DNA from: a virus
DNA length: 64,000 bases
Virus record (IMG/VR): IMGVR_UViG_3300046804_003518
Span: 96,001 to 160,000 of that record
Reading direction: 5' to 3' (one strand)
The notes beneath the pieces are model-generated. The model made no database searches. It was not told where the DNA came from and was given only the letters and a program-made list of their open reading frames with translations. The translations under genes and the position numbers were made by a program. Shown here piece after piece: positions 1 to 64,000 of this stretch (positions are counted from its first letter, which is position 1; the number at the start of each line of letters is the position of its first letter).

Positions 1-1
1 A

Positions 2-148
2 ATTGATAAAGATGTTGTGGAAAAATACAATATGAGGGATAATCATATTGTTCCAACACCATACAAGTATGGTGATATGAATAGTCCTACTTGGCATGCA
101 GCGATCAATACTATTGAAAGCGTCAAGTGGGTTACAAATACATTATGA
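2..148 (+). CDS. 3' end of a hypothetical protein (truncated by window start)
   Basis: Open frame IDKDVVEKYNMRDNH...VTNTL ending TGA at 146-148, just before the GAGG RBS of the clamp gene. Confidence 0.5.
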   Translation: MDKDVVEKYNMRDNHIVPTPYKYGDMNSPTWHAAINTIESVKWVTNTL

Positions 149-157
149 GGTTATATT

Positions 158-832
158 ATGAAAATTTCAAGTCAGACCTTACAGGTCCTGAAGAACTTTG
201 CTTCGATCAATCCTAATCTGTTGGTGAAGCCGGGAAACGTACTAAGCACAATCAGCACTAATAAAAACATATTTGCGAAGGCTACGGTTGCTGAGTCGTT
301 CCCGGCTTCATTTGCTATCTACGACATGCAGCAATTCCTCGGTGTTATTAGCATCTTTGAGGATCCAGATTTTACCTTTGGTGATAAGTCTGTAACTATC
401 TCCTCTGAGGGAAGATCGGTTGACTATATCTACGCCAACCAAGAAACAATTGTGGCTCCTTCTGACAGCGTTGCTCAAAAGATTGCAGTCAACAATCCTG
501 AGATTACATTTGACCTTACAGCTCAAGGACTAAACGAGGTTGTTAAGGCGACTGCAATTCTACAACTTGATAAGATTAATGTTGTAAGCAGTAACGGTGT
601 AGTTAGTGTTGTTGTAGCAGACCCTAAGAACCCATCTTCCAATAAGTTCTCGCTAAAGGTGAATGGCACATCTACATCTGATCTGGCTATGGCATTTGCT
701 GCTGAGAATCTGAAGGTAGTTGCTGGAGATTATAAGGTAAACTTATCATCTAATGGTATTGGTTCGTTTAAGAATGATAAGCTGAACCTCGAATACTTTG
801 TTGCTGCAGATACTAAGTCAAAGAAGGCTTAA
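158..832 (+). CDS. gp45: T4-like DNA polymerase sliding clamp (gp45)
   Basis: MKISSQTLQVLKNFASINPNL...FAIYDMQQFL N-terminus typical of gp45; first gene of the 45-44-62-regA cluster. Confidence 0.92.
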   Translation: MKISSQTLQVLKNFASINPNLLVKPGNVLSTISTNKNIFAKATVAESFPASFAIYDMQQFLGVISIFEDPDFTFGDKSVTISSEGRSVDYIYANQETIVAPSDSVAQKIAVNNPEITFDLTAQGLNEVVKATAILQLDKINVVSSNGVVSVVVADPKNPSSNKFSLKVNGTSTSDLAMAFAAENLKVVAGDYKVNLSSNGIGSFKNDKLNLEYFVAADTKSKKA

Positions 833-835
833 TCC

Positions 836-1774
836 ATGTTACAGGAAGTGTTGTGGGTTGAAAAATACCGTCCTCGAACTATAGCTGATTGTATCCTACC
901 AAAGGATATCAAGAAGACATTCCAGGCATTTATTGATAGTGGGACTATTCCTAACTTACTGCTAACAGGCACACAAGGTACTGGTAAGACAACTGCTGCC
1001 AGAGCTATGTGTGAACAGCTTCAGTGTGACTATATCATCATTAACGGTTCTATGAATGGTGGTATTGATACTCTAAGAAACGAGATCCAGCAGTTTGCTA
1101 GCACTGTATCGTTTAGCGGTGGTAGGAAGATGGTTATCCTCGATGAGGCCGACTATCTCAATGCTCAGTCGACTCAACCAGCTCTTAGAAACTTTATGGA
1201 AGAGTTTTCTAAGAACTGTGGATTCATTCTAACTTGTAACTTCAAGTCTAGAATCATTGAGCCACTACATTCAAGATGCTCTATTGTTGAGTTTAAGATT
1301 CCACCCAAGGAGAAGCCAACATTAGCTGGCGAGTTCTATAAGAGGACTCTCAACATCCTTGCTCAGGAAAACATTAAGTACAATAAGAATGTTGTAGGTG
1401 AGCTGATTGCTCGCCACTTCCCAGACTGGCGAAGAGTGTTGAATGAACTTCAGCGGTATAGCGTTGGTGGTGAGATTGATTCTGGTATTCTTGTTAATCT
1501 ATCAGATGAGCACTTCACTCAATTGATTACTATCCTAAAGGATAGAAGATTCAATGACATGAGGAAGTGGGTGGCTGAATCTAATGATATTGAGTCATCT
1601 GTCCTTTTTAGAAAGATCTATGACTCGTTATCTGTCCTTGTTAAGCAAACATCTGTTCCTCATGCAATCCTTATTCTTGCTGAGTATCAATATAAGGCAG
1701 CCTTCGTTGCAGACCAGGAAATCAACCTTGTTGCGTGTTTGAGTCAGCTGATGGCTGAGGTTGAATACCTATGA
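836..1774 (+). CDS. gp44: Clamp loader large subunit (gp44), AAA+ ATPase
   Basis: LWVEKYRP, Walker A GTQGTGKTT, Walker B ILDEAD, SRC motif (LHSRC). Confidence 0.95.
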   Translation: MLQEVLWVEKYRPRTIADCILPKDIKKTFQAFIDSGTIPNLLLTGTQGTGKTTAARAMCEQLQCDYIIINGSMNGGIDTLRNEIQQFASTVSFSGGRKMVILDEADYLNAQSTQPALRNFMEEFSKNCGFILTCNFKSRIIEPLHSRCSIVEFKIPPKEKPTLAGEFYKRTLNILAQENIKYNKNVVGELIARHFPDWRRVLNELQRYSVGGEIDSGILVNLSDEHFTQLITILKDRRFNDMRKWVAESNDIESSVLFRKIYDSLSVLVKQTSVPHAILILAEYQYKAAFVADQEINLVACLSQLMAEVEYL

Positions 1775-2163
1775 ATCCGTTCGACTTTTTGAACGCCATC
1801 AATTATACAAAGATTGATGTCATATCTACCTCGGAAAATCCGGAAAAAGCCGAGAAATTGTACAACCCTTTCCTAACAAATCGTGGTTTATCGTATTTTG
1901 CGGATACTGTGCTGTATTGCAATGAAATGAACAGATACCACGAATTAGACAAAAAGCTCCAGTTTGATTTTCTTCTAAATAGTATTAGGAAGAACAAACG
2001 GTTCTCCAAATGGCATAAGGCTGAAGTAGACGAAGATACACAGCTTGTTAGTGACTACTATAAGTGCAACATTAGGAAGGCTAAAGAGATACTAACAATA
2101 CTATCTACAGAACAGCTTAGACAATTAAAAGAAAAAATGCATGTGGGTGGGGCGAACAAATGA
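1771..2163 (+). CDS. gp62: Clamp loader small subunit (gp62)
   Basis: MNPFDFLNAIN...YNPFLTNRGLSYF...KRFSKWHK; synteny between gp44 and regA. Confidence 0.88.
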   Translation: MNPFDFLNAINYTKIDVISTSENPEKAEKLYNPFLTNRGLSYFADTVLYCNEMNRYHELDKKLQFDFLLNSIRKNKRFSKWHKAEVDEDTQLVSDYYKCNIRKAKEILTILSTEQLRQLKEKMHVGGANK

Positions 2164-2585
2164 TTACAGTAGACAGTTTTATTGAGGTTACTCTAAAGCA
2201 GAACGATGACTTTCTAAAGGTTAAAGAGACATTAACCAGAATCGGCATTGCTTCCGAAAAGAACAAGACCCTCTATCAGTCTTGTCACATTCTCCATAAG
2301 AAAGGCAAATATTACATTGTACACTTCAAGGAGCTTTTTGCCCTTGATGGTAGACCATCGTCCTTAACAGATGATGATGTCGCAAGAAGAAATACTATCG
2401 TCAATCTACTTTCGGATTGGGGACTAGTAGGTCTCGTTGATGTGGAACGAACTAAAGAGCCAGTTGCGCCAATGAGACTAATCAAGGTCATTCCGTATAA
2501 GCAAAAGAACGAATGGCAATTGGTTACGAAGTATAACATTGGCCGATCAAAGAAAGAAGGCAATGCTAGTGAAGAAAGCAATTAA
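2160..2585 (+). CDS. regA: Translational repressor RegA
   Basis: DDFLKVKETLTRIGIAS...LYQSCHILHKKGKYYIVHFKELFALDG signature. Confidence 0.95.
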   Translation: MITVDSFIEVTLKQNDDFLKVKETLTRIGIASEKNKTLYQSCHILHKKGKYYIVHFKELFALDGRPSSLTDDDVARRNTIVNLLSDWGLVGLVDVERTKEPVAPMRLIKVIPYKQKNEWQLVTKYNIGRSKKEGNASEESN

Positions 2586-2603
2586 AGCAAATAGGAGAAA
2601 ATC

Positions 2604-2822
2604 ATGGAAACGTTAATTGTTGTTGTTATTGCAGCTGTTGTTGGTTACATCGCATGGAAGATCATTAAGAAGCCAGATGTAAACAACGATGGTAAGGTTG
2701 ATGCTCAAGACGTTGTTGCTGCCGCTAAGGAAGTCGCTACAGAGGTAAAGGCTGGAGCTGATAAGGCAGTTGAGAAGGTCAAGAAGGCTCGTAAGCCAAG
2801 AGCACCAAAAGCAGGCAAGTAA
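2604..2822 (+). CDS. Small membrane-anchored protein with an EF-hand/dockerin-like loop
   Basis: AGGAG RBS; N-terminal TM helix; DVNNDGKVDAQD loop; basic tail. Confidence 0.7.
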   Translation: METLIVVVIAAVVGYIAWKIIKKPDVNNDGKVDAQDVVAAAKEVATEVKAGADKAVEKVKKARKPRAPKAGK

Positions 2823-2960
2823 ACGAAACTCGTTTAGTTGCATGTAGATACCTTGTAAGAACAGGGTATATTTGTAGTAAGAGATGGTTCTTATTACAGC
2901 AAAACCACGCGGATGTTGTAACTCCTTGATTCTACAGGAGTTGTAACTCCGCGTTTTTAT
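2820..2960 (+). other. Four consecutive stem-loops (terminator array or small structured RNA)
   Basis: Inverted repeats at 2820-2836, 2848-2869, 2873-2898 and 2907-2954; the last is followed by a T-run. Confidence 0.55.
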
Positions 2961-3010
2961 TAGGAATTTTCAGTATATTGTAACTTGTTGATTCTAAAGG
3001 GTATCTTCTG

Positions 3011-3039
3011 TTGACCTTAGACGACCGGTAGCGTATACT
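3011..3039 (+). promoter_or_regulatory. sigma70-type (early) promoter
   Basis: TTGACC-N17-TATACT, preceded by GTAAC-N3-TTGATT motifs at 2918 and 2980. Confidence 0.8.
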
Positions 3040-3113
3040 GCTCGCATTGGTTGGGTGGTCTGACCGATACCGAACTCCGGTTCGGGTTTTGTTATGTTGT
3101 GAGGATTTATATT

Positions 3114-3533
3114 ATGGCTTCTATTACTATTCCGGGAAACGATGGCCCGCTGACCATCGAGAACTTGCCGCTTAACAAGGTTGAGCGTGCATCTGCTGCT
3201 GCGGACACCTATGTGGCTGCTGGTCTTTCGAATACGGCCGTCATTGGCAAGATGTCGAAGTATCAGACCGAGGCTCAGGTTGACATTCCGGCTGCTGTGA
3301 CCAAGACGGTCAAGGCTAAGGCTCCTAAGGCTGTGGCTCCGGCTGCTCCGTCGAAGACCAAGCGTGCTAAGGGTGCTAACAACGCCAAGCGTGCTCGTGC
3401 TCTCGAGATGTTCAAGGACATGACCGCTCAGGGTCTCTCGCAGGAGAAGATGCTGAAGGCTGTTCAGGACGAACTCAAGATCACGTACGCGAACACGTAC
3501 TACTACTACTCGCGAGTGTTCAAGAAGGCCTAA
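3114..3533 (+). CDS. Hypothetical early protein, Lys/Ala-rich linker and probable helical DNA-binding C-terminus
   Basis: GAGG RBS before ATG 3114; directly downstream of the promoter; GC-richer codon usage. Confidence 0.7.
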   Translation: MASITIPGNDGPLTIENLPLNKVERASAAADTYVAAGLSNTAVIGKMSKYQTEAQVDIPAAVTKTVKAKAPKAVAPAAPSKTKRAKGANNAKRARALEMFKDMTAQGLSQEKMLKAVQDELKITYANTYYYYSRVFKKA

Positions 3534-3540
3534 TCGCCTT

Positions 3541-3605
3541 GGAGGCCGACAACCTGGCTGAAGTTGCCTTGTGTAACTCCCCACGTAATGTCGGCCTCCT
3601 CTTTT
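3541..3605 (+). terminator. Stem-loop with T-tail (terminator or structured RNA)
   Basis: Perfect 11-bp inverted repeat GGAGGCCGACA / TGTCGGCCTCC around a 37-nt interior, then TCTTTT. Confidence 0.55.
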
Positions 3606-3617
3606 CTTGAGGTAAGT

Positions 3618-3833
3618 ATGTTTCAGAAATTTGATCCAGCACAGACGCAGAAGTTCTTAGAAGAGGCTAACAACATCGTTGCTACCGTTAGTTCGGTAAT
3701 GGCGAATGAAGGTAACGACCTCACATCGAAGGACCTCTACGATCTTGTTGAGCGAATTGAACGAGCAAGGAATCTTCTCTTGACCGTTGGTGACCGAAAG
3801 TACTTTATAGAGCGTGAGCAGGAAGTAGCCTAA
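3618..3833 (+). CDS. Hypothetical protein
   Basis: GAGGT RBS before ATG 3618; coupled to the next ORF (TAATG). Confidence 0.65.
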   Translation: MFQKFDPAQTQKFLEEANNIVATVSSVMANEGNDLTSKDLYDLVERIERARNLLLTVGDRKYFIEREQEVA

Positions 3834-4081
3834 TGAGTAAGTTGAAACACGATTTGATTGGTGAAGACTTCAAGAAGCTTCTTGGTGAGATGGTTGCAAG
3901 CCCTAATGTCTCTCTCGAAGAGGTTAAGGAGTTCTGCATTGAGCTGATCAATAAGGGTGTAAGTTCTCGAGCCAAGAAGGATGTGTTCATTCGCGAAGTG
4001 CAATCTGCAAAGCGAAAAGACATGGCCGCCTGGCCCGTGTATAGTTACATCTTGGCTGGTGAAGGTAAGAAGGTAGGTTAA
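3833..4081 (+). CDS. Hypothetical protein
   Basis: ORF track; tightly packed operon. Confidence 0.65.
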   Translation: MSKLKHDLIGEDFKKLLGEMVASPNVSLEEVKEFCIELINKGVSSRAKKDVFIREVQSAKRKDMAAWPVYSYILAGEGKKVG

Positions 4082-4082
4082 T

Positions 4083-4400
4083 ATGGTCCACTACGAATAC
4101 GAAGCAAAGCATATGAGTTTCTATGAGATCAAAGAGGCGAATGGTTTTGTAAGTATGTGGTCAATCTATGATGGTGTCAATGACCCAAGTGAGCCATCAC
4201 CATACGAAGGCAAGACAATGTCCTATATGAACAATTGGGGCGAACCTGTAGAGGTGACGTTGCCTTCTGGTAAGTTGACATGGCTTCAGCTTTGGGCTGC
4301 TGCCGATAAGTGTATCAAACAGTCTGGCGATACACATCACATCTTCATCGAGGGGTTTAGGAAGAACGGTGGTATACTTGAATTGATTACAGGAAGTTGA
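4083..4400 (+). CDS. Hypothetical protein
   Basis: ORF track; C-terminal CIKQSGDTHHIFIEGF; coupled to the next gene. Confidence 0.65.
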   Translation: MVHYEYEAKHMSFYEIKEANGFVSMWSIYDGVNDPSEPSPYEGKTMSYMNNWGEPVEVTLPSGKLTWLQLWAAADKCIKQSGDTHHIFIEGFRKNGGILELITGS

Positions 4401-5797
4401 TGAGTGTAACAGCATCGCTTAAAGCAACAGACGGAATCTTTTCATCCTCACAGCGGACGCCACACAAAGTGGCCATCCGTTGTGGGGATCGCTCCGTTTC
4501 CTATTCTGAACTGACCAATAAGGTCAGACAAATCCAGCACTATTGTGTACATAAGCTCAAACTCAAGCCAGGTGATAGAGTATCGCTACTTGGTAACAAT
4601 TCAATAGAATACCTTGAGATATTAATCGCTCTAATTGATATTGGTGTTGGTGTGGTGACAATTAACCCAAAGTCTTCTCAGGAAGAGATTGACAGGTTGA
4701 GAAATGATTTGGTCACTTCAGTAAATTTTATTCTACGCGCCCCCCATATACTTTTTACTGAGGCCGGGGCTTATGAATCTACAGTAGATCTTTCGGAGGA
4801 ACTTCTAACTGACGAAGTAACCTTTGATTGGAATCTACCATCCACAATTATATTCTCTTCTGGTACAACGGGTAGATCCAAACCAATATTCATATCACAT
4901 AAGACAAGAGTTATGACATCTCTTTCTATGCCTCTGAGTTGGCGTTGGCAGCAAAATGATATCTACCTATCACTACCTTCTCTCTCTACGGGTGGAGGTA
5001 GTGGTTGTGCTCTTGCTGCTCTCTATATTGGAATGGAAGTTGTGATTCCTGAACAATACACAACCGAGTATCTTGTTGATATCATCAATAAGCGAAAGGT
5101 TACTACAATGGTAACAGTACCAGCACTTACCTATAAACTTGTCAACCAAAGATACAATCATGCAATCAATTCAGTAATATCAACTGCTGATGTTTTCCCT
5201 TATCAACTAAAAGTAGATGCCTACAACTTATGGCCAATGGCATTATATGAAACATATGCAACAACTGAGCATGGTCCAATAACATTACTCACACCTGATG
5301 ACCTTTGTAATAAACCAAACTCTGTTGGTCGTCCTTGTATTGGTTCAATGGTTAAAATCGTAGACGAACAAGGAGCTGGAGTTCCAACTAACACTCCAGG
5401 TAACATTGTAGCAACAACTCTCACACAAACAGGTGAAGGGTGGTTACCAACCAACGACATCGGATATCTTGATAGCGACAACTACCTTTACATTTTAGGT
5501 AGAGCTAATAATATGATTGTTACAAGAGGGTTCAATATACATCCTCTTGAAATTGAAGAAGCAATTAATCAGTATCCAGGAGTTGTTGAATCATGTGTTG
5601 TTGGTAAACAAAATGCCAGGTGGGGCGAGATACCTGTTGCCTTCATTGTTGGAGATGTAGATACTAGTTCGTTAAAGGCCTATCTCAGAAATAGGCTAGC
5701 AAAATATAAAGTTCCTCGTACATTTATCGTAGTTGAATCAATACCTAAGAATATTTTAGGTAAAATTGAACGCAACAAATTACGCGAACTATTATAA
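4400..5797 (+). CDS. Adenylate-forming (ANL superfamily) acyl-CoA synthetase / AMP-dependent ligase
   Basis: P-loop IIFSSGTTGRSK, YATTE (YGxTE-like), TNDIGYLD..YLYILGR, GFNIHPLEIEE, terminal LGKI lysine. Confidence 0.88.
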   Translation: MSVTASLKATDGIFSSSQRTPHKVAIRCGDRSVSYSELTNKVRQIQHYCVHKLKLKPGDRVSLLGNNSIEYLEILIALIDIGVGVVTINPKSSQEEIDRLRNDLVTSVNFILRAPHILFTEAGAYESTVDLSEELLTDEVTFDWNLPSTIIFSSGTTGRSKPIFISHKTRVMTSLSMPLSWRWQQNDIYLSLPSLSTGGGSGCALAALYIGMEVVIPEQYTTEYLVDIINKRKVTTMVTVPALTYKLVNQRYNHAINSVISTADVFPYQLKVDAYNLWPMALYETYATTEHGPITLLTPDDLCNKPNSVGRPCIGSMVKIVDEQGAGVPTNTPGNIVATTLTQTGEGWLPTNDIGYLDSDNYLYILGRANNMIVTRGFNIHPLEIEEAINQYPGVVESCVVGKQNARWGEIPVAFIVGDVDTSSLKAYLRNRLAKYKVPRTFIVVESIPKNILGKIERNKLRELL

Positions 5798-5800
5798 ATA
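5793..5800 (+). promoter_or_regulatory. T4-type late promoter
   Basis: TATAAATA upstream of hsp20. Confidence 0.7.
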
Positions 5801-5862
5801 ATACTGTAGATGCCATAACGGGTCTACTAAAACATTAACTCGCTTATTAAAGGAGATAAACT

Positions 5863-6348
5863 ATGACTAGACATACTCTAAGTCTATTCGATCAATTCGA
5901 TCGCGCGTGGCACAACCACTCAGTTGGCTTTGACAGAGCATTTGAAATTTTACAGCATGCTGCCAATGTCGCCAAGACCAACGACAACTTCCCACCCTAC
6001 TCTTTAGTTAAGAAGGACGACTTCAATTACGAATTGGAGATGGCTGTTGCCGGATTCAATGAAAAGGATTTGGAAATCGTTACTTCTAAAAACAGACTAT
6101 CTGTGGTTGGCATGAAGCCTGAGAAGGATGATCGTGAGTATATTGTGAAAGGAATTGCAGGACGCAGTTTCGCTCGTGAATTTGTTCTTGCTGATACTAT
6201 TGTTGTACGTGACGTGAACTTAATTGATGGTATTTTGACAATCAAGCTAGAAAATGTAGTACCTGAGGAGCAGAAGCCAAGGAAGATTACAATTGGTAAA
6301 AAGCCAATTGAGTCTAAGGCAGAACTACTTGTCGAAGAAGGCAAGTAA
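5863..6348 (+). CDS. hsp20: Small heat-shock protein (Hsp20/IbpA-like)
   Basis: NFPPYSLVK, LEMAVAGF, GIAGRSFAREF, LIDGILTIKL alpha-crystallin motifs. Confidence 0.93.
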   Translation: MTRHTLSLFDQFDRAWHNHSVGFDRAFEILQHAANVAKTNDNFPPYSLVKKDDFNYELEMAVAGFNEKDLEIVTSKNRLSVVGMKPEKDDREYIVKGIAGRSFAREFVLADTIVVRDVNLIDGILTIKLENVVPEEQKPRKITIGKKPIESKAELLVEEGK

Positions 6349-6354
6349 CTAATG

Positions 6355-6384
6355 GAAAGGGGGCTGCAATGGCCCCCTTTCTTT
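6355..6384 (+). terminator. Rho-independent terminator
   Basis: GAAAGGGGGC-loop-GCCCCCTTTC followed by TTT. Confidence 0.75.
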
Positions 6385-6390
6385 ATCAAA

Positions 6391-6431
6391 TATTAAGATT
6401 TGATTAAGGCTTGACGTCTCAATGTTAAATA
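6391..6431 (+). promoter_or_regulatory. Candidate Pho-box-like tandem repeat and promoter upstream of pstS
   Basis: TATTAAGATTTG ATTAAGGCTTG (11-bp period) then TGTTAAATA; same layout at 8821-8860. Confidence 0.45.
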
Positions 6432-6465
6432 TTGAAGGCAATGTTGCCATATAGGAGACATCTAA

Positions 6466-7509
6466 ATGAAATCTAAGTTAGCAATTCTTTTTGCTTTATC
6501 ACTACTTGTTGTATCTCATGTTGCCCATGCCCAGTCGCGTGATGCAATTTCAATTGTGGGATCTTCAACAGTATATCCATTCACAACAACTGTAGCAGAA
6601 CAGTTTGGTCGTCAGGGAAAGTTTAAGACACCAAAGGTGGAGTCAACAGGTACGGGTGGCGGCATTAAGCTATTCTGTAACGGTGTTGGTCCACAGTTTC
6701 CTGATATTGTTAATGCTTCTCGTAGGATGAAGGCAGCTGAATTTCAAACCTGTGTTCAGAATGGCGTAAAGGAAATTCTTGAAGTCAAGATTGGATTTGA
6801 TGGACTTACGATTTCTGAATCAAAGAAGGGTAAGCTTAACGCTTTAACTCGTAAGGATGTTTATCTTGCTCTTGCCAAGCAAGTTCCAAACCCTTCTAAT
6901 CCAACTGAGTTGATTGCTAACCCATATACAACATGGAAGGATGTTAACCCATCTCTACCAGCTGTCAAGATTGAAGTTCTTGGTCCACCACCAACAAGTG
7001 GTACGAGAGATTCATTTGCTGAGCTATTCATGGAAGCTGGTTGCCAACAATATCCATGGATTAAGTCTCTCAAGGATATTGATGAAAAAAGATATAAGAG
7101 AATTTGTCAAACACTTCGTGAAGATGGTGCATATGTTGAAGCTGGTGAGAATGACAACTTAATTGTACAAAAGATTCAATCAAATCCAAATGCTCTTGGT
7201 ATTTTTGGCTTCTCATTTCTTGAAGAAAATATGGATAAGTTAAAGGGTCTTGAGATAGATGGCGTTGCTCCAACGTTTGAAACTATCGCTTCTACTAAAT
7301 ACCCTACATCTCGTCCACTTTTCATTTATGTCAAGAAAGCGCACATTGGTACGATTCCTGGCCTAAAGGAGTTTGTGGTTGAGTACGTGAGCGAAAAGGC
7401 TACCGGTGAGGAAGGTTATCTAACTGACCGCGGCCTTGTTGCTCTTGATAAGTCAGCACTATCGAAAGTGCGTGCTGATGTTAATAATATGAAAAACTTC
7501 AAGCCATAA
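6466..7509 (+). CDS. pstS: Phosphate ABC transporter periplasmic binding protein PstS
   Basis: Signal peptide; IVGSSTVYPF, ESTGTGGGIKLFC, GPPPTSGTRDSF, YPTSRPLFIYVK. Confidence 0.92.
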   Translation: MKSKLAILFALSLLVVSHVAHAQSRDAISIVGSSTVYPFTTTVAEQFGRQGKFKTPKVESTGTGGGIKLFCNGVGPQFPDIVNASRRMKAAEFQTCVQNGVKEILEVKIGFDGLTISESKKGKLNALTRKDVYLALAKQVPNPSNPTELIANPYTTWKDVNPSLPAVKIEVLGPPPTSGTRDSFAELFMEAGCQQYPWIKSLKDIDEKRYKRICQTLREDGAYVEAGENDNLIVQKIQSNPNALGIFGFSFLEENMDKLKGLEIDGVAPTFETIASTKYPTSRPLFIYVKKAHIGTIPGLKEFVVEYVSEKATGEEGYLTDRGLVALDKSALSKVRADVNNMKNFKP

Positions 7510-7534
7510 TTTCGTGGCGCAACAGGAGAAAGAA

Positions 7535-8713
7535 ATGCGTAAAGCAATTCAATCATTAGTTATTTTAGGATCATTGCTAGGTAGCGTTGCATACGGACAA
7601 AGTGCAGCTGATGTTCAAGCATCGGTTGATAATTTGTCAGATGTATTTGCTAAGGATGTAGCATCACGCTGGAAGTGGAAAGGTGACTTTCGTGTAAGAA
7701 ACGAAAACATCGATCAGGAACTTGCAGTTGAGCGCAACCGTACTAGAATGCGTGTTCGTCTTGGATTTGAAGCAGAAGTAAATCCAACTGTTAAGGCAGG
7801 CTTTCAGTTTGCTACAACAGAAAATGGAGATGCTCGTTCAACAAACCAGACCTTCAGTGATGTTAATTCTAAGAAAGCACTTGATCTTGATTTAGCATAT
7901 GTTGAGTGGGCACCAAACGCAACAACCAAGCTTACGCTTGGTAAGATGAAGCAACCTCTTGTCACAACGACATCTTACTTTGTCGATAAGGACATTAATC
8001 CAGAGGGTGCTACTCTTGCGTTTAATCACGCTCCAACTGGCGTATTTGTAAATGCTGCTTTGTTTGATCTAGTTGAGCGTAGCTCAGCTGGTGATTCAAC
8101 AGCACTAGCATGGCAAGTTGGCTTGCGTGGTAAATTGAATGATGACACAGGATATGTTCTAGCTGCTGGTGAAATGAATCACCACAATGTTCAGAACCTA
8201 GCTGTAATTCAATCAGGCGCTGCAGGTAGTTTCTTTGGTAACACAACTAAGACAACTGGTTGTGTAGCTGGAGTTACAACTTGTCTTGCAAATGAGTTTG
8301 AGGTCCGTAATGCTCTAGCTGAAGTAACAACAGTGGTCGCTGGCTATCCAGTAGTTGCTTTTGTTGATTGGGCAGAGAACACTAAGGCTGTAAAACTCAA
8401 CAAGGCTCTTGCATACGGAGTCACCCTTGGAAAAGCATCACTTCCAAATTCTTGGGAAGCTGGTGTTGTAATCCAAAGCGTTGAGAAGGACGCTCTATTT
8501 GGTCAGTGGATTGATTCTGACTATGCTGCTGGTAATACAGATGGTGATGGATATACACTTCGCGGTGCATATCAATTAGCCAAGAACTGGAAACTAAATG
8601 TTGCTTATCATATCAATAAGACAAACAATGATGTTCCAGTAGTTATTAGTGGACGTAATATTATTGATCGAGACTATAAGCGTCTACAACTTGACCTAAA
8701 CTATTCATTCTAA
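7535..8713 (+). CDS. Outer-membrane beta-barrel, putative porin (PstS-associated)
   Basis: AGGAG RBS; signal peptide; RTRMRVRLGF, DLDLAYVEW, alternating beta-strands; C-terminal LQLDLNYSF (terminal Phe, BAM signal). Confidence 0.8.
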   Translation: MRKAIQSLVILGSLLGSVAYGQSAADVQASVDNLSDVFAKDVASRWKWKGDFRVRNENIDQELAVERNRTRMRVRLGFEAEVNPTVKAGFQFATTENGDARSTNQTFSDVNSKKALDLDLAYVEWAPNATTKLTLGKMKQPLVTTTSYFVDKDINPEGATLAFNHAPTGVFVNAALFDLVERSSAGDSTALAWQVGLRGKLNDDTGYVLAAGEMNHHNVQNLAVIQSGAAGSFFGNTTKTTGCVAGVTTCLANEFEVRNALAEVTTVVAGYPVVAFVDWAENTKAVKLNKALAYGVTLGKASLPNSWEAGVVIQSVEKDALFGQWIDSDYAAGNTDGDGYTLRGAYQLAKNWKLNVAYHINKTNNDVPVVISGRNIIDRDYKRLQLDLNYSF

Positions 8714-8739
8714 TTGAACAAATTAGATTGTGTTGACTT

Positions 8740-8772
8740 GAAAGGGGGAGCGTTGACTCCCCCTTTCTTTTT
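8740..8772 (+). terminator. Rho-independent terminator
   Basis: GAAAGGGGGAG-CGTTGA-CTCCCCCTTTC followed by TTTTT. Confidence 0.75.
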
Positions 8773-8794
8773 GTATATACTATCCCTCTTTGAG

Positions 8795-8816
8795 GAAGGG
8801 GACCTAGGTCCCCTTC
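8795..8816. repeat. Perfect 22-bp palindrome
   Basis: GAAGGGGACCTAGGTCCCCTTC. Confidence 0.85.
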
Positions 8817-8820
8817 TTTA

Positions 8821-8860
8821 TATTAATTTTTTATTAAAGTATCTGTTTCTGTGTTAAATA
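8821..8860 (+). promoter_or_regulatory. Candidate Pho-box-like tandem repeat and promoter upstream of plcP-like gene
   Basis: TATTAATTTTTT ATTAA (11-bp period) ... TGTTAAATA, mirroring the pstS upstream region. Confidence 0.4.
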
Positions 8861-8881
8861 ATAACATACACAGGAGACCAT

Positions 8882-9631
8882 ATGAAGTACAAATCTATCT
8901 TTATATCCGATGTACATTTAGGTTCTAAAGGATGTAAAGCTGATTTGCTTTGCGACTTTCTCAAGCACAATACTTGTGAGCAGCTGTATCTTGTCGGCGA
9001 CATCATTGATGGTTGGAGACTAAGTAGGAAGTTTTACTGGCCTCAGTCTCATACAAACGTAATTAGAAGAATCCTTACCGCGGCTAAACGAGATACAAAG
9101 GTAATCTATGTGGCTGGTAATCACGACGAGGCTCTTCGTGGTCTTCTGCCATATGATATTCACTTTGGCAATATAGATCTTGTTAACCAATGCCGCCACC
9201 AGGCAATCAATGGTAAGACCTATATGGTAATCCATGGTGATATGTTTGATACAGCTCTTCGGAACAAGTTGGCCTGGCTATATCATTTTGGTGACATACT
9301 ATATAATATTCTACTGAGCATAAACGTTGTTGTTGGTAAGGTAAGGCAACGCTTTGGTCTACCTTATTGGAGTCTAAGCGCTTATTTAAAAAATAAGACG
9401 AAAGAAGCTGTTGCCTATATGAGCGACTTTGAGGTTCTAATTACCGACTACTGCCACAAACAGAAAGCGCATGGAGTGATATGTGGCCATGTTCATAAGG
9501 CAGATATAAAGATGATTGGTGAGGTTGAATATATGAATGATGGTGACTGGGTAGAGAGCTGTACTGCCCTAGTTGAGAACTATGAGGGTAAATGGGAAAT
9601 ACTAACGTGGCAAGAATTAAAATCATCTTAA
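8882..9631 (+). CDS. plcP: PlcP-like phospholipase C (LpxH2 / UDP-2,3-diacylglucosamine hydrolase-like metallophosphoesterase)
   Basis: FISDVHLG, LVGDIIDGW, YWPQSH, GNHDE, IHGD.FD, LPYWSLSAYLK, CGHVH, MNDGDWVESCTALVE. Confidence 0.8.
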   Translation: MKYKSIFISDVHLGSKGCKADLLCDFLKHNTCEQLYLVGDIIDGWRLSRKFYWPQSHTNVIRRILTAAKRDTKVIYVAGNHDEALRGLLPYDIHFGNIDLVNQCRHQAINGKTYMVIHGDMFDTALRNKLAWLYHFGDILYNILLSINVVVGKVRQRFGLPYWSLSAYLKNKTKEAVAYMSDFEVLITDYCHKQKAHGVICGHVHKADIKMIGEVEYMNDGDWVESCTALVENYEGKWEILTWQELKSS

Positions 9632-10635
9632 TCACCGACGCCTGGGAACCCCAGGTTAATGGTGTCGTGACAACATATAAAAATTTAATTAACTACCTAC
9701 CTGACAACGTCTCCGTAGACATAGTTCACCCAGCTTTGTTTGATTATTTTCCCTTCACACTATACAAAGGAATCAACATACCATTGTGTTCATTCAATAT
9801 GATGTATAACTTGATTGAAAGAAGAACAATGCACTACCAAATCCAAGGGTATAGTGTATCATACCATATAGCAACAGAAGGTGTTCTTGGCTATAAGGCC
9901 AAACGCGCTCTTGATGTAATGAAGAAACCATATACTACTGCCTACCACACAAAGTTTCCCGAGTTTCTGAAGTTAATGTTTGGTATTCCAGTTTTATTTA
10001 CATCGTGGTACTTCAACTGGTTCCATAAAAAGTCAAAGGCTGTCATGTGTTCCTCACAGTCTGATTCAATGACTCATTCAGATTGGCAGACAGTTGTTCT
10101 TGGTAAGGGTTATGCCAGCCATTTCTCGTTCAAGGACCATCGTCACAAACATGATATAAATTTACTATACGTTGGTAGAGTTAGTCACGAAAAGAATATA
10201 GAGGATTTTTGTAAACTTGACCTTGATGGTTGGACAGACTGTAACGCAAAGGTATATAAAATTATTGTTGGTGATGGTCCTGCAAGAAAATCATTAGAGA
10301 AAAAATATCCTGGAATTAGGTTTGTTGGATATAAATTTGGGAAAGACCTTGCTTCCTATTACCAGAATGCTGATGTATGTGTGTTCCCAAGCAAAGTTGA
10401 TACATTTGGAATCACGATACTTGAGTCAATGGCTTGTGGAACACCAGTTGCTGGTTATCCTGTGACCGGTCCAATTGACCAAATCATTAACGGTGTCAAT
10501 GGTTATGTTGATCAAGATCTTGAGTCGGCCGTTGGTCGCTGTCTACTTCTGGAACGAGATCTTGTAGCAAATTCAGTTAGGCATATATCGTGGAAGCAAT
10601 CAGCCCAACAGTTTGTTGACTTTATAGCTGGTTGA
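9592..10635 (+). CDS. GT4 glycosyltransferase, Agt-like glycosyl-diacylglycerol synthase
   Basis: ITDAWEPQVNGVV, HIATEG.LG, YHTKFPE, YVGRVSHEKNIEDF, VGDGP, FPSKVDTFGITILESMACGTPV; overlaps the plcP-like gene. Confidence 0.8.
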   Translation: MGNTNVARIKIILITDAWEPQVNGVVTTYKNLINYLPDNVSVDIVHPALFDYFPFTLYKGINIPLCSFNMMYNLIERRTMHYQIQGYSVSYHIATEGVLGYKAKRALDVMKKPYTTAYHTKFPEFLKLMFGIPVLFTSWYFNWFHKKSKAVMCSSQSDSMTHSDWQTVVLGKGYASHFSFKDHRHKHDINLLYVGRVSHEKNIEDFCKLDLDGWTDCNAKVYKIIVGDGPARKSLEKKYPGIRFVGYKFGKDLASYYQNADVCVFPSKVDTFGITILESMACGTPVAGYPVTGPIDQIINGVNGYVDQDLESAVGRCLLLERDLVANSVRHISWKQSAQQFVDFIAG

Positions 10636-10660
10636 CTGTTACCATCGTTTAATGTATACT
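10632..10660 (+). promoter_or_regulatory. sigma70-type promoter
   Basis: TTGACT-N17-TATACT. Confidence 0.7.
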
Positions 10661-10687
10661 CCCTCCTATCGTAGGAGGGACGTTATC

Positions 10688-11023
10688 ATGTCAACAAGGC
10701 GTAATTTTTTTAAGTATCTTGGACTTGCTGGTGGTGTAGCAGTAGGTGGTCCTGTCGCCGCTGCAGCTATCATTCCTAAAGGTAAACCAAAGCACATTGA
10801 ACAACTTGATGGCGGATCGCACCTGCAATTGCGAGCAACATATGGCGAGAAGGTTGGCCTCGGCACAATAAACCCAACTAACAAACTAACGGTTTTTAGT
10901 CATCAGACGCAAGAGTTTGTTCCTGGAACTGTTGAGCAGGTTGATGTTTCGTTCAAGCCAGGTCCTGATGGTGAATTGTACTTGAAAGTTAATGGGAAAT
11001 GGCGTAAAGTAGTTACTGAATGA
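10688..11023 (+). CDS. Small protein with twin-arginine (Tat) signal peptide
   Basis: GGAGG RBS; MSTRRNFFKYLGLAGGVAVGGPVAAAA (S/T-R-R-x-F-F/L-K). Confidence 0.75.
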   Translation: MSTRRNFFKYLGLAGGVAVGGPVAAAAIIPKGKPKHIEQLDGGSHLQLRATYGEKVGLGTINPTNKLTVFSHQTQEFVPGTVEQVDVSFKPGPDGELYLKVNGKWRKVVTE

Positions 11024-13566
11024 GCAAGTTCTATACAAATGTAAGTATCCGAGGGAATAAGATTCTCCTTCGTGGCTATGAGGATGGTCGTAGAGTTCAT
11101 ACTGACATCCCATACCAACCTTTTTGTTTCCAACGATCGAGCAATCCAAATGCTCCGTATAAGACTATCGATGGTTATCCAGCCGATAGAAAGGACTTCG
11201 AATCTATCAATGACATGATGGATTACATGAAGATGTATGAGGGTGTAGAAGGAATTAAACTCTACGGAATGACATCCAAGAGTTCTCTCATCTATCCATT
11301 CATCCACGAATACTATCCTGGTGAGATTCAATACGATGCCTCTTTGATGAACATCGTTCACCTTGATATCGAGGTCGCGGCTGATGAAGGATTCCCTAAC
11401 ATCGATGAAGCTGATAAGGCACTAACTGCTATCACTATTAAGGTTAAGGATAGGTACTACACTTTTGGTTGTGGTGACTATACACCTACAGCTGACAACA
11501 TCATGTACGCCAAGTGTAAGAACGAACGCGACTTGATTATGAAGTTCTTAACTCTTTGGGATTCTCCTCTTGTTGATCCAGACATCGTAACTGGCTGGAA
11601 CGTAGAGGGGTTCGATATTCCATATCTCGTCAATAGAATCGATAGAGTATTCAATGACGAAGGTAAGATGTCAAAGAAACTCTCACCTTGGAAGATTGTC
11701 GACGACAAGGAAATCATTATGAGAGGGTCTGGTAAGACTCTCAAGGCAAAGACGCTGAGAGGAATCTCAGTGCTTGACTATTTGCAGCTCTATAGAAAGT
11801 TTACATACTCTGATACAGAAAGCTATTCTCTTAACCATATTGCTCACCTCGAGCTTGGTGAGAAGAAGATTGACTACTCTGAGTATGAAAGTCTGTTTGA
11901 TCTTTATAAGCACGACTTCCAAAAGTTCATTGAGTATAATATCCACGACGTTACTCTCGTAAGCCAGCTTGATGATAAGATGAAGCTTATCGATCAGGTT
12001 CTTGCTATTGCATATGATGCGAAGGTTGACTATATCGATACTCTTCGTACAGTGCGCATGTGGGATATGATTATCCACAACTACCTAATCGATAACAATA
12101 TTGTTGTTCCTCTTTCGAAGAACGAAGAAGAACTTAAACTTGTTAGAGAAGAGAAGGATCAACCAATTAAGGGTGCTTATGTAAAAGATCCTAAACCTGG
12201 AATGTATAAGTACGTTGTCTCATTTGACTTGACATCTCTATATCCATCGCTGATCATGCAGTATAACATCTCGCCTGATACTAAGATGAATAAGGTTGAT
12301 CTTACGCCAGAAGATTGTTTGGACAATACTGGTTCGTTCCAGATGGCTAAGGACGATGCAAAGAGTCTCGACTATACACTTTGTGCTAATGGTACGATGT
12401 ATAGAAAAGATAAGCTCGGGTTCCTGCCAGCGCTGATGGAAAAGGTCTTCGCCGATAGAAAGAAGTATAAGAAGCTAATGCTTGAAGCAAAGCAGAAGTA
12501 TGAACTATCGAAAGATCCTGAAGATGAAAAGAAATACGTTCAGTATAACAATATGCAGATGGCAAAGAAGATTCAGCTGAATAGCTGTTACGGTGCTTTG
12601 TCTAATATCTACTTCAGATTCTTTGATACAGATCTAGCTGAAGCAATCACACTATCTGGCCAGGTATCGATTCGTTGGATGCAAGCGAAGATGAATGAGT
12701 TCTTGAATAAGACTCTCAAGACTGACAATGTCGATTATGTTATTGCTGTTGATACTGACTCTCTTTATATTACTCTTGATAAGTTTGTTGATAAGGTATA
12801 CAATGGCAAGGTACCAGAAAGAGATAAAGTCATTCGTATGCTAGATAAGGCTTGTGATGAAGTCTTCCAGCCATTCATCGAAAAGAGTTATGATGACCTA
12901 GCTAACCATATGTTGATCTATAGTCAGCGTATGCAGATGAAGCGAGAGTCAATTGCCGATAAAGGTATCTGGGTAGCGAAGAAGAGATACATCTTGAATG
13001 TCTTTAACGAAGAAGGTGTTCAGTATGAGAAGCCAAAGCTGAAGATGAAAGGCATTGAAGCTGTTAAGTCTTCAACTCCTGCCAAGATCAAGGAAGCAAT
13101 TAAGAAGTCGCTTGACATTATTATGAATGGCACAAAGGATGATTTTACTAAGTATGTGGAAGACTTCAAGCAAGAGTTTGATACTCTACCGTTTGAAGAT
13201 GTGGCATTCCCTAGAAGTTGTCAAGGCGTAACCAAACATAAGATTGGTGGTAAGGCAATTCCAATTCATGTGAGAGGCGCACTCATTTACAACCATTTCA
13301 TAAATAACTTAGGACTTGACAAAAAGCACAATAAGATTCAGGATGGAGATAAGATTAAGTTCTGCTACTTGAGAACACCTAATCCATTCTCGACGAATGT
13401 TATATCATCTCCAGGTGCCTTGCCAAAGCAATTCAATATCGATCGTTATATTGATCACGATACACAATTTGAAAAGTCTTTCATTGAGCCGATGAAGTCA
13501 ATCACGGACAACATTGGTTGGGATCTTGGACAAAAGCAATTAACTCTAGAAGACATGTTCGGGTAA
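11020..13566 (+). CDS. gp43: Family B DNA polymerase (gp43)
   Basis: Exo LDIEV, TGWNVEGFDIPY; pol SFDLTSLYPS, KIQLNSCYG, AVDTDS. Confidence 0.97.
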   Translation: MSKFYTNVSIRGNKILLRGYEDGRRVHTDIPYQPFCFQRSSNPNAPYKTIDGYPADRKDFESINDMMDYMKMYEGVEGIKLYGMTSKSSLIYPFIHEYYPGEIQYDASLMNIVHLDIEVAADEGFPNIDEADKALTAITIKVKDRYYTFGCGDYTPTADNIMYAKCKNERDLIMKFLTLWDSPLVDPDIVTGWNVEGFDIPYLVNRIDRVFNDEGKMSKKLSPWKIVDDKEIIMRGSGKTLKAKTLRGISVLDYLQLYRKFTYSDTESYSLNHIAHLELGEKKIDYSEYESLFDLYKHDFQKFIEYNIHDVTLVSQLDDKMKLIDQVLAIAYDAKVDYIDTLRTVRMWDMIIHNYLIDNNIVVPLSKNEEELKLVREEKDQPIKGAYVKDPKPGMYKYVVSFDLTSLYPSLIMQYNISPDTKMNKVDLTPEDCLDNTGSFQMAKDDAKSLDYTLCANGTMYRKDKLGFLPALMEKVFADRKKYKKLMLEAKQKYELSKDPEDEKKYVQYNNMQMAKKIQLNSCYGALSNIYFRFFDTDLAEAITLSGQVSIRWMQAKMNEFLNKTLKTDNVDYVIAVDTDSLYITLDKFVDKVYNGKVPERDKVIRMLDKACDEVFQPFIEKSYDDLANHMLIYSQRMQMKRESIADKGIWVAKKRYILNVFNEEGVQYEKPKLKMKGIEAVKSSTPAKIKEAIKKSLDIIMNGTKDDFTKYVEDFKQEFDTLPFEDVAFPRSCQGVTKHKIGGKAIPIHVRGALIYNHFINNLGLDKKHNKIQDGDKIKFCYLRTPNPFSTNVISSPGALPKQFNIDRYIDHDTQFEKSFIEPMKSITDNIGWDLGQKQLTLEDMFG

Positions 13567-13570
13567 CTAT

Positions 13571-13873
13571 ATGCAAAAAGGTTATAACTTCGATTTTGGT
13601 TTCAGCGCAGTTGATGAGGATGAGCTAAAGAAGCTCACTGGTGCTGAGCAAGAGACAGAGGAGCTTTCAAAGCTCCTAGATGAGCAGGCAACGAATGCTG
13701 AGCTCTATAAGGATACTGTTGTTCAGATCCAGGAGATGATAACTCCTCTTATCAACAACCTAATGTTGAACCCAAGTAAAAACTATATCTATTGGCCAAA
13801 TAGAGTTGATAAGATGAAAGTATTCAAGGCCGAGTTAGATAAGTTGTTTACTATAGCAAAAGATGCTTCTTGA
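13571..13873 (+). CDS. Hypothetical protein
   Basis: ORF track; FDFGFSAVDE and YIYWPNR motifs; between pol and uvsX. Confidence 0.7.
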   Translation: MQKGYNFDFGFSAVDEDELKKLTGAEQETEELSKLLDEQATNAELYKDTVVQIQEMITPLINNLMLNPSKNYIYWPNRVDKMKVFKAELDKLFTIAKDAS

Positions 13874-14696
13874 TTATCTAGTCCTAGCTGTAGCACTAAT
13901 CCTTTCTGGTGTTGCCGCCTACTACTCAGTAGTAGGTTTGGCAGCTATCTTTAGTGGTGCATTCCTTTCTGTAGTTCTTATGGGCTCAGCTCTTGAGCTT
14001 GGTAAGCTAGTTGCAGCAAGCTGGTTATACAGAAACTGGGAAGATGCCCCCAAACTAATTAAGTACTATTTGTCTGGTGCTGTTGTAATTCTGATGTTTA
14101 TTACATCGATGGGTATCTTTGGTTACCTATCGAAAGCTCACCTAGAGACCCAGGCTTTGATGACATCAGATGTCACAGCTGAGCTACAAACACTTAACGA
14201 TACAATCGAATCTAAAACAAACACAAAAGTTTTAGTTGAAAAGCAAATTCAAAACATTGATAATACTCTAGTTAAGTATATCGAGATGGGCTCCGTGACA
14301 AAGGGTCTACAAGAGAAGCGAAGACTGGATAGCGAACGTAAAGAACTAGAACAAGAACGAAAGGCAGTTGAGCAAGAGCTTGTTGAATTGAAGTCTAAGA
14401 GAAACAAACTCGATTCAGAAGTTAAAAAGATTGAAGTTGAAGTTGGGCCACTAAAGTACATTGCAGAGTTAGTTTATGGACAAGATGCTGAAAGTCATTT
14501 TGGTAGCGCTGTTCGTATGGTCATTATACTTCTTATTATGGTTTTTGACCCTCTTGCTGTAATCCTCCTAATTGCTGCCAACTCCAACTTTGTCAATAGG
14601 GACAAAAAGATACAACAAGAAAAACGTATTCAAGAGTTGAGAAAACTTGGAAAACGTGGTATAGTAGTGAATAAGAAAGAGATACTAAAGTTATAA
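13863..14696 (+). CDS. Membrane protein with three N-terminal TM helices, a coiled coil and a C-terminal TM
   Basis: Hydrophobic segments; ELGKLV, GIFGYLSKAH, EVGPLKYIAE, VFDPLAV. Confidence 0.75.
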   Translation: MLLDYLVLAVALILSGVAAYYSVVGLAAIFSGAFLSVVLMGSALELGKLVAASWLYRNWEDAPKLIKYYLSGAVVILMFITSMGIFGYLSKAHLETQALMTSDVTAELQTLNDTIESKTNTKVLVEKQIQNIDNTLVKYIEMGSVTKGLQEKRRLDSERKELEQERKAVEQELVELKSKRNKLDSEVKKIEVEVGPLKYIAELVYGQDAESHFGSAVRMVIILLIMVFDPLAVILLIAANSNFVNRDKKIQQEKRIQELRKLGKRGIVVNKKEILKL

Positions 14697-14709
14697 CATT
14701 GAGGTTATT

Positions 14710-15768
14710 ATGTCAAAGTTTTTTCGTAATCTAATTGAAGAGATCAAAGATGAAGACACATCTATCGCTGAGGACGGTGCTGGTAGTGCTGAGTTCACCG
14801 GGAGCATTGACAGTGGTTCTTACTCTCTTAACGCTGCTCTTAGTGGGTCAATTTTTGGCGGCGTTCCTAATAACAAGATAACTGCTTTTGCTGGTGAGAG
14901 TGCTACTGGTAAGACGTTCTTTGTTCTTGGTATTGTAAAGAGCTTCCTGGATAGCAATCCTGATGCTGGTGTTATCTATTATGACACTGAGGCTGCTGTT
15001 ACTCGTGATATGATGAAGTCTCGTGGTATTGATACTAAGCGAGTAATCATTGCCGAGCCTGATACTATTCAGAAGTTTAGAGAACATGCTCTGAAGTTTC
15101 TAGAAGCGTATGGTAAGACAGATGAGGGTGACCGTCCTCCTATGATGATGGTTCTAGACTCTCTTGGTATGCTTTCTACTTCTAAAGAAATGGCTGACTC
15201 GCTTGAAGGTAAGGATACTAGAGACATGACGAAGAGTCAGGTCATCAAGGCTGCCTTTAGAGTCCTTACATTGAAGTGTGCGAAGTATAAGGTACCAATG
15301 CTAGTTACTAACCATGTGTATGCTATGGTTGGGTCTTATGTTCCGATGAACGAGATCTCTGGTGGTACTGGATTGAAGTATGCTGCTTCAACCATTGCTA
15401 TGTTGTCGAAGAGAAAGGAAAAGGTCGACAACGAAGTAGTTGGTAACATCATTAAGGTCAAGATGTATAAGTCTAGACTCTCTAAGGAAAATGCTCAAGT
15501 AGAATGCTTGTTAACCTATGACAAGGGTCTTGATCGTTATTATGGTCTTTTAGACTTGGCAGAGAAGTACGGTATCTTTAAGAAAGTCTCTACTCGCTAT
15601 GAGATGCCAGATGGATCTAAGGTCTTTGGTAAAAACATTCTTGAGCAACCAGAGAAGTTTTATACTGAAGAAGTTCTAAAGGCAATTGATGAAGCTGCAA
15701 AGAAGGAGTTTAGTTATGGAGCATCCGGATCCGAAGAACCACTTGAGGTGGAGTCTGGCGAAGAGTAG
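14710..15768 (+). CDS. uvsX: RecA-like recombinase UvsX
   Basis: AFAGESATGKTF, YYDTEAA, VLDSLGML, GGTGLKYAAS. Confidence 0.95.
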   Translation: MSKFFRNLIEEIKDEDTSIAEDGAGSAEFTGSIDSGSYSLNAALSGSIFGGVPNNKITAFAGESATGKTFFVLGIVKSFLDSNPDAGVIYYDTEAAVTRDMMKSRGIDTKRVIIAEPDTIQKFREHALKFLEAYGKTDEGDRPPMMMVLDSLGMLSTSKEMADSLEGKDTRDMTKSQVIKAAFRVLTLKCAKYKVPMLVTNHVYAMVGSYVPMNEISGGTGLKYAASTIAMLSKRKEKVDNEVVGNIIKVKMYKSRLSKENAQVECLLTYDKGLDRYYGLLDLAEKYGIFKKVSTRYEMPDGSKVFGKNILEQPEKFYTEEVLKAIDEAAKKEFSYGASGSEEPLEVESGEE

Positions 15769-15874
15769 TCTTCGCATTCTAGCTGGCGCTGTCCTTGTAG
15801 GACAATATGTTGTGGTGGCTGGCTTGTTGTTGATTGTTGCTGAAATTTTGGGTATAGTAGAAGAAATTGTATGA
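15716..15874 (+). CDS. Small hydrophobic protein
   Basis: AAGGAG RBS; HLRWSLAKSSLRI...AEILGIVEEIV; overlaps uvsX and gp41. Confidence 0.55.
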   Translation: MEHPDPKNHLRWSLAKSSLRILAGAVLVGQYVVVAGLLLIVAEILGIVEEIV

Positions 15875-17250
15875 TTGAAAATTATATTATCTCTGCATTG
15901 GTTCAAGAAGGTGAGTTTGCAAGAAAGGCACTCCCATTCTTGAAGAAGGATTACTTCTCTGATGAAGGTCAGAAAGTTGTCTTTGAGCTTGTAAAGCAAT
16001 TTGTAGAGAAATATAATAAGGTTCCTAATAAGGCCGTCCTTAGTGTCGACCTCGATGAACTCAAAGGCTTGAACCAGACCACCTATGATCAAGCCAAGGA
16101 ATGTATCAAACAAATTGGAATGAATCCAACAGTCGATGAACAATGGCTGTTAGACAATACTGAGAAGTTTTGTCAAGATAAGGCAATCTATAATGCCATT
16201 ATGGATTCAATCAAGATTATGGATGATAAGAAGGAGCAGCAAAGTAGAGGTGCAATACCAAAACTACTTTCCGATGCCCTCGGTGTGTCATTTGACCAAC
16301 ACATTGGCCATGACTTCCTAGAAGACTCTGAGAGTCGGTTTGATAACTACCATAAGAAAGAGAAGAGAATTCCTTTTGATATTGAGTTCTTGAATAAGAT
16401 TACTAAGGGCGGCCTTCCTCGTAAGACTCTAAACATTATCCTAGCTGGCACTGGTGTTGGTAAGTCGTTGGCGATGTGCCATATGGCTGCTCATAATCTA
16501 TCGTCTGGCCAGAATGTTTTATACATTACGATGGAAATGGCTGAGGAGAAGATTGCTGAAAGAATTGATGCTAATCTTCTAGATGTCACATTAGATGAGC
16601 TTGCCGTCCTTACTAAAGATGCCTATAAAAAGAAGATTGAAAGGTTCAAAAATAAGACTACTGGTAAGCTAATTATTAAAGAGTATCCTACTGCATCTGC
16701 TGGTAGTGCAAACTTTAGACATCTACTCAATGAACTAAGGTTGAAGAGAAACTTCAAGCCTGATATCATCTATATCGATTACTTAAATATTTGTAGTTCA
16801 TCTAGATTGAAGGCTGGTGCCAATGTTAACTCTTATACCTACGTTAAGGCTATCGCTGAAGAGCTAAGAGGCCTTGGTGTGGAGTTTGATGTTCCTATCG
16901 TCTCTGCTACTCAGACGAATAGGACTGGCTATACGAACACTGATGTTGGACTAGAGGATACTTCTGAGTCGTTTGGTCTTCCTGCGACTGCTGACATTAT
17001 GTTTGCTCTTATTGCAACCGAAGAACTTGACAAGCTAAACCAGATCATGGTTAAGCAGTTGAAGAATCGTTATAGTGATCCAACAAAGTATAAGCGATTT
17101 GTAATTGGTGTTGATAAGAGTAAGATGAAGCTCTATGATGTTGAGATGGGTGCCCAGAGTAATATCATGGATGCACCTGGTTCCCACTACAGTACAGAAT
17201 ACGAACCTTCAAGAACTGCCGAGAAATTTGGGAAGTTCGACTTTAACTAA
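15871..17250 (+). CDS. gp41: Replicative DNA helicase (gp41, DnaB family)
   Basis: LAGTGVGKSL, YITMEMAEE, IKEYPT, IDYLNI, SATQTNR, KQLKNRY. Confidence 0.96.
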   Translation: MIENYIISALVQEGEFARKALPFLKKDYFSDEGQKVVFELVKQFVEKYNKVPNKAVLSVDLDELKGLNQTTYDQAKECIKQIGMNPTVDEQWLLDNTEKFCQDKAIYNAIMDSIKIMDDKKEQQSRGAIPKLLSDALGVSFDQHIGHDFLEDSESRFDNYHKKEKRIPFDIEFLNKITKGGLPRKTLNIILAGTGVGKSLAMCHMAAHNLSSGQNVLYITMEMAEEKIAERIDANLLDVTLDELAVLTKDAYKKKIERFKNKTTGKLIIKEYPTASAGSANFRHLLNELRLKRNFKPDIIYIDYLNICSSSRLKAGANVNSYTYVKAIAEELRGLGVEFDVPIVSATQTNRTGYTNTDVGLEDTSESFGLPATADIMFALIATEELDKLNQIMVKQLKNRYSDPTKYKRFVIGVDKSKMKLYDVEMGAQSNIMDAPGSHYSTEYEPSRTAEKFGKFDFN

Positions 17251-17253
17251 GTA

Positions 17254-17339
17254 AATCAACAAGTTACAGTTCCTTATAAATCAAGAGGTTATAACTCCTT
17301 GATTTTGCGTGTTGCCTTTCCTACGGATTTGCGTATAGT
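17254..17339 (+). promoter_or_regulatory. Three operator-like motifs plus sigma70-type promoter
   Basis: AATCAACAAGTTAC (reverse copy) at 17254; near-palindrome AAATCAAGAGGTTATAACTCCTTGATTT at 17278-17305; TTGCCT-N16-TATAGT. Confidence 0.7.
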
Positions 17340-17347
17340 GGACGCAT

Positions 17348-19726
17348 ATGTTGAACACTAAACTTAACGAGAAGTCTGCGCTTGCGCGACTGCTGGCGAC
17401 CGAGAACTTGTCTGTTCAGTACTCGGCCAAGTATCCAACCGCGTTCTTCGATCTTCAGTCGAGAACGATTCACATTCCGCTAATTCCTAACCTCGATGAA
17501 GACATCCTTGACCTGTTTGAGGGTCACGAGGTTGGCCATGCTCGTGAGACTCCTGCTGAGGGGTTCCATTCTGCAATCAATGATAATGGTGAGATCAACG
17601 ACACGTTGAAGACATATCTCAACGTTGTTGAGGATATCCGTATCGAGCGCAAGATCAAGAACGAATATCCTGGCCTCCGTCGTTCGTTTGCGAATGCGTA
17701 TAAGAAACTTGTCAGCCAGAACTTCTTTGGCGAAGACCTCCAGGCTCGAATCAACTCGATGGACTTCATCGACAAGCTGAATGTCGAAGCGAAGGTTGGT
17801 GCCCATATTCTTGTCGACTTTGACGACAACGAAAAGGCACTACTTGAGGAAGCGTACTCTCTTGAGACTTGGGATGAGGTCGTAGCGTTTGCCAAGAAGC
17901 TGATTGGCGAGCAGGCGAAGAGGAACAAGAAGCAGGAAGAGGGTGCTGCTAAGCCTAACCCTCAGAGCAATCCGCTTGATGGCAAAAAGTCCAAGTCGCC
18001 TGATGGCAAGCCGTCAGATGAGAATAACAGCAACTCTAGCGATAACGAATCCGACGAGGAGCAGGATAGTGATTCCTCTCAGCCGTCTGATGAGGATGAG
18101 AATAAATCAGAAGAGTCTGAAGATCAGGACAATAGTGATTCTGTTGCGCCTTCTCAGACTGACAAGACTTTCCGCGAAAAGGAAAGTCAGATGTTTGCAG
18201 ATGCCAAGAAGAAGGACTCCTACTATAGTCAGGATGGCGCCTCGATTACCATCGGCAAGTATAACCTCAACGAATATATCCTTCCTGCAAGTAAGCTGAG
18301 TCCTCTTGTTGATCTTGGTGCTCGAACAATGTTTGAGCACTACATCCAGAATTCTGGCAGCCACGTGAGTTCCTACCTAGGTATTCCGTTTAGTTCTTAC
18401 GATCAGTTCGTCAACTCTATGTTGACTGAATTCCGTAACGCCAACTTGGCGTATATCAACTTCCTGATCAAGGAATTTGAGATGCGTAAGAATGCTCGTA
18501 TGCTGAATCGGGGTAAGATATCAAAGACTGGTAAGATTGATGTTGCCCGCCTTCATAAGTATCGTCTTTCGGATGATATCTTCAAGCGTGTAATGAGTTT
18601 CCCGGAGGGTAAGAACCACGGAATGATCATGTACATGGACCTTTCTGGTTCTATGGCAAGCGTGATTAGTGGTGTGTTCAACCAAGTTCTTATTCTCTCT
18701 GAGTTCTGTAAGAAGGTTAACATTCCGTTCCGTGTTTACGGATTCACTGATAGCGACATCTCTATGGCGTTTGCTCGCGAGCATATTGATCCTCAATTTG
18801 GTCATCAGCGTAGTGATGCTAAGCCGCATACGTTTCAGATGCAGCATAACTTCCATCTCAAGGAATATATCTCTAGCGAACTCAACACTCGCGACTATAA
18901 GACTGCGTTCAATAACATCTTAATGATGAAAATGTACTTTGAGGCGTATTATAGTGTCCACCGTCGAAATGCTCCAAACGAAGCAGAACAGGCTCGAAAT
19001 AATCAAGTCTACTATAGCATCGATCTCAAGAAGGTTGGTGAGCAGCTTTCATCTACGCCGTTGAATGAGGCTGTTGTCCTTTCCCAGCAAATTAGCAATG
19101 AGTTTGTTGCAAAGTATAACATCGAGAATATGGTTAACATCTTCTTGACAGATGGTGAGGCCGATGGTACGAATGCAATTCGATATAATGGTGAGCGTGG
19201 CCAGTATGGCATGCGTGATGGTTATGTCCACCGTGATTGTAAGACGCAGAGCATGATTACCCATCATAGTGGTGTTCGGTATATCATTAAGCCGAACGAA
19301 TGTAAGGTTGGGTTTTCAACATACCATCTCCTCAAGATGGCTCGTAAGATTACTGGTGCTCGTTACATTGGTTACTACCTCGCTGATAACTCATCGTTCC
19401 TCTACAATGCTGCTTCGCATGATGTGGCAGTCGACCGTTCACTTGATTGGAAGATGCATCATAGCAACTTGAAGTCGAAGTACCGGAAGGATAAGTTCTT
19501 ACACTCGACGACTTATGGTTACAACGACTACTTCTACATCTCGAGCACTGGCACAATCAATGATGACGAAGATGATGAAGAGTGGTTTGATACGTTGAAC
19601 AAGCGTTACAATGGTAATGTGACAAAGAACAATCTCTCGAAGGCATTCATCGATAAGCAGACTAAGAAGCAGCTGAACCGAATCCTTCTTGTTCACTTTG
19701 GTAAGGCGCTTGCTGAGGCAGCGTAA
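17348..19726 (+). CDS. CobT-like protein: N-terminal HExxH domain, acidic linker, C-terminal vWA (MIDAS) domain
   Basis: GHEVGH, NVVEDIRIE, D/E/S-rich linker, DLSGSM and FLTDGE MIDAS motifs. Confidence 0.8.
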   Translation: MLNTKLNEKSALARLLATENLSVQYSAKYPTAFFDLQSRTIHIPLIPNLDEDILDLFEGHEVGHARETPAEGFHSAINDNGEINDTLKTYLNVVEDIRIERKIKNEYPGLRRSFANAYKKLVSQNFFGEDLQARINSMDFIDKLNVEAKVGAHILVDFDDNEKALLEEAYSLETWDEVVAFAKKLIGEQAKRNKKQEEGAAKPNPQSNPLDGKKSKSPDGKPSDENNSNSSDNESDEEQDSDSSQPSDEDENKSEESEDQDNSDSVAPSQTDKTFREKESQMFADAKKKDSYYSQDGASITIGKYNLNEYILPASKLSPLVDLGARTMFEHYIQNSGSHVSSYLGIPFSSYDQFVNSMLTEFRNANLAYINFLIKEFEMRKNARMLNRGKISKTGKIDVARLHKYRLSDDIFKRVMSFPEGKNHGMIMYMDLSGSMASVISGVFNQVLILSEFCKKVNIPFRVYGFTDSDISMAFAREHIDPQFGHQRSDAKPHTFQMQHNFHLKEYISSELNTRDYKTAFNNILMMKMYFEAYYSVHRRNAPNEAEQARNNQVYYSIDLKKVGEQLSSTPLNEAVVLSQQISNEFVAKYNIENMVNIFLTDGEADGTNAIRYNGERGQYGMRDGYVHRDCKTQSMITHHSGVRYIIKPNECKVGFSTYHLLKMARKITGARYIGYYLADNSSFLYNAASHDVAVDRSLDWKMHHSNLKSKYRKDKFLHSTTYGYNDYFYISSTGTINDDEDDEEWFDTLNKRYNGNVTKNNLSKAFIDKQTKKQLNRILLVHFGKALAEAA

Positions 19727-19834
19727 CCTGCTGATTTCTAACGAATTGTAACTTATTGATTTATAACGCTTTTACCAATATGTGTAAAATTGCTGTGAAA
19801 TCCTGTTGCCTTGACCCGTTGTTTATTGGATAAT
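19723..19834 (+). promoter_or_regulatory. Two operator-like motifs plus sigma70-type promoter
   Basis: GTAACCTGCTGATT (19723), GTAACTTATTGATT (19748); TTGCCT-N17-GATAAT. Confidence 0.65.
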
Positions 19835-19864
19835 GTTCCTACCGTAGAAAGAGGTATTTTTGTT

Positions 19865-21118
19865 ATGTCGAAGACTGGATTTTATGACGCTAACGCCAAG
19901 CGTCAGTTTGTAAATGACCTGACCACTCGGTTTGGTCAGTTCGTAACGCGCTCTCAAGTTCTTGAGCTTGCTAGCGAAAAGGGATTCCCCATCCCATATT
20001 GGTTCCTGAACGATAAGGGCCGCAATATCGGTCGTGGCGCCTACACCACTGGTGCTCCCACTATCAAGCCTGCTAAGGCTGCTCGTTTGGGTCCTGTTAA
20101 CCTTGACCCATCGATGTTCGCTAACACCCAGGTTGAGCCTGATGCAGCTGTTGCTATGGTTGCAACTGTCACTCCGATCAACCGTAAGCAGAACGTCTCA
20201 GCTATCGTTGAGAACCTCATCCCATCGAAGGATGCAACGTACGTTGAGTTTGGTCCGTTCGCTCGTATTGCTAAGATCATCGAGTCAAAGATCTTCTATC
20301 CTGTGTTCATTACTGGCTTGTCTGGTAACGGTAAGACTCTATCGATCGAGCAGGCTTGTGCCAAGCTCAAGCGTGAGTGTATTCGTGTCAACATCACGGA
20401 AGAGACTGACGAGGATGACCTTGTTGGTGGTAACACTCTTGTCGATGGATCTATTGTCTATCGTGAAGGTCCTGTCCTAACTGCGATGCGTCGTGGTGCC
20501 GTTTTGATCTTGGACGAAGTTGACCTTAACGCAACGAAGATTATGTGCTTGCAGTCGATCATGGAAGGCAAGCCATACCACATCAAGAAGACTGGTGAGA
20601 AGGTCTTCCCTGCTGTCGGCTTTAATATCTTCGCTACTGCTAACACTAAGGGTAAGGGTAGCGATGATGGTCGGTTCATCGGCACTAAGGTAATGAACGA
20701 GGCGTTCCTCGAGCGCTTCCCAATTACGTTTGAGCAGGACTATCCGCCTGAGAAGGTTGAGCTGAAGATCCTCAACCGTAACATGGATAAGTTCAATTGC
20801 ATGGACGAGAGGTTCGCCGAGAACCTTGTCAAGTGGGCTGGCGTAATCCGTAAGTCGTTTGCTGACGGTGCTACGAACGAAGTTATCTCTACTCGACGAC
20901 TTGTTCATATCGTTAGCGCGTTTGCGATCTTCCGCAATCGTCTCGAGGCTGTTGAGCTTTGCTTGAACCGATTCGATCATGAGACTAAGGTCTCGTTCCT
21001 TGACCTCTACACTAAAGTTGACGCTGAGGTTTCTAAGCAGCCTGAGGTCAACCCCAACACCTTTAACGACCCGACGACTTTGGCAAACAATCCTGTTGAT
21101 GCCGATATCCCGTTCTAA
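19865..21118 (+). CDS. CobS/MoxR-like AAA+ ATPase
   Basis: GAGGT RBS; GLSGNGKT, LILDEVD, ATANTKG, AFLERF, ISTRRL. Confidence 0.88.
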   Translation: MSKTGFYDANAKRQFVNDLTTRFGQFVTRSQVLELASEKGFPIPYWFLNDKGRNIGRGAYTTGAPTIKPAKAARLGPVNLDPSMFANTQVEPDAAVAMVATVTPINRKQNVSAIVENLIPSKDATYVEFGPFARIAKIIESKIFYPVFITGLSGNGKTLSIEQACAKLKRECIRVNITEETDEDDLVGGNTLVDGSIVYREGPVLTAMRRGAVLILDEVDLNATKIMCLQSIMEGKPYHIKKTGEKVFPAVGFNIFATANTKGKGSDDGRFIGTKVMNEAFLERFPITFEQDYPPEKVELKILNRNMDKFNCMDERFAENLVKWAGVIRKSFADGATNEVISTRRLVHIVSAFAIFRNRLEAVELCLNRFDHETKVSFLDLYTKVDAEVSKQPEVNPNTFNDPTTLANNPVDADIPF

Positions 21119-21131
21119 TTAGGAGACAACA

Positions 21132-21254
21132 ATGTTAGCTGAATTTGGTAATTTGTTCTTTTTGAGTTTTGGTTTTATCGTTGGTTGGACATCTTGTACT
21201 CTCTGGCACTTCTATCTTGAGTGCCGTGAGGATTGGAGGAAGGACAATGAGTAA
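21132..21254 (+). CDS. Small hydrophobic hypothetical protein (40 aa, below ORF-track cutoff)
   Basis: AGGAG RBS; MLAEFGNLFFLSFGFIVGW... Confidence 0.5.
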   Translation: MLAEFGNLFFLSFGFIVGWTSCTLWHFYLECREDWRKDNE

Positions 21255-21435
21255 CACCGTAGAGAAGTTGGATTGTCAGGACCAGGTGTTCGCGTTTCTT
21301 GACATGCTCCGTGATTCTGGTAAGGTCAATATGTTTGGCGCTGGCCCCTATATCCAGGAAGCGTTTGAGTTTAGTAGGGCACAGGCTAAAGAGTATGTCC
21401 TTGCCTGGATGAGGAGTCACAGCGATGTTCACTAA
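21247..21435 (+). CDS. Hypothetical protein
   Basis: GGAGG RBS; FLDMLRDSGKVNMFGAGPYI. Confidence 0.7.
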   Translation: MSNTVEKLDCQDQVFAFLDMLRDSGKVNMFGAGPYIQEAFEFSRAQAKEYVLAWMRSHSDVH

Positions 21436-21682
21436 GGCTAACATCATAGAAAGCCTAAAGGCGAACGTAGCAGAAGTTAGATTCACAAAGTCAGATGGTA
21501 CAGTGAGAATTATGAAGTGTACACTTCGCGAAGACCTCGTTGTACCGTATGTTAAAAAGACCGATAGAGTAAAGGAGGCAAATACCGACGTCGTACCAGT
21601 CTTCGATGTTGAAAAGAATGAGTGGCGCTCATTCAAGGTAGACTCTGTACAATCTATCAGTCTTTACGGCGATCAGGAATGA
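21425..21682 (+). CDS. WYL_2/SH3-like small protein (DUF2693-like)
   Basis: VRFTKSDGTVRIMKCTL...VFDVEKNEWRSFK. Confidence 0.7.
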   Translation: MFTKANIIESLKANVAEVRFTKSDGTVRIMKCTLREDLVVPYVKKTDRVKEANTDVVPVFDVEKNEWRSFKVDSVQSISLYGDQE

Positions 21683-21695
21683 TCGCCGTTTTTTT
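21666..21695 (+). terminator. Rho-independent terminator
   Basis: ACGGCGATCA-GGAA-TGATCGCCGT followed by a T-run. Confidence 0.85.
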
Positions 21696-21710
21696 ATTTG
21701 GAGTACTAAG

Positions 21711-21926
21711 ATGGAATACAAAGACTTAACTGAAGAAGAAATGGATAAATATGAGTCTGCGCTTGTTGCCATTGAGGATAAAATCCGTATAATACGCAGC
21801 CTAGGTCTCGAGAAGCAATTACTCAAGGACCTCAACCAAGATATCCCTCTTGAACTAAACATACTAATCGCTACTGCAGTGAGGATGAACATTGGACGAG
21901 AACAACTACGTAACTTCTACTGGTAA
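21711..21926 (+). CDS. Hypothetical protein
   Basis: GGAG RBS; ORF track. Confidence 0.6.
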   Translation: MEYKDLTEEEMDKYESALVAIEDKIRIIRSLGLEKQLLKDLNQDIPLELNILIATAVRMNIGREQLRNFYW

Positions 21927-22878
21927 GAATGGAATCACAGCTACTATTATTCAAGATTCCACTTGCTATAGAACAGGAACAAGAATAACAACATTTGAGC
22001 TAGAGTACCCAAGATTCATTCATAGTGAGTTTATGACTCACCGTATGCTCTCCAGGAACGCTGCTTCCTCGAGGGCAATTCCTGTTTCCAAGTTGATTAA
22101 GTTGGTAGAAACAAAGCCAGCAAGACCAATTGAATGGGGTAAGAATATTAAAGGAATGCAGGCTAAGGAACAACTTGATTGGCCAGAGTTGTTACAGGCT
22201 ACTACGCTTTGGGACAATACTGCTAGAGCTACATGCGCTGCTGCCAGGAAGTTTGATGATCTCAAACTCCACAAACAGATTTCAAATAGAATTCTTGAGC
22301 CTTATCAAATGATCAAGGTAGTATGTACTGCCACAACATATGATAACTTCTTCCACCTCCGTAAGCATCCTGATGCTCAACCTGAGATCAGAGAACTGGC
22401 TACTGTAATGTGGAAAGCTCTAAACCAAAGCCGTCCCCTTTCTGTTGGACCAGGCGAATGGCATGTACCATACATTCACCGTGAGGATACAGAACTAGGG
22501 CTTCAGTACTACATCTGGGAAGAACAAGACAACCTAGAGAAGCAGCTCATAAAGACATACTTAACAGCTGAGCAAGCAATTATGATTTCAGCCTCTTGTT
22601 GTGCTCAGGTTTCCTATAGAATTCTAAACACGGATATTGAAAAGGCAAGAGATATCTTCCAGCGTCTAGTTGAATCTAAACCTGTTCATGCCTCACCTTT
22701 AGAACACCAGGCAACACCAATGAGCAATTTAACTAATAGTTGTAACAGTTGTGATAGTTGGGAGAAGGGTGTTACGCATTCTGATAGAAAAGGCCGTACT
22801 TGGTCTGGTAACTTTCTTTACTGGATTCAGCATCGCCAACTAATCAATGATCATGTTGTTTGGGAATATGAGGAATAG
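21892..22878 (+). CDS. thyX: Flavin-dependent thymidylate synthase-like protein (ThyX/Thy1)
   Basis: FMTHRMLSRNAASSRAIP (RHRxxS-like), HKQISNRILEP, HPDAQPEI, HASPLEH. Confidence 0.75.
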   Translation: MDENNYVTSTGKNGITATIIQDSTCYRTGTRITTFELEYPRFIHSEFMTHRMLSRNAASSRAIPVSKLIKLVETKPARPIEWGKNIKGMQAKEQLDWPELLQATTLWDNTARATCAAARKFDDLKLHKQISNRILEPYQMIKVVCTATTYDNFFHLRKHPDAQPEIRELATVMWKALNQSRPLSVGPGEWHVPYIHREDTELGLQYYIWEEQDNLEKQLIKTYLTAEQAIMISASCCAQVSYRILNTDIEKARDIFQRLVESKPVHASPLEHQATPMSNLTNSCNSCDSWEKGVTHSDRKGRTWSGNFLYWIQHRQLINDHVVWEYEE

Positions 22879-22881
22879 TGT

Positions 22882-23067
22882 ATGCGACTTAGTAATGTTA
22901 TTGAAATGAGTTTGATTGAAGCGGAGAATGAAGGCCTTACAAAACACGAAGCAATTGAATATGCAGCAAGAGCAAACAGCGTAAGTGTTGACGTTGTTCG
23001 AGATGTATATGAAAATCTTATATGCCTTCAGAACAAAATTGCAGATAGGTTAGGTATTAGATTATGA
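22882..23067 (+). CDS. Hypothetical protein
   Basis: GAGG RBS; ORF track. Confidence 0.6.
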   Translation: MRLSNVIEMSLIEAENEGLTKHEAIEYAARANSVSVDVVRDVYENLICLQNKIADRLGIRL

Positions 23068-24083
23068 TTCAAGATGATCCCAAGTTAGACTATAGTGATG
23101 TTCTAATCGTTCCGAAGTTTTCTGATATTGATAGTAGGTCCAAGGTAGTAGTAGACTATAATCCTATCATTGCATCTAACATGGATGGTGTTGGCACATT
23201 CTCTATGGCAAGGGCCATGTACTTACATGGCGCCCACACTGCTATCGTCAAGCACTACACTCTTGACCAGTGGATTCAATTCATTAACGAATGCCTGAAT
23301 GAGGATCACGTTGGCCCTCTTGAGCATTCCTATATCTCTACTGGTATTAGTAAGGATGACTATAACCTAACAACCTCTATCATTAAAGAGATTAAGCAAC
23401 GAACTGGCCTTGTAGCTAATATTTGTGTTGATGTTGCTAACGGCTATATGGAACAGTTCTATGACTTTGTTGCTAGGCTAAGGGATGTGAATCCATATAG
23501 TACAATTATGGCTGGTAGCGTTGTTACACCAAAGGCCGTAACAAGACTAGAGCAAGCTGGTGCCAACTTAATTAAAGTTGGTATTGGTTCTGGCGCCGTC
23601 TGTACAACTCGTATTAAGACAGGTATTGGGTATCCTCAGCTGAGTGCTGTTATGGAGTGTGCCGAGGCTTGTGTTAAGTCTGATATTGTTGCTGATGGTG
23701 GTATCACAAACCCAGGCGATGTCTGTAAGGCAATTGGTGCTGGCGCTAAGTATGTCAAACTTGGTTCTATGCTAGCAGGACACGATGAAGGTGAGCAGCC
23801 TATCATTAATAACAAAGTTGTCTTCTATGGTATGAGTTCTAGAACAGCTCAGGTTAAGCATAAGGGTGAGCTTGCTGCCTATAGATCTTCTGAAGGTAGA
23901 ACTGTTTCTATTCCATATAAGGGTCCTGTGAAGAACACAATACTTGATATCCTTGGTGGTATTAGATCGTGTTGTGCTTATGTTGGAGCTGATAGAGTAT
24001 CTAAGCTCAGTATGCATACAGAGTTTATTAGGGTCAATAACCAGTACAATAGGTCAATGGAACCACACACAGTATCACTCTAA
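23064..24083 (+). CDS. guaC: GMP reductase
   Basis: KLDYSDVLI, IIASNMDGVGTF, DVANGY, KVGIGSGAVCTTR..TGIGYPQLSAVMEC, ADGG, FYGMSS, YRSSEG. Confidence 0.9.
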   Translation: MIQDDPKLDYSDVLIVPKFSDIDSRSKVVVDYNPIIASNMDGVGTFSMARAMYLHGAHTAIVKHYTLDQWIQFINECLNEDHVGPLEHSYISTGISKDDYNLTTSIIKEIKQRTGLVANICVDVANGYMEQFYDFVARLRDVNPYSTIMAGSVVTPKAVTRLEQAGANLIKVGIGSGAVCTTRIKTGIGYPQLSAVMECAEACVKSDIVADGGITNPGDVCKAIGAGAKYVKLGSMLAGHDEGEQPIINNKVVFYGMSSRTAQVKHKGELAAYRSSEGRTVSIPYKGPVKNTILDILGGIRSCCAYVGADRVSKLSMHTEFIRVNNQYNRSMEPHTVSL

Positions 24084-24085
24084 AC

Positions 24086-24108
24086 AAAGCCCCCGAAAGG
24101 GGGTTTTG
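24086..24108 (+). terminator. Rho-independent terminator
   Basis: C-run / GAAA loop / G-run hairpin followed by TTTT. Confidence 0.7.
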
Positions 24109-24139
24109 CATATATAAAGTATTATAATTGGGGAACTAT

Positions 24140-25057
24140 ATGGCTAATCTTAGCGCCAAAGAGATCAGAAAGTATGATTACAGACCTGAAGTCTTTATTA
24201 AAAAGATAAAGGAAAAGTCTCCTTTTGAAATCACTGGTGGCAAGAAAGTTACATTGATTGCTCCAAAAAATTATGAGAAGATTCTGAGATCTGGGACTGC
24301 AGTTCAGCTTAATGAACTACGCTTTGCATCAACGTCTGGAACAGCGTATAAGTTATCTGACTTTGTAAAGACACCTGAGTTTGGTGGCAAGGGAGAAGGA
24401 GCATCTACAGCAAAAGAAGATGCTGCTTTAATGTCCCTAAGAGATCAAATTAAGTCTGCAAAGAAGAAAGAAGGGTCAGCAACTATAAATATAAGAGTAG
24501 GAACTACAACATATGAAGTTGCAGATGCTGCTTCTACACCTGGAACTCCAAAGTCGGATTTCCATTTACTTGATGCTAATGGAAAAGAGATAGTTTGGAT
24601 ATCCCATAAAGATGGAAGCACCGAAAGGGACTTTCAACAATGGGGCGGTATGTCGGAGTCTAAAGAGCCAAAGATATACAGCCATCCTGAGTCTCAACAA
24701 TTTATTAAGGATATGTTGAAGCTGTATCCTAAAGGTCTTCCCAATGCAACAACTGTTGCTAGGAAGATTAAAAATTTCCAGTTAAAAAATATGGCTGTAT
24801 ATGGAAATGAGTTTGGTGGTGAATATAGTAGACAAAATGTGACACTAATGCTTCAAGGTTCAGTTAAGCTAAGTAAGAATGGTAATGTGTATAAGATAAC
24901 AGCAACACATACACATGATAATGGCGAAACAATGAAGGGTGGTTATGAACCAGTGTTCATGGCAATCTATAAAGGTGACAGAAGCGACTTTGGTATCAAG
25001 GGAACAAGAGTCGTTATTGCACCTTACGGATGTAGAAAAATAAAAGGAATGGTTTAA
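24140..25057 (+). CDS. Hypothetical protein, possible PD-(D/E)xK restriction-like fold
   Basis: TPKSDFHL...VWISHKDG...FQQWGG resembles a D...S/E-x-K nuclease core. Confidence 0.5.
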   Translation: MANLSAKEIRKYDYRPEVFIKKIKEKSPFEITGGKKVTLIAPKNYEKILRSGTAVQLNELRFASTSGTAYKLSDFVKTPEFGGKGEGASTAKEDAALMSLRDQIKSAKKKEGSATINIRVGTTTYEVADAASTPGTPKSDFHLLDANGKEIVWISHKDGSTERDFQQWGGMSESKEPKIYSHPESQQFIKDMLKLYPKGLPNATTVARKIKNFQLKNMAVYGNEFGGEYSRQNVTLMLQGSVKLSKNGNVYKITATHTHDNGETMKGGYEPVFMAIYKGDRSDFGIKGTRVVIAPYGCRKIKGMV

Positions 25058-26259
25058 TGAGCTTTATTCAGTACCTAAAAGAAACAGTAGATGATGAAAG
25101 TAAGCTAATCCACCTAAAGCATGTGGGTGAGCATGCTATTGATTCTGGTACCGAAGGTTTCAAGCACGCATTCCACACTCTACAAGATGTCCATGATGCT
25201 ATTCATGGCTCAGCCACATCGCCAACTAAGACAACAATTAAGTATGATGGCTCACCATCCGTAATCTTTGGCCATCATCCAAAGACTGGTAAGTTCTTTG
25301 TTGCGTCAAAGTCTGCCTTTAATAAAGAACCAAAGATCAATTACTCACATGAAGATATTGAGAAGAACCATGGCCATGCACCTGGCTTGGTTGAGAAGCT
25401 AAAGGCTGCGTTTACACATCTTCAAAAGACTGCTCCAAAGAAGGGTGTGTTCCAAGGCGATATCATGTACACCAAAGAGCATGGCTGGAATGCAGCTGGC
25501 TCAAATGATGTTAAGGACCACGGTGGCAAGTATCACTTTACACCTAATACTATTACATATTCTCAAGACAAGAATTCTAAGGAAGGCAAGAAGATTGCCA
25601 AGGCTAAAATTGGCGTCGCAGTCCACACAAAGTATGAAGGGGATGATCTAGAGAACATGAAAGCTCATTATGGCTTTAATGTCCATGATGAGGATAGTGG
25701 GTTTAAGCATCACCCAGATGTCCATCTGCTACCTACCCATGTAGTCCACCCAGCACAACCTCCTAAGTCTACTAAGTTCCAGCATCACATGAAGAAGGCT
25801 GTAGAAGAGTTTGAAGGGGCTACAGAAGAGACTCATAATGCTATTGCAGGCCATAGAGTTAACCTAAAGACATATATCAATAGCACAGTTAGAACTGGTG
25901 CCAAGAGATCAATTAGCGGTTACCTAGCATGGCTGAGAGCCAAACACCAGGGCGAAGTTGAGAAGCTAAAGTCACCAGCTGGTAAGGCAAAAAGACAGCA
26001 AGCCATGGATGAAGACCTAGCCCATGTTCAAAAGAACAAGCACCATTTCCAGCGTATTCTAAATATCCATGACCATCTAGAAAATGCAAAAGATGAATTG
26101 GTCCACCATCTTTCGGCTTTGGAGCACCATGGATATGAGCATTCAATCCACGGTAAGCCTTCAAAACCAGAAGGGTTTGTGGCAATCAGAAACAATAGAC
26201 CAACTAAGCTAGTCCATAGAGCAGACTTCTCGAGGGCTAACTTCTTAAAGGTTCGCTAA
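25057..26259 (+). CDS. T4-like phage hypothetical protein with a ligase-like KxDG motif
   Basis: HLKHVGE, TIKYDGSPSVIFG, FFVASKSAFNK, VFQGDIMY, PEGFV, TKLVHRADFSRANF. Confidence 0.7.
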   Translation: MSFIQYLKETVDDESKLIHLKHVGEHAIDSGTEGFKHAFHTLQDVHDAIHGSATSPTKTTIKYDGSPSVIFGHHPKTGKFFVASKSAFNKEPKINYSHEDIEKNHGHAPGLVEKLKAAFTHLQKTAPKKGVFQGDIMYTKEHGWNAAGSNDVKDHGGKYHFTPNTITYSQDKNSKEGKKIAKAKIGVAVHTKYEGDDLENMKAHYGFNVHDEDSGFKHHPDVHLLPTHVVHPAQPPKSTKFQHHMKKAVEEFEGATEETHNAIAGHRVNLKTYINSTVRTGAKRSISGYLAWLRAKHQGEVEKLKSPAGKAKRQQAMDEDLAHVQKNKHHFQRILNIHDHLENAKDELVHHLSALEHHGYEHSIHGKPSKPEGFVAIRNNRPTKLVHRADFSRANFLKVR

Positions 26260-27564
26260 ATGGCTCAGTTTAGAAAAGACAGACACGAATACTTACCGGA
26301 TGGCAAGACACTATTTGAAGTAGTGATGCTTGCTGACCAGTATGGCAATCGTATCGGTCCAGCCAACCCATCAGGCGTAGCAGTAGATGCTTTTGGTAGA
26401 GCAAGAGGCTCCCAGCCAGTAACACTATTTGATTCCTTTAACCGCTACGAAGATAACGGTAAGTTCTCCACAGCCAACACTGCCACGGCAACCTATTCTT
26501 ATAGTGCTAACGCTGCTACAATGTCGTTGACTGTGGATACAACATCTGGCGCTAAAGTCCAAAGAGAAACAACAAGAGTGTTTGCCTACCAGCCTGGTAA
26601 GAGCCTGCTGATAATGAATACGTTTGTAATGAATGCTCCTCAAGCAAACCTAGCTCAGAGAATTGGATACTTCAATAATCAGAATGGTGTGTTCTTAGAG
26701 CAAACTGGTACAACAATTAGATTTGGCATCAGATCATATGTTGACGGTACTGTCCAACATGAGTATGCCAACCAGGCTAGCTGGAATATTGATACACTAC
26801 TTGGAGCAGTACCAACATCTCCTTCTCAGACAACATTAGACCTAACAAAGGCTCAGATCTTTTGGTGCGATATCGAGTGGCTAGGTGTTGGTTCGGTAAG
26901 ATGTGGATTTGTAATCAATGGGCAGTTGATTCATTGCCACACATTCCACCATGCTAATGTCAATACCGGCACCTATATGACAACAGCATGTCTTCCAGTA
27001 AGATATGAAATTGAAAATTTAGGTACTACAGCTGCTTCTGCCACACTGAAGCAAATATGCTCGACAGTTATATCAGAAGGTGGCTATGAAGTTATTGGGG
27101 ATCCTAAATCTTACGGACAAGAGCCAACAACACAAAGAGAACTCGCCTCTGCTGGAACTTATTACCCTGTTGTTTCTCTAAGATTGAAGTCAGATAAGCT
27201 AGATGGGATTGCTGTACCAAAAGAAATTTCAATTGCTGCACTAAACCAGGCACTCTATAAATATAAACTAGTAGTTGGAGCAACAATTACTGGTGCAAGT
27301 TGGACATCTGCCGGTAGCGACTCATGTGTAGAATATGACGCCAATAACTCATCTACAATGGCAGGTGGTACAACATTAAAATCTGGTTTGTATAATTCAA
27401 CAAACCAGTCAGCTGCTGGTGTGACATTGGATGGGGATATGTTTAAGTTTCAGTTGGAAAGAAACGGGTTAACAAGTACGCCAACGATACTGACACTTGC
27501 AATGACATCTAGAACGGCAACGAGTAATGTTGTAGCAGCCATAGATTGGCAAGAGTTTACGTAA
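26260..27564 (+). CDS. Probable virion structural protein (beta-rich)
   Basis: VDAFGR...TLFDS, YQPGKS, DIEWLGVGSVR, CLPVRYEI; located in late block. Confidence 0.6.
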   Translation: MAQFRKDRHEYLPDGKTLFEVVMLADQYGNRIGPANPSGVAVDAFGRARGSQPVTLFDSFNRYEDNGKFSTANTATATYSYSANAATMSLTVDTTSGAKVQRETTRVFAYQPGKSLLIMNTFVMNAPQANLAQRIGYFNNQNGVFLEQTGTTIRFGIRSYVDGTVQHEYANQASWNIDTLLGAVPTSPSQTTLDLTKAQIFWCDIEWLGVGSVRCGFVINGQLIHCHTFHHANVNTGTYMTTACLPVRYEIENLGTTAASATLKQICSTVISEGGYEVIGDPKSYGQEPTTQRELASAGTYYPVVSLRLKSDKLDGIAVPKEISIAALNQALYKYKLVVGATITGASWTSAGSDSCVEYDANNSSTMAGGTTLKSGLYNSTNQSAAGVTLDGDMFKFQLERNGLTSTPTILTLAMTSRTATSNVVAAIDWQEFT

Positions 27565-27572
27565 GGGGCTAT

Positions 27573-28070
27573 ATGAAGAATTTTAGTCTTTATACCGAAG
27601 AGTTAAACTTCGAAGAACAAGAAGGTAAAAATATTACCGTGGGTTCCTATGAGACTGAGAACTTTACGCTATGCTTAGGCGCCACAGACGCATTCAATAA
27701 TTTAATGAAAGAAGAGGATGTGGATATGGCTAAAGTAGAAGAAGCAGCAAAGCATGTAGATGAGGCTCTAGCTGTGGAAGCTAAGGCAATTGAAAGAGGC
27801 CATTCCACTCAGAAAGATCTAGAAGATTATGACCACCACGCTACAGCAGCAGAAGAGATTCTAGAAGAACTAGGTGATCTAGATAACCACGAATACTATC
27901 TCCGAGATGTCCATGAACCAAAGCTGGTTGACATGCTAGATGATAAAGAAATCAGTGATGAAGACCTAGAAGATGACGAAGAAGACGATTACGAAGACCT
28001 AGATGAGGACCTAGAAGTAGAGCCATTCTGGGATAACGACGAAGATTATACAGATCTATTTGACAAATAA
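27573..28070 (+). CDS. Highly acidic hypothetical protein
   Basis: D/E-rich C-terminus; ORF track. Confidence 0.65.
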   Translation: MKNFSLYTEELNFEEQEGKNITVGSYETENFTLCLGATDAFNNLMKEEDVDMAKVEEAAKHVDEALAVEAKAIERGHSTQKDLEDYDHHATAAEEILEELGDLDNHEYYLRDVHEPKLVDMLDDKEISDEDLEDDEEDDYEDLDEDLEVEPFWDNDEDYTDLFDK

Positions 28071-28078
28071 CAAGTTCT

Positions 28079-28086
28079 TATAAATA
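28079..28086 (+). promoter_or_regulatory. T4-type late promoter
   Basis: TATAAATA. Confidence 0.7.
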
Positions 28087-28129
28087 TTCCGTACAAGGTT
28101 AGGGTACGCCAACCCCTTGAGGAATATCG

Positions 28130-30376
28130 ATGAAAAAGAGACTCAGTCTACAAGAATTTGTGGTTACGCGCCAAGCTGCAGCAGCTATGGCCAGCCAAGA
28201 TGCAGCAGCCGATTCTGATGCTGCTGATCCAAAAGCAAAAGCTCCAAAAAAGAAAGACGAAAAAAGGGCTAAGGGCACCACTGATACTGGTATGCCTAAG
28301 AATGAGATTGAGCTAAATCCACAGCTCGATACAACCCAAACAATGTATGAAGAGAAAGAAAAGCATGTGGTGTTTGCTTTTGGTAGAATGAACCCACCAA
28401 CTGTTGGCCACGAAAAGCTAGTTGATGCTATTAAGGCACATGCTGAGAAGGTTGGTGGCGAAGCCCATATCTACCTATCCAAGTCTCACGACAAAAAGAA
28501 GAATCCACTAGATTACGAAACAAAGCATGCATTTGCCAAGAAGGCATTTGGTGATGTTGTAAAGCATACGCCAGAAGGCCACTCTAGTATTTTTGGTATT
28601 CTTCAGCATCTTCATAACCAAGGGTTCACCCACGCAACTTTAATTGCTGGTGATGATAGAGTAGAAGATTATAGAAGAATTGCTAACACCTATAATGGTC
28701 CAGGAAAGGATTTCAACTTCAAGAAGATTGAAGTTAAGTCAGCTGGCGCCAGAGATCCAGATGCAGAAGGTGTAGAGGGAATGTCAGCCTCTAAGATGAG
28801 ATCATTGGCATCTGCTGGTAAGCATAAGGAATTTAAAGAAGGTCTACCAAAGAATCTTCAGAAGCACCATAAAGAAGTAATGAATACATTACGCACTGCT
28901 CTCCATGAAGAAGTATCACCAGAAGACTTGATGGAAGTAGTGAGCGTACAATCAAGAATTAAGAAAGCTGCTAAAGCAAGATCAATGAAAAGTCGTCTTG
29001 CATTTGGTAGAAAGAGAGCACTAAGAAGAAAGGCATCAAAGTCTGTCTTGCAAAGAAGAGCTCAAAGAGTAGCTCGTAAGTTTATGAGAGCAAGAATACT
29101 AAGAGGCCAAAAATATTCTAGCCTATCATACGGTGCAAGAGTAGCTCTGGACAAAAGACTAAAGCTAAAATCAAAGTCAGTAAATAGATTAGCTCAAAAA
29201 CTTCTACCAAGAATATCATCAGCTGAGCAAAGAAGAAAGCTAGGAGCTGGCTTTAAGGCACCAAGAGGTCTAGGGGCAGCAGCAGGTGTACCAGGTATCA
29301 GAGAGGCTCTAGATTTAATTATTAGAGAGCAACCATTAGCAACAGCCATCATTCAATCTTTACAAAAGAAATCAAACGAGCATAGTATTCCGTACGAGGT
29401 ACTAGAGACTGTATACTACCGTGGTCTTGCTGATTATGCAGCTGGCCACAGACCAACTCTAACTGCTCAGCAATGGGCATTCAATAGAGTTAATTCCTAT
29501 ATTCACGAAGGTCTAACATACCACACAGCTGATAAAGATTTAGCTGAAGCCGCCATGGATGTTAAGAGAGCACAGAAAGCCGCCCTTCAACTACACAAGA
29601 AAGGCAAGAAGACTGTAGAGGAAGAAAAAGTTACTGGTACCAATTGTGCTAATTGTAAGTGGTGGTGTGAAGAAACAGAGAAGCCAGTTGGCAAAGATGA
29701 ACTCAATGCAAATGGTGGCTTGAAGGCACCAAACAAAGAATACGTTGCAATGTCAAAGAGAGTTGATCTTGTTAGCCTACCAGGTGAAGCAACATCATCC
29801 ATCAAGGCAATGTATGAGCACGAAGAAATCAACGATTGGGTTACCGAGAGAATGTGTTGCGCCAAGTGGGATGCAGTTGGAGTTGTAAGAGACTACAAGG
29901 GTGAGTCTCCTCTAATGGCAGAAGAAGGTGGCGCTGGTTTAATTGGCACACCACAACTAACGGATGTATATAAGAATGCAACTCCTGGCCAGGGCAAGAA
30001 GTTATCATTTAAGAACTTTGTTAAGGAAGCAATTGAAGCTCCTTACGATCCACACCGAAGCAATAAGCTGGACATTATGCAAGCTGAGCAGATTAGAAAG
30101 GCAAGAGCACCATCATGGGATATGATTCAAGGTCATCACCTATCAAAGAAGTTTGTGGGTAAGGACTATCTTGATATTGAGATGTTTACAAAAGAAGTAA
30201 ATAAGCTAGCTGTAAAGATGGATCACTTTCCAGAGATAAGCAATTTTTATAACGAAGCGACTGTCAAGCTAACCACAGTTGATGTTGAAGGGTTAACAGG
30301 GATTGATTTTGAAATGGCAGCAGAGATTGATACAATTGCTAGCATGATGGGGCTGGAGGGAAGCGTCGATGAATAA
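28130..30376 (+). CDS. Multidomain protein with a cytidylyltransferase/NMNAT-like (HxGH) domain
   Basis: FAFGRMNPPTVGHEKL, SKSHDKKKNPL, IAGDDRV, GMSASKMR; then a basic region and QQWAFNRVNS domain. Confidence 0.75.
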   Translation: MKKRLSLQEFVVTRQAAAAMASQDAAADSDAADPKAKAPKKKDEKRAKGTTDTGMPKNEIELNPQLDTTQTMYEEKEKHVVFAFGRMNPPTVGHEKLVDAIKAHAEKVGGEAHIYLSKSHDKKKNPLDYETKHAFAKKAFGDVVKHTPEGHSSIFGILQHLHNQGFTHATLIAGDDRVEDYRRIANTYNGPGKDFNFKKIEVKSAGARDPDAEGVEGMSASKMRSLASAGKHKEFKEGLPKNLQKHHKEVMNTLRTALHEEVSPEDLMEVVSVQSRIKKAAKARSMKSRLAFGRKRALRRKASKSVLQRRAQRVARKFMRARILRGQKYSSLSYGARVALDKRLKLKSKSVNRLAQKLLPRISSAEQRRKLGAGFKAPRGLGAAAGVPGIREALDLIIREQPLATAIIQSLQKKSNEHSIPYEVLETVYYRGLADYAAGHRPTLTAQQWAFNRVNSYIHEGLTYHTADKDLAEAAMDVKRAQKAALQLHKKGKKTVEEEKVTGTNCANCKWWCEETEKPVGKDELNANGGLKAPNKEYVAMSKRVDLVSLPGEATSSIKAMYEHEEINDWVTERMCCAKWDAVGVVRDYKGESPLMAEEGGAGLIGTPQLTDVYKNATPGQGKKLSFKNFVKEAIEAPYDPHRSNKLDIMQAEQIRKARAPSWDMIQGHHLSKKFVGKDYLDIEMFTKEVNKLAVKMDHFPEISNFYNEATVKLTTVDVEGLTGIDFEMAAEIDTIASMMGLEGSVDE

Positions 30377-31127
30377 AATAAACGAAATTAGTACTAAGCC
30401 ACCAAGTGCTGCCAAGAAGTTTAAGTACTTCTTGAAGACTCCTCGTCAGATTCCAGGCCCACCAGGTGGCCATCCTGTTCCTCCAGGATATGAAAGAGTC
30501 CACGATGTAATAAGTGGTGGACATGTTTTAAGAAAGAAGCGAGATATAAGCGAGAAGGTAGGATTGGGTACAGCATTTGGCGCGGGCCTAGGTGCTGGTG
30601 TAGGAGCAGCAATGGGTGCTCCATTGGTTGGTGCAGCAGCTGGTGCATTTGCAGCTCATAAGATTGGTCAGAAGTTAAAGAAGACTTTTGGTGCCAAGCC
30701 AACATCTCAGAAGGTAGGCCAGAAGGCCAGACCAGTTACACAGCCTCGTGGAGGATTGAGAGAAATGAAAACATTCAAAGACTTTGCTGACGAGATTGAC
30801 TTTGGATTTACCGAAGAGGAATTTGAAGTCACTGGTGAAGAGGTCTATGAGGACTGGAATGAGGTTGAGGAATTAGAGGAAGCTGAAAAGGGTGGCCGTA
30901 AGGTTAAGCTTGGCAAGCCATTCCTAACACCAGGTGGTCCAAAGAAGAGATCGGTTTATGTTAAGCATCCATCAACTGGTAATGTTGTCAAGGTAAACTT
31001 TGGTGACCCTAACATGAGAATTAAGAAGAGTGATCCAGAAAGAAGAAGATCATTCAGAGCAAGACACAATTGTGAGAACCCTGGCCCAAGACATAAGGCA
31101 AGATACTGGTCTTGCAAGGCGTGGTAA
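30369..31127 (+). CDS. Hypothetical late protein with basic C-terminal domain
   Basis: KVNFGDPNMRIKKSDPERRRSFRARHNC...ARYWSCKAW; Gly/Ala hydrophobic segment mid-protein. Confidence 0.7.
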   Translation: MNKINEISTKPPSAAKKFKYFLKTPRQIPGPPGGHPVPPGYERVHDVISGGHVLRKKRDISEKVGLGTAFGAGLGAGVGAAMGAPLVGAAAGAFAAHKIGQKLKKTFGAKPTSQKVGQKARPVTQPRGGLREMKTFKDFADEIDFGFTEEEFEVTGEEVYEDWNEVEELEEAEKGGRKVKLGKPFLTPGGPKKRSVYVKHPSTGNVVKVNFGDPNMRIKKSDPERRRSFRARHNCENPGPRHKARYWSCKAW

Positions 31128-31128
31128 G

Positions 31129-31545
31129 ATGTTAAGGTTTAAGCAACTTATTCTTGAAGACCTAGCCCACGAACAGATGGTCCAAGGCCACGTTGATGAC
31201 TTCATGGGTCACGCAAAAGAACATTTGGGACTACAAGAACTACCTAGAGTAGAGCTTGTAAACAATAAAAGAGTTGCTCAAGAGAATGCTAGCTTTGGTG
31301 GATATTATCCAGCAGAGAAGACAATTAGAGTAAACATTGCTGGTAGACATCCAGTTGATATTCTAAGAACTCTAGCGCATGAGATGGTTCATTATAGACA
31401 GGACCTAAACGGAGAGCTAGAAGATGTAGCAATGGCTGGTGAGACTGGTAGCACATGTGAGAATGAGGCTAATAGTGAAGCTGGTATTATGATGAGAAAC
31501 TACGGAAGGGCTAAGCCATCAATCTATGAGAGTTACAGAAAATAA
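31129..31545 (+). CDS. Zincin-like metallopeptidase domain protein
   Basis: LRTLAHEMVHYRQ (HExxH), E.EANSEAG. Confidence 0.7.
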   Translation: MLRFKQLILEDLAHEQMVQGHVDDFMGHAKEHLGLQELPRVELVNNKRVAQENASFGGYYPAEKTIRVNIAGRHPVDILRTLAHEMVHYRQDLNGELEDVAMAGETGSTCENEANSEAGIMMRNYGRAKPSIYESYRK

Positions 31546-32149
31546 GTTTAGTAGATATCTAGGGCTTGCTCTAGGCCTACACGAAGATGATTACTATAAC
31601 CTATCAATGGATTTTTTTGATAGAGATGGGTTTGAGTTGAATGAATTGGAGCAAGCATTATATAGACGCAATATGATTAATATTGGCGAGCAGCATTTAA
31701 ACCATACTGCAAACCATGTTAGTTGGATAGAGCATGATACAAATGATGATCCAAGAATTATGATAGATCATAGTTGCCTACAACAGCGACATGATTATGT
31801 TGGCGAAGGTAGAGAATTATTACAAATAGCTTCTAATTATAGACCTGAACTAAAGAAGCTATTGGCAATAGTTCCCAAATGGGGAATAGATTTTAATGTG
31901 GATTACGTTGGTGAGACTGTTATGGAGCTATTCCATATAGAGGTTGATAGACGTAATTACGAAGAGATTTTGGATCAAAAGTACCTAGCTGAAAGGCTAA
32001 TACTTAGGACTGACTGGGTAAATGTTGCCAACATCTTCCATAAAAAGAGGGATCAGTGGGAACATTTATCAGCAGATGATCAGATTGAATGGAAAGTTAA
32101 CTACCTAGGATGGCCTAGGGTATATGACACTAGAAAAGTGTTCATATAA
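31526..32149 (+). CDS. Hypothetical protein
   Basis: ORF track; FDRDGFEL, KWGIDFNVDY. Confidence 0.65.
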   Translation: MRVTENKFSRYLGLALGLHEDDYYNLSMDFFDRDGFELNELEQALYRRNMINIGEQHLNHTANHVSWIEHDTNDDPRIMIDHSCLQQRHDYVGEGRELLQIASNYRPELKKLLAIVPKWGIDFNVDYVGETVMELFHIEVDRRNYEEILDQKYLAERLILRTDWVNVANIFHKKRDQWEHLSADDQIEWKVNYLGWPRVYDTRKVFI

Positions 32150-32152
32150 ATA
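32145..32152 (+). promoter_or_regulatory. T4-type late promoter
   Basis: TATAAATA. Confidence 0.7.
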
Positions 32153-32176
32153 TTTTGAATAGATTTGGAGTAATCC

Positions 32177-33235
32177 ATGACAGATAAAGAGATTTTTGAG
32201 GAAGTTAAGCAACGTTTCACAGATCCAAAAGTAATGGATCTGTTACGCAATGGCTTAGCAACTCCTGAAGAAATGGAATTGATGAAAAGAGCAATACGTT
32301 ATGGTGATGCTTCAATGAACATTCCATCTCTCAGAGATGCGCTTTACAAGTTATTCGACCGTTTGTTGAATGTTGTAAAGGATGATAGTACAACAAGACA
32401 AATGGTTAAACAAGATTTAAGAAAACTACAAAAGGGAGACTCAGACATGAGCGAAGATCTAAACACAGCTAACGTAGCCAAGGCAGTTAAGCACGATTGT
32501 GCCAAACATGTTGTCCACGAGACATGGGGCAAGGGCCAATGCATTCCTGAAGAACACACTCTTCTAGATGATGGCACAGTAACCCACTATGATGTTATGT
32601 TTGATCATGGCATCGAGCAAGACGTGCCAGTAGAAGATCTAACAATTGTCGTATCTGAGTCCCACATGCACGCTTCTAAAAAGAAGAAGCCAATGATGGA
32701 AACAGCTGCAAGCGATTCCCTAAAGGGCGAAGGTTCAGCTCCTCCTAAGCTAGCGGATGTTACACCACAACAAGGTGGCGGCGAAGATACATCTAAGGCT
32801 TCTAAGAAGGGTAAGCCAGAAATGCCAATGGAGAAGCTAAAGGCAATTATGGAAAAGAAGAAGTCCAAGGCCTACCTAGCAATGTTAAAGTCACAAGGCA
32901 AGATGGAAGAAGAGACAGAGATTGAAGAGAAGACTCTAACAAAGGCAGAAATGAAGAAGCGCGAAGAAGTTGCTAAGGCAATCGAGCGTGATCAGCCAGG
33001 TATGCCAATGGGCAAGAAGATGGCAATTGCCACAGCGACAGCCAAGAAAGTTGCTGAAGCAAAGGCACATACAGTTCCAAAGACACCAAAGGAAAAGAGC
33101 CTAGCAGCTCTAGCTCCTCCACACGATAAGATCACTCATGCCGATGTTATGGTTGGTCGCGGTGTAGGTAAGAAGAAGACAATGAAAGAGTTTGTTGAGC
33201 AACTAGCAGAGTCTCTATCACCAAAGGCAGAGTAA
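32177..33235 (+). CDS. Probable internal head protein (multidomain, K/E-rich)
   Basis: Late promoter and GGAG RBS; HDCAKHVVH...YDVMFDHG domain; many xEE motifs. Confidence 0.6.
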   Translation: MTDKEIFEEVKQRFTDPKVMDLLRNGLATPEEMELMKRAIRYGDASMNIPSLRDALYKLFDRLLNVVKDDSTTRQMVKQDLRKLQKGDSDMSEDLNTANVAKAVKHDCAKHVVHETWGKGQCIPEEHTLLDDGTVTHYDVMFDHGIEQDVPVEDLTIVVSESHMHASKKKKPMMETAASDSLKGEGSAPPKLADVTPQQGGGEDTSKASKKGKPEMPMEKLKAIMEKKKSKAYLAMLKSQGKMEEETEIEEKTLTKAEMKKREEVAKAIERDQPGMPMGKKMAIATATAKKVAEAKAHTVPKTPKEKSLAALAPPHDKITHADVMVGRGVGKKKTMKEFVEQLAESLSPKAE

Positions 33236-33236
33236 T

Positions 33237-34691
33237 ATGAAAAAGTTCTCAGAAGCAGTTCTTGCGCCAAATAAACATATGGCCAAAAAGGCTAGCCCTT
33301 ACCACCCTCACAGTCAGGGTTTAGTCTACACTCCTAAGGGTAAAGAAGAGGTTAGACCTATTGACACAGCTGATGCTGGGTATGGTGGCGAAACTGTTGC
33401 TGATGCTGAAGGGGGTGACGCTAATCCAGGTATTGCTTCTAAGAAAGCAGTATCTCCTATGCCAATGCAAACATTGGTTAAGCCTGGTTTAGATAAGGCT
33501 AAGAAAGCCAAAACAAATGAAGAGACAGAGCGCGAAAGACTAATCAAGCTAAGATCATTTGCCGCTAAGAACCGTGTAGCCGGACTAGGCAAGGCAATGG
33601 TTGAAGAAGAACAGATTGATGAACTAAAGAAGTCAACTCTTGCCTCATATGCTAAGAAAGCAACAGACGATGTTAGCTACCACTCATTTATGGCCGGTAC
33701 AATGTCATCCAAAGATCCAGAGCGTCTAACTCAAGACAAAAAGGCAATGAAGAGACAAGCTGGTGTTATTAAAGCTGTTAATAAATTAGCTAAAGAAGAA
33801 GCTGAAGTTGTTGGAGAGGCTACTGGTGTAACTAATTACAATCCAAAAAGCCAAGGTGGCACAAGAGCTGAGCTACTAGCTAAGCTAGCAAAATCAAAGA
33901 ACCCAGGACATGCTACAGCAGCAAGAAAGGCTGGCGCTACTCAGAGCGAACTTAAAGCTGCCATGATGAAAGAGGAAAACGATGGTACCGAGGCTGACCA
34001 AGGCGAGTACGGATACGAAGGTGACATGGCAATGTCACAGTTAAAGTCTATTATCCGCAATGCCCAATCTCTTCACGATCATATGGAACCACAAACGGAT
34101 CTTCCTGAGTGGCTTCAAGCAAAGATAACATTGGCCTCTGATTATATTCAGACAGCAGCTGATTACTGGAAGTCTGAAAAGGAAGAAGTCAGTGAAGGTA
34201 AGATGAAAGACATTGCCACAGATAAAGCTGAAAACGAAAGACTAGCTGCCCAAGATGTTCTTGGGGGTCCAGTCAGAAAGAAACCAGAAGGTCCAAAAGG
34301 TAAGCTGCCGCTTGGTTTTAGATTAGCACGATCAGCTGCTAAGAAGGCAATGAAGTCTGTGTCTGAAGAACAGATTGATGAGCTAATGGGTCCAGATCTA
34401 AGATCCCAACAAGCCAAAGAAAACGATGCTCATTTTAAGAAGCAGCCACCACGTATGCAGACAGCTATCAGATATCATTTGAAGAATAGAAAATCCTATA
34501 AGGATGCTGTCTCGGCTGCAGAAAAAGATGTAGCAACAATGCACGAAGAAGTTTGGGATAAGCCAATGCCAGATTCTAAGAAGCAGGGTTCTCTTTCACC
34601 AGAACAAAAAGCAAAAGCTAAGGCAAGAGCTGAAAGAGCCGGTAGAAGCTATCCAAACATGATTGATAATATGTGGGCTTCCAAACAATAA
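33237..34691 (+). CDS. Probable internal head protein (modular, K/E/A-rich)
   Basis: Repeated EEQIDEL; EGDMAMSQL...LPEWLQAKITLASDY module. Confidence 0.6.
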   Translation: MKKFSEAVLAPNKHMAKKASPYHPHSQGLVYTPKGKEEVRPIDTADAGYGGETVADAEGGDANPGIASKKAVSPMPMQTLVKPGLDKAKKAKTNEETERERLIKLRSFAAKNRVAGLGKAMVEEEQIDELKKSTLASYAKKATDDVSYHSFMAGTMSSKDPERLTQDKKAMKRQAGVIKAVNKLAKEEAEVVGEATGVTNYNPKSQGGTRAELLAKLAKSKNPGHATAARKAGATQSELKAAMMKEENDGTEADQGEYGYEGDMAMSQLKSIIRNAQSLHDHMEPQTDLPEWLQAKITLASDYIQTAADYWKSEKEEVSEGKMKDIATDKAENERLAAQDVLGGPVRKKPEGPKGKLPLGFRLARSAAKKAMKSVSEEQIDELMGPDLRSQQAKENDAHFKKQPPRMQTAIRYHLKNRKSYKDAVSAAEKDVATMHEEVWDKPMPDSKKQGSLSPEQKAKAKARAERAGRSYPNMIDNMWASKQ

Positions 34692-34708
34692 GGTCAATAA
34701 ATAGTTAC

Positions 34709-34963
34709 ATGGGTATTGTAGCAGGAAAATTTATAACTGGTTCAGCTGTGGTTTATGAAAAGCCAGTAGCTGAAGTGCCTAGGATACCAGCTCGCAACGC
34801 GATAGCAATTAGGTCATTAGCTGAGCTGAGAACTTCCAATAAAGTGGAAGTTAAAGAAGATGCAGAGGGTAATAGAGAAATTGTACCAGTTGATAAAAGA
34901 CTTTCGAGCTACTTTTTAGTAAATAAAGAATCTGATTATCTAGATCATAACAAGAAAACTTAA
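34709..34963 (+). CDS. Hypothetical protein
   Basis: ORF track; TAAATA upstream. Confidence 0.45.
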   Translation: MGIVAGKFITGSAVVYEKPVAEVPRIPARNAIAIRSLAELRTSNKVEVKEDAEGNREIVPVDKRLSSYFLVNKESDYLDHNKKT

Positions 34964-34977
34964 CAGGAGATAGAGAT

Positions 34978-35544
34978 ATGGCACTTTGGGGAAAAACAGA
35001 CGCAGCAGCAAGCGCACCAAAATTTACGGGCTTGGCCTCAAATGGTGCCATTGCTAACACACTTTTTGGTGGAGCAAAGACAGGTGTATTTGGTGTAGAC
35101 GCAGCAGAATCACAATATGCTCGCGCAACAACAAAGAAGCCAGTTGCACAGGGTTGGGTTCTACAGCAATACGGTACTGGTCCAGTACTAACAATTGCAA
35201 AGAACAACGGTGGTTCAAGCTATGTTAACACACAGGTAGTTACACTATCAAATGGTGTGGTTAATGCAACAGCTACAATCACAACAAACTCAACTGGTGG
35301 TGTTACAGCTCTAACATTAACAAATGCTGGCTCAGGTTTTGCTAATGCATCACACATCGTGATTCAAGTTGCAAATACAACTGCTCCATCAAACTCAACA
35401 AACGGTAACACATCACTAGGTACAGGTCTAACATTGACCCTAACTTTTGGTGGTCGTGCAGGTCGTGTTAATAGAGAAACACTAGTTGCTATGACAGCAT
35501 ATCCAAATAACGATGCATCGGATGATACACAGTTCCCAGAATAA
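34978..35544 (+). CDS. Probable virion structural protein
   Basis: AGGAG RBS; MALWGKTD start; T/N/G-rich beta-strands; GRAGRVNRETLVAM. Confidence 0.65.
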   Translation: MALWGKTDAAASAPKFTGLASNGAIANTLFGGAKTGVFGVDAAESQYARATTKKPVAQGWVLQQYGTGPVLTIAKNNGGSSYVNTQVVTLSNGVVNATATITTNSTGGVTALTLTNAGSGFANASHIVIQVANTTAPSNSTNGNTSLGTGLTLTLTFGGRAGRVNRETLVAMTAYPNNDASDDTQFPE

Positions 35545-35562
35545 TAGGACTGCATTTTATTA

Positions 35563-35970
35563 ATGAATAATGAGAAATTGACTGAAGAAAACTTTTTGTT
35601 ATTTGCAGCAAGACATTATGATAATCCATCATGTATAGACGTGACGGAGTTTGAGGATGATCTTAATACACTAAAGTATATTAAGAGGCTGCTAACAAGG
35701 TACCAAGAATCAGGTGAGTTGAAGGAGAGATTAATCCTCAACCACCTGAACTTGTTAAACAATTTATTTGGCCCTGAAGCAACAGTGAAGATGTGTTTAC
35801 TAAAGATGCAGGGTCAGTGGCATGTCCTAAAGCCATTTTTGGTTTACTTAGGATACATGCCAGATGTTGTCTATAATGTGGGTGAGGACCAAGTCATTAG
35901 AAATAGTGATATTCCGCTTGATACAAATGTTGTAAAGAAACTAAGAGAGTTCCATGAAGGATCTAGTTGA
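35563..35970 (+). CDS. T4-like phage hypothetical protein
   Basis: LTEENFLLFAARHYDNPSC...ERLILNH. Confidence 0.75.
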   Translation: MNNEKLTEENFLLFAARHYDNPSCIDVTEFEDDLNTLKYIKRLLTRYQESGELKERLILNHLNLLNNLFGPEATVKMCLLKMQGQWHVLKPFLVYLGYMPDVVYNVGEDQVIRNSDIPLDTNVVKKLREFHEGSS

Positions 35971-36484
35971 TTTAGCGATCACATACAAGTTCTTGAAGAA
36001 CCTTGTCACTCCTTTTGATAGGTGGCCAGCATATAAGCTTGGGCTAATAGACAAGGATGGCAACATCATCAAACAAAGAAGAGAGAGACTAAAGCAAGAA
36101 GAAAAAGATGCTCTAGGCTACTTTGATGTTGTTACTCTCAATCTAAGAAAACTATTAGGTAAGCTACCAGGCGGTAAGTCTGCTATTGCAACATACGCAG
36201 CTGCTTACCTTTTGATGAAAGAGTATCCAAAGAAGAATTTAAAAGAAGGGTTTGAACCTTCAGAACAACAAGTCGCCTTTATGCTACAAGAAGCCATAAA
36301 GGAGATTGAAGAGATGGAAGGAATGCCAACTAATAATACAGGTGGTATTGCTGGCCTAAAACCAGATTCAGTTGGTGTACCAAAGAAGGCAATGATTAGA
36401 TATAAAAAGTCTAATCAAAAGCTAGCACCATCGAGAATAGGTAAGAGATTTATTAACATAGTAACCGAAGAGGAAAAACAATGA
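35954..36484 (+). CDS. T4-like phage hypothetical protein
   Basis: YKFLKNLVTPFDRWPAYKLGLIDKDG. Confidence 0.75.
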   Translation: MKDLVDLAITYKFLKNLVTPFDRWPAYKLGLIDKDGNIIKQRRERLKQEEKDALGYFDVVTLNLRKLLGKLPGGKSAIATYAAAYLLMKEYPKKNLKEGFEPSEQQVAFMLQEAIKEIEEMEGMPTNNTGGIAGLKPDSVGVPKKAMIRYKKSNQKLAPSRIGKRFINIVTEEEKQ

Positions 36485-36744
36485 AAGCTGTATTAGTAGC
36501 ACTTTCATTATTATTGGTTGCTGGTTGTGGCGATCATTATAGATACCCTTGCCAAGATCCAGCAAATTGGAAAAAGAAAGAATGTAACCGTCCTCTATGT
36601 GAAGCTGACGGTATGTGCTGGGATAAACTATCTGGGGTGGATCCAAAAGAGTTAGAAAATAAGCCAGCAGAGGAACAATCTGCTGCGGACGTAACAGAAC
36701 CTGCACATGATGCAGCTACACATGAAGAGCATACTGGAGAATAA
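36481..36744 (+). CDS. Lipoprotein
   Basis: Lipobox LVAG-C; YRYPCQDP..W...EC..P.C...G.C. Confidence 0.7.
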   Translation: MKAVLVALSLLLVAGCGDHYRYPCQDPANWKKKECNRPLCEADGMCWDKLSGVDPKELENKPAEEQSAADVTEPAHDAATHEEHTGE

Positions 36745-36746
36745 TT

Positions 36747-37058
36747 ATGTTTAATGGTCAAAAATATACAAGCGATGAGTTGATGACACGCCTAAAGGTA
36801 TTTGTTGGCGCAATGCTAGCAATCACTTTAACAGGTATTGTCTTTGTTGTTCTTTATTCATTGATCTTTGTCACACAGCCAATGCAGCAGTCACCAAATG
36901 ATGCAAAGTTCTTTGAATTGATTACACCAATTGCAACTTTCTTAACTGGTATTCTATCAGGCATTATGCTTGGCAAGAATGAAGAAAAGAAAGAAGAGCC
37001 ACCACAAGCACCACCAGCCCCTGAAGCACCAGCTGAGCCAGAAGATCATATTGCCTGA
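36747..37058 (+). CDS. Two-TM membrane protein (holin/antiholin candidate)
   Basis: Two hydrophobic helices, Pro/Glu tail; immediately upstream of the endolysin. Confidence 0.6.
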   Translation: MFNGQKYTSDELMTRLKVFVGAMLAITLTGIVFVVLYSLIFVTQPMQQSPNDAKFFELITPIATFLTGILSGIMLGKNEEKKEEPPQAPPAPEAPAEPEDHIA

Positions 37059-37066
37059 GGTAGAAA

Positions 37067-38227
37067 ATGAGTATTGAAAATTTTTGTAAAAGGATTGGCG
37101 TAGCACCAGATCCTAAGTTTGGTACAGAGACACTAAAAGCCGCAATGGCTTATTATAAGATGACGCCTGAAAGGGCCGCTCATTTCTTTGCCCAAACAAA
37201 TCACGAGTCTGGTGGGTTTGCCAAGTTTACAGAAAACTTAAACTATGGTGCAAAAGGCCTACGCGGTATCTTTGGTAAGTATTTTCCAACAGACGCTATG
37301 GCTGTTGCATATGAGAGAAAGCCAGAAAAGATTGCTAACAAAGTCTATGCAAGCAGAATGGGCAATGGCCCAGAATCTTCTGGTGATGGTTGGAAGTATA
37401 GAGGCCGCGGTGCCCTCCAGCTAACCGGTAAGGACAACTACCAAGCTCTAGCAACATATCTTGGCAAGCCAGAGATTATGTCAAACCCTGACTTAGTTGC
37501 TACAGATTACATCTTTGAATCAGCTATTTGGTTCTTTGATAAGAATAAGCTATGGGCAATTTGCGATCAAGGTGTTACAGATGCTACTATTCTTTCTATC
37601 ACAAAGAAGATTAACGGTGGTACCCACGGTCTAGATGATAGATCAACAAAGACAAAGAAGTACTATAATCTTCTCAAGGGTACTTCTGTTGCTGTAACTC
37701 TAGCAGCAGCTCCAGCACCAGCTCCTAAGCCAGTATCAACTGGTGTAATTAAGCCTGGTAATCTATCAGAACATTTCTCTCTAAAGGAAATGACAAGATC
37801 AGAGACAGCCACAAGAAAGGGTATTGATAATACCCCAAACCCAGAACATCTCCATAACCTAACCCTAGTATGTAAGAACATTCTAGAGCCTGTTAGAAAT
37901 CATTTTGGTAAGCCAGTGCAAATTAATTCTGCATATAGAGGTCCAAAACTAAATGCAGCTGTAGGCGGATCATCCAAGTCGCAACATTGCAATGGCGAGG
38001 CTGTAGACTTTGAGATTGATGGATTACCAAACCCAGAATTAGCAAAATGGGTTACAGAGAATTGTGATTTTGACCAGGTCATCTTAGAATTTTATGACCC
38101 TAAAGAAGGTCCTAACAGCGGCTGGGTCCATGCTAGCTATTCATCCACTGGCAAGCAAAGAAGACAAATCCTTACTGCAGTGATGGAGAAAGGAAAAACA
38201 GTTTACAAGCCAGGGTTTGTAATTTAA
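37067..38227 (+). CDS. Endolysin: GH19 (chitinase/lysozyme-like) fused to peptidase M15
   Basis: AQTNHESGGF, ENLNY, YRGRGALQLTGKDNY, TKKINGG; linker; SAYR..KLNAAVGGSSKSQHCNGEAVDF, WVHASY. Confidence 0.88.
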   Translation: MSIENFCKRIGVAPDPKFGTETLKAAMAYYKMTPERAAHFFAQTNHESGGFAKFTENLNYGAKGLRGIFGKYFPTDAMAVAYERKPEKIANKVYASRMGNGPESSGDGWKYRGRGALQLTGKDNYQALATYLGKPEIMSNPDLVATDYIFESAIWFFDKNKLWAICDQGVTDATILSITKKINGGTHGLDDRSTKTKKYYNLLKGTSVAVTLAAAPAPAPKPVSTGVIKPGNLSEHFSLKEMTRSETATRKGIDNTPNPEHLHNLTLVCKNILEPVRNHFGKPVQINSAYRGPKLNAAVGGSSKSQHCNGEAVDFEIDGLPNPELAKWVTENCDFDQVILEFYDPKEGPNSGWVHASYSSTGKQRRQILTAVMEKGKTVYKPGFVI

Positions 38228-38231
38228 GGAT

Positions 38232-38239
38232 TATAAATA
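38232..38239 (+). promoter_or_regulatory. T4-type late promoter
   Basis: TATAAATA. Confidence 0.65.
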
Positions 38240-38321
38240 AAAGTATAATTTATTTGCGTTACTTGCTGAAACTAAATTATGTTTTTGGTAATGTTAAACA
38301 TAACAGCTTTCAGGAGTAAAC

Positions 38322-39692
38322 ATGAAGAAGGTACTATTTGCGCTACTGTTAGCAGTAAGCGCTGTTCAAGCGTATGGCCAAACTACGACCACAACTACAT
38401 CTACTGTTAACACCACTTCAGATGTAAATACGACGTCAAATTCTACATCGACTTCTACGTCGACCAATACCAACACGAATGTTAACACAAATAATAACAT
38501 TCAGTCAGGTACAGCTACCAATATTAATCAGAACACGAATACCTCTACTTCAACTTCTGATAATACAAATACAAACATAAACACAAATACGTCGACTTCT
38601 ACTTCGACAAATGTGAATACTAATGTTAATACCAACAATAATATTAACAGTGGTACAGTAAATTACAACAATAATAACACCTCTACCAGCACTGCAACTA
38701 ACAACAACAATAATAATTCGGTTGTTAATAGCACCAATCTAAACACGAATGTTAACACAAATAATAACATTCAATCTGGTACAGTGACAAATAATAACAA
38801 CAATACAAATAACACAACCAGTGTGAATACAAACAATAACAATAACAACACTGTTTCTGTTAATACAAATAACAATAACAATGTTAGCACATCCACAAGT
38901 ACTAATACTAACTTTAACAATAACAACACTACTTCAACCAACACAAACAATAACAACAATAACATGTCGGGTGAAGTGACCTATAATAACAATAACAAAA
39001 ATGATACAAACATTAATTCAACCAATGTTAATACCAACAATAACAACTCAGTGTCTGTAAACACAAATAACAACAATAACATATCTACAAGCACTAATGT
39101 TAATAAAAACGATAGCACTAGCGTAAATACAAACAATAACAATAATGTAAGCGTAAGCACATCAACAGCTGTAAACAAAAACGAGAATGTAAACAAGTCA
39201 GAAAGCACAAGCCAAAGTAACGTAAAGACTGAGAACACAAATACAAATATTAACCGTAACGAAAACTACACAAAGGTGGAACAGGATATCAAGTCACCAC
39301 CTGCTAGTGCTATCGCTCCTATGATTTCAACATACTCTCAAGATGTTTGTGTATCAGGTGTTTCTGGTGCTGTTCAAACTCAGGTCATTGGTCTATCAGC
39401 TGGTAAAGCAGTTCGCGATATGAACTGCGAGCGCCTCAAGCTATCCAAGACTCTATACGACATGGGTATGAAGGTTGCTGCTGTATCAATGATGTGTCAA
39501 GACGAGCGCGTCTTTAAGGCTATGGAAATGGCAGGCACACCTTGCCCATATATGGGTAAGATTGGTAAAGATGCAACTGATCAATGGTCACAAAATAAGC
39601 AAGAGCGCCCAGACCACAAGAAGAAGTGGTGGGAAGTTTGGAAGAAACAAACAACTGAAGACCTACCTGCTGCAAAACCAGCTGGTGAATAA
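38322..39692 (+). CDS. Secreted Asn/Thr/Ser-rich low-complexity protein with Cys-containing C-terminal domain
   Basis: Signal peptide; about 290 aa of N/T/S/V repeats (NTNVNTNNNI.SGT); DMNCERLKL...MCQDERVFKAMEMAGTPCP. Confidence 0.8.
   Translation: MKKVLFALLLAVSAVQAYGQTTTTTTSTVNTTSDVNTTSNSTSTSTSTNTNTNVNTNNNIQSGTATNINQNTNTSTSTSDNTNTNINTNTSTSTSTNVNTNVNTNNNINSGTVNYNNNNTSTSTATNNNNNNSVVNSTNLNTNVNTNNNIQSGTVTNNNNNTNNTTSVNTNNNNNNTVSVNTNNNNNVSTSTSTNTNFNNNNTTSTNTNNNNNNMSGEVTYNNNNKNDTNINSTNVNTNNNNSVSVNTNNNNNISTSTNVNKNDSTSVNTNNNNNVSVSTSTAVNKNENVNKSESTSQSNVKTENTNTNINRNENYTKVEQDIKSPPASAIAPMISTYSQDVCVSGVSGAVQTQVIGLSAGKAVRDMNCERLKLSKTLYDMGMKVAAVSMMCQDERVFKAMEMAGTPCPYMGKIGKDATDQWSQNKQERPDHKKKWWEVWKKQTTEDLPAAKPAGE
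38472..38773 (+). repeat. 32-bp intragenic direct repeat (38472-38503 and 38742-38773)
   Basis: AACACGAATGTTAACACAAATAATAACATTCA occurs twice. Confidence 0.8.
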
Positions 39693-42103
39693 TGAAGCGC
39701 CTACTTGCTTTATTACTGTTACTGTCAAGCCCTGCGCTCTATGCGCAGCAGCTAGATTGGACCAATGCTGTTAATGTTCCAAACATTGTTGTAAATCCAA
39801 CAATGGATAATTGTGCTGCTGGTCAACCAACATGCGGTGCCTGGAAAGAAGCGGGGTTTCCTCTTGGTGACTGGGTCCCATCGGGTGGTGGAAAATTATA
39901 CACGTTCAGTTATCTTCAAGGCACATTGTATCAAGATATTGATCTTTCCCAATACGAAACAAACCTATTTAATTTTACATTCTCATTTGATTTGAATAAT
40001 TCTTGTCGTAATTTTATTGGTGGATCTTGCTCTAGTATTAATGGTCCTATTGATCCATTTTCTGTAACTCTAAAGTTCTATGATACAAGTGGATTAAATA
40101 ATTCCTTTACATTTTTAAGTGGTACACCGTCTACCGCAAATATTGGTTGTGTTGGTGGTGTTGAAATCCTTGGTTTATGTTTACTTGGACAAGAAGCGCA
40201 AAGTGCCTGGCAAAGTTTTGGTTGGTATAGTCATGTTCAATCAAATAGTTTATTCACGAGCGCAAGATTAGAATTTACTGGCAGAGATGCTGGCTTCTGG
40301 GCTGGATTGTATGGTCCAAGTATTGATAATCCAATGCTACAAATCAATTATATGCCACCTCCATTACCAACCTCTGGTGGTCTTGCTGGTATGAATGTCA
40401 GTGCTCCTGGTAGTGATTACATTTTCATCTATAAGGGAAATGATCCTATATTGTTTAGCCAGCTTGCTATAAAGGGTGAAGATCTTGTTGGTTGGACTGC
40501 AGTGAGTTCTAGTGGCGAAGCATTAAAAATTACTTCTATTGAAAGACCAGATTCAGATTATCTATTCCTTTATACAGAGGGCATTCCAACTTCTGGAAGA
40601 TATTATAGTTTTCAGGAAGCAGCACCAATCACTACTGTTGACTGTGCTCTTTCTCCATATGACCCATCGTGTGTTATCGATACTCTAGGTATTGATGATG
40701 GTACTATTGATTACACAGACCCACAGCAAGTTTTAGCAGCATCAGAAACCACATCTGAGATGACCACTGGTTCTGACGATGGATCCGACGATGGTTCATC
40801 AGATGGTACTGAAGTTGTTGCTGAAGAAGAAGAAACTGTAGTTGCTGATAATACGGCAACTGAGGATACAACCTCTGATGATTCAACAGATGAAGAACAA
40901 AGTGATGAAGAAGAAAAGGTTGTAGTAGCAGAAACAGCTACAACTACGACCACTCTTGAGTCAACAGCTGTGGCAGCATACCGTGAATTAAGCGACGAAG
41001 AAAAAGCAGCTATTCTAGCTGACGCAATATCTAAAAATGTTCTAGAGGGTGCTTTGTCAATTGCAGCAGAAGCAACAAGTGCAGCATCAAATGCGGGTGG
41101 CAGTGTAGCAACAACTTCAGATACTACATCTACTAGAACAACCACTAATACATCTACGTCCGACATTATAGCAATTGCTCAAGACAATTCACAAGGACCA
41201 ACAAATAATGAAGAAGCAAAACAGGAAGGGTCTGATTCTTCATCAAATGGTTTAGATGTCCTTGAAACAGGGCGCCAGATAGGTATTAATGCTTTAACTA
41301 CAATACTTGCCGATAGTGCAACATCTGCAAGCGATTCAATGACTCAGGCAGAATCAATTGCAGCAACCTCATCCGAATCTTCATTCGTATCTAATGATGT
41401 CACCCAGTTAAGAACAGATACTGTTATTGCAGATATTAATATTGAAGTTGATACATCAATAGTAAATATTGATACATCAGGTGCAATAGAAGATACAACT
41501 GCTGCAGTAACTCTTGCTGCTACAAATAACACTGTTGAGGATTCCACTCAAGCTGATACATTTGCAGATATTATGCAACTTGATATTAAGCCAGATACAG
41601 GTGAAGTTAAGGATAAGGACCTAGAGTTTGTACAACAAATTGTTGCTGCATCACAAGAACAAAAACAAGATGAAGTAAATAATACTGGCTTCTCAGAAGA
41701 TGAGAAAGTTACTATTAATTTTGACCCAGCTCTGGCTAATGCATTTAACGTTGCACCAAATATTACTAACCTAGAAGTAGCTGGTGTATTAAATAATAAG
41801 CAGGAAGAAAAGTCGGATGCTGAAAAGGCAGCAGATAAAGTCGTAGCGGCAAACAAAGAACAACAAGAAGAAATCAACAAAAATTATATGGATGCAGATC
41901 AATCAGGCATCGTAGCTGCAATTGGTGCAGATACAGATGTTACATCATACCGTACTGCAATGATACGTGACAACAACGTTTGGTATAAGCCAGAAGATAT
42001 TTACAAGAATGTTATCTATAAAGATAATGTTCGTGGAGCATACTTCTTAGAAAAAGGAAACACAGACACTTATAAAAAGATGGTCGAGGAGCAATACAAA
42101 TGA
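39692..42103 (+). CDS. Large secreted protein: beta-rich Cys-containing N-terminal domain and acidic S/T/D/E-rich stalk
   Basis: Signal peptide MKRLLALLLLLSSPALYA; FTGRDAGFWAGLYGPSID; DCALSPYDPSC. Confidence 0.75.
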   Translation: MKRLLALLLLLSSPALYAQQLDWTNAVNVPNIVVNPTMDNCAAGQPTCGAWKEAGFPLGDWVPSGGGKLYTFSYLQGTLYQDIDLSQYETNLFNFTFSFDLNNSCRNFIGGSCSSINGPIDPFSVTLKFYDTSGLNNSFTFLSGTPSTANIGCVGGVEILGLCLLGQEAQSAWQSFGWYSHVQSNSLFTSARLEFTGRDAGFWAGLYGPSIDNPMLQINYMPPPLPTSGGLAGMNVSAPGSDYIFIYKGNDPILFSQLAIKGEDLVGWTAVSSSGEALKITSIERPDSDYLFLYTEGIPTSGRYYSFQEAAPITTVDCALSPYDPSCVIDTLGIDDGTIDYTDPQQVLAASETTSEMTTGSDDGSDDGSSDGTEVVAEEEETVVADNTATEDTTSDDSTDEEQSDEEEKVVVAETATTTTTLESTAVAAYRELSDEEKAAILADAISKNVLEGALSIAAEATSAASNAGGSVATTSDTTSTRTTTNTSTSDIIAIAQDNSQGPTNNEEAKQEGSDSSSNGLDVLETGRQIGINALTTILADSATSASDSMTQAESIAATSSESSFVSNDVTQLRTDTVIADINIEVDTSIVNIDTSGAIEDTTAAVTLAATNNTVEDSTQADTFADIMQLDIKPDTGEVKDKDLEFVQQIVAASQEQKQDEVNNTGFSEDEKVTINFDPALANAFNVAPNITNLEVAGVLNNKQEEKSDAEKAADKVVAANKEQQEEINKNYMDADQSGIVAAIGADTDVTSYRTAMIRDNNVWYKPEDIYKNVIYKDNVRGAYFLEKGNTDTYKKMVEEQYK

Positions 42104-42654
42104 GTACAGATGTAGATAAGAAAGTAGAAGATTTAGAAGCTGCTAAAGAGCAGTATATGAGCGAGAATACTGTTATTAGTATTGGTGGTTATAGCTTTAC
42201 ACCAGCCAAACTAATGATTGCTGCTGGTATTGTTTCTTCAATATTGGGTGGTCTTTATGGTGCATTTGAAATCTATAAAGATTATATGGATATGAAAAAG
42301 CAAATCCAAGAATATGTTGCACCAGATTTATCAGCAATTAATGAACGCATTAGCAAGATTGAAGAACGTATGGAAAAGGTTCAGGCTCTAGCTGGCGAAT
42401 CTAATGATATGATCCGTGATGTTAGATCGGATCTGAAGGGCGACATTGATGCACTACAGGGCGATGTTGATGCCGGGGAAAAGCGTAACCGTGAGCTAGA
42501 TAAGGATGTGCGTGGATTTGTTAATGTTACAGACCGCGATATGTCAGCAAGACTACGTCAGATTGAACGTGAAACTGACCAAAAGTTAAAAGAGCTAGAA
42601 AAGAAGGTTGACGAGAAGATTCAGAAGGCTTGGGAAAATCCGTTGGCTAAATAA
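42100..42654 (+). CDS. Single-TM coiled-coil protein
   Basis: TM IAAGIVSSILGGLYGAF followed by a heptad-rich region ending WENPLAK. Confidence 0.75.
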   Translation: MSTDVDKKVEDLEAAKEQYMSENTVISIGGYSFTPAKLMIAAGIVSSILGGLYGAFEIYKDYMDMKKQIQEYVAPDLSAINERISKIEERMEKVQALAGESNDMIRDVRSDLKGDIDALQGDVDAGEKRNRELDKDVRGFVNVTDRDMSARLRQIERETDQKLKELEKKVDEKIQKAWENPLAK

Positions 42655-42830
42655 TGATGGAGACGTTAGTTTTACCGCTTTCTGATAAGCGATTTGTTGT
42701 TTCTAATAAGAATAAAATCATATTGGTAACTTACAATCGTCGCAGCGCAGAAATGTTGAACAATTTAATAACTAAAAATGACTATCCAGGATCATATGTT
42801 CTTGCAGTCGAAAAACCATCGAAGATGTGA
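42654..42830 (+). CDS. Small hypothetical protein (58 aa, below ORF-track cutoff)
   Basis: TAATG coupling; MMETLVLPLSDKRFVV... Confidence 0.4.
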   Translation: MMETLVLPLSDKRFVVSNKNKIILVTYNRRSAEMLNNLITKNDYPGSYVLAVEKPSKM

Positions 42831-42953
42831 CCGTTGTCTTTTAGTTAGGAAATCAAGTAAAATAACAGATGGAATTTATTATACCTTTCTGATAGTGTTG
42901 CCGGCGTTTGTTATTATTCATACTATTATAATAAGTCTATAAGGAGACGAAGT

Positions 42954-43178
42954 ATGGGTATCCTAGCAAACTTAAAGTCAATGGTAGCAGATGGTGTAGA
43001 TGGATCAATCTCATCAAAGAGAGTAATTACATGCATGGCAACATTCCTAGTAGCTCTAGCATTCGTGCTAAATCTATTTTGGGATCTAGATGTTGATCAA
43101 AACATGTATGACTCAATGATGATGATTGTAATAGCAGGTCTTGGTACAACTGTAGCAGAAAAGTTTGCCAAGAAATAA
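42954..43178 (+). CDS. Small two-TM protein (holin-like)
   Basis: AGGAG RBS; SSKRVIT..TM..TM..EKFAKK. Confidence 0.6.
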   Translation: MGILANLKSMVADGVDGSISSKRVITCMATFLVALAFVLNLFWDLDVDQNMYDSMMMIVIAGLGTTVAEKFAKK

Positions 43179-43202
43179 TTTTCAACTAACGGAGTATATT
43201 AA

Positions 43203-43385
43203 ATGAAGAAGTTTATTGCATTATCTGTTCTAGCCCTAGCCCTAACTGGTTGCGCCGCCAAGGAAGAGGCAGCACCAGCCGCCGAAGCAGCCCCAGCCGC
43301 TGAGGCTCCAGCTGCCGAAGCAGCCCCAGCAGCAGATGCAGCTGCTCCAGCCGAGGCACCAGCCGAAGCACCAGCAGCACAGTAA
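43203..43385 (+). CDS. Small lipoprotein with AAEAP-type repeats
   Basis: Lipobox LTG-C then EEAAPAAEAAPAAEAPAAEAAPAADAAAPAEAPAEAP. Confidence 0.8.
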   Translation: MKKFIALSVLALALTGCAAKEEAAPAAEAAPAAEAPAAEAAPAADAAAPAEAPAEAPAAQ

Positions 43386-43399
43386 TAAAACTGTGAATG

Positions 43400-43426
43400 G
43401 GGCGAGGGTAACCTCGCCCCAACTTT
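43400..43426 (+). terminator. Rho-independent terminator
   Basis: GGGCGAGG-GTAA-CCTCGCCC followed by AACTTTTT. Confidence 0.7.
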
Positions 43427-43438
43427 TTGAGGTGACCT

Positions 43439-43855
43439 ATGAAAAAGATTTTATTTCTCTTAGCAGTAATCCCAACAACAGCTCTAGCCAATCCATATGA
43501 TTGGAAAGTAACAAGAGTCCTTGATGGGGATACAGTAGAATTTGAAGCCAAGTTCCTTCCAGCTGAACTTGGTGATAAGTTAAAGATCAGAGTACTTGGT
43601 GTTGATACACCAGAGAAGGCTCCAAGAGCCAAGTGTGATAAAGAAGCAGCAGCAGGATTAGCTGCAACAGAATTTACAAAGAAAGCTGTCAACGAAGCCA
43701 AAAAAGTTCAGATTGAAATTAAAGAATGGGATAAGTTTGGTGGCCGAGTTTTAGGTGATGTAATCATTGATGGCAAAAAGCTAAGTGAAGAATTAATCAA
43801 AAAGAACTTGGCAAGACCATACTTTGGGGAAGCTAAGAAATCGTGGTGTGAATGA
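43439..43855 (+). CDS. Secreted thermonuclease (SNase-like)
   Basis: Signal peptide; RVLDGDT, IRVLGVDTPE, DKFGGRVLG. Confidence 0.88.
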   Translation: MKKILFLLAVIPTTALANPYDWKVTRVLDGDTVEFEAKFLPAELGDKLKIRVLGVDTPEKAPRAKCDKEAAAGLAATEFTKKAVNEAKKVQIEIKEWDKFGGRVLGDVIIDGKKLSEELIKKNLARPYFGEAKKSWCE

Positions 43856-43863
43856 GGTAACTT

Positions 43864-44421
43864 ATGTTAAGTATTATACCATTGCCATATAGAATTTTAT
43901 TGTTTGCTATGATTGTTGGCGGCGCATTTGCTGCTGGCTTCAAGAAGGGTGGTGAGCATGGGGAACAAGAACTTGCTCGAGCATCAACAGAGGCTGAAAA
44001 TCTTCGCCACCAATTAGAACTAGAACAACAGAGAATTCGAGAAGTAGTCAAGGTAGAATACGTTGACAGAATTACTAAGATTAAAGAAAAAGAAACTAAG
44101 ATTGTTGAAGCAGCGGCTCAAACAGTTCCTGGACAGTATGATATGTCTAACGGTTGGGTACACGCACACAACGCTGCAGCTTCTCCTAAGATTGATCTCG
44201 ATTTAAACCTAGCCGCAGATGGTACGAGCTCATTTGTTAAAGATAATGTTGCATTGCAAACAGTCGTAGAGAATTACTCAATCTGTTTACAAAATGCTCA
44301 GCAGCTAACTTCTCTTCAAAAGTATTTGATTGAAGTTAATAAAAAGATTGATGAAGAAAACAAGAATCGTGGTATTGATATTAAACTACCTGACTTGCCT
44401 TGGAAAAAGAAAGAGGGCTAA
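43864..44421 (+). CDS. Inner-membrane spanin-like protein (Rz-like)
   Basis: N-terminal TM then coiled coil; followed by a Pro-rich lipoprotein. Confidence 0.6.
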   Translation: MLSIIPLPYRILLFAMIVGGAFAAGFKKGGEHGEQELARASTEAENLRHQLELEQQRIREVVKVEYVDRITKIKEKETKIVEAAAQTVPGQYDMSNGWVHAHNAAASPKIDLDLNLAADGTSSFVKDNVALQTVVENYSICLQNAQQLTSLQKYLIEVNKKIDEENKNRGIDIKLPDLPWKKKEG

Positions 44422-44423
44422 TT

Positions 44424-44651
44424 ATGAAACACCTTCTAGTAATTGTTATTGCTCTAATGCTTGGTGGCTGCGGTAAAGGTCTAACAAGATTAATGCCTAA
44501 GGTAGAAAAGATTAGTTTACCAGAAGAGTTAATGAAACCACCTCAGGATTTGAAAATAATTGTCAAGCCTGATCCGCCTCCTATTAATGATGATAAGAAT
44601 GCAAGCAACCCACAAGCGGAGATAGCAAGAGATGTCATCACACCTAAATGA
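44424..44651 (+). CDS. Outer-membrane spanin-like lipoprotein (Rz1-like)
   Basis: Lipobox LGG-C; LPEELMKPPQDL Pro-rich region. Confidence 0.6.
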   Translation: MKHLLVIVIALMLGGCGKGLTRLMPKVEKISLPEELMKPPQDLKIIVKPDPPPINDDKNASNPQAEIARDVITPK

Positions 44652-44922
44652 AACCGGAATGGGATACTTTAGCCACCTAGCAAGAGCTTGGAAGTGGGCG
44701 TTTATGCTTATAGTCCACGGATTGTTTCCAAATATTTGGAAGACAAAGGTAAGCGATCAAATATGTGTCAACAGAGAAGTTGATAGTGCCACTCGCAGGT
44801 ATCTTTTAAAAACAATGTGGAATATTAAAGAGAGAGATCCCGACAATAAGCCAAGTGTATTTTCAAGATTAACAGATAGTGAGGTTGTCGCAAGACGTCT
44901 ATATTATAGTTCTGATAAATAA
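44632..44922 (+). CDS. Hypothetical protein
   Basis: HLNETGMGYFSHL...IVHGLFP. Confidence 0.55.
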   Translation: MSSHLNETGMGYFSHLARAWKWAFMLIVHGLFPNIWKTKVSDQICVNREVDSATRRYLLKTMWNIKERDPDNKPSVFSRLTDSEVVARRLYYSSDK

Positions 44923-44949
44923 CCTTGCATTAACTGTTAGGAGACTTTC

Positions 44950-45294
44950 ATGGTTGATTTTGAGGCTCGACTTTCCAGAATAGAAACAGATGTGGCAGCC
45001 ATGAAAGAGAAGGTTAGCTTCTTCTCTGTCATCTACGAAAAATTTGATAGAACCCTAGACAAACTTGACGAACGTCAGGTTGAAGACCGTAAAGAAATTA
45101 ATTTAATGATGGACCAGCTTCAATCCACTATCATGCAAGAGATTAAAGCACTCAGAGATGATATGGCCAAGCAGCATATTGTCGAAAGACAAAAAATTGA
45201 GGACTTAAATAAATGGCGTTGGATCGTAGTTGGAGCCGCAGCGCTCGTCGCCTGGGTAGTATCGACGTTTTCCAAAACTATGTTTGGAAAGTGA
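44950..45294 (+). CDS. Coiled-coil protein with C-terminal TM
   Basis: AGGAG RBS; KWRWIVVGAAALVAWVV. Confidence 0.7.
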   Translation: MVDFEARLSRIETDVAAMKEKVSFFSVIYEKFDRTLDKLDERQVEDRKEINLMMDQLQSTIMQEIKALRDDMAKQHIVERQKIEDLNKWRWIVVGAAALVAWVVSTFSKTMFGK

Positions 45295-45479
45295 GACCAG
45301 TTGAATCAACCAGTGATGCCAGTTGGCAAGTATATCAGGATGACATAAAAAGAAGATTACAGCAGACTAGGAATAACAATGTTCCTGATAATAGTTTGTT
45401 GGCCACATCCCCAGAAGAAATCAAACGTCAGATTGAACAATTTAGAGAACAACAGGAACGAATCCATATAGTTGTATAA
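45291..45479 (+). CDS. Hypothetical protein
   Basis: GTGA overlap with the upstream stop; ORF track. Confidence 0.4.
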   Translation: MRPVESTSDASWQVYQDDIKRRLQQTRNNNVPDNSLLATSPEEIKRQIEQFREQQERIHIVV

Positions 45480-45487
45480 GTTATATT

Positions 45488-46228
45488 ATGGATGAACAAT
45501 ATATTAATAAGTATGATCAATTTAGTTTTAGTAATGAAGTTATATTCATGAATGATGGATATGTTCAGCTAGATCAAAAATTCTTACCAATAAACATCAC
45601 CCCCTTTAAGCTAAATTCCAAAAACAAACTTTTTGCATATCAAGCTCACCTATATTATAAAGCCCTAAAAGAAGGTGACTGCTTCACAGGAACATATCTA
45701 GATCTCAGTTGTGGCCGTGGTGGCGGTGTGGATCTAGCAAGAGATAATTTTTCTTTCAGTAGAGTTATTGGTGTTGACCCAAATCAAAAACAAATAGAGT
45801 TTTGTAAGAGCTGGTGTAGGGATATTGAGTTCTATGTTGGTAGTGCAATAGATATACCAATTGAAGATAACAGTATTAATGTTATTACATCTATTGAAGC
45901 CAGTGGATACTATGTTCCTCGAGAAACCTTTTTAAAGGAATGTTGTAGAATTCTAAAGGTAGGAGGCAAACTGATAGTTGCGGGACGAAAGAGTCCCTCA
46001 GAAAAGGTCAAGGTCCCCGAATCAATTAATAGCATGATGAAACTTACAAAGATTGTTGACATTACAAATAATGTAAATATATCATGTGCAATCCTCAAAT
46101 ATGCTTTACCCTTAAATTTAAAGGATAGTGATTCAAAGCTTCAGACAAAGTCAGTGTTATTTAACGATGAAAGAAAGTATATTAGTGGTCAAGAAAAGTA
46201 TTTAATATCTGTATACGAAAGGTTATGA
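45488..46228 (+). CDS. Class I SAM-dependent methyltransferase
   Basis: YLDLSCGRGGG, IGVDPN, GSAIDIP, TSIEAS, RILKVGG. Confidence 0.85.
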   Translation: MDEQYINKYDQFSFSNEVIFMNDGYVQLDQKFLPINITPFKLNSKNKLFAYQAHLYYKALKEGDCFTGTYLDLSCGRGGGVDLARDNFSFSRVIGVDPNQKQIEFCKSWCRDIEFYVGSAIDIPIEDNSINVITSIEASGYYVPRETFLKECCRILKVGGKLIVAGRKSPSEKVKVPESINSMMKLTKIVDITNNVNISCAILKYALPLNLKDSDSKLQTKSVLFNDERKYISGQEKYLISVYERL

Positions 46229-46416
46229 GATTCAAGCAATTCCTAGAAAACTTTATGGACGGTCGTAACCCTCAAGATAGGGGTGATATGGCTCGCCACG
46301 GTTTGAAAGGCAAATCAATTACTCAGTTAAGAAAGATAAGATCATCTAGTACTGCCTCACCTAGAAAGAAGCAGCTTGCACATTGGTTTATTAATATGCA
46401 TAGTAAAAGAAAATGA
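46225..46416 (+). CDS. Small basic hypothetical protein
   Basis: MRFKQFLENFMDGRNPQDRG...LAHWFINM. Confidence 0.65.
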   Translation: MRFKQFLENFMDGRNPQDRGDMARHGLKGKSITQLRKIRSSSTASPRKKQLAHWFINMHSKRK

Positions 46417-46919
46417 ATAAACAATTAGTCCTTGAACCAATGCCAGTTAAGTCTCTTGCTCCTGTAATGAGTAAGGCAACAATAGACTATCACCATGGGA
46501 CATTAGCTAAAGGCTATGTTGACCGTTTCAACAAAGGTGAAGGTGACCCAATCTTCAATAAGGCTGGCGCCTTCCTCCACAACATCTACTTCCCACAGTT
46601 CACATATCCATCGCAGACGAATAAACCATTTGGTAAGAGTCTACAAGTTATTCAAGATAAGTTTGGTTCCTATGCTGAATTCAAACGTGACCTAAAAGAT
46701 GTAGCAATGAAGATCCAGGGGTCTGGTTGGGTATATCTTTCGTTGAATGGTGAGATTAAAACTATTCCTAACCACCAAGAACGAAAGGATATTGCTCTAC
46801 TAATTGATTGGTGGGAACATGCTTGGGCTTTAGACTATCAAGCAGATAAAGCCAAGTATCTAGAAAACATCTGGTCTATCATTAACTGGCAAGTAATCAA
46901 CGATAGATTGAACAGTTGA
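46413..46919 (+). CDS. sod: Fe/Mn superoxide dismutase (compact)
   Basis: Metal ligands in YHHG, FLHNIYF and DWWEHA; QGSGWV. Confidence 0.88.
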   Translation: MNKQLVLEPMPVKSLAPVMSKATIDYHHGTLAKGYVDRFNKGEGDPIFNKAGAFLHNIYFPQFTYPSQTNKPFGKSLQVIQDKFGSYAEFKRDLKDVAMKIQGSGWVYLSLNGEIKTIPNHQERKDIALLIDWWEHAWALDYQADKAKYLENIWSIINWQVINDRLNS

Positions 46920-46944
46920 CATTTTAACGCCCTCTCTGTATAAT
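46916..46944 (+). promoter_or_regulatory. sigma70-type promoter
   Basis: TTGACA-N17-TATAAT consensus. Confidence 0.8.
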
Positions 46945-46976
46945 CAGCGTGTCGCCATTCTGATTAGGGTTATAGT

Positions 46977-48023
46977 ATGCTCTGGATTGATATTAAGTAC
47001 GCTAACCTTGCCTCCAGCAAGTTCCCCCGTTATAAGGTAAAAAAGCAGAAGCCGTTCCAAGCTAACTTCCGCTGCGTGTACTGCGGCGACTCTAAGAACA
47101 ATAAATACAAGACCAGAGGTTACCTCTTAGAGAACACTAAGGGGTATGTGGTGTATCATTGCCACAACTGTGGTGTGTCTACGAGCTTCGACAGTGCTCT
47201 AAAATTTGTCGATCCAGTTCTACATAAGGAATATGTTCTCGAGAAGTATAAGGAGAGAGCAACGCAAGTCGTTACCTCCACAGTTTCTGCGAACGTATTT
47301 CAGCCCGATATGTCTAAGTTTGCTAAGAGGAGATTTGAAAAGTTTGAACCATTGAAAGAGCTAAAGAAGGTCTCCCAGCTACAACCAGATCATATAGCAA
47401 AGAAGTATGTGGTCAGTAGACAGATCCCTTCTAATAAGCACTATATGCTTTACTACTGCCCTAAGTTCAAAGAGTTTACCAATAAGTTGATTCCTGGTAA
47501 GTTTGAGAACACAGACCATGATAGTGGTAGGCTTTTGATTCCACTGATTGACCGTGAAGGTACAATGTTTGGGTATCAGGGTAGAGCTCTCTCAAATGAT
47601 AAGATTAGATACATAACCATCGTTTTGGATGAAACAAAGCCAAGAGTGTTTGGATTAGACACACTTGATATAAACCAAGATGTGATTGTTGTAGAAGGTC
47701 CTATCGATTCATTATTCTTACCTAATGCTATTGCCATGGCTGGTGGTGACAATGGAGATGTTGAGAAGTTAGGACTAGATAGTAAACTTATTTTCTGCTT
47801 TGATAATGAACCACGTAACGTGGACACTGTCAAGCGTATGAAGAAGATGATAGATAAAGGATATAGAGTAACTTTTTGGCCAAGCCACATACAACAGAAG
47901 GATGTTAATGATATGGTCCTAAATGGGTTGAGCCAAGAAGAGATTTCAGGTATAGTATACAGAAATGCAAAGAAGGGCATAGAAGCTCTTCTAGAATTAC
48001 AAAAATGGAAGAAAGTGCAATGA
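46977..48023 (+). CDS. gp61: DNA primase (gp61)
   Basis: Zn finger CVYCGDS...CHNC; TOPRIM VVEGPIDS, FDNEPRN, KDVNDM. Confidence 0.95.
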   Translation: MLWIDIKYANLASSKFPRYKVKKQKPFQANFRCVYCGDSKNNKYKTRGYLLENTKGYVVYHCHNCGVSTSFDSALKFVDPVLHKEYVLEKYKERATQVVTSTVSANVFQPDMSKFAKRRFEKFEPLKELKKVSQLQPDHIAKKYVVSRQIPSNKHYMLYYCPKFKEFTNKLIPGKFENTDHDSGRLLIPLIDREGTMFGYQGRALSNDKIRYITIVLDETKPRVFGLDTLDINQDVIVVEGPIDSLFLPNAIAMAGGDNGDVEKLGLDSKLIFCFDNEPRNVDTVKRMKKMIDKGYRVTFWPSHIQQKDVNDMVLNGLSQEEISGIVYRNAKKGIEALLELQKWKKVQ

Positions 48024-48211
48024 CTGAAACAAGCGATACAAAAGTGTGGACTACGGAAGTAGTCGAAGATGAGAACAGTGATACAGTTCTATTATTTCCG
48101 CCTGACTTTTTAAGTCGTGTTGGATGGAAAGAGGGTGATACTTTAGCATGGGTAGTATCTGATGATGGTATGTCATGCTATATTCGTAAACTACAAACAC
48201 CCGAGGGCTGA
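48020..48211 (+). CDS. AbrB/MazE-like small protein
   Basis: LLFPPDFLSRVGWKEGDTLAW. Confidence 0.6.
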   Translation: MTETSDTKVWTTEVVEDENSDTVLLFPPDFLSRVGWKEGDTLAWVVSDDGMSCYIRKLQTPEG

Positions 48212-48212
48212 A

Positions 48213-49994
48213 ATGAAATATCTAGACATCAACATCGACTTATCAAGAGACGAACTATTTGACGATCATGGCATGAAGAGAATGAAAGACTCTTATATGC
48301 GTGACGATGAAACGTCTCCACAACATCGCTTTGCCTTTGTATCAAAGGCATTTGGTACTGATGAAAAGCATGCACAGAGATTGTATGACTATTCATCTAA
48401 GCATTGGTTGTCTTATTCCACACCTATTCTTTCTTATGGTAGGACATCTAAGGGATTGCCTATCTCTTGCTTCCTCAACTACATGGACGACTCATCTCAG
48501 GGTCTTGTAGATACACTTTCTGAAACTAATTGGCTATCAATGCTTGGTGGTGGTGTTGGCATTGGTCTAGGTATTAGATCAGCTGACGAAAAGTCTACTG
48601 GCATTATGCCTCACCTAAAGATCTATGATGCTTCTTGCTTGGCCTACCGCCAAGGTAGAACTCGTAGGGGTTCTTATGCTGCCTATCTTGATATTGGCCA
48701 CCCAGATATTATTCCATTCTTGGAAATGAGAAAGCCAACTGGTGATCAGAATATTCGTTGTTTGAATCTTCATCACGGTATTAATATTCCTGATAAATTT
48801 ATGCAGATCATTGAGAAATGCATGACAGATCCAACAGCCGATGATACCTGGGAACTTGTTGACCCAGCATCTGGTGAAGTGAAGGAGAAGGTCTCGGCAA
48901 GAGAGCTTTGGCAAAAGATTCTAGAACTTAGAATGATGACAGGCGAACCATATCTTCACTTTGTTGATACTTCCAACAAGTATCTACCAAAGTGGCTAAA
49001 GGATAAGGGGCTAACAGTTAGGCAGTCAAACCTTTGTTCTGAGATCATTTTGCCAACAGATAAGAAGAGGACAGCTGTCTGCTGCCTATCGTCTGTTAAT
49101 CTTGAGTATTATGATGAGTGGAAGGATGATAAGAAATTCCTTCGTGATGTAGCTGAGATGCTAGACAATGTTCTTCAACACTTCATCGACAATGCACCAA
49201 AGCCAGTTCATAGAGCTGTCTATTCTGCCACTCGTGAAAGATCAATTGGTGTTGGTGCATTAGGGTTTCATGCCTATCTTCAAAAGAATATGATGCCATT
49301 TGAATCAGCAATGGCTAAGTCTGCCAACATGAGAATGTTTAAGAACATAAGAGAAAAATTAAATGAGGCTAATAAACAGCTTGGAAAGGAACGAGGTGAA
49401 GCCCTTGATGCAGAAGGCACTGGGTTGCGTTTTAGTCACCTTATGGCTGTTGCTCCAAACGCTAGTAGTTCAATTATTATGGGTAACACTAGCCCATCAA
49501 TCGAACCTTATAGAGCAAATGGATTCCGCCAGGACACATTATCCGGCGCCTATTTCTATAAGAACAAATACCTCAACAAACTATTAATGTCTAAGGTTAA
49601 GGAAGATGAACTACCTGAGATCTGGTCTTCCATTATTGCTAATGATGGTTCTGTCCAGCATCTAGATTTTCTCGATGAATATGAAAGGGATGTCTTTAAG
49701 ACTTCGATGGAGATTGATCAACGTTGGATTGTTGAGCATGCTGCCGACCGTCAGCAATTTATTGACCAGGGTCAGTCAGTCAATCTATTCTTTAGACCTA
49801 ATGTTAATATCAAGTATCTTCATGCTGTACACTTTTTGGCATGGAAGCATGAACTAAAGACACTCTACTATTGCCGTTCTGAAAAGATTGGTAAGGCAGA
49901 TAAGGTTGCCAAGAAAATTGAGCGTGAGATCATTCAAGAGATTGATATCAAGGCTCTAACAGAGGGTACTGAATGCTTGGCGTGTGAGGGTTAA
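48213..49994 (+). CDS. nrdA: Class Ia ribonucleotide reductase alpha subunit (no ATP cone)
   Basis: SYSTPIL, PISCF, SNLCSEI, VCCLSS, APNASSS, LYYCR, C-terminal CLACEG. Confidence 0.95.
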   Translation: MKYLDINIDLSRDELFDDHGMKRMKDSYMRDDETSPQHRFAFVSKAFGTDEKHAQRLYDYSSKHWLSYSTPILSYGRTSKGLPISCFLNYMDDSSQGLVDTLSETNWLSMLGGGVGIGLGIRSADEKSTGIMPHLKIYDASCLAYRQGRTRRGSYAAYLDIGHPDIIPFLEMRKPTGDQNIRCLNLHHGINIPDKFMQIIEKCMTDPTADDTWELVDPASGEVKEKVSARELWQKILELRMMTGEPYLHFVDTSNKYLPKWLKDKGLTVRQSNLCSEIILPTDKKRTAVCCLSSVNLEYYDEWKDDKKFLRDVAEMLDNVLQHFIDNAPKPVHRAVYSATRERSIGVGALGFHAYLQKNMMPFESAMAKSANMRMFKNIREKLNEANKQLGKERGEALDAEGTGLRFSHLMAVAPNASSSIIMGNTSPSIEPYRANGFRQDTLSGAYFYKNKYLNKLLMSKVKEDELPEIWSSIIANDGSVQHLDFLDEYERDVFKTSMEIDQRWIVEHAADRQQFIDQGQSVNLFFRPNVNIKYLHAVHFLAWKHELKTLYYCRSEKIGKADKVAKKIEREIIQEIDIKALTEGTECLACEG

Positions 49995-49995
49995 C

Positions 49996-50625
49996 ATGAA
50001 GTTCGAAATCAGAGATGACTTCATTGGTGTATTTGACCAAGCATACTCCCAAAAGCAATGTGATGATTACATTCGGTTCTTCAAGAATGCTGAAAAGGCA
50101 GGTCTAGTTGTCAATAGACAATCGAGCGAAAATGTTTCACCATTTAGCAAAAATGATCTTTCCACAACGGCAAATGGATTGCATGTTTCTCAGTTCATGC
50201 TGGATAAAAATCCAGAACTTGCTGAAGTCTATATGCACTCCAATGAGTTTTCAAAAGTCTTAATGGAACAATGCTTGAAGGAATATTGTAGAGTATATCC
50301 AGGATTAGCTGGATTTCCTGATGCTGAAAAGAAATTATCAATTCAAGATTCTAAGGTTCAGAAAACAGTACCAGGTCAAGGATACCACGTATGGCATCAC
50401 GAGCATGGTTTTGGTGGTAGAGCCCATAGACGTTTATTAGCCTTTTCTCTTTATTTGAATGATGTGGCTGAAGGTGGCGAAACAGAATTTCTATACCAAA
50501 GAGTAAGATTTAAACCAGTAATGGGTCAGATGTTAATTTGGCCAGCATACTTCACACATGCCCATAGAGGCAACCAGCCACTTAGTGGCGAGAAATATAT
50601 TGTAACAGGGTGGATCGAAAAATGA
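49996..50625 (+). CDS. 2OG-Fe(II) oxygenase
   Basis: GYHVWHHE, LYLNDVAEGGETEF, IWPAYFTHAHRG, KYIVTGW. Confidence 0.85.
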   Translation: MKFEIRDDFIGVFDQAYSQKQCDDYIRFFKNAEKAGLVVNRQSSENVSPFSKNDLSTTANGLHVSQFMLDKNPELAEVYMHSNEFSKVLMEQCLKEYCRVYPGLAGFPDAEKKLSIQDSKVQKTVPGQGYHVWHHEHGFGGRAHRRLLAFSLYLNDVAEGGETEFLYQRVRFKPVMGQMLIWPAYFTHAHRGNQPLSGEKYIVTGWIEK

Positions 50626-51602
50626 CAACAAAACAACAACTAATACTAACAGATGAAAGAAGCTACTTCAAGCCATTCAATTATCCATGGGCCTATGATG
50701 CTTGGCTAAAGCATGAGCAGAGTCATTGGCTACATACAGAAGTGCCAATGAATGAAGATATGAAGGACTGGAAGAATAAACTCAATGACAATGAGAAGAG
50801 TTTCCTAACTCAGATCTTTAGATTCTTCACCCAGGGGGACATTGATGTTGCTGGTGGTTATATTAAGACCTACCTTCCATTCTTCCCACAACCTGAAGTT
50901 AGAATGATGTTGGCTGGCTTTGCTGCTCGCGAGGCATTACACGTTGCTGCTTATTCTCATTTGATTGAAACTTTAGGTATGCCGGAAGATACATACAATC
51001 AGTTCCTAGAATATCAGGCAATGAAGGATAAGCATGACTATCTAGCAAAGTTTACAAAGAGTGATAAGAAGAGAATTGCACAGAACATTGCTGCATTCTC
51101 TGCCTTCACAGAAGGTATGCAATTGTTTAGTTCATTTATTATGCTACTTAACTTTCCACGACATGGCAAGATGAAGGGAATGGGCCAGATCATTACCTGG
51201 AGTATTGTTGATGAAACTCAACATGCTGAGGCAATGATTAAATTATTCAGAACCTATATCGAAGAGAATAGGGAGCTGTGGAATGATGAACTTAAATCTG
51301 AAATATATACTATTGCGACTAAGATGGTGGAACTCGAAGATCAATTTATTGATTTGGCGTTCCAGGTCGGGCCGATGGAGGATCTTACTTCAGAAGACGT
51401 CAAGAAGTATATCCGATACATCGCTGATCGCCGTCTCATATCACTAGGTATGAAGGGTATCTTTAAGGTCAAGAAGAATCCATTGCTGTGGGTTGAGGAG
51501 ATGATTAATGCTCCTACCCATACCAACTTCTTTGAGAATAGAGCCACTGATTATGCTAAGGGTGCGTTGAGTGGAACGTGGGAAGATGTTTGGGCAGATT
51601 AA
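50622..51602 (+). CDS. nrdB: Ribonucleotide reductase beta subunit
   Basis: FFTQGDIDV, EALHVAAY, FTEGMQLFSSF, DETQH, NFFENRATDY. Confidence 0.95.
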   Translation: MTTKQQLILTDERSYFKPFNYPWAYDAWLKHEQSHWLHTEVPMNEDMKDWKNKLNDNEKSFLTQIFRFFTQGDIDVAGGYIKTYLPFFPQPEVRMMLAGFAAREALHVAAYSHLIETLGMPEDTYNQFLEYQAMKDKHDYLAKFTKSDKKRIAQNIAAFSAFTEGMQLFSSFIMLLNFPRHGKMKGMGQIITWSIVDETQHAEAMIKLFRTYIEENRELWNDELKSEIYTIATKMVELEDQFIDLAFQVGPMEDLTSEDVKKYIRYIADRRLISLGMKGIFKVKKNPLLWVEEMINAPTHTNFFENRATDYAKGALSGTWEDVWAD

Positions 51603-52149
51603 AGTCTTTGATAACTATGTTCCTAACTTTGTAACAGAAACAATTACAAAGATTGTTGTTGGTTCAAAAACATTAACCAATGAAACAACCAATGCCAACG
51701 GAAAGTTATCTTTCTTTTTAAAGATTGATGGTACTAGCCCCGGAATGGTAAGCCTGGCCTCTCCAATATTTGACGTTGGAGCGGAAAGTAATAATTTTGA
51801 GCTCAGAAAGACCATACACAAACTTGCAACTGAAAATATATTAGCCCACCCTCTACTCACTGGCTTTAAACCATACAGAGCCAGAATATATTTTCAGTTT
51901 CCAATGGCTGTAGATCATGACCACAAGAGCCCTCATGTTAATATGAGAGGTCCTCATCTAGTGGCGTTGCTCTATCTTAATGATAGCGATGGTACAACTG
52001 CTTTTTATAATGATGATGAATCTTTACGAATGGAAGTTGAGCCAAAGAAAAATAGACTAGTAATATTTGATGGTTGTATAAAGCACGGAGTTGGTATTCC
52101 AAAACACTCACCACGTATGGTATTAACATACGACCTTATTGCAGAATAA
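51586..52149 (+). CDS. 2OG-Fe(II) oxygenase-like protein
   Basis: PHVN (HxD-like), LLYLNDSDGTT, PKKNRLVIFDG..KH. Confidence 0.7.
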   Translation: MFGQIKVFDNYVPNFVTETITKIVVGSKTLTNETTNANGKLSFFLKIDGTSPGMVSLASPIFDVGAESNNFELRKTIHKLATENILAHPLLTGFKPYRARIYFQFPMAVDHDHKSPHVNMRGPHLVALLYLNDSDGTTAFYNDDESLRMEVEPKKNRLVIFDGCIKHGVGIPKHSPRMVLTYDLIAE

Positions 52150-52152
52150 TTT

Positions 52153-52959
52153 ATGGGCTCAGTAATTGTTAAAGGTCATAAAATAAAAGGCGAAAAAGTT
52201 GTTGGTGGGAATAGTATGGAATTAGATAGAACCAATCATAAGGCAATGGGTGACACTGGTAAGATTCGTCACGCATATATCATCTATATTAATAGGCCTG
52301 AATCTATTCAATATGCAAACGAATGTGCTAGGTCTTGCGAACAATATGGTTTACCATATACGCTTTGGGAAGGCGTTAATATGGAAACAACAAGAGGTGA
52401 GGATCTAGAGAAGGTTACTGGATTCATCTGGACATCAAGAACCCCTGAAATGGGATGTACGGCAAGTCATCTTAAACTTTGGAGAACACTTGCTGAACAG
52501 CCACATGCTTGCTGTGTGTTTGAACATGATGCAATACTAAAAGATAAAATCTACGATACAGAGATACCAGATAATAAACTTGTTATGCTTGGGTATAGAG
52601 TATTAAAAGCTGAAGATTATGAAAGACCAGATGACCCAGTTACATTTATGGATATCAATAAGTTTGAAGGGACTCATGCCTATGCAATAACACCTGCTAT
52701 GGCAAGGCATATGATCGAAAGAATGGAAGGGTTTTATACAAAAGAATTTGGTGGTGTTAATACAACAATTGATGGTATTCTTTCCATCCATGATAATTTT
52801 GGAATAGCAAGATGTGTCATGGACCCACCACCTGTGGTGTGTGTAGTTGGTGATAGGATATCAACTATTCAAGGTAGGCCAGCTGCCTACAATGCCAGCG
52901 TGTCCCCTGGTTTTATGAAAGGATTGAAAGCTGAACCTTTGAGGATCACTGCTAGCTGA
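52153..52959 (+). CDS. Glycosyltransferase family 25-like
   Basis: YIIYINR, GCTASHLKLW, VFEHDA, GTHAYAITPAMA. Confidence 0.75.
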   Translation: MGSVIVKGHKIKGEKVVGGNSMELDRTNHKAMGDTGKIRHAYIIYINRPESIQYANECARSCEQYGLPYTLWEGVNMETTRGEDLEKVTGFIWTSRTPEMGCTASHLKLWRTLAEQPHACCVFEHDAILKDKIYDTEIPDNKLVMLGYRVLKAEDYERPDDPVTFMDINKFEGTHAYAITPAMARHMIERMEGFYTKEFGGVNTTIDGILSIHDNFGIARCVMDPPPVVCVVGDRISTIQGRPAAYNASVSPGFMKGLKAEPLRITAS

Positions 52960-52985
52960 TACATAAATATACCAAGAGGTATATT

Positions 52986-53381
52986 ATGTGGCTATACAAT
53001 GATAAAGAACTTACGGATGAAGACACCAAAGGGTACTATGGTTTCATCTATGAGATTGAGTGCTTAGTTAATGGTAAGCTCTATCTAGGCCGTAAGTATT
53101 TTACTAAGGCTGGTACCAAACAAGTAAAGGGTAAAAAAAGAAAGACACGTAAGGAGTCTGATTGGAAAGACTATTACGGGTCCTCTCCTCGTTTATTAGA
53201 GGATGTAGAGAAGTTAGGTAGAGATAAGTTTGTAAGAAGAATTGTTCGTCTCTGTAAGACAAGAGGTGAAACAAACTATTGGGAGGCTAAGCTTCAGTTT
53301 GCCAATGAAGTGTTGGAGTCAGACAAATATTATAACGACAACATCCTGGTGAAATTCACAAGGAGGAATATTGGATTATGA
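52986..53381 (+). CDS. GIY-YIG-like domain protein
   Basis: GFIYEI...KLYLGRK, WKDYYGSS, E...QF, YYNDNI. Confidence 0.7.
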   Translation: MWLYNDKELTDEDTKGYYGFIYEIECLVNGKLYLGRKYFTKAGTKQVKGKKRKTRKESDWKDYYGSSPRLLEDVEKLGRDKFVRRIVRLCKTRGETNYWEAKLQFANEVLESDKYYNDNILVKFTRRNIGL

Positions 53382-53821
53382 AAGTAGGATTCACTTGTTC
53401 GACGTTTGATTTGTTTCATGCTGGTCATGTGATCATGTTGAAGGAAGCAAAGACGCAATGTGACTATTTAATTGTTGGTCTACAGACAGATCCAACAATT
53501 GATAGAAAGGAAAAGAATAAACCAGTACAAAGTATTTTTGAACGATATGTCCAGTTACAGGCTTGCAAGTATGTGGATGAAATTGTTGTGTATGCTACTG
53601 AGAAGGACTTAGTGGATATTCTCCTAGCCTATCCAATTAATGTTCGTATTCTAGGTAATGAATATGAGCATAGAGATTTTACAGGTCGTGACCAATGTAT
53701 TGAAAGGGGCATTAAGTTCTACTTTAACAAAAGAGAACATACATTTTCTACTACCGAACTTCGCCAAAGGGTTGTGGAAGCAGAAGCAGAAAAGACGGTA
53801 AAACAGTACGGGTTGCCGTAA
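53378..53821 (+). CDS. Glycerol-3-phosphate cytidylyltransferase-like (TagD family)
   Basis: FDLFHAGH, LIVGLQTDP, ACKYVDE, HTFSTTELR. Confidence 0.85.
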   Translation: MKVGFTCSTFDLFHAGHVIMLKEAKTQCDYLIVGLQTDPTIDRKEKNKPVQSIFERYVQLQACKYVDEIVVYATEKDLVDILLAYPINVRILGNEYEHRDFTGRDQCIERGIKFYFNKREHTFSTTELRQRVVEAEAEKTVKQYGLP

Positions 53822-53878
53822 CCTGTTGATTTTATTAGGAATTTAGTTGTTGACAAGTTGACCGGATGTGCGTATAAT
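53818..53878 (+). promoter_or_regulatory. Operator-like motif plus consensus sigma70 promoter
   Basis: GTAACCTGTTGATT at 53818; TTGACA-N17-TATAAT at 53850-53878. Confidence 0.85.
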
Positions 53879-53885
53879 GGACCTC

Positions 53886-54266
53886 ATGTTAGTATACACT
53901 CGTGCTCGCTTCAAGCCTAAAAAGAAGCGCAAAGTTCGTGGCGTCATTGCAACTAAGTATGATGCCAAGAAATATGCTGATACGAAATCAACATACATTC
54001 CTACCTATACCGGGCGCTCCCTTCGTCCTGGTAGCGAGACCGCAATGCAGGCTCAATCACTACAAACTAACGCATGCTTTACAACTAAGCATTCTGTAAT
54101 GGATGCTGCCATGTTAGCAAGAGAGCCAGAGCATGTTCGTGAGGCAATCATTGCTAAGAGTAAGCGGATTGCTATTGCCTACAATAAGGGTGCCTACCAA
54201 TATGTTACAGACGACACTGATCCTAAAACTATTGGCAGTGGTGAGAGGTTGAGACGCGGTGGCTAA
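53886..54266 (+). CDS. Basic hypothetical early protein (probably leaderless)
   Basis: ATG 7 nt after the -10 box; SKRIAIAYNKGAYQYV. Confidence 0.65.
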   Translation: MLVYTRARFKPKKKRKVRGVIATKYDAKKYADTKSTYIPTYTGRSLRPGSETAMQAQSLQTNACFTTKHSVMDAAMLAREPEHVREAIIAKSKRIAIAYNKGAYQYVTDDTDPKTIGSGERLRRGG

Positions 54267-55104
54267 TGCATTAGTTGTTTTTACACCTAGAAGCGGAAGC
54301 ACCATTGTTGGCGACCTTCTTGCCCATAAGTACGATGCTGTAAATCTGGATGAGGCACTAGGTGGTCAGATTAGAGGACCACTAATTAAAAGAATTCCTC
54401 CAGATGTAAAACATTGTCTTGACCAGTTCAATGTCCTCAAACGAGGCTCAAAGGTTCTTGAAATTGGTCCTGATAGTGCAAAGATTGCATGGGGTGAAGC
54501 AGTACAATTTTATGACGATGGTCTAGCATGCTTTGATCAAATAGCAGCAAAGCATTCGATTGTGGTTAAATGTTATCCTACTATCGGCATACCTGGTGTA
54601 AAAATTATCAACTGGGCAATCAAAAATAACTTTGAGTTGTATTTCACATATAGAAGAAATTTTGAGGAACAACTCTATAGCTACACCTTAGCAGAATGTA
54701 GAGAGAAGTTTTATAATAATATTGCTAAAGCTGGCAAACTAAAAATGCCACCTTATGCCGGCTTCTTGAATACAAAGGGTAGCACTAGAGTGGAGTTTCC
54801 ACCTGTAGAGTATCCTATTCAATTGGCAATGCCTCTAATTATCAGGTTGTGTGGAATAAGAAGTCTATGGTCTTCGTATTATAGAACATACGGTAGATAT
54901 GGTAAGGTGTTGTGTTACGAGGACACCATACAAAAAAATGATTTCAGTGCTCTTGGTATTACTGCCGAGCAATTTAAAGAATATTCCGATAAAGATTCAT
55001 CTTTAAGACCATCCAATGAGTATGTATTGGGAAAGCAAATTAAAAATTGGGAACAAATTGTAAACATAGCCCGCAACTATCATATCGAGCAAGACGATGA
55101 ATAA
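54259..55104 (+). CDS. Sulfotransferase-like P-loop protein
   Basis: FTPRSGST (5'-PSB-like), YRRNFEEQLYS, CYED. Confidence 0.6.
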   Translation: MANALVVFTPRSGSTIVGDLLAHKYDAVNLDEALGGQIRGPLIKRIPPDVKHCLDQFNVLKRGSKVLEIGPDSAKIAWGEAVQFYDDGLACFDQIAAKHSIVVKCYPTIGIPGVKIINWAIKNNFELYFTYRRNFEEQLYSYTLAECREKFYNNIAKAGKLKMPPYAGFLNTKGSTRVEFPPVEYPIQLAMPLIIRLCGIRSLWSSYYRTYGRYGKVLCYEDTIQKNDFSALGITAEQFKEYSDKDSSLRPSNEYVLGKQIKNWEQIVNIARNYHIEQDDE

Positions 55105-55918
55105 CCTTATTCTTTTTACCAATAGATCAGGTAGTACCGTTCTATGTGATATGATAACATACGCAAATGAAACAATGAATCTTGGTGAGGCTACCCACTC
55201 AACCATTCGTAAATACAATTACAATAAACCAGAATATAGGCAAACAGATCTTTATAAAGCCCTTACAGATGATAATCTTACATTCAAGTATCATAGTTTA
55301 GAAACTAGAGGATCTGATCATGTTGGCTTTGTCAAAGCTAAGTCAAAAAGACTTGAACTAATTAAACAAACTTCTATACCATGGACTGCTAAAGAGAACA
55401 CTGAAAAACAAACAATTGATTTTGATTTTGTGGATTACTGCATTAATAATAAAAATATTAATGTCTACATGACCCACAGAGAAAATATTGTCGATCAGTT
55501 TATATCAACTATCAACGCAAGATATAGAACAGAGATTGCAAAGTCAGGTACTTTCATTTATACGAATCAGCAGACCCAGCGTCCATATGAAACAATGGAA
55601 GTAAAATTTAGCTGGTTATATCTCTATCTCAATGTGTTTATTGACCAGCTGTTGATGTGGAGATTTTTATACGATAAGTATAAACCACATATCAAACTCG
55701 TATCATACGAGAAAGAAATCAAACCAATGAAGTTTGAAAATATTGGAATTAGTTCAAGTATTGTTGACAAATACAAAAAGGAAACGCAGTACCTAGTGCC
55801 TACACCATACAACACATCAAAGGTAATAGTTACTGATGACCACCCAAAACCAATTGTTGGTGCTTGGGAGCAATCATTATATTACGTTGAAAAATTTAAA
55901 CATCTAGTGGAGATTTAA
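55097..55918 (+). CDS. Sulfotransferase-like P-loop protein (paralog of the upstream gene)
   Basis: FTNRSGST, NLGE, HRENIVDQFIS, VSYE. Confidence 0.6.
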   Translation: MNNLILFTNRSGSTVLCDMITYANETMNLGEATHSTIRKYNYNKPEYRQTDLYKALTDDNLTFKYHSLETRGSDHVGFVKAKSKRLELIKQTSIPWTAKENTEKQTIDFDFVDYCINNKNINVYMTHRENIVDQFISTINARYRTEIAKSGTFIYTNQQTQRPYETMEVKFSWLYLYLNVFIDQLLMWRFLYDKYKPHIKLVSYEKEIKPMKFENIGISSSIVDKYKKETQYLVPTPYNTSKVIVTDDHPKPIVGAWEQSLYYVEKFKHLVEI

Positions 55919-55919
55919 T

Positions 55920-56690
55920 ATGGCATGTACAATATTAGTAATGGGCTTACCAGGCTCTGGTAAAACCACATTTGCAGAAAAGCTGGCAGCGCTACTCGGC
56001 GATAATGTTGATTGGTATAATGCTGACAAAGTAAGACAGCTTCATAACGATTGGGACTTCTCGCCAGAAGGTAGAATGCGTCAAGCAAAAAGAATGAAGG
56101 ATCTTGCTACAGCATCTAATAAACAAGGTCGTTATGCTATTTGTGATTTTGTATGTCCAACATATGAAACCCAGTCATTGTTTGCCAGCGATATTATTAT
56201 CTGGATGGATACAATCAAAGAAGGTAGATTTGAAGATACTAATAAGATCTTCCAAAGACCACAAGAGTTCATGTTCTGGATCGATAGCTGGGACTATGAA
56301 GATGAGCTTCTTGATATTGCCTATATGATTGTAAGTGAGCATTTTGATTGGACAAAGCCAACTGTTCAGATGATGGGCCGCTATCAGCCATTCCATGATG
56401 GTCATAAGGCTTTGTTTGAAGAGGCTCTAAAGAAGACTGGTCAGGTTGCTATCTTTATCAGGAAGATGCCTGAGGACGAAAAAAATCCATTTGGTCATAG
56501 AGAAACAGAAACTTATATCTTAAAGAAGTTGTCAAACTATCTTGGTAAGTTTCAAATTGTTTGGGTACCTAACATTGTTGACATTTCCTATGGACGTGAT
56601 GTAGGATATACTATTAGTAAGATTGAATTACCCGAAGACATTCAGGCCATCTCAGCAACAAAGATCAGGAAAGAGATGGGAATTGGTTAA
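55920..56690 (+). CDS. Adenylylsulfate-kinase-like domain fused to an HxGH nucleotidyltransferase domain
   Basis: GLPGSGKTT, NADKVR, DFSPEGR.RQ, CDFVCP; GRYQPFHDGH, ISATKIR. Confidence 0.78.
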   Translation: MACTILVMGLPGSGKTTFAEKLAALLGDNVDWYNADKVRQLHNDWDFSPEGRMRQAKRMKDLATASNKQGRYAICDFVCPTYETQSLFASDIIIWMDTIKEGRFEDTNKIFQRPQEFMFWIDSWDYEDELLDIAYMIVSEHFDWTKPTVQMMGRYQPFHDGHKALFEEALKKTGQVAIFIRKMPEDEKNPFGHRETETYILKKLSNYLGKFQIVWVPNIVDISYGRDVGYTISKIELPEDIQAISATKIRKEMGIG

Positions 56691-56781
56691 TAGTTTTTAA
56701 CTATTGAGGTAACAGAAACTATGCATTGAATAAACTGTTAAATTTTGATACACTTTAAATACATATATGAGGTAATACATT

Positions 56782-57084
56782 ATGAAAAAGACAGTTTTAA
56801 GTCGGCATGTAGAATGGCCAAGTAAGAATGGTAATGTTGCTATTTGTAATATGACAGATAGTCACATTAAGTTTACGATTAACAATCTTTACTTCTACGC
56901 TGAAGATAGAACAGGTTATGGTATAGATGGCATGGATACAAATGTTAGCTATACTGGTTTTACTATTCGTGAGTGGATTCACGCACTTCAGCGTGAGCAG
57001 AAACAAAGAAAAAGGGAAGTCAAAAAGGCTCGCTCAATCCAGCGAGGATTGGCTGCCAGCAAAAAAAGAAGGAGCTTTAAATGA
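56782..57084 (+). CDS. Hypothetical protein
   Basis: GAGGT RBS; WPSKNG...MTDSHI. Confidence 0.6.
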   Translation: MKKTVLSRHVEWPSKNGNVAICNMTDSHIKFTINNLYFYAEDRTGYGIDGMDTNVSYTGFTIREWIHALQREQKQRKREVKKARSIQRGLAASKKRRSFK

Positions 57085-57656
57085 AAACAGTAGGTGATAA
57101 GTTAAATCCGTTTGTAATTACGGGCGTCAAGCCTGGTGCTTTGGTACCAGAAGGTGCTTTTGAAGATATTACAGAAAAGTCTTTCGAAGGTAAGTGGAAG
57201 GTAATTGTTTACTATCCAAAGGACTTCACATTCGTTTGCCCAACAGAGATTGTGGCTTACGATAAGCTAAATAAAGACTTCGCTGATAGAGATGCAGTTC
57301 TTCTAATTGGTTCTACAGACAATGAGTTCTGTAAGCTAGCATGGAAGAATGCACATGAGGGCTTGAAGAAGACAACTTCTTGGTTCTTTGCTGACACGAA
57401 GCGTGAACCAGCTGACTATGGTGTAGAAAACCTAAGTCTTGTTTCAGACCTTGGCGTGTTCTTTAACCCAGCGGGTGCAGCTCTCAGAGCAACATTTATT
57501 GTTGATCCTGAGAACGTAATTCAGCATGTTACAGTTAACAGCTTAGCTGTTGGCCGTAATGCTGATGAAACGCTTCGCATTCTTGATGCATTGCAGACTG
57601 GTGAGCTTTGCCAGTGTAATCGTCAAGTAGGCGAGGCAACATTAAACGCGGCCTAA
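57081..57656 (+). CDS. ahpC: Alkyl hydroperoxide reductase C (2-Cys peroxiredoxin)
   Basis: YYPKDFTFVCPTE, RATFIVDP, VGRNADE.LRILDALQTGELC. Confidence 0.95.
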   Translation: MKTVGDKLNPFVITGVKPGALVPEGAFEDITEKSFEGKWKVIVYYPKDFTFVCPTEIVAYDKLNKDFADRDAVLLIGSTDNEFCKLAWKNAHEGLKKTTSWFFADTKREPADYGVENLSLVSDLGVFFNPAGAALRATFIVDPENVIQHVTVNSLAVGRNADETLRILDALQTGELCQCNRQVGEATLNAA

Positions 57657-57805
57657 TGGAAGCAGAAGCAAAACTTCCATTCAGAGAAGTCATTTGGCAC
57701 TTCTTGTGCTCCCAGTGTAAGCTCTGGTGGAGTTTTGCTACTGACGACAATTGGAAACCAAAGACATGGTATTGCCCACATTGTGGACATAAAAAAGAAA
57801 TATGA
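57656..57805 (+). CDS. Small Zn-ribbon protein (49 aa, below ORF-track cutoff)
   Basis: WHFLCSQCKLWW...WYCPHCG; TAATG and ATGA couplings on both sides. Confidence 0.7.
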   Translation: MEAEAKLPFREVIWHFLCSQCKLWWSFATDDNWKPKTWYCPHCGHKKEI

Positions 57806-58197
57806 TTGAATGTTTAATTTTAGGTGACAGTATTGCTGTGGGCACAGGGTTGTATCGTCCCGAGTGTAAGGTGTTAGTTCAACAGGGCATAACTAGTAAA
57901 GGCTGGAATATGTCTAATGTTAAGTCAACATTGGACGCAAATACTGTCATTATTAGTTTAGGTAGCAATGACTATGCTCAAATTGATTCTTTAGAAGAAC
58001 TGACTAAGTTACGGAAAAGAATTCATGCTGAAAAGGTATATTGGATTATGCCTGCTATCAAACCTGTTGTACAAGACATTATTGAAAACATTGCTCACGA
58101 AAACGGTGATTGGATAATCCAAATACCATATCTTTCTAATGACGGTGTGCATCCAACGATGCAAGGTTATAGGAAAATAGCAGAAATTACAAAATGA
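57802..58197 (+). CDS. SGNH/GDSL hydrolase-like protein
   Basis: ILGDSIAVG, ISLGSND, DGVHPT. Confidence 0.8.
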   Translation: MIECLILGDSIAVGTGLYRPECKVLVQQGITSKGWNMSNVKSTLDANTVIISLGSNDYAQIDSLEELTKLRKRIHAEKVYWIMPAIKPVVQDIIENIAHENGDWIIQIPYLSNDGVHPTMQGYRKIAEITK

Positions 58198-58301
58198 AGA
58201 ACGGTCTCGAGTTTATAAAAGAGTGGGGTTTACTTTTTGTTCCTTTTATAGTTCTAGGCATATTTTGGTTGTTTATACATTATACAAACTTACTTTACTA
58301 G
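58194..58301 (+). CDS. Small single-TM peptide (35 aa)
   Basis: MKNGLEFIKEWGLLFVPFIVLGIFWLFIHY; ATGA overlap. Confidence 0.5.
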   Translation: MKNGLEFIKEWGLLFVPFIVLGIFWLFIHYTNLLY

Positions 58302-58312
58302 AGGAAACACAA

Positions 58313-58561
58313 ATGAAGAAATTAATTCTCGCTCTTGCTCTCGCATCAACACCAGCATTGGCAGTTGACCGAGTCGCACAATATGACTTTGACAAGGATG
58401 GCAAAGTTTCTTTTGAAGAAGTTGGCCGTGTTTGCAACATTTCAAAGTCACTCTTTGAAAAAGCAGATAAGAACGGTGATGGCTTTTTAAGCAATGCAGA
58501 AATGAGTATAGCAAGACGTTACATTTTTGATCGTTGCAGGAATACAACAAAGGCTGCTTAA
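58313..58561 (+). CDS. Secreted EF-hand protein
   Basis: GAGG RBS; signal peptide; DFDKDGKVSFEE and DKNGDGFLSNAE. Confidence 0.8.
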   Translation: MKKLILALALASTPALAVDRVAQYDFDKDGKVSFEEVGRVCNISKSLFEKADKNGDGFLSNAEMSIARRYIFDRCRNTTKAA

Positions 58562-58562
58562 T

Positions 58563-59072
58563 ATGAACCTAGTTGATGAAATAAAGAAATCTATTGCAAG
58601 CTACGCAAAGGATGCAAGTCTTAATCTAGATAACGTCATCAACCGTAGTACACTTGATGAGGTCACTGTCAAGGGAGTGGCTTTGGCCTCAGCTTTTGCT
58701 GCCGGTAACATGGATCTTGTTAATATTATTAAGCCATATCTACTAGAAGAGGATCGCCAAGCTGCTCTAACAGCTGCTTCTCTCATGGCTATGAATAATG
58801 TTTGGTATCCATACGTTGAGATGACTGGGGACTCAGCACTAAGGGGTCTACCAGCTCAGCTTCGTATGAATGCGTATGCTAATCATGGTGGCACAACAAA
58901 GGCTAAGTTTGAATCTTATGCCCTCGCTGCTTCCATTGTTGGTAAGTGTCACTTCTGCGTAAAGTCACATTATGACACATTGCAAAAGGAAGGGTTGACC
59001 GTTGAACAACTTCGTGATATTGGTCGCATTGCAGCAGTTGTTACTGCTGTTGCTAGGGCTATGACTGCATAA
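58563..59072 (+). CDS. ahpD: Alkylhydroperoxidase AhpD (CMD family)
   Basis: MAMNNVWYPY, LRMNAYANHGG, ALAASIVGKCHFCVKSH. Confidence 0.88.
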   Translation: MNLVDEIKKSIASYAKDASLNLDNVINRSTLDEVTVKGVALASAFAAGNMDLVNIIKPYLLEEDRQAALTAASLMAMNNVWYPYVEMTGDSALRGLPAQLRMNAYANHGGTTKAKFESYALAASIVGKCHFCVKSHYDTLQKEGLTVEQLRDIGRIAAVVTAVARAMTA

Positions 59073-59081
59073 TTCACGCTG

Positions 59082-59110
59082 TTGACTTGACCATTTGAAT
59101 ACTGTATAAT
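59082..59110 (+). promoter_or_regulatory. sigma70-type promoter (upstream of small ORF and tmRNA)
   Basis: TTGACT-N17-TATAAT. Confidence 0.8.
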
Positions 59111-59142
59111 CATAAATATTTGGTAATGTAGAGGTTGAACAA

Positions 59143-59307
59143 ATGGATCTTCCGATCACTTTAGATGAACTTAGAACAGTTGTTGTTGCACTTCAAGCTG
59201 CTAACCAACAGGAACTCGCAGACAGGCTCAAGCTCGTCTGCCTCTTGGTTGAAGAAGGAAAGCCATACAAGAAGATCTTGAGAGAAGAGTATGGAATGGT
59301 TGCCTGA
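59143..59307 (+). CDS. Small hypothetical protein (54 aa)
   Basis: GAGGT RBS; MDLPITLDELRTVVVAL... Confidence 0.6.
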   Translation: MDLPITLDELRTVVVALQAANQQELADRLKLVCLLVEEGKPYKKILREEYGMVA

Positions 59308-59369
59308 TTGGTACTGGCTTCTTGGTATTAGTATTTGGTGCAACTACATTTATAGGTTCATTAAAAATT

Positions 59370-59655
59370 AATGGTAGTAAACTGACGACTAAAGGTGTTC
59401 TGGACGGGGTTTCAATACCCCCATCTCCACCAAATTTAACGTGTGTGTCACACTTTACCAGAGTTGACGACTCTGGCACGGACTACGGGGATGACAGGTT
59501 TCGACAGGGCAAGTAATAAACCGACGGCTACCAGTGAGGCGACTGACTTAATCAGCGCAAACAAAGTAAACGCAAACGATGATGTTTACAACATGGCTCT
59601 AGCTGCCTAAGGCACTAGATTACCAGAGTTGACCGCTTGGTAACAGAAAGGTCGG
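59370..59655 (+). ncRNA. ssrA: Circularly permuted (two-piece) tmRNA
   Basis: Acceptor piece: T-arm GGGGT-TTCAAT-ACCCC and CATCTCC-A-CCA ending at 59432. Coding piece starts GGGGATG at 59487, giving the G3.U70 alanine pair. Tag GCA AAC GAT...GCT GCC TAA = ANDDVYNMALAA (59572-59610). P2-type pairings CAGGGCA/TGTTCTG and GCTACCA/TGGTAGT. Outer boundaries approximate. Confidence 0.9.
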
Positions 59656-59683
59656 AGGCGGCAGCTTTCGCTGCCGCCTTTTT
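59656..59683 (+). terminator. Rho-independent terminator
   Basis: AGGCGGCAGC-TTTC-GCTGCCGCCT followed by TTTT. Confidence 0.85.
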
Positions 59684-59712
59684 CTTCCAACTGCATAAAT
59701 GGAGGTAACAAC

Positions 59713-60339
59713 ATGAAAGCAGTAGAAATATTTAATCGCATTGAAGCATACTTTGATAGAAACCATAATCTGTTCATTAAGTTTGGTGGTCTTTTTGCAG
59801 CATTGTTCTTTTTCTTATATGTGCCATTTGCAATGCACTTTCAAACAATGCATAGACTCGAAGCTGAGCAGGAACGAAATGTTTATCTGCTATCCCAAAT
59901 GGAGGATATGAACCATCGCATGGAGTTCCTTGAGCTTTCTTTTGACAAGAAGCAAAAGGTTATGCGAGAGGTTGAATGTCTTGCCAAAAACATTTATTAT
60001 GAAGCTGGTTCAGAGCCTCGTAATGGTAAACTTGCAGTTGCTCAAGTAACAATGAATAGAGTTAAGAGTAACGAATTCCCAAGATCTGTTTGCGGTGTTG
60101 TTTACCAAAAATCAAAGGGCGTTTGCCAATTCTCTTGGGTGTGTGAAAAAGACCTCCATCCTCGTTATGGTAAAGAGTGGAAGGAATCCTTGAAGATTGC
60201 TGAAAGTATCTTGATTAACAAGAAGTCGTATAACGTCGTTGGTACTGCAAAATATTTCCACGCAACCTATGTTGACCCAGCTTGGTCAAATACAAAGAAC
60301 ATGGTTGCACAAATTGGTAACCACATCTTCTATCACTAG
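59713..60339 (+). CDS. Cell-wall hydrolase, SleB/Hydrolase_2 family, with N-terminal TM
   Basis: CLAKNIYYEAGSEP..GKLAVAQVTMNRV, CQFSWVC, YFHATYV.P.W, IGNHIFY. Confidence 0.9.
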   Translation: MKAVEIFNRIEAYFDRNHNLFIKFGGLFAALFFFLYVPFAMHFQTMHRLEAEQERNVYLLSQMEDMNHRMEFLELSFDKKQKVMREVECLAKNIYYEAGSEPRNGKLAVAQVTMNRVKSNEFPRSVCGVVYQKSKGVCQFSWVCEKDLHPRYGKEWKESLKIAESILINKKSYNVVGTAKYFHATYVDPAWSNTKNMVAQIGNHIFYH

Positions 60340-60397
60340 TTGTCTTTCTATTGTTATCATGTGATACTACTACTGTAGTTTTGTTATGAGGTGACTT

Positions 60398-60595
60398 ATG
60401 TCCGAAGGTGATTTTGAAGTGATGCCGCGAGGCACAATGGAAGAAATTAAGGCTCTAAGAGCTTTTGCTAAGTCTATCATTGATCTAGATGGTAAGTATG
60501 GAATCAATACTCCTCAAGTTCTTAGAGAGGAGATTCATAAGATCCATACGTTCTATGTTAGCCACGTTGAACGGTATCCCTCCAATGGACTCTGA
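60398..60595 (+). CDS. Hypothetical protein
   Basis: GAGGT RBS; ORF track. Confidence 0.6.
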   Translation: MSEGDFEVMPRGTMEEIKALRAFAKSIIDLDGKYGINTPQVLREEIHKIHTFYVSHVERYPSNGL

Positions 60596-60836
60596 TGAAT
60601 CTATCCTCTATGTGTTAGAGCACGATATCGCCGACACTGCTAACTTGTTAGATGCTGGCCACGATGTTAATGTAATCTGTGCAGCCAAGCTTCGGAACGT
60701 CTTAATGATCTATAAGACAACTTTGTCAGATAGTGATTTCAAAAACATGATGGAATATGTTATGTCAGCCCTTGATGATGTTCCTAATCTCAAGGACTAT
60801 GCTAAACAGATCAATTCTAAATTGGGAATGCACTAA
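60585..60836 (+). CDS. Hypothetical protein
   Basis: ORF track; TAATG coupling to purA. Confidence 0.55.
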   Translation: MDSDESILYVLEHDIADTANLLDAGHDVNVICAAKLRNVLMIYKTTLSDSDFKNMMEYVMSALDDVPNLKDYAKQINSKLGMH

Positions 60837-61825
60837 TGGTTAATTTTTGTGATGCCGTAGTAGACCTCCAGTCAGGTGATACTGGGAAAGGTAAGGTTAC
60901 TCATTCTTTACTAAGTAGTGGAGAGTACGACCTAGTTCTCCGATATAATGGTGGCTCGAATGCTGGACATACTATCTACCACAATGGTGAGAAGATTGTC
61001 ACACATCAAGTGCCAGCTGGAGTTCTCTACGGCATCCGATCTTTGATTGGTCTTGGTTGTGTTGTTAATGTTAGAAAGCTCGAGGATGAGATTCGATACC
61101 TTAACGACAAAGGCTTTAAGACGGATGGTTTGTTATATGTTGACAAGAGAGCTCATGTTGTTATGCAAGAGCATCTTGATGAAGATAATAATGATACAGC
61201 GATTGGCACAACTAAGCAAGGAATAGGCCCAGCCTATAGAGACAAATATGAGCGAACTGGTACTCGGATTGGTGATATGTGCTCTGGCAATTTCTACTTT
61301 AATATCATTGACAGTCTGGATATTCTTTCTGGCGCTAATGTACTCGCTGAAGGTGCTCAGGGTTTTAGTTTGGATATTGATTGGGGCGACTATCCTTACG
61401 TTACTAGCTCCCATTGTACTATTGGTTCTGTTATTTTAAACGGCGTATCACCAAGAAAGATTAAAAAGGTCTATGGTGTCGCAAAGGCGTATGAGACTTA
61501 TGTTGGAACAAAAGACTTCGGAATGGATTGTGGAGAGCTCGAAAGGATCCAGGAGCTTGGGCAAGAATTTGGAGCAACCACTGGTCGTCCTAGAAAGTGT
61601 AATTGGATTAATCTTGATAACCTTGCTTATGCTGCAAGAGTTAATGATATTAGCCACTTGATTGTTAATAAAATTGATATTTTAGATCAAGTTAATGTAT
61701 ACAAATATATTAGGCAAAACAAAAAATATGATGCAGGCAGTCGTCTTGGATTAATCGATGCGATCGTCAATGCATTACCAAATAATGTTAGAGTAGTGTT
61801 TTCAGATACGCCACATTCGATATAA
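60836..61825 (+). CDS. purA: Adenylosuccinate synthetase (short form)
   Basis: GDTGKGK, RYNGGSNAGHT, IGTTKQGIGPAY.DK, EGAQG..LDID.G.YPYVTSS, GATTGRPRKC. Confidence 0.9.
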   Translation: MVNFCDAVVDLQSGDTGKGKVTHSLLSSGEYDLVLRYNGGSNAGHTIYHNGEKIVTHQVPAGVLYGIRSLIGLGCVVNVRKLEDEIRYLNDKGFKTDGLLYVDKRAHVVMQEHLDEDNNDTAIGTTKQGIGPAYRDKYERTGTRIGDMCSGNFYFNIIDSLDILSGANVLAEGAQGFSLDIDWGDYPYVTSSHCTIGSVILNGVSPRKIKKVYGVAKAYETYVGTKDFGMDCGELERIQELGQEFGATTGRPRKCNWINLDNLAYAARVNDISHLIVNKIDILDQVNVYKYIRQNKKYDAGSRLGLIDAIVNALPNNVRVVFSDTPHSI

Positions 61826-61828
61826 ATA
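61821..61828 (+). promoter_or_regulatory. T4-type late promoter
   Basis: TATAAATA. Confidence 0.65.
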
Positions 61829-61852
61829 TCTCTGCTATTGCAGGAGATAGAA

Positions 61853-62074
61853 ATGGAAAGTTTAGTGTTAGTTGTGCTATACATTTTAGCCTCGGGTGAT
61901 GCTAAAGAATATACTAACTTTCGCTATAGTAAAGAATGGGAATCTTACAAAAGAGAATGTGAAAAGGAAATACCAAAATACTATTCCAACATGCAAAGTC
62001 CTAGATATCGTGATATGCAGAAGAACAAGTGTGCTCGCAACAAGTCCCGCAAATATCAGGAAACTCAAATATGA
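61853..62074 (+). CDS. Small secreted/membrane hypothetical protein
   Basis: AGGAG RBS; hydrophobic N-terminus. Confidence 0.5.
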   Translation: MESLVLVVLYILASGDAKEYTNFRYSKEWESYKRECEKEIPKYYSNMQSPRYRDMQKNKCARNKSRKYQETQI

Positions 62075-62478
62075 AAAAGTTAGCCCTTTTATGTCTATTA
62101 GTTTTAACCCCTATGGCTTATGCTGACCAGGAAGATGAAAAAATTCTTGGTGCTATTGCTGGAGGTTACCTTGGGTCCACTATCGGAGGCGGTGACGGCA
62201 AAAAGGCAGCAACAGTATTAGGAGCAATCATAGGATATAGAGTTGGTCCCCAGGTATTGGGTAGCAATCAAGGATACACTTACGGATACCAGGATAGACG
62301 ATGGAGACAGCCAAGATATAGACAAGCAGACATATACAAAATTTGTGACCATAGAAACCCATATACAAGGGATTCGAGATTATATTGGTCATACAATAGG
62401 GGATGTGTTCAGCGTCTAAGCGATGAAATGAGAGAACTGGAGCAACAAGCATATGAACAGGGTTACCAAGGACAATGA
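62071..62478 (+). CDS. Secreted glycine-zipper (2TM) protein
   Basis: Signal peptide; GAIAGGYLGSTIGGGDGKKAATVLGAIIG. Confidence 0.8.
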   Translation: MKKLALLCLLVLTPMAYADQEDEKILGAIAGGYLGSTIGGGDGKKAATVLGAIIGYRVGPQVLGSNQGYTYGYQDRRWRQPRYRQADIYKICDHRNPYTRDSRLYWSYNRGCVQRLSDEMRELEQQAYEQGYQGQ

Positions 62479-62641
62479 TGTTGAACTGTACGCCAAACTT
62501 ATTCAGAAACTCGATGTCCCAGCTGATAGAAAAGCAGCGACACCACTGAATGCAAGATGGTTCATAAGAACAGGGTACGTTCAAAACAGAAACAATCCAA
62601 TGGCGGATCAAGTATTGGATCTAGCCAGAAAGCTCGCCTAG
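62453..62641 (+). CDS. Hypothetical protein
   Basis: ORF track. Confidence 0.45.
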   Translation: MNRVTKDNDVELYAKLIQKLDVPADRKAATPLNARWFIRTGYVQNRNNPMADQVLDLARKLA

Positions 62642-62652
62642 GGAGTAATATC

Positions 62653-62865
62653 ATGTATAGCGAAAGTGTATTGAAGACTCGTCCACGAATCAATTTTGAT
62701 CCCTCTAATAAGGATCATGTTCAGGATTATGCTAATTTTATAAAGCATTCTAATTGGAAAACAGGATGCAAATATTTGCTTGAACAACCATTTCAAGACA
62801 TCCCTACAATGATCAACTACAAATTAATTAGACATTTTCTCACACCCTATATGAAGAAGGACTAA
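62653..62865 (+). CDS. Hypothetical protein
   Basis: GGAG RBS; RPRINFDPSNKDH...F.LEQPF.DIPTM. Confidence 0.6.
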   Translation: MYSESVLKTRPRINFDPSNKDHVQDYANFIKHSNWKTGCKYLLEQPFQDIPTMINYKLIRHFLTPYMKKD

Positions 62866-62901
62866 ATATATCATTGGTTATTTCTTCAGTAGGATTTGAA
62901 A

Positions 62902-63693
62902 ATGAATAAATTAGAAGAGTATGTTTTGAGATATCAGGGCATTCATCATGGAACTGATCAGTTCCTCGCCCTAGATGGTAAGTTGCATTCTAATGAGCAA
63001 GATCCAAGTAACGGTAAAGTACTATTTGATGGGTCTCAGCTAGGTAAAAAGTTTCCAACATACATTCAACATTTTATTAACTCTAAAAATAGGGCAGTAA
63101 CATTGTTGGATTATGGTTGTGGTAAGGCTATCCACACGTATATACCATTGCCTATTCATGGCAACAAAACATTACTCGGTAGATTCAATGGCATGATTCA
63201 ATGCTATTATTCTTATGACCCAGCTGTCAAACACTACTCTATCAAACCACCATCGGGTATGGTATTTGATGTTACTTGTTGTGCTGATGTAATGGAGCAT
63301 ATTCCTGAAGAGTTTGTTCCAGAAATTCTAACAGAGATTGGTAACTATACCAAGGATGATGGCGCCATGATATTTTCTATATCTGGTAACCCAGCTAAAA
63401 AAATGTTTAAGGATGGTGAGAATCTCCATGCCACAATCAAATCATTGGAGTGGTGGATTGAGGCAATACAGAAGTATTGTGGTGATAAGTCGTTTGTATT
63501 AATTTACAATGATGACTCGAAAATGATTCCGGCAACAGGGGCCCCACCAAAGGTTGACAACAAAGGTGTCGTAAAACAAACAATCTGTAATACATTAATT
63601 AGATACTACAACTCTCCAGCTCTTAATATTTGGGAGCAGAGTTTTGTGCAGAATGCTTATTACGCTAGCTGTAATGTTGAGGAAGTGAAGTGA
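62902..63693 (+). CDS. Class I SAM-dependent methyltransferase-like protein
   Basis: LLDYGCGKA, YDPAV, FDVTCCADVMEHIPEE, ENLHATIK..EWW. Confidence 0.8.
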   Translation: MNKLEEYVLRYQGIHHGTDQFLALDGKLHSNEQDPSNGKVLFDGSQLGKKFPTYIQHFINSKNRAVTLLDYGCGKAIHTYIPLPIHGNKTLLGRFNGMIQCYYSYDPAVKHYSIKPPSGMVFDVTCCADVMEHIPEEFVPEILTEIGNYTKDDGAMIFSISGNPAKKMFKDGENLHATIKSLEWWIEAIQKYCGDKSFVLIYNDDSKMIPATGAPPKVDNKGVVKQTICNTLIRYYNSPALNIWEQSFVQNAYYASCNVEEVK

Positions 63694-64000
63694 AAGAGCG
63701 CGTTAAGTTATTCATAGGGCATGATGTTAAGCAAACATCCATTTGTGATGCCTGCAGACTTTCAATTGAAGACCATTCGGAAATTAAGATTGAAACAATT
63801 CACCTCAATTCACTTGAAGGTAGAGGGTTGTTTTGGAGACACCAAGCTGAAGGTAGCACCGACTTTGCCTTCACTAGATTCTTAACACCATATCTCAAAG
63901 GCTTTTATGGTTATGCTATCTTTTGTGATAGTGATTTTATTTGGAATTGTGACCCACTAGAGTTATTAGACCAGATAGATCGAAACAAGGCTGTTAGTGT
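63690..64000 (+). CDS. Glycosyltransferase (GT-A fold, DxD), truncated by window end
   Basis: GTG start; KLFIGHD..., STDFAFTRFLTPYL, AIFCDSDF. Confidence 0.75.
   Translation, partial: MKERVKLFIGHDVKQTSICDACRLSIEDHSEIKIETIHLNSLEGRGLFWRHQAEGSTDFAFTRFLTPYLKGFYGYAIFCDSDFIWNCDPLELLDQIDRNKAVS

Follow-up and report, generated by a model that had tools for sequence, protein, structure and literature searches.

The question raised by this locus is why a T4-like myophage would carry genes of bacterial type for phosphate capture and membrane lipid exchange. The window, by which we mean the whole 64,000-nt stretch of DNA analyzed, corresponds to positions 96001-160000 of a single 188,323-bp IMG/VR virus record (IMGVR_UViG_3300046804_003518). 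Genes for a PstS-type protein, a porin, a metallophosphoesterase and a GT4 glycosyltransferase all lie on its + strand between regA and gp43, and the open reading frames reproduce exactly the adjacency, common orientation and phosphoesterase-GT4 overlap described in the original prediction. Because phosphate-capture and lipid-swap genes of bacterial type occur together, the phage probably takes phosphorus from the membrane of its host. The explanation that we favor, and consider likely as a whole, is a phosphate-stress island of two units in which lipid phosphorus would be mined through plcP and agt under a PhoB switch.

The source genome is a complete 188-kb T4-like phage: the record has a CheckV completeness of 100% and encodes a gp23 of T4 type (6e-150) and the portal protein gp20 (3.4e-171). 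Left of the block (158-2585) are the core genes gp45 (158-832, Pfam gp45-slide_C), gp44 (836-1774, Gp44_lid), gp62 (1771-2163, Phage_clamp_A) and the T4 translational regulator regA (2160-2585, + strand, Translat_reg 5.2e-46), which forms the conserved left flank of the insertion site. The conserved right flank is the family-B DNA polymerase gp43 (11020-13566, + strand, DNA_pol_B 1.7e-29), 48% identical to the polymerases of S-RIM8 and other cyanomyophages. Neighbors on the + strand include, in the variable island, an AMP-forming acyl-CoA ligase of the FadD/MenE-like type (4397-5797, AMP-binding 3.7e-48; NCBIfam long-chain-fatty-acid--CoA ligase 2.3e-78, under the cut-off) and an Hsp20/IbpA-type small heat-shock protein (5863-6348, HSP20 2.1e-16, phrog_432 4.7e-39), whose gene is followed by a terminator hairpin at about 6355-6382 that was read by eye and is absent from the terminator-scan output. 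A 123-aa ORF with a twin-arginine-type signal (RRNFFKYLGLAGG; 10652-11023, + strand, TIGR01409 0.002) is kept directly 5′ of polB in relatives L013 and L041 (tblastn, 61-87%).

The bacterial type of the block genes and the presence of some false positives in IMG/VR could point to host DNA that entered a viral contig through misassembly or mis-binning. Misassembly of a host fragment is excluded, however, because the same hsp20-cassette-polB junction recurs on independent contigs from other samples (L012, L013, L014, L017, L041 and L054, with polB 74-99% identical). The T4 core genes on both sides, the complete genome, an even GC content of 0.40, and viral clades lying apart from every bacterial relative (identity of at most 60%) likewise contradict this reading, whose probability we regard as negligible.

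The phosphoesterase gene (8882-9631, + strand, Pfam Metallophos and Metallophos_2) encodes a 249-aa protein, predicted to be a Pho-regulated phospholipase C, with every motif of the dimetal site preserved (D10, H12, D40, N80, H81, H118, H203 and H205). The motifs GNHD, YWSLS and GDWVESCT, on which its assignment had originally been based, are all present. The name UDP-2,3-diacylglucosamine hydrolase, used by JGI and for its homologue in phage Mosig, would instead make it the lipid A enzyme LpxH, acting in lipopolysaccharide biosynthesis, and LpxH is also the nearest solved structure in a profile search (E 1.7e-8). Yet the ORF scores far below the cut-offs of both LpxH equivalog models, with 41.7 bits on NCBIfam NF003743 against a cut-off of 134; in four bacterial genomes, true LpxH proteins reach 267-296 bits and PlcP paralogues 34-57 bits on the LpxH model. 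GNHD was found in 163/163 PlcP-like sequences and GNRD in 4/4 LpxH. By blastp, bacterial PlcP-type proteins align over the full length with 256-307 bits, versus 21-34 bits over partial length for LpxH, and in the tree LpxH is set apart by a branch with a support of 100, the ORF clustering with PlcP paralogues of genomes that also carry a true LpxH. The gene is also syntenic with agt. These observations contradict the lipid A reading, which we consider highly improbable; HMM and tree placement identify the protein as a PlcP-type enzyme. It shares the calcineurin-like fold and dimetal motifs of LpxH (PDB 5K8K, 6PH9, 5B49) but is a distinct paralogue with a different genomic partner.

The GT4 gene (9592-10635, + strand, Pfam Glycos_transf_1 3.5e-22) encodes 347 aa and is predicted to be a glucosyl/glucuronosyl-diacylglycerol synthase of the Agt/GTcp type. 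Its N-terminal motif, from which an Agt-type enzyme had been proposed, is found as ITDAWEPQVNGVV, and the signature motifs GRVSHEKN and FPSKVDTFG are kept, the latter having Asp rather than Glu. Fourteen residues are reported to abolish GTcp activity when mutated (bioRxiv 10.1101/2021.03.25.437072); 12 of them are retained, including H119, D270, R196, K201, E278 and W334, the DAG-pocket residues T162 and R163 of GTcp being G171 and K172 here. This G/K pair in the GT4 subclade, an identity of only 34-42% to bacterial Agt-type enzymes (46-58% is reported within the characterized clade), the absence of GT4 from 36/80 viral plcP loci, and a window rich in other sugar-metabolism genes would fit a PlcP that scavenges phosphorus alone, next to a GT4 acting on LPS or capsule sugars, phage DNA or protein. 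We find this quite unlikely given that the 40-nt overlap of the GT4 start with the plcP end is kept in relatives, that viral GT4 cluster in the tree with plcP-adjacent bacterial GT4, and that the clade-specific Asp of FPSxxDTFG, H119 and W334 are retained. Glycosylation of DAG stays the predicted function of the GT4.

The two genes reproduce a known bacterial arrangement. A GT4 homologue lies directly downstream of plcP on the same strand at 64/80 bacterial plcP loci, including those of Pelagibacteraceae, Erythrobacter, Burkholderia latens and B. dolosa. The order corresponds to the plcP-agt layout designated “type 2” by Sebastian et al. 2016 (PMC4796936), which includes PB7211_983/PB7211_960 of SAR11 HTCC7211, and the plcP-agt-dagK operon BCAL2364-2365 of B. 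cenocepacia has been experimentally proven (PMC13691135). Gene order, enzyme families, catalytic motifs and an upstream Pho-box-type repeat are common to these operons and the phage locus, with PlcP 46-60% identical. In contrast to them, the phage pair resides on a lytic T4-like phage in separate viral clades, overlaps by 40 nt, lacks dagK, is joined to a pstS-porin unit and carries G/K instead of T/R in the DAG pocket.

Upstream of this pair, pstS (6466-7509, + strand, Pfam PBP_like_2 2.5e-50) encodes a 347-aa periplasmic phosphate-binding protein with a Sec signal peptide (…SHVAHA/QS). It scores 159.8 bits on TIGR02136, below the cut-off of 206.6, is 47.6% identical to the PstS of phage Mosig, and belongs to another subfamily than cyanomyophage PstS; its search matched zero cyanophage records. 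The next gene (7514-8713, + strand, Porin_5 5e-23; 399 aa, probably starting at the ATG at 7535) encodes an outer-membrane beta-barrel with a signal peptide and a C-terminal Phe in its translation. It is a generic Porin_5 16-strand barrel, modeled by AF2 with about 16 strands (pLDDT 70). Neither its HMM score (19 bits on Porin_O_P, cut-off 20.9) nor its fold is OprO/P-like, the best PDB match being OmpM1 and OprP ranking 11; a role of the porin in phosphate import is therefore suggested by gene context alone. Hence, of the phosphate import originally proposed for both proteins, the identity of PstS was upheld, and a phosphate-specific function of the porin was not. Signal peptides were found in PstS and the porin and in neither PlcP nor the GT4.

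Two tandem intrinsic terminators detected by the terminator scan (8740-8767 and 8791-8820, + strand) split the block into a pstS-porin unit and a plcP-agt unit. Each unit is preceded on the + strand by a Pho-box-like promoter read from the sequence: ATTAAGATTTGATTAAGG, 16 nt and GTTAAATA at 6392-6431, ending 35 nt 5′ of the pstS ATG, and ATTAATTTTTTATTAAAG, 15 nt and GTTAAATA at 8822-8860, ending 22 nt 5′ of the plcP ATG; in each, the two ATTAA are spaced by 11 bp. Both strands of the 188-kb genome together contain just two copies of the composite ATTAA-N6-ATTAA-N15/16-GTTAAATA, one ahead of each unit, which suggests co-regulation by phosphate starvation. Upstream of viral plcP, KTMA-N7-KTMA (11-bp spacing) is found in 25/50 non-redundant regions, compared with 0-5 for other spacings and a mean of 3.4 (maximum 9) in shuffles, and the same spacing peak appears upstream of bacterial plcP (18/73 regions versus about 2). 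This enrichment suggests control by host PhoB. The repeat core is TTAA, unlike the classical CTGTCAT, and the −10-like element follows after 15-16 nt, the corresponding distance in E. coli pstS being about 10 nt. A phage-specific promoter is a possible reading of GTTAAATA, since it is one mismatch away from the T4 late-promoter motif TATAAATA.

Zeng and Chisholm (2012) reportedly found that phosphate-stress genes of cyanomyophages (pstS, phoA, phoH) are induced via host PhoR/PhoB. Cyanomyophages are likewise T4-like and carry Pho-regulon genes of host type preceded by a Pho box of the same type, relieving phosphorus limitation of replication; the island described here has, in addition, a porin for the outer membrane and two enzymes forming a membrane-lipid pathway, and searches of isolate phage families recovered neither the porin nor the pathway.

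The plcP-agt pair is not a one-off but is widespread in uncultured T4-like phages. IMG/VR holds at least 148 viral PlcP contigs, and in the best 80, on which neighborhoods were counted, a GT4 adjoins PlcP in 44 and is missing from 36, some of them truncated, while pstS is present in 14 and the porin in 10; so many contigs with PlcP and no GT4 indicate that the glycolipid step is dispensable for many phages. Four of the five large PlcP contigs tested contain gp23. All 44 viral PlcP in the tree form one clade with 3 bacterial sequences (SH-aLRT 99), and the 27 viral GT4 are all placed to the same side of a branch supported at SH-aLRT 94. Among cultured phages, a PlcP homologue was found only in Pelagibacter phage Mosig EXVC030M (Mosig_00120, MT647606.1; 55.7% identity), annotated “putative UDP-2,3-diacylglucosamine hydrolase”. 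It belongs to this viral PlcP clade and adjoins pstS, with TTAAC-N6-TTAAC upstream as at SAR11 loci; unlike the present island, Mosig has no porin and no GT4, the 72-aa ORF after the gene being unrelated. The Mosig genome paper does not discuss this gene, and surveys enter the phage PlcP gene as an “lpxH” auxiliary gene. The claim that no phage-borne plcP-agt pair had been described agrees with the literature searched, although the PlcP gene was thus already present in an isolate under the LpxH name. Judged from sequence, phosphorus capture from host membrane lipid is probably a phage trait for which no published description was found.

We propose that, from its insertion site between regA and gp43, the island would be switched on by host PhoB/PhoR, probably through the direct repeat in each promoter. 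The exported PstS and porin would increase phosphate capture by the infected cell. PlcP and Agt, cytoplasmic membrane-associated enzymes whose overlapping genes are probably translationally coupled, would act on the host membrane: the Mn/dimetal phosphoesterase would remove the phospho-head group of glycerophospholipids to yield diacylglycerol, and Agt would convert the latter, with UDP-glucose or UDP-glucuronate, into phosphorus-free glycolipids that keep the membrane intact until lysis. Host enzymes would then dephosphorylate the released phospho-alcohols, whose phosphorus may flow into nucleotide synthesis for a genome that requires 376,646 P atoms per copy. Within the block itself, no phosphatase freeing phosphate from head groups was identified, which counts against the proposal.

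The same two reactions, by remodeling the inner membrane or envelope, could benefit the phage through superinfection block, lysis timing or stabilization of the stressed virocell, with phosphate release a side effect. Passages in the literature report that host lipid remodeling alters phage attachment and predator interactions (PMC9938194, PMC9804370, PMC9457565), and pelagimyophage studies take phage glycosyltransferases for surface modifiers (PMC7029224). We hold such a benefit unlikely as the main one: PlcP and Agt, lacking signal peptides, would act on the cytoplasmic membrane and not on the surface receptor layer. A phosphorus economy is favored because the plcP-agt and pstS-porin units share their unique upstream element and because pstS lies at 14 of the best 80 viral plcP loci.

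The four genes of the block were found at exactly the positions given in the original prediction, all on the plus strand, and every motif that it quoted is present in the phosphoesterase and the GT4. They encode a PstS-type binding protein (6466-7509; PBP_like_2, 2.5e-50, with a Sec signal peptide), a Porin_5 outer-membrane barrel (7514-8713; 5e-23, with a signal peptide, a C-terminal Phe and a probable true start at ATG 7535), a 249-aa calcineurin-type metallophosphoesterase (plcP, 8882-9631; Pfam Metallophos and Metallophos_2) and a 347-aa GT4 glycosyltransferase (agt, 9592-10635) whose start overlaps the end of plcP by 40 nt. The block shares an island of about 8.4 kb between regA and gp43 with small ORFs, an acyl-CoA ligase and Hsp20. 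The left flank carries gp45, gp44, gp62 and regA of the T4 replication cluster (158-2585), and the right flank carries the gp43 DNA polymerase (11020-13566), followed by UvsX and the gp41 helicase. Across this region the GC content stays even, at about 0.40. The parent record of 188,323 bp is 100% complete according to CheckV and also encodes a T4-type major capsid protein gp23 (6e-150) and portal gp20 (3.4e-171), which together with the gp43/gp45/gp44/gp62/regA/uvsX/gp41 module identify a T4-like myophage of the Straboviridae/Kyanoviridae type. The possibility that the block is a misassembled host fragment, which would have undermined a phage origin, is excluded because the same hsp20-cassette-polB junction recurs on contigs assembled independently from other samples, whose polB is 74-99% identical.

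The dimetal motif set of the phosphoesterase is complete (DxH, GDxxD, GNHD, HGD and GHxH), and residues D10, H12, D40, N80, H81, H118, H203 and H205 are invariant in our alignment A1. The main alternative to PlcP is the lipid A enzyme LpxH, which is the nearest solved structure, although by profile search only (E 1.7e-8); a phmmer search of the PDB with a single PlcP sequence returned no match. We reject this alternative because the protein falls below both equivalog cut-offs, with 41.7 bits on NCBIfam LpxH NF003743 (cut-off 134) and 27.2 bits on TIGR01854 (cut-off 190), carries GNHD instead of GNRD, and splits from LpxH in a tree in which LpxH served as outgroup (100 for the split from the PlcP group). 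GNHD is found in all 163 PlcP-like sequences collected from viruses and bacteria, and GNRD in all four LpxH sequences. Five bacterial genomes containing a relative of the phosphoesterase were compared for their LpxH scores: four of them encode a true LpxH at 267-296 bits, whereas the relatives score 34-57 bits, similar to the phage ORF. By blastp, the phage protein aligns over its full length with bacterial PlcP-type enzymes (256-307 bits, 46-57% identity) and only in fragments with LpxH (21-34 bits). The Agt-type GT4 partner of PlcP is likewise present in the window, joined by the 40-nt overlap. HMM scores, tree split, blastp matches and GNHD thus bear out the predicted choice of PlcP over lipid A LpxH, and we assign the phosphoesterase on these sequence grounds to the PlcP type. 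Viral surveys list 'lpxH' as an auxiliary gene of surface waters and lakes under LPS biosynthesis (PMC10653327, PMC9611531). This viral 'lpxH' is probably viral plcP under a wrong name, and the PlcP reading would then correct a systematic misannotation in auxiliary-gene surveys.

The PlcP and Agt enzymes and their pathway are well established in bacteria. Scanning one genome per species revealed at least 596 bacterial relatives of the phosphoesterase, the best 80 of which, all at most 60% identical, were examined. In 64 of these best 80, a homologue of the window GT4 lies directly 3′ of plcP on the same strand; such loci include Pelagibacteraceae single-cell genomes, Erythrobacter, Sphingomonas, Caulobacteraceae (Caulobacter, Phenylobacterium), Paraburkholderia, Burkholderia latens and B. 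dolosa. We take the plcP-agt locus of the last two, members of the Burkholderia cepacia complex, to be orthologous to BCAL2364/2365. The characterised sequences SMc00171, MED193_17359, PB7211_983/960, Atu2297 and PA3219/3218 were replaced by stand-ins, among them Pelagibacteraceae single-cell genomes with a GT4 numbering that matches the published residues of GTcp, a characterised Agt-clade GT4. The phage layout, plcP then GT4, is that of the bacterial 'type 2' neighbourhood described by Sebastian et al. in SAR11 HTCC7211 and Erythrobacter, in which the GT makes MGDG and GADG (PMC4796936). The bacterial GT4-adjacent loci also have their plcP-agt order in common with the plcP-agt-dagK operon of B. 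cenocepacia, mutants of which lose the MGDG and GADG glycolipids (PMC13691135). These similarities in sequence and gene order argue for homology between the phage pair and the plcP-agt operon of bacteria.

The GTcp clade is marked by GRVAxEKN, FPSxTDTFG and a His104-Asp256 dyad, and 14 GTcp residues are essential, their mutation killing activity (bioRxiv 10.1101/2021.03.25.437072). The phage GT4 has GRVSHEKN, FPSKVDTFG, H119 and D270. In an alignment with a SAR11 homologue on which the published GTcp residues fall at the same numbers, it retains 12 of these 14 (G24, the equivalents of GTcp G82 and G85, H119, R196, K201, D270, T271, F272, G273, E278 and W334), and the residues H104 and W320 (GTcp numbering) of the diacylglycerol (DAG) pocket are kept as H119 and W334. 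The two changes, T162 to G171 and R163 to K172, both lie in the DAG pocket and are found in the subclade of the window; other viral GT4 subclades keep T-R at GTcp 162-163. Full-length matches to bacterial Agt-type proteins reach 181-251 bits at 34-42% identity, and because this is lower than the 46-58% reported within the characterised clade, we treat the phage GT4 as a divergent viral branch of the Agt/GTcp clade. We also considered a defence-system reading and rejected it, as a PADLOC search for defence systems found no match and the match to Pfam GT4-conflict is below the cut-off.

The binding protein of the window scores 172 bits on PBP_like_2, has a signal peptide, and stays below the TIGR02136 cut-off (159.8 against 206.6 bits). 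It is 47.6% identical to PstS of the isolate Mosig (Pelagibacter phage EXVC030M), and no match to this PstS type was found among cyanophage records. The downstream protein had been proposed to import phosphate. That it is a porin is supported by its membership in Porin_5 (81.9 bits) and by an AF2 model (pLDDT 70) showing a barrel of about 16 strands. It is not OprO/OprP-like by HMM or by fold, with a Porin_O_P (PF07396) score of 19.0 bits, just under the gathering threshold of 20.9, and a generic porin fold: the best PDB match in a Foldseek search is the general porin OmpM1 (TM 0.62/0.75), and OprP (2O4V) ranks 11th (TMq 0.52). The protein is a porin, with phosphate selectivity predicted from context alone. 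The porin has no match among 50,697 phage records and no PHROG family. Homologues 80-88% identical are abundant in metagenomes, and in the longer metagenome contigs inspected the porin lies beside pstS in a phage-like setting that includes RNR, GP88 and series of small ORFs in the same orientation.

At least 148 IMG/VR contigs encode a relative of the phosphoesterase. The best 80 are 56-87% identical to it, closer than any bacterial sequence. A search of viral genomes for plcP-GT4 synteny, proposed as a check of the original prediction, recovered the pair in 44 of these best 80, in which the GT4 lies immediately 3′ of plcP; a pstS of this type is adjacent in 14 of the 80 and a porin in 10. Four of the five large plcP contigs tested (178-327 kb) encode gp23. 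In a maximum-likelihood PlcP tree rooted on LpxH, all 44 non-redundant viral sequences fall into a single clade (SH-aLRT 99) that includes Mosig and also three bacterial sequences (two from Hyphomonas, one from a Pseudomonadota genome bin), and the other 69 bacterial sequences fall outside. Likewise, the 27 viral GT4 sequences all fall to the same side of a branch with SH-aLRT 94, where they adjoin a gammaproteobacterial genome bin. Since both trees, each a quick-search tree, group the viral sequences, the plcP-agt pair seems to have been acquired by viruses long ago and to have diversified in phages, rather than to have been captured recently from a host. The three bacterial PlcP within the otherwise viral clade (L087, L088 and L089) have no adjacent GT4. 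In L088 the neighbours of plcP, on a contig of 1.3 Mb, are an HNH endonuclease, an HhH-GPD protein and a Suv3-like helicase, a setting that is not an obvious prophage. The ORF that follows plcP in Mosig was considered as a GT4 remnant and rejected.

Gene content at this site varies between close relatives. Six viral contigs (L012, L013, L014, L017, L041 and L054), whose polB is 74-99% identical and in five cases 93-99%, differ in the subset of the cassette that they carry. The window holds all four genes, whereas L041 reads hsp20-plcP-pstS-porin-orf123-polB without the GT4, L012 and L014 read acs-hsp20-plcP-agt-polB without pstS or porin, and L013 reads plcP-agt-orf123-polB. Because near-identical phages differ in cassette content, the gap between regA/hsp20 and gp43 is a plastic island in which phosphate-stress modules are shuffled in and out. 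In the window, orf123 is a 123-aa ORF between agt and gp43 (10652-11023, +) with a twin-arginine signal, RRNFFKYLGLAGG, and no family match; it is kept in L013 (61%) and L041 (87%). The acyl-CoA ligase, an AMP-forming, FadD/MenE-like protein of 466 aa with a TTG start (4397-5797, +), lies two genes 5′ of pstS and may be a fatty-acid activation gene tied to the lipid theme; the version at the same place in L012, L014 and L017 is only 38-39% identical. A 357-kb contig encoding a 79% identical PlcP (P0038) has the order PstS, PlcP, GT4, an ORF and a fatty-acid desaturase, together with DUF6267 and many small ORFs, and may represent a jumbo phage in which another lipid gene accompanies PlcP and GT4.

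Because a hairpin, read by eye at about 6355-6382, follows hsp20 and two tandem terminators (8740-8767 and 8791-8820) follow the porin gene, the block is divided into a pstS-porin unit and a plcP-agt unit. Before each of them come two ATTAA 11 bp apart, then 15-16 nt, GTTAAATA and an AGGAG ribosome-binding site, and ATTAA-N6-ATTAA occurs exactly twice in the whole genome, both strands counted, once per unit. Among 50 non-redundant regions upstream of viral plcP, the core [G/T]T[A/C]A is repeated at an 11-bp period in 25, compared with 0-5 for other spacings and a mean of 3.4 (maximum 9) in shuffles; regions upstream of bacterial plcP show the same 11-bp peak (18 of 73 versus about 2). The core takes the form GTCAT-N6-GTCAT in two viral contigs (L008 and L010), GTCAT being the classical Pho-box half-site, and GTAAT in many others, and the TTAAC core of Mosig matches the TTAAC/GTAAC repeats that precede plcP in single-cell genomes of SAR11. 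This architecture, which is that of PhoB-dependent promoters, suggests host-matched Pho boxes, and the lineage-specific cores may be usable for host prediction. The gap of 15-16 nt to the -10-like element in the window is atypical compared with the roughly 10 nt between Pho box and -10 in E. coli pstS. GTTAAATA also differs at a single position from TATAAATA, the T4 late motif, of which the genome has 25 copies. Of these copies, 23 are on the plus and two on the minus strand, in keeping with the single direction of the genes, and one at window position 5793 (genome 101793) lies about 70 nt 5′ of hsp20. Within 120 nt 5′ of plcP, the cores GTCAT, GTAAC, GTAAT, TTAAT, TTAAC and TTAAG were seen among L008, L010, L011, L019, L025, L045, L067, L075 and L001, with three consecutive 11-bp-period repeats in L025, and the -10-like element 3′ of the viral repeats reads TATATAAT or xTAAATA.

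Cyanophages are known to carry the phosphate-stress genes pstS and phoA under host PhoB control, and to our knowledge phage phosphate-stress auxiliary genes have hitherto been confined to extracellular sources, by uptake and scavenging (pstS, phoA, phoH). We found no paper in which plcP is connected with viruses or with auxiliary metabolic genes, and the pelagimyophage, Mosig and Sargasso virome papers make no mention of a plcP gene, in agreement with the view that a phage-borne plcP-agt pair is undescribed. Our results confirm the initial observation and largely support its interpretation, the block being best read from its gene content as a phage auxiliary module for phosphate stress that also extends to the renovation of membrane lipids. 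When phosphate is scarce, host PhoB would activate both units, and PstS and the porin, which bear signal peptides, would raise phosphate capture. PlcP and Agt have none; PlcP would remove the head groups of phospholipids on the cytoplasmic side of the inner membrane, and Agt would glycosylate the resulting DAG, a sugar-lipid step that would meanwhile keep the bilayer intact until lysis. Phosphate for nucleotide synthesis would be freed from the phospho-alcohols by host phosphatases. As one 188-kb phage genome contains 376,646 P atoms and a small aquatic cell, by rough estimate, a few million phospholipids, the host membrane would be worth roughly ten phage genomes of P. Such a pathway drawing P from the host membrane would represent a new kind of viral resource takeover, and this reading would offer a way to tie viral infection to the lipid signatures of phosphorus limitation.

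A broader reading, to which we give serious but somewhat less than even weight, is that a long-standing, virus-specific plcP-agt and pstS-porin lineage forms a 'phage Pho regulon' that moves between T4-like phages infecting different hosts, its copies rewired with a host-matched Pho box (TTAAG/TTAAT in the window, TTAAC in Mosig, GTCAT or GTAAT in others). If this were true, infected cells would turn their own membrane phospholipid into phage DNA, and part of the glycolipid and 'lpxH' signals in phosphate-poor waters would be virus-driven. Host-matched Pho boxes, and modules gained or lost between near-identical phages, would provide testable markers linking uncultured phages to hosts.

Among bacterial proteins, the nearest PlcP is at most 60% identical and the nearest PstS at most 50%. 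The only hint to the host is a circularly permuted two-piece tmRNA (59341-59701, +) with the tag ANDDVYNMALAA, which scores 135 bits on Rfam tmRNA_permuted and 120.7 bits on beta_tmRNA (gathering score 84) and may indicate a betaproteobacterium. The betaproteobacterial plcP loci inspected have a high GC content and no similar box. The plus strand 3′ of the block also carries other metabolic genes, which encode ThyX (21892-22878), an IMPDH/GMP-reductase-type protein (23064-24083), DUF6267 (25057-26259) and a 748-aa fusion of a cytidyltransferase-like region with a pterin-4a-carbinolamine dehydratase domain (28130-30376).
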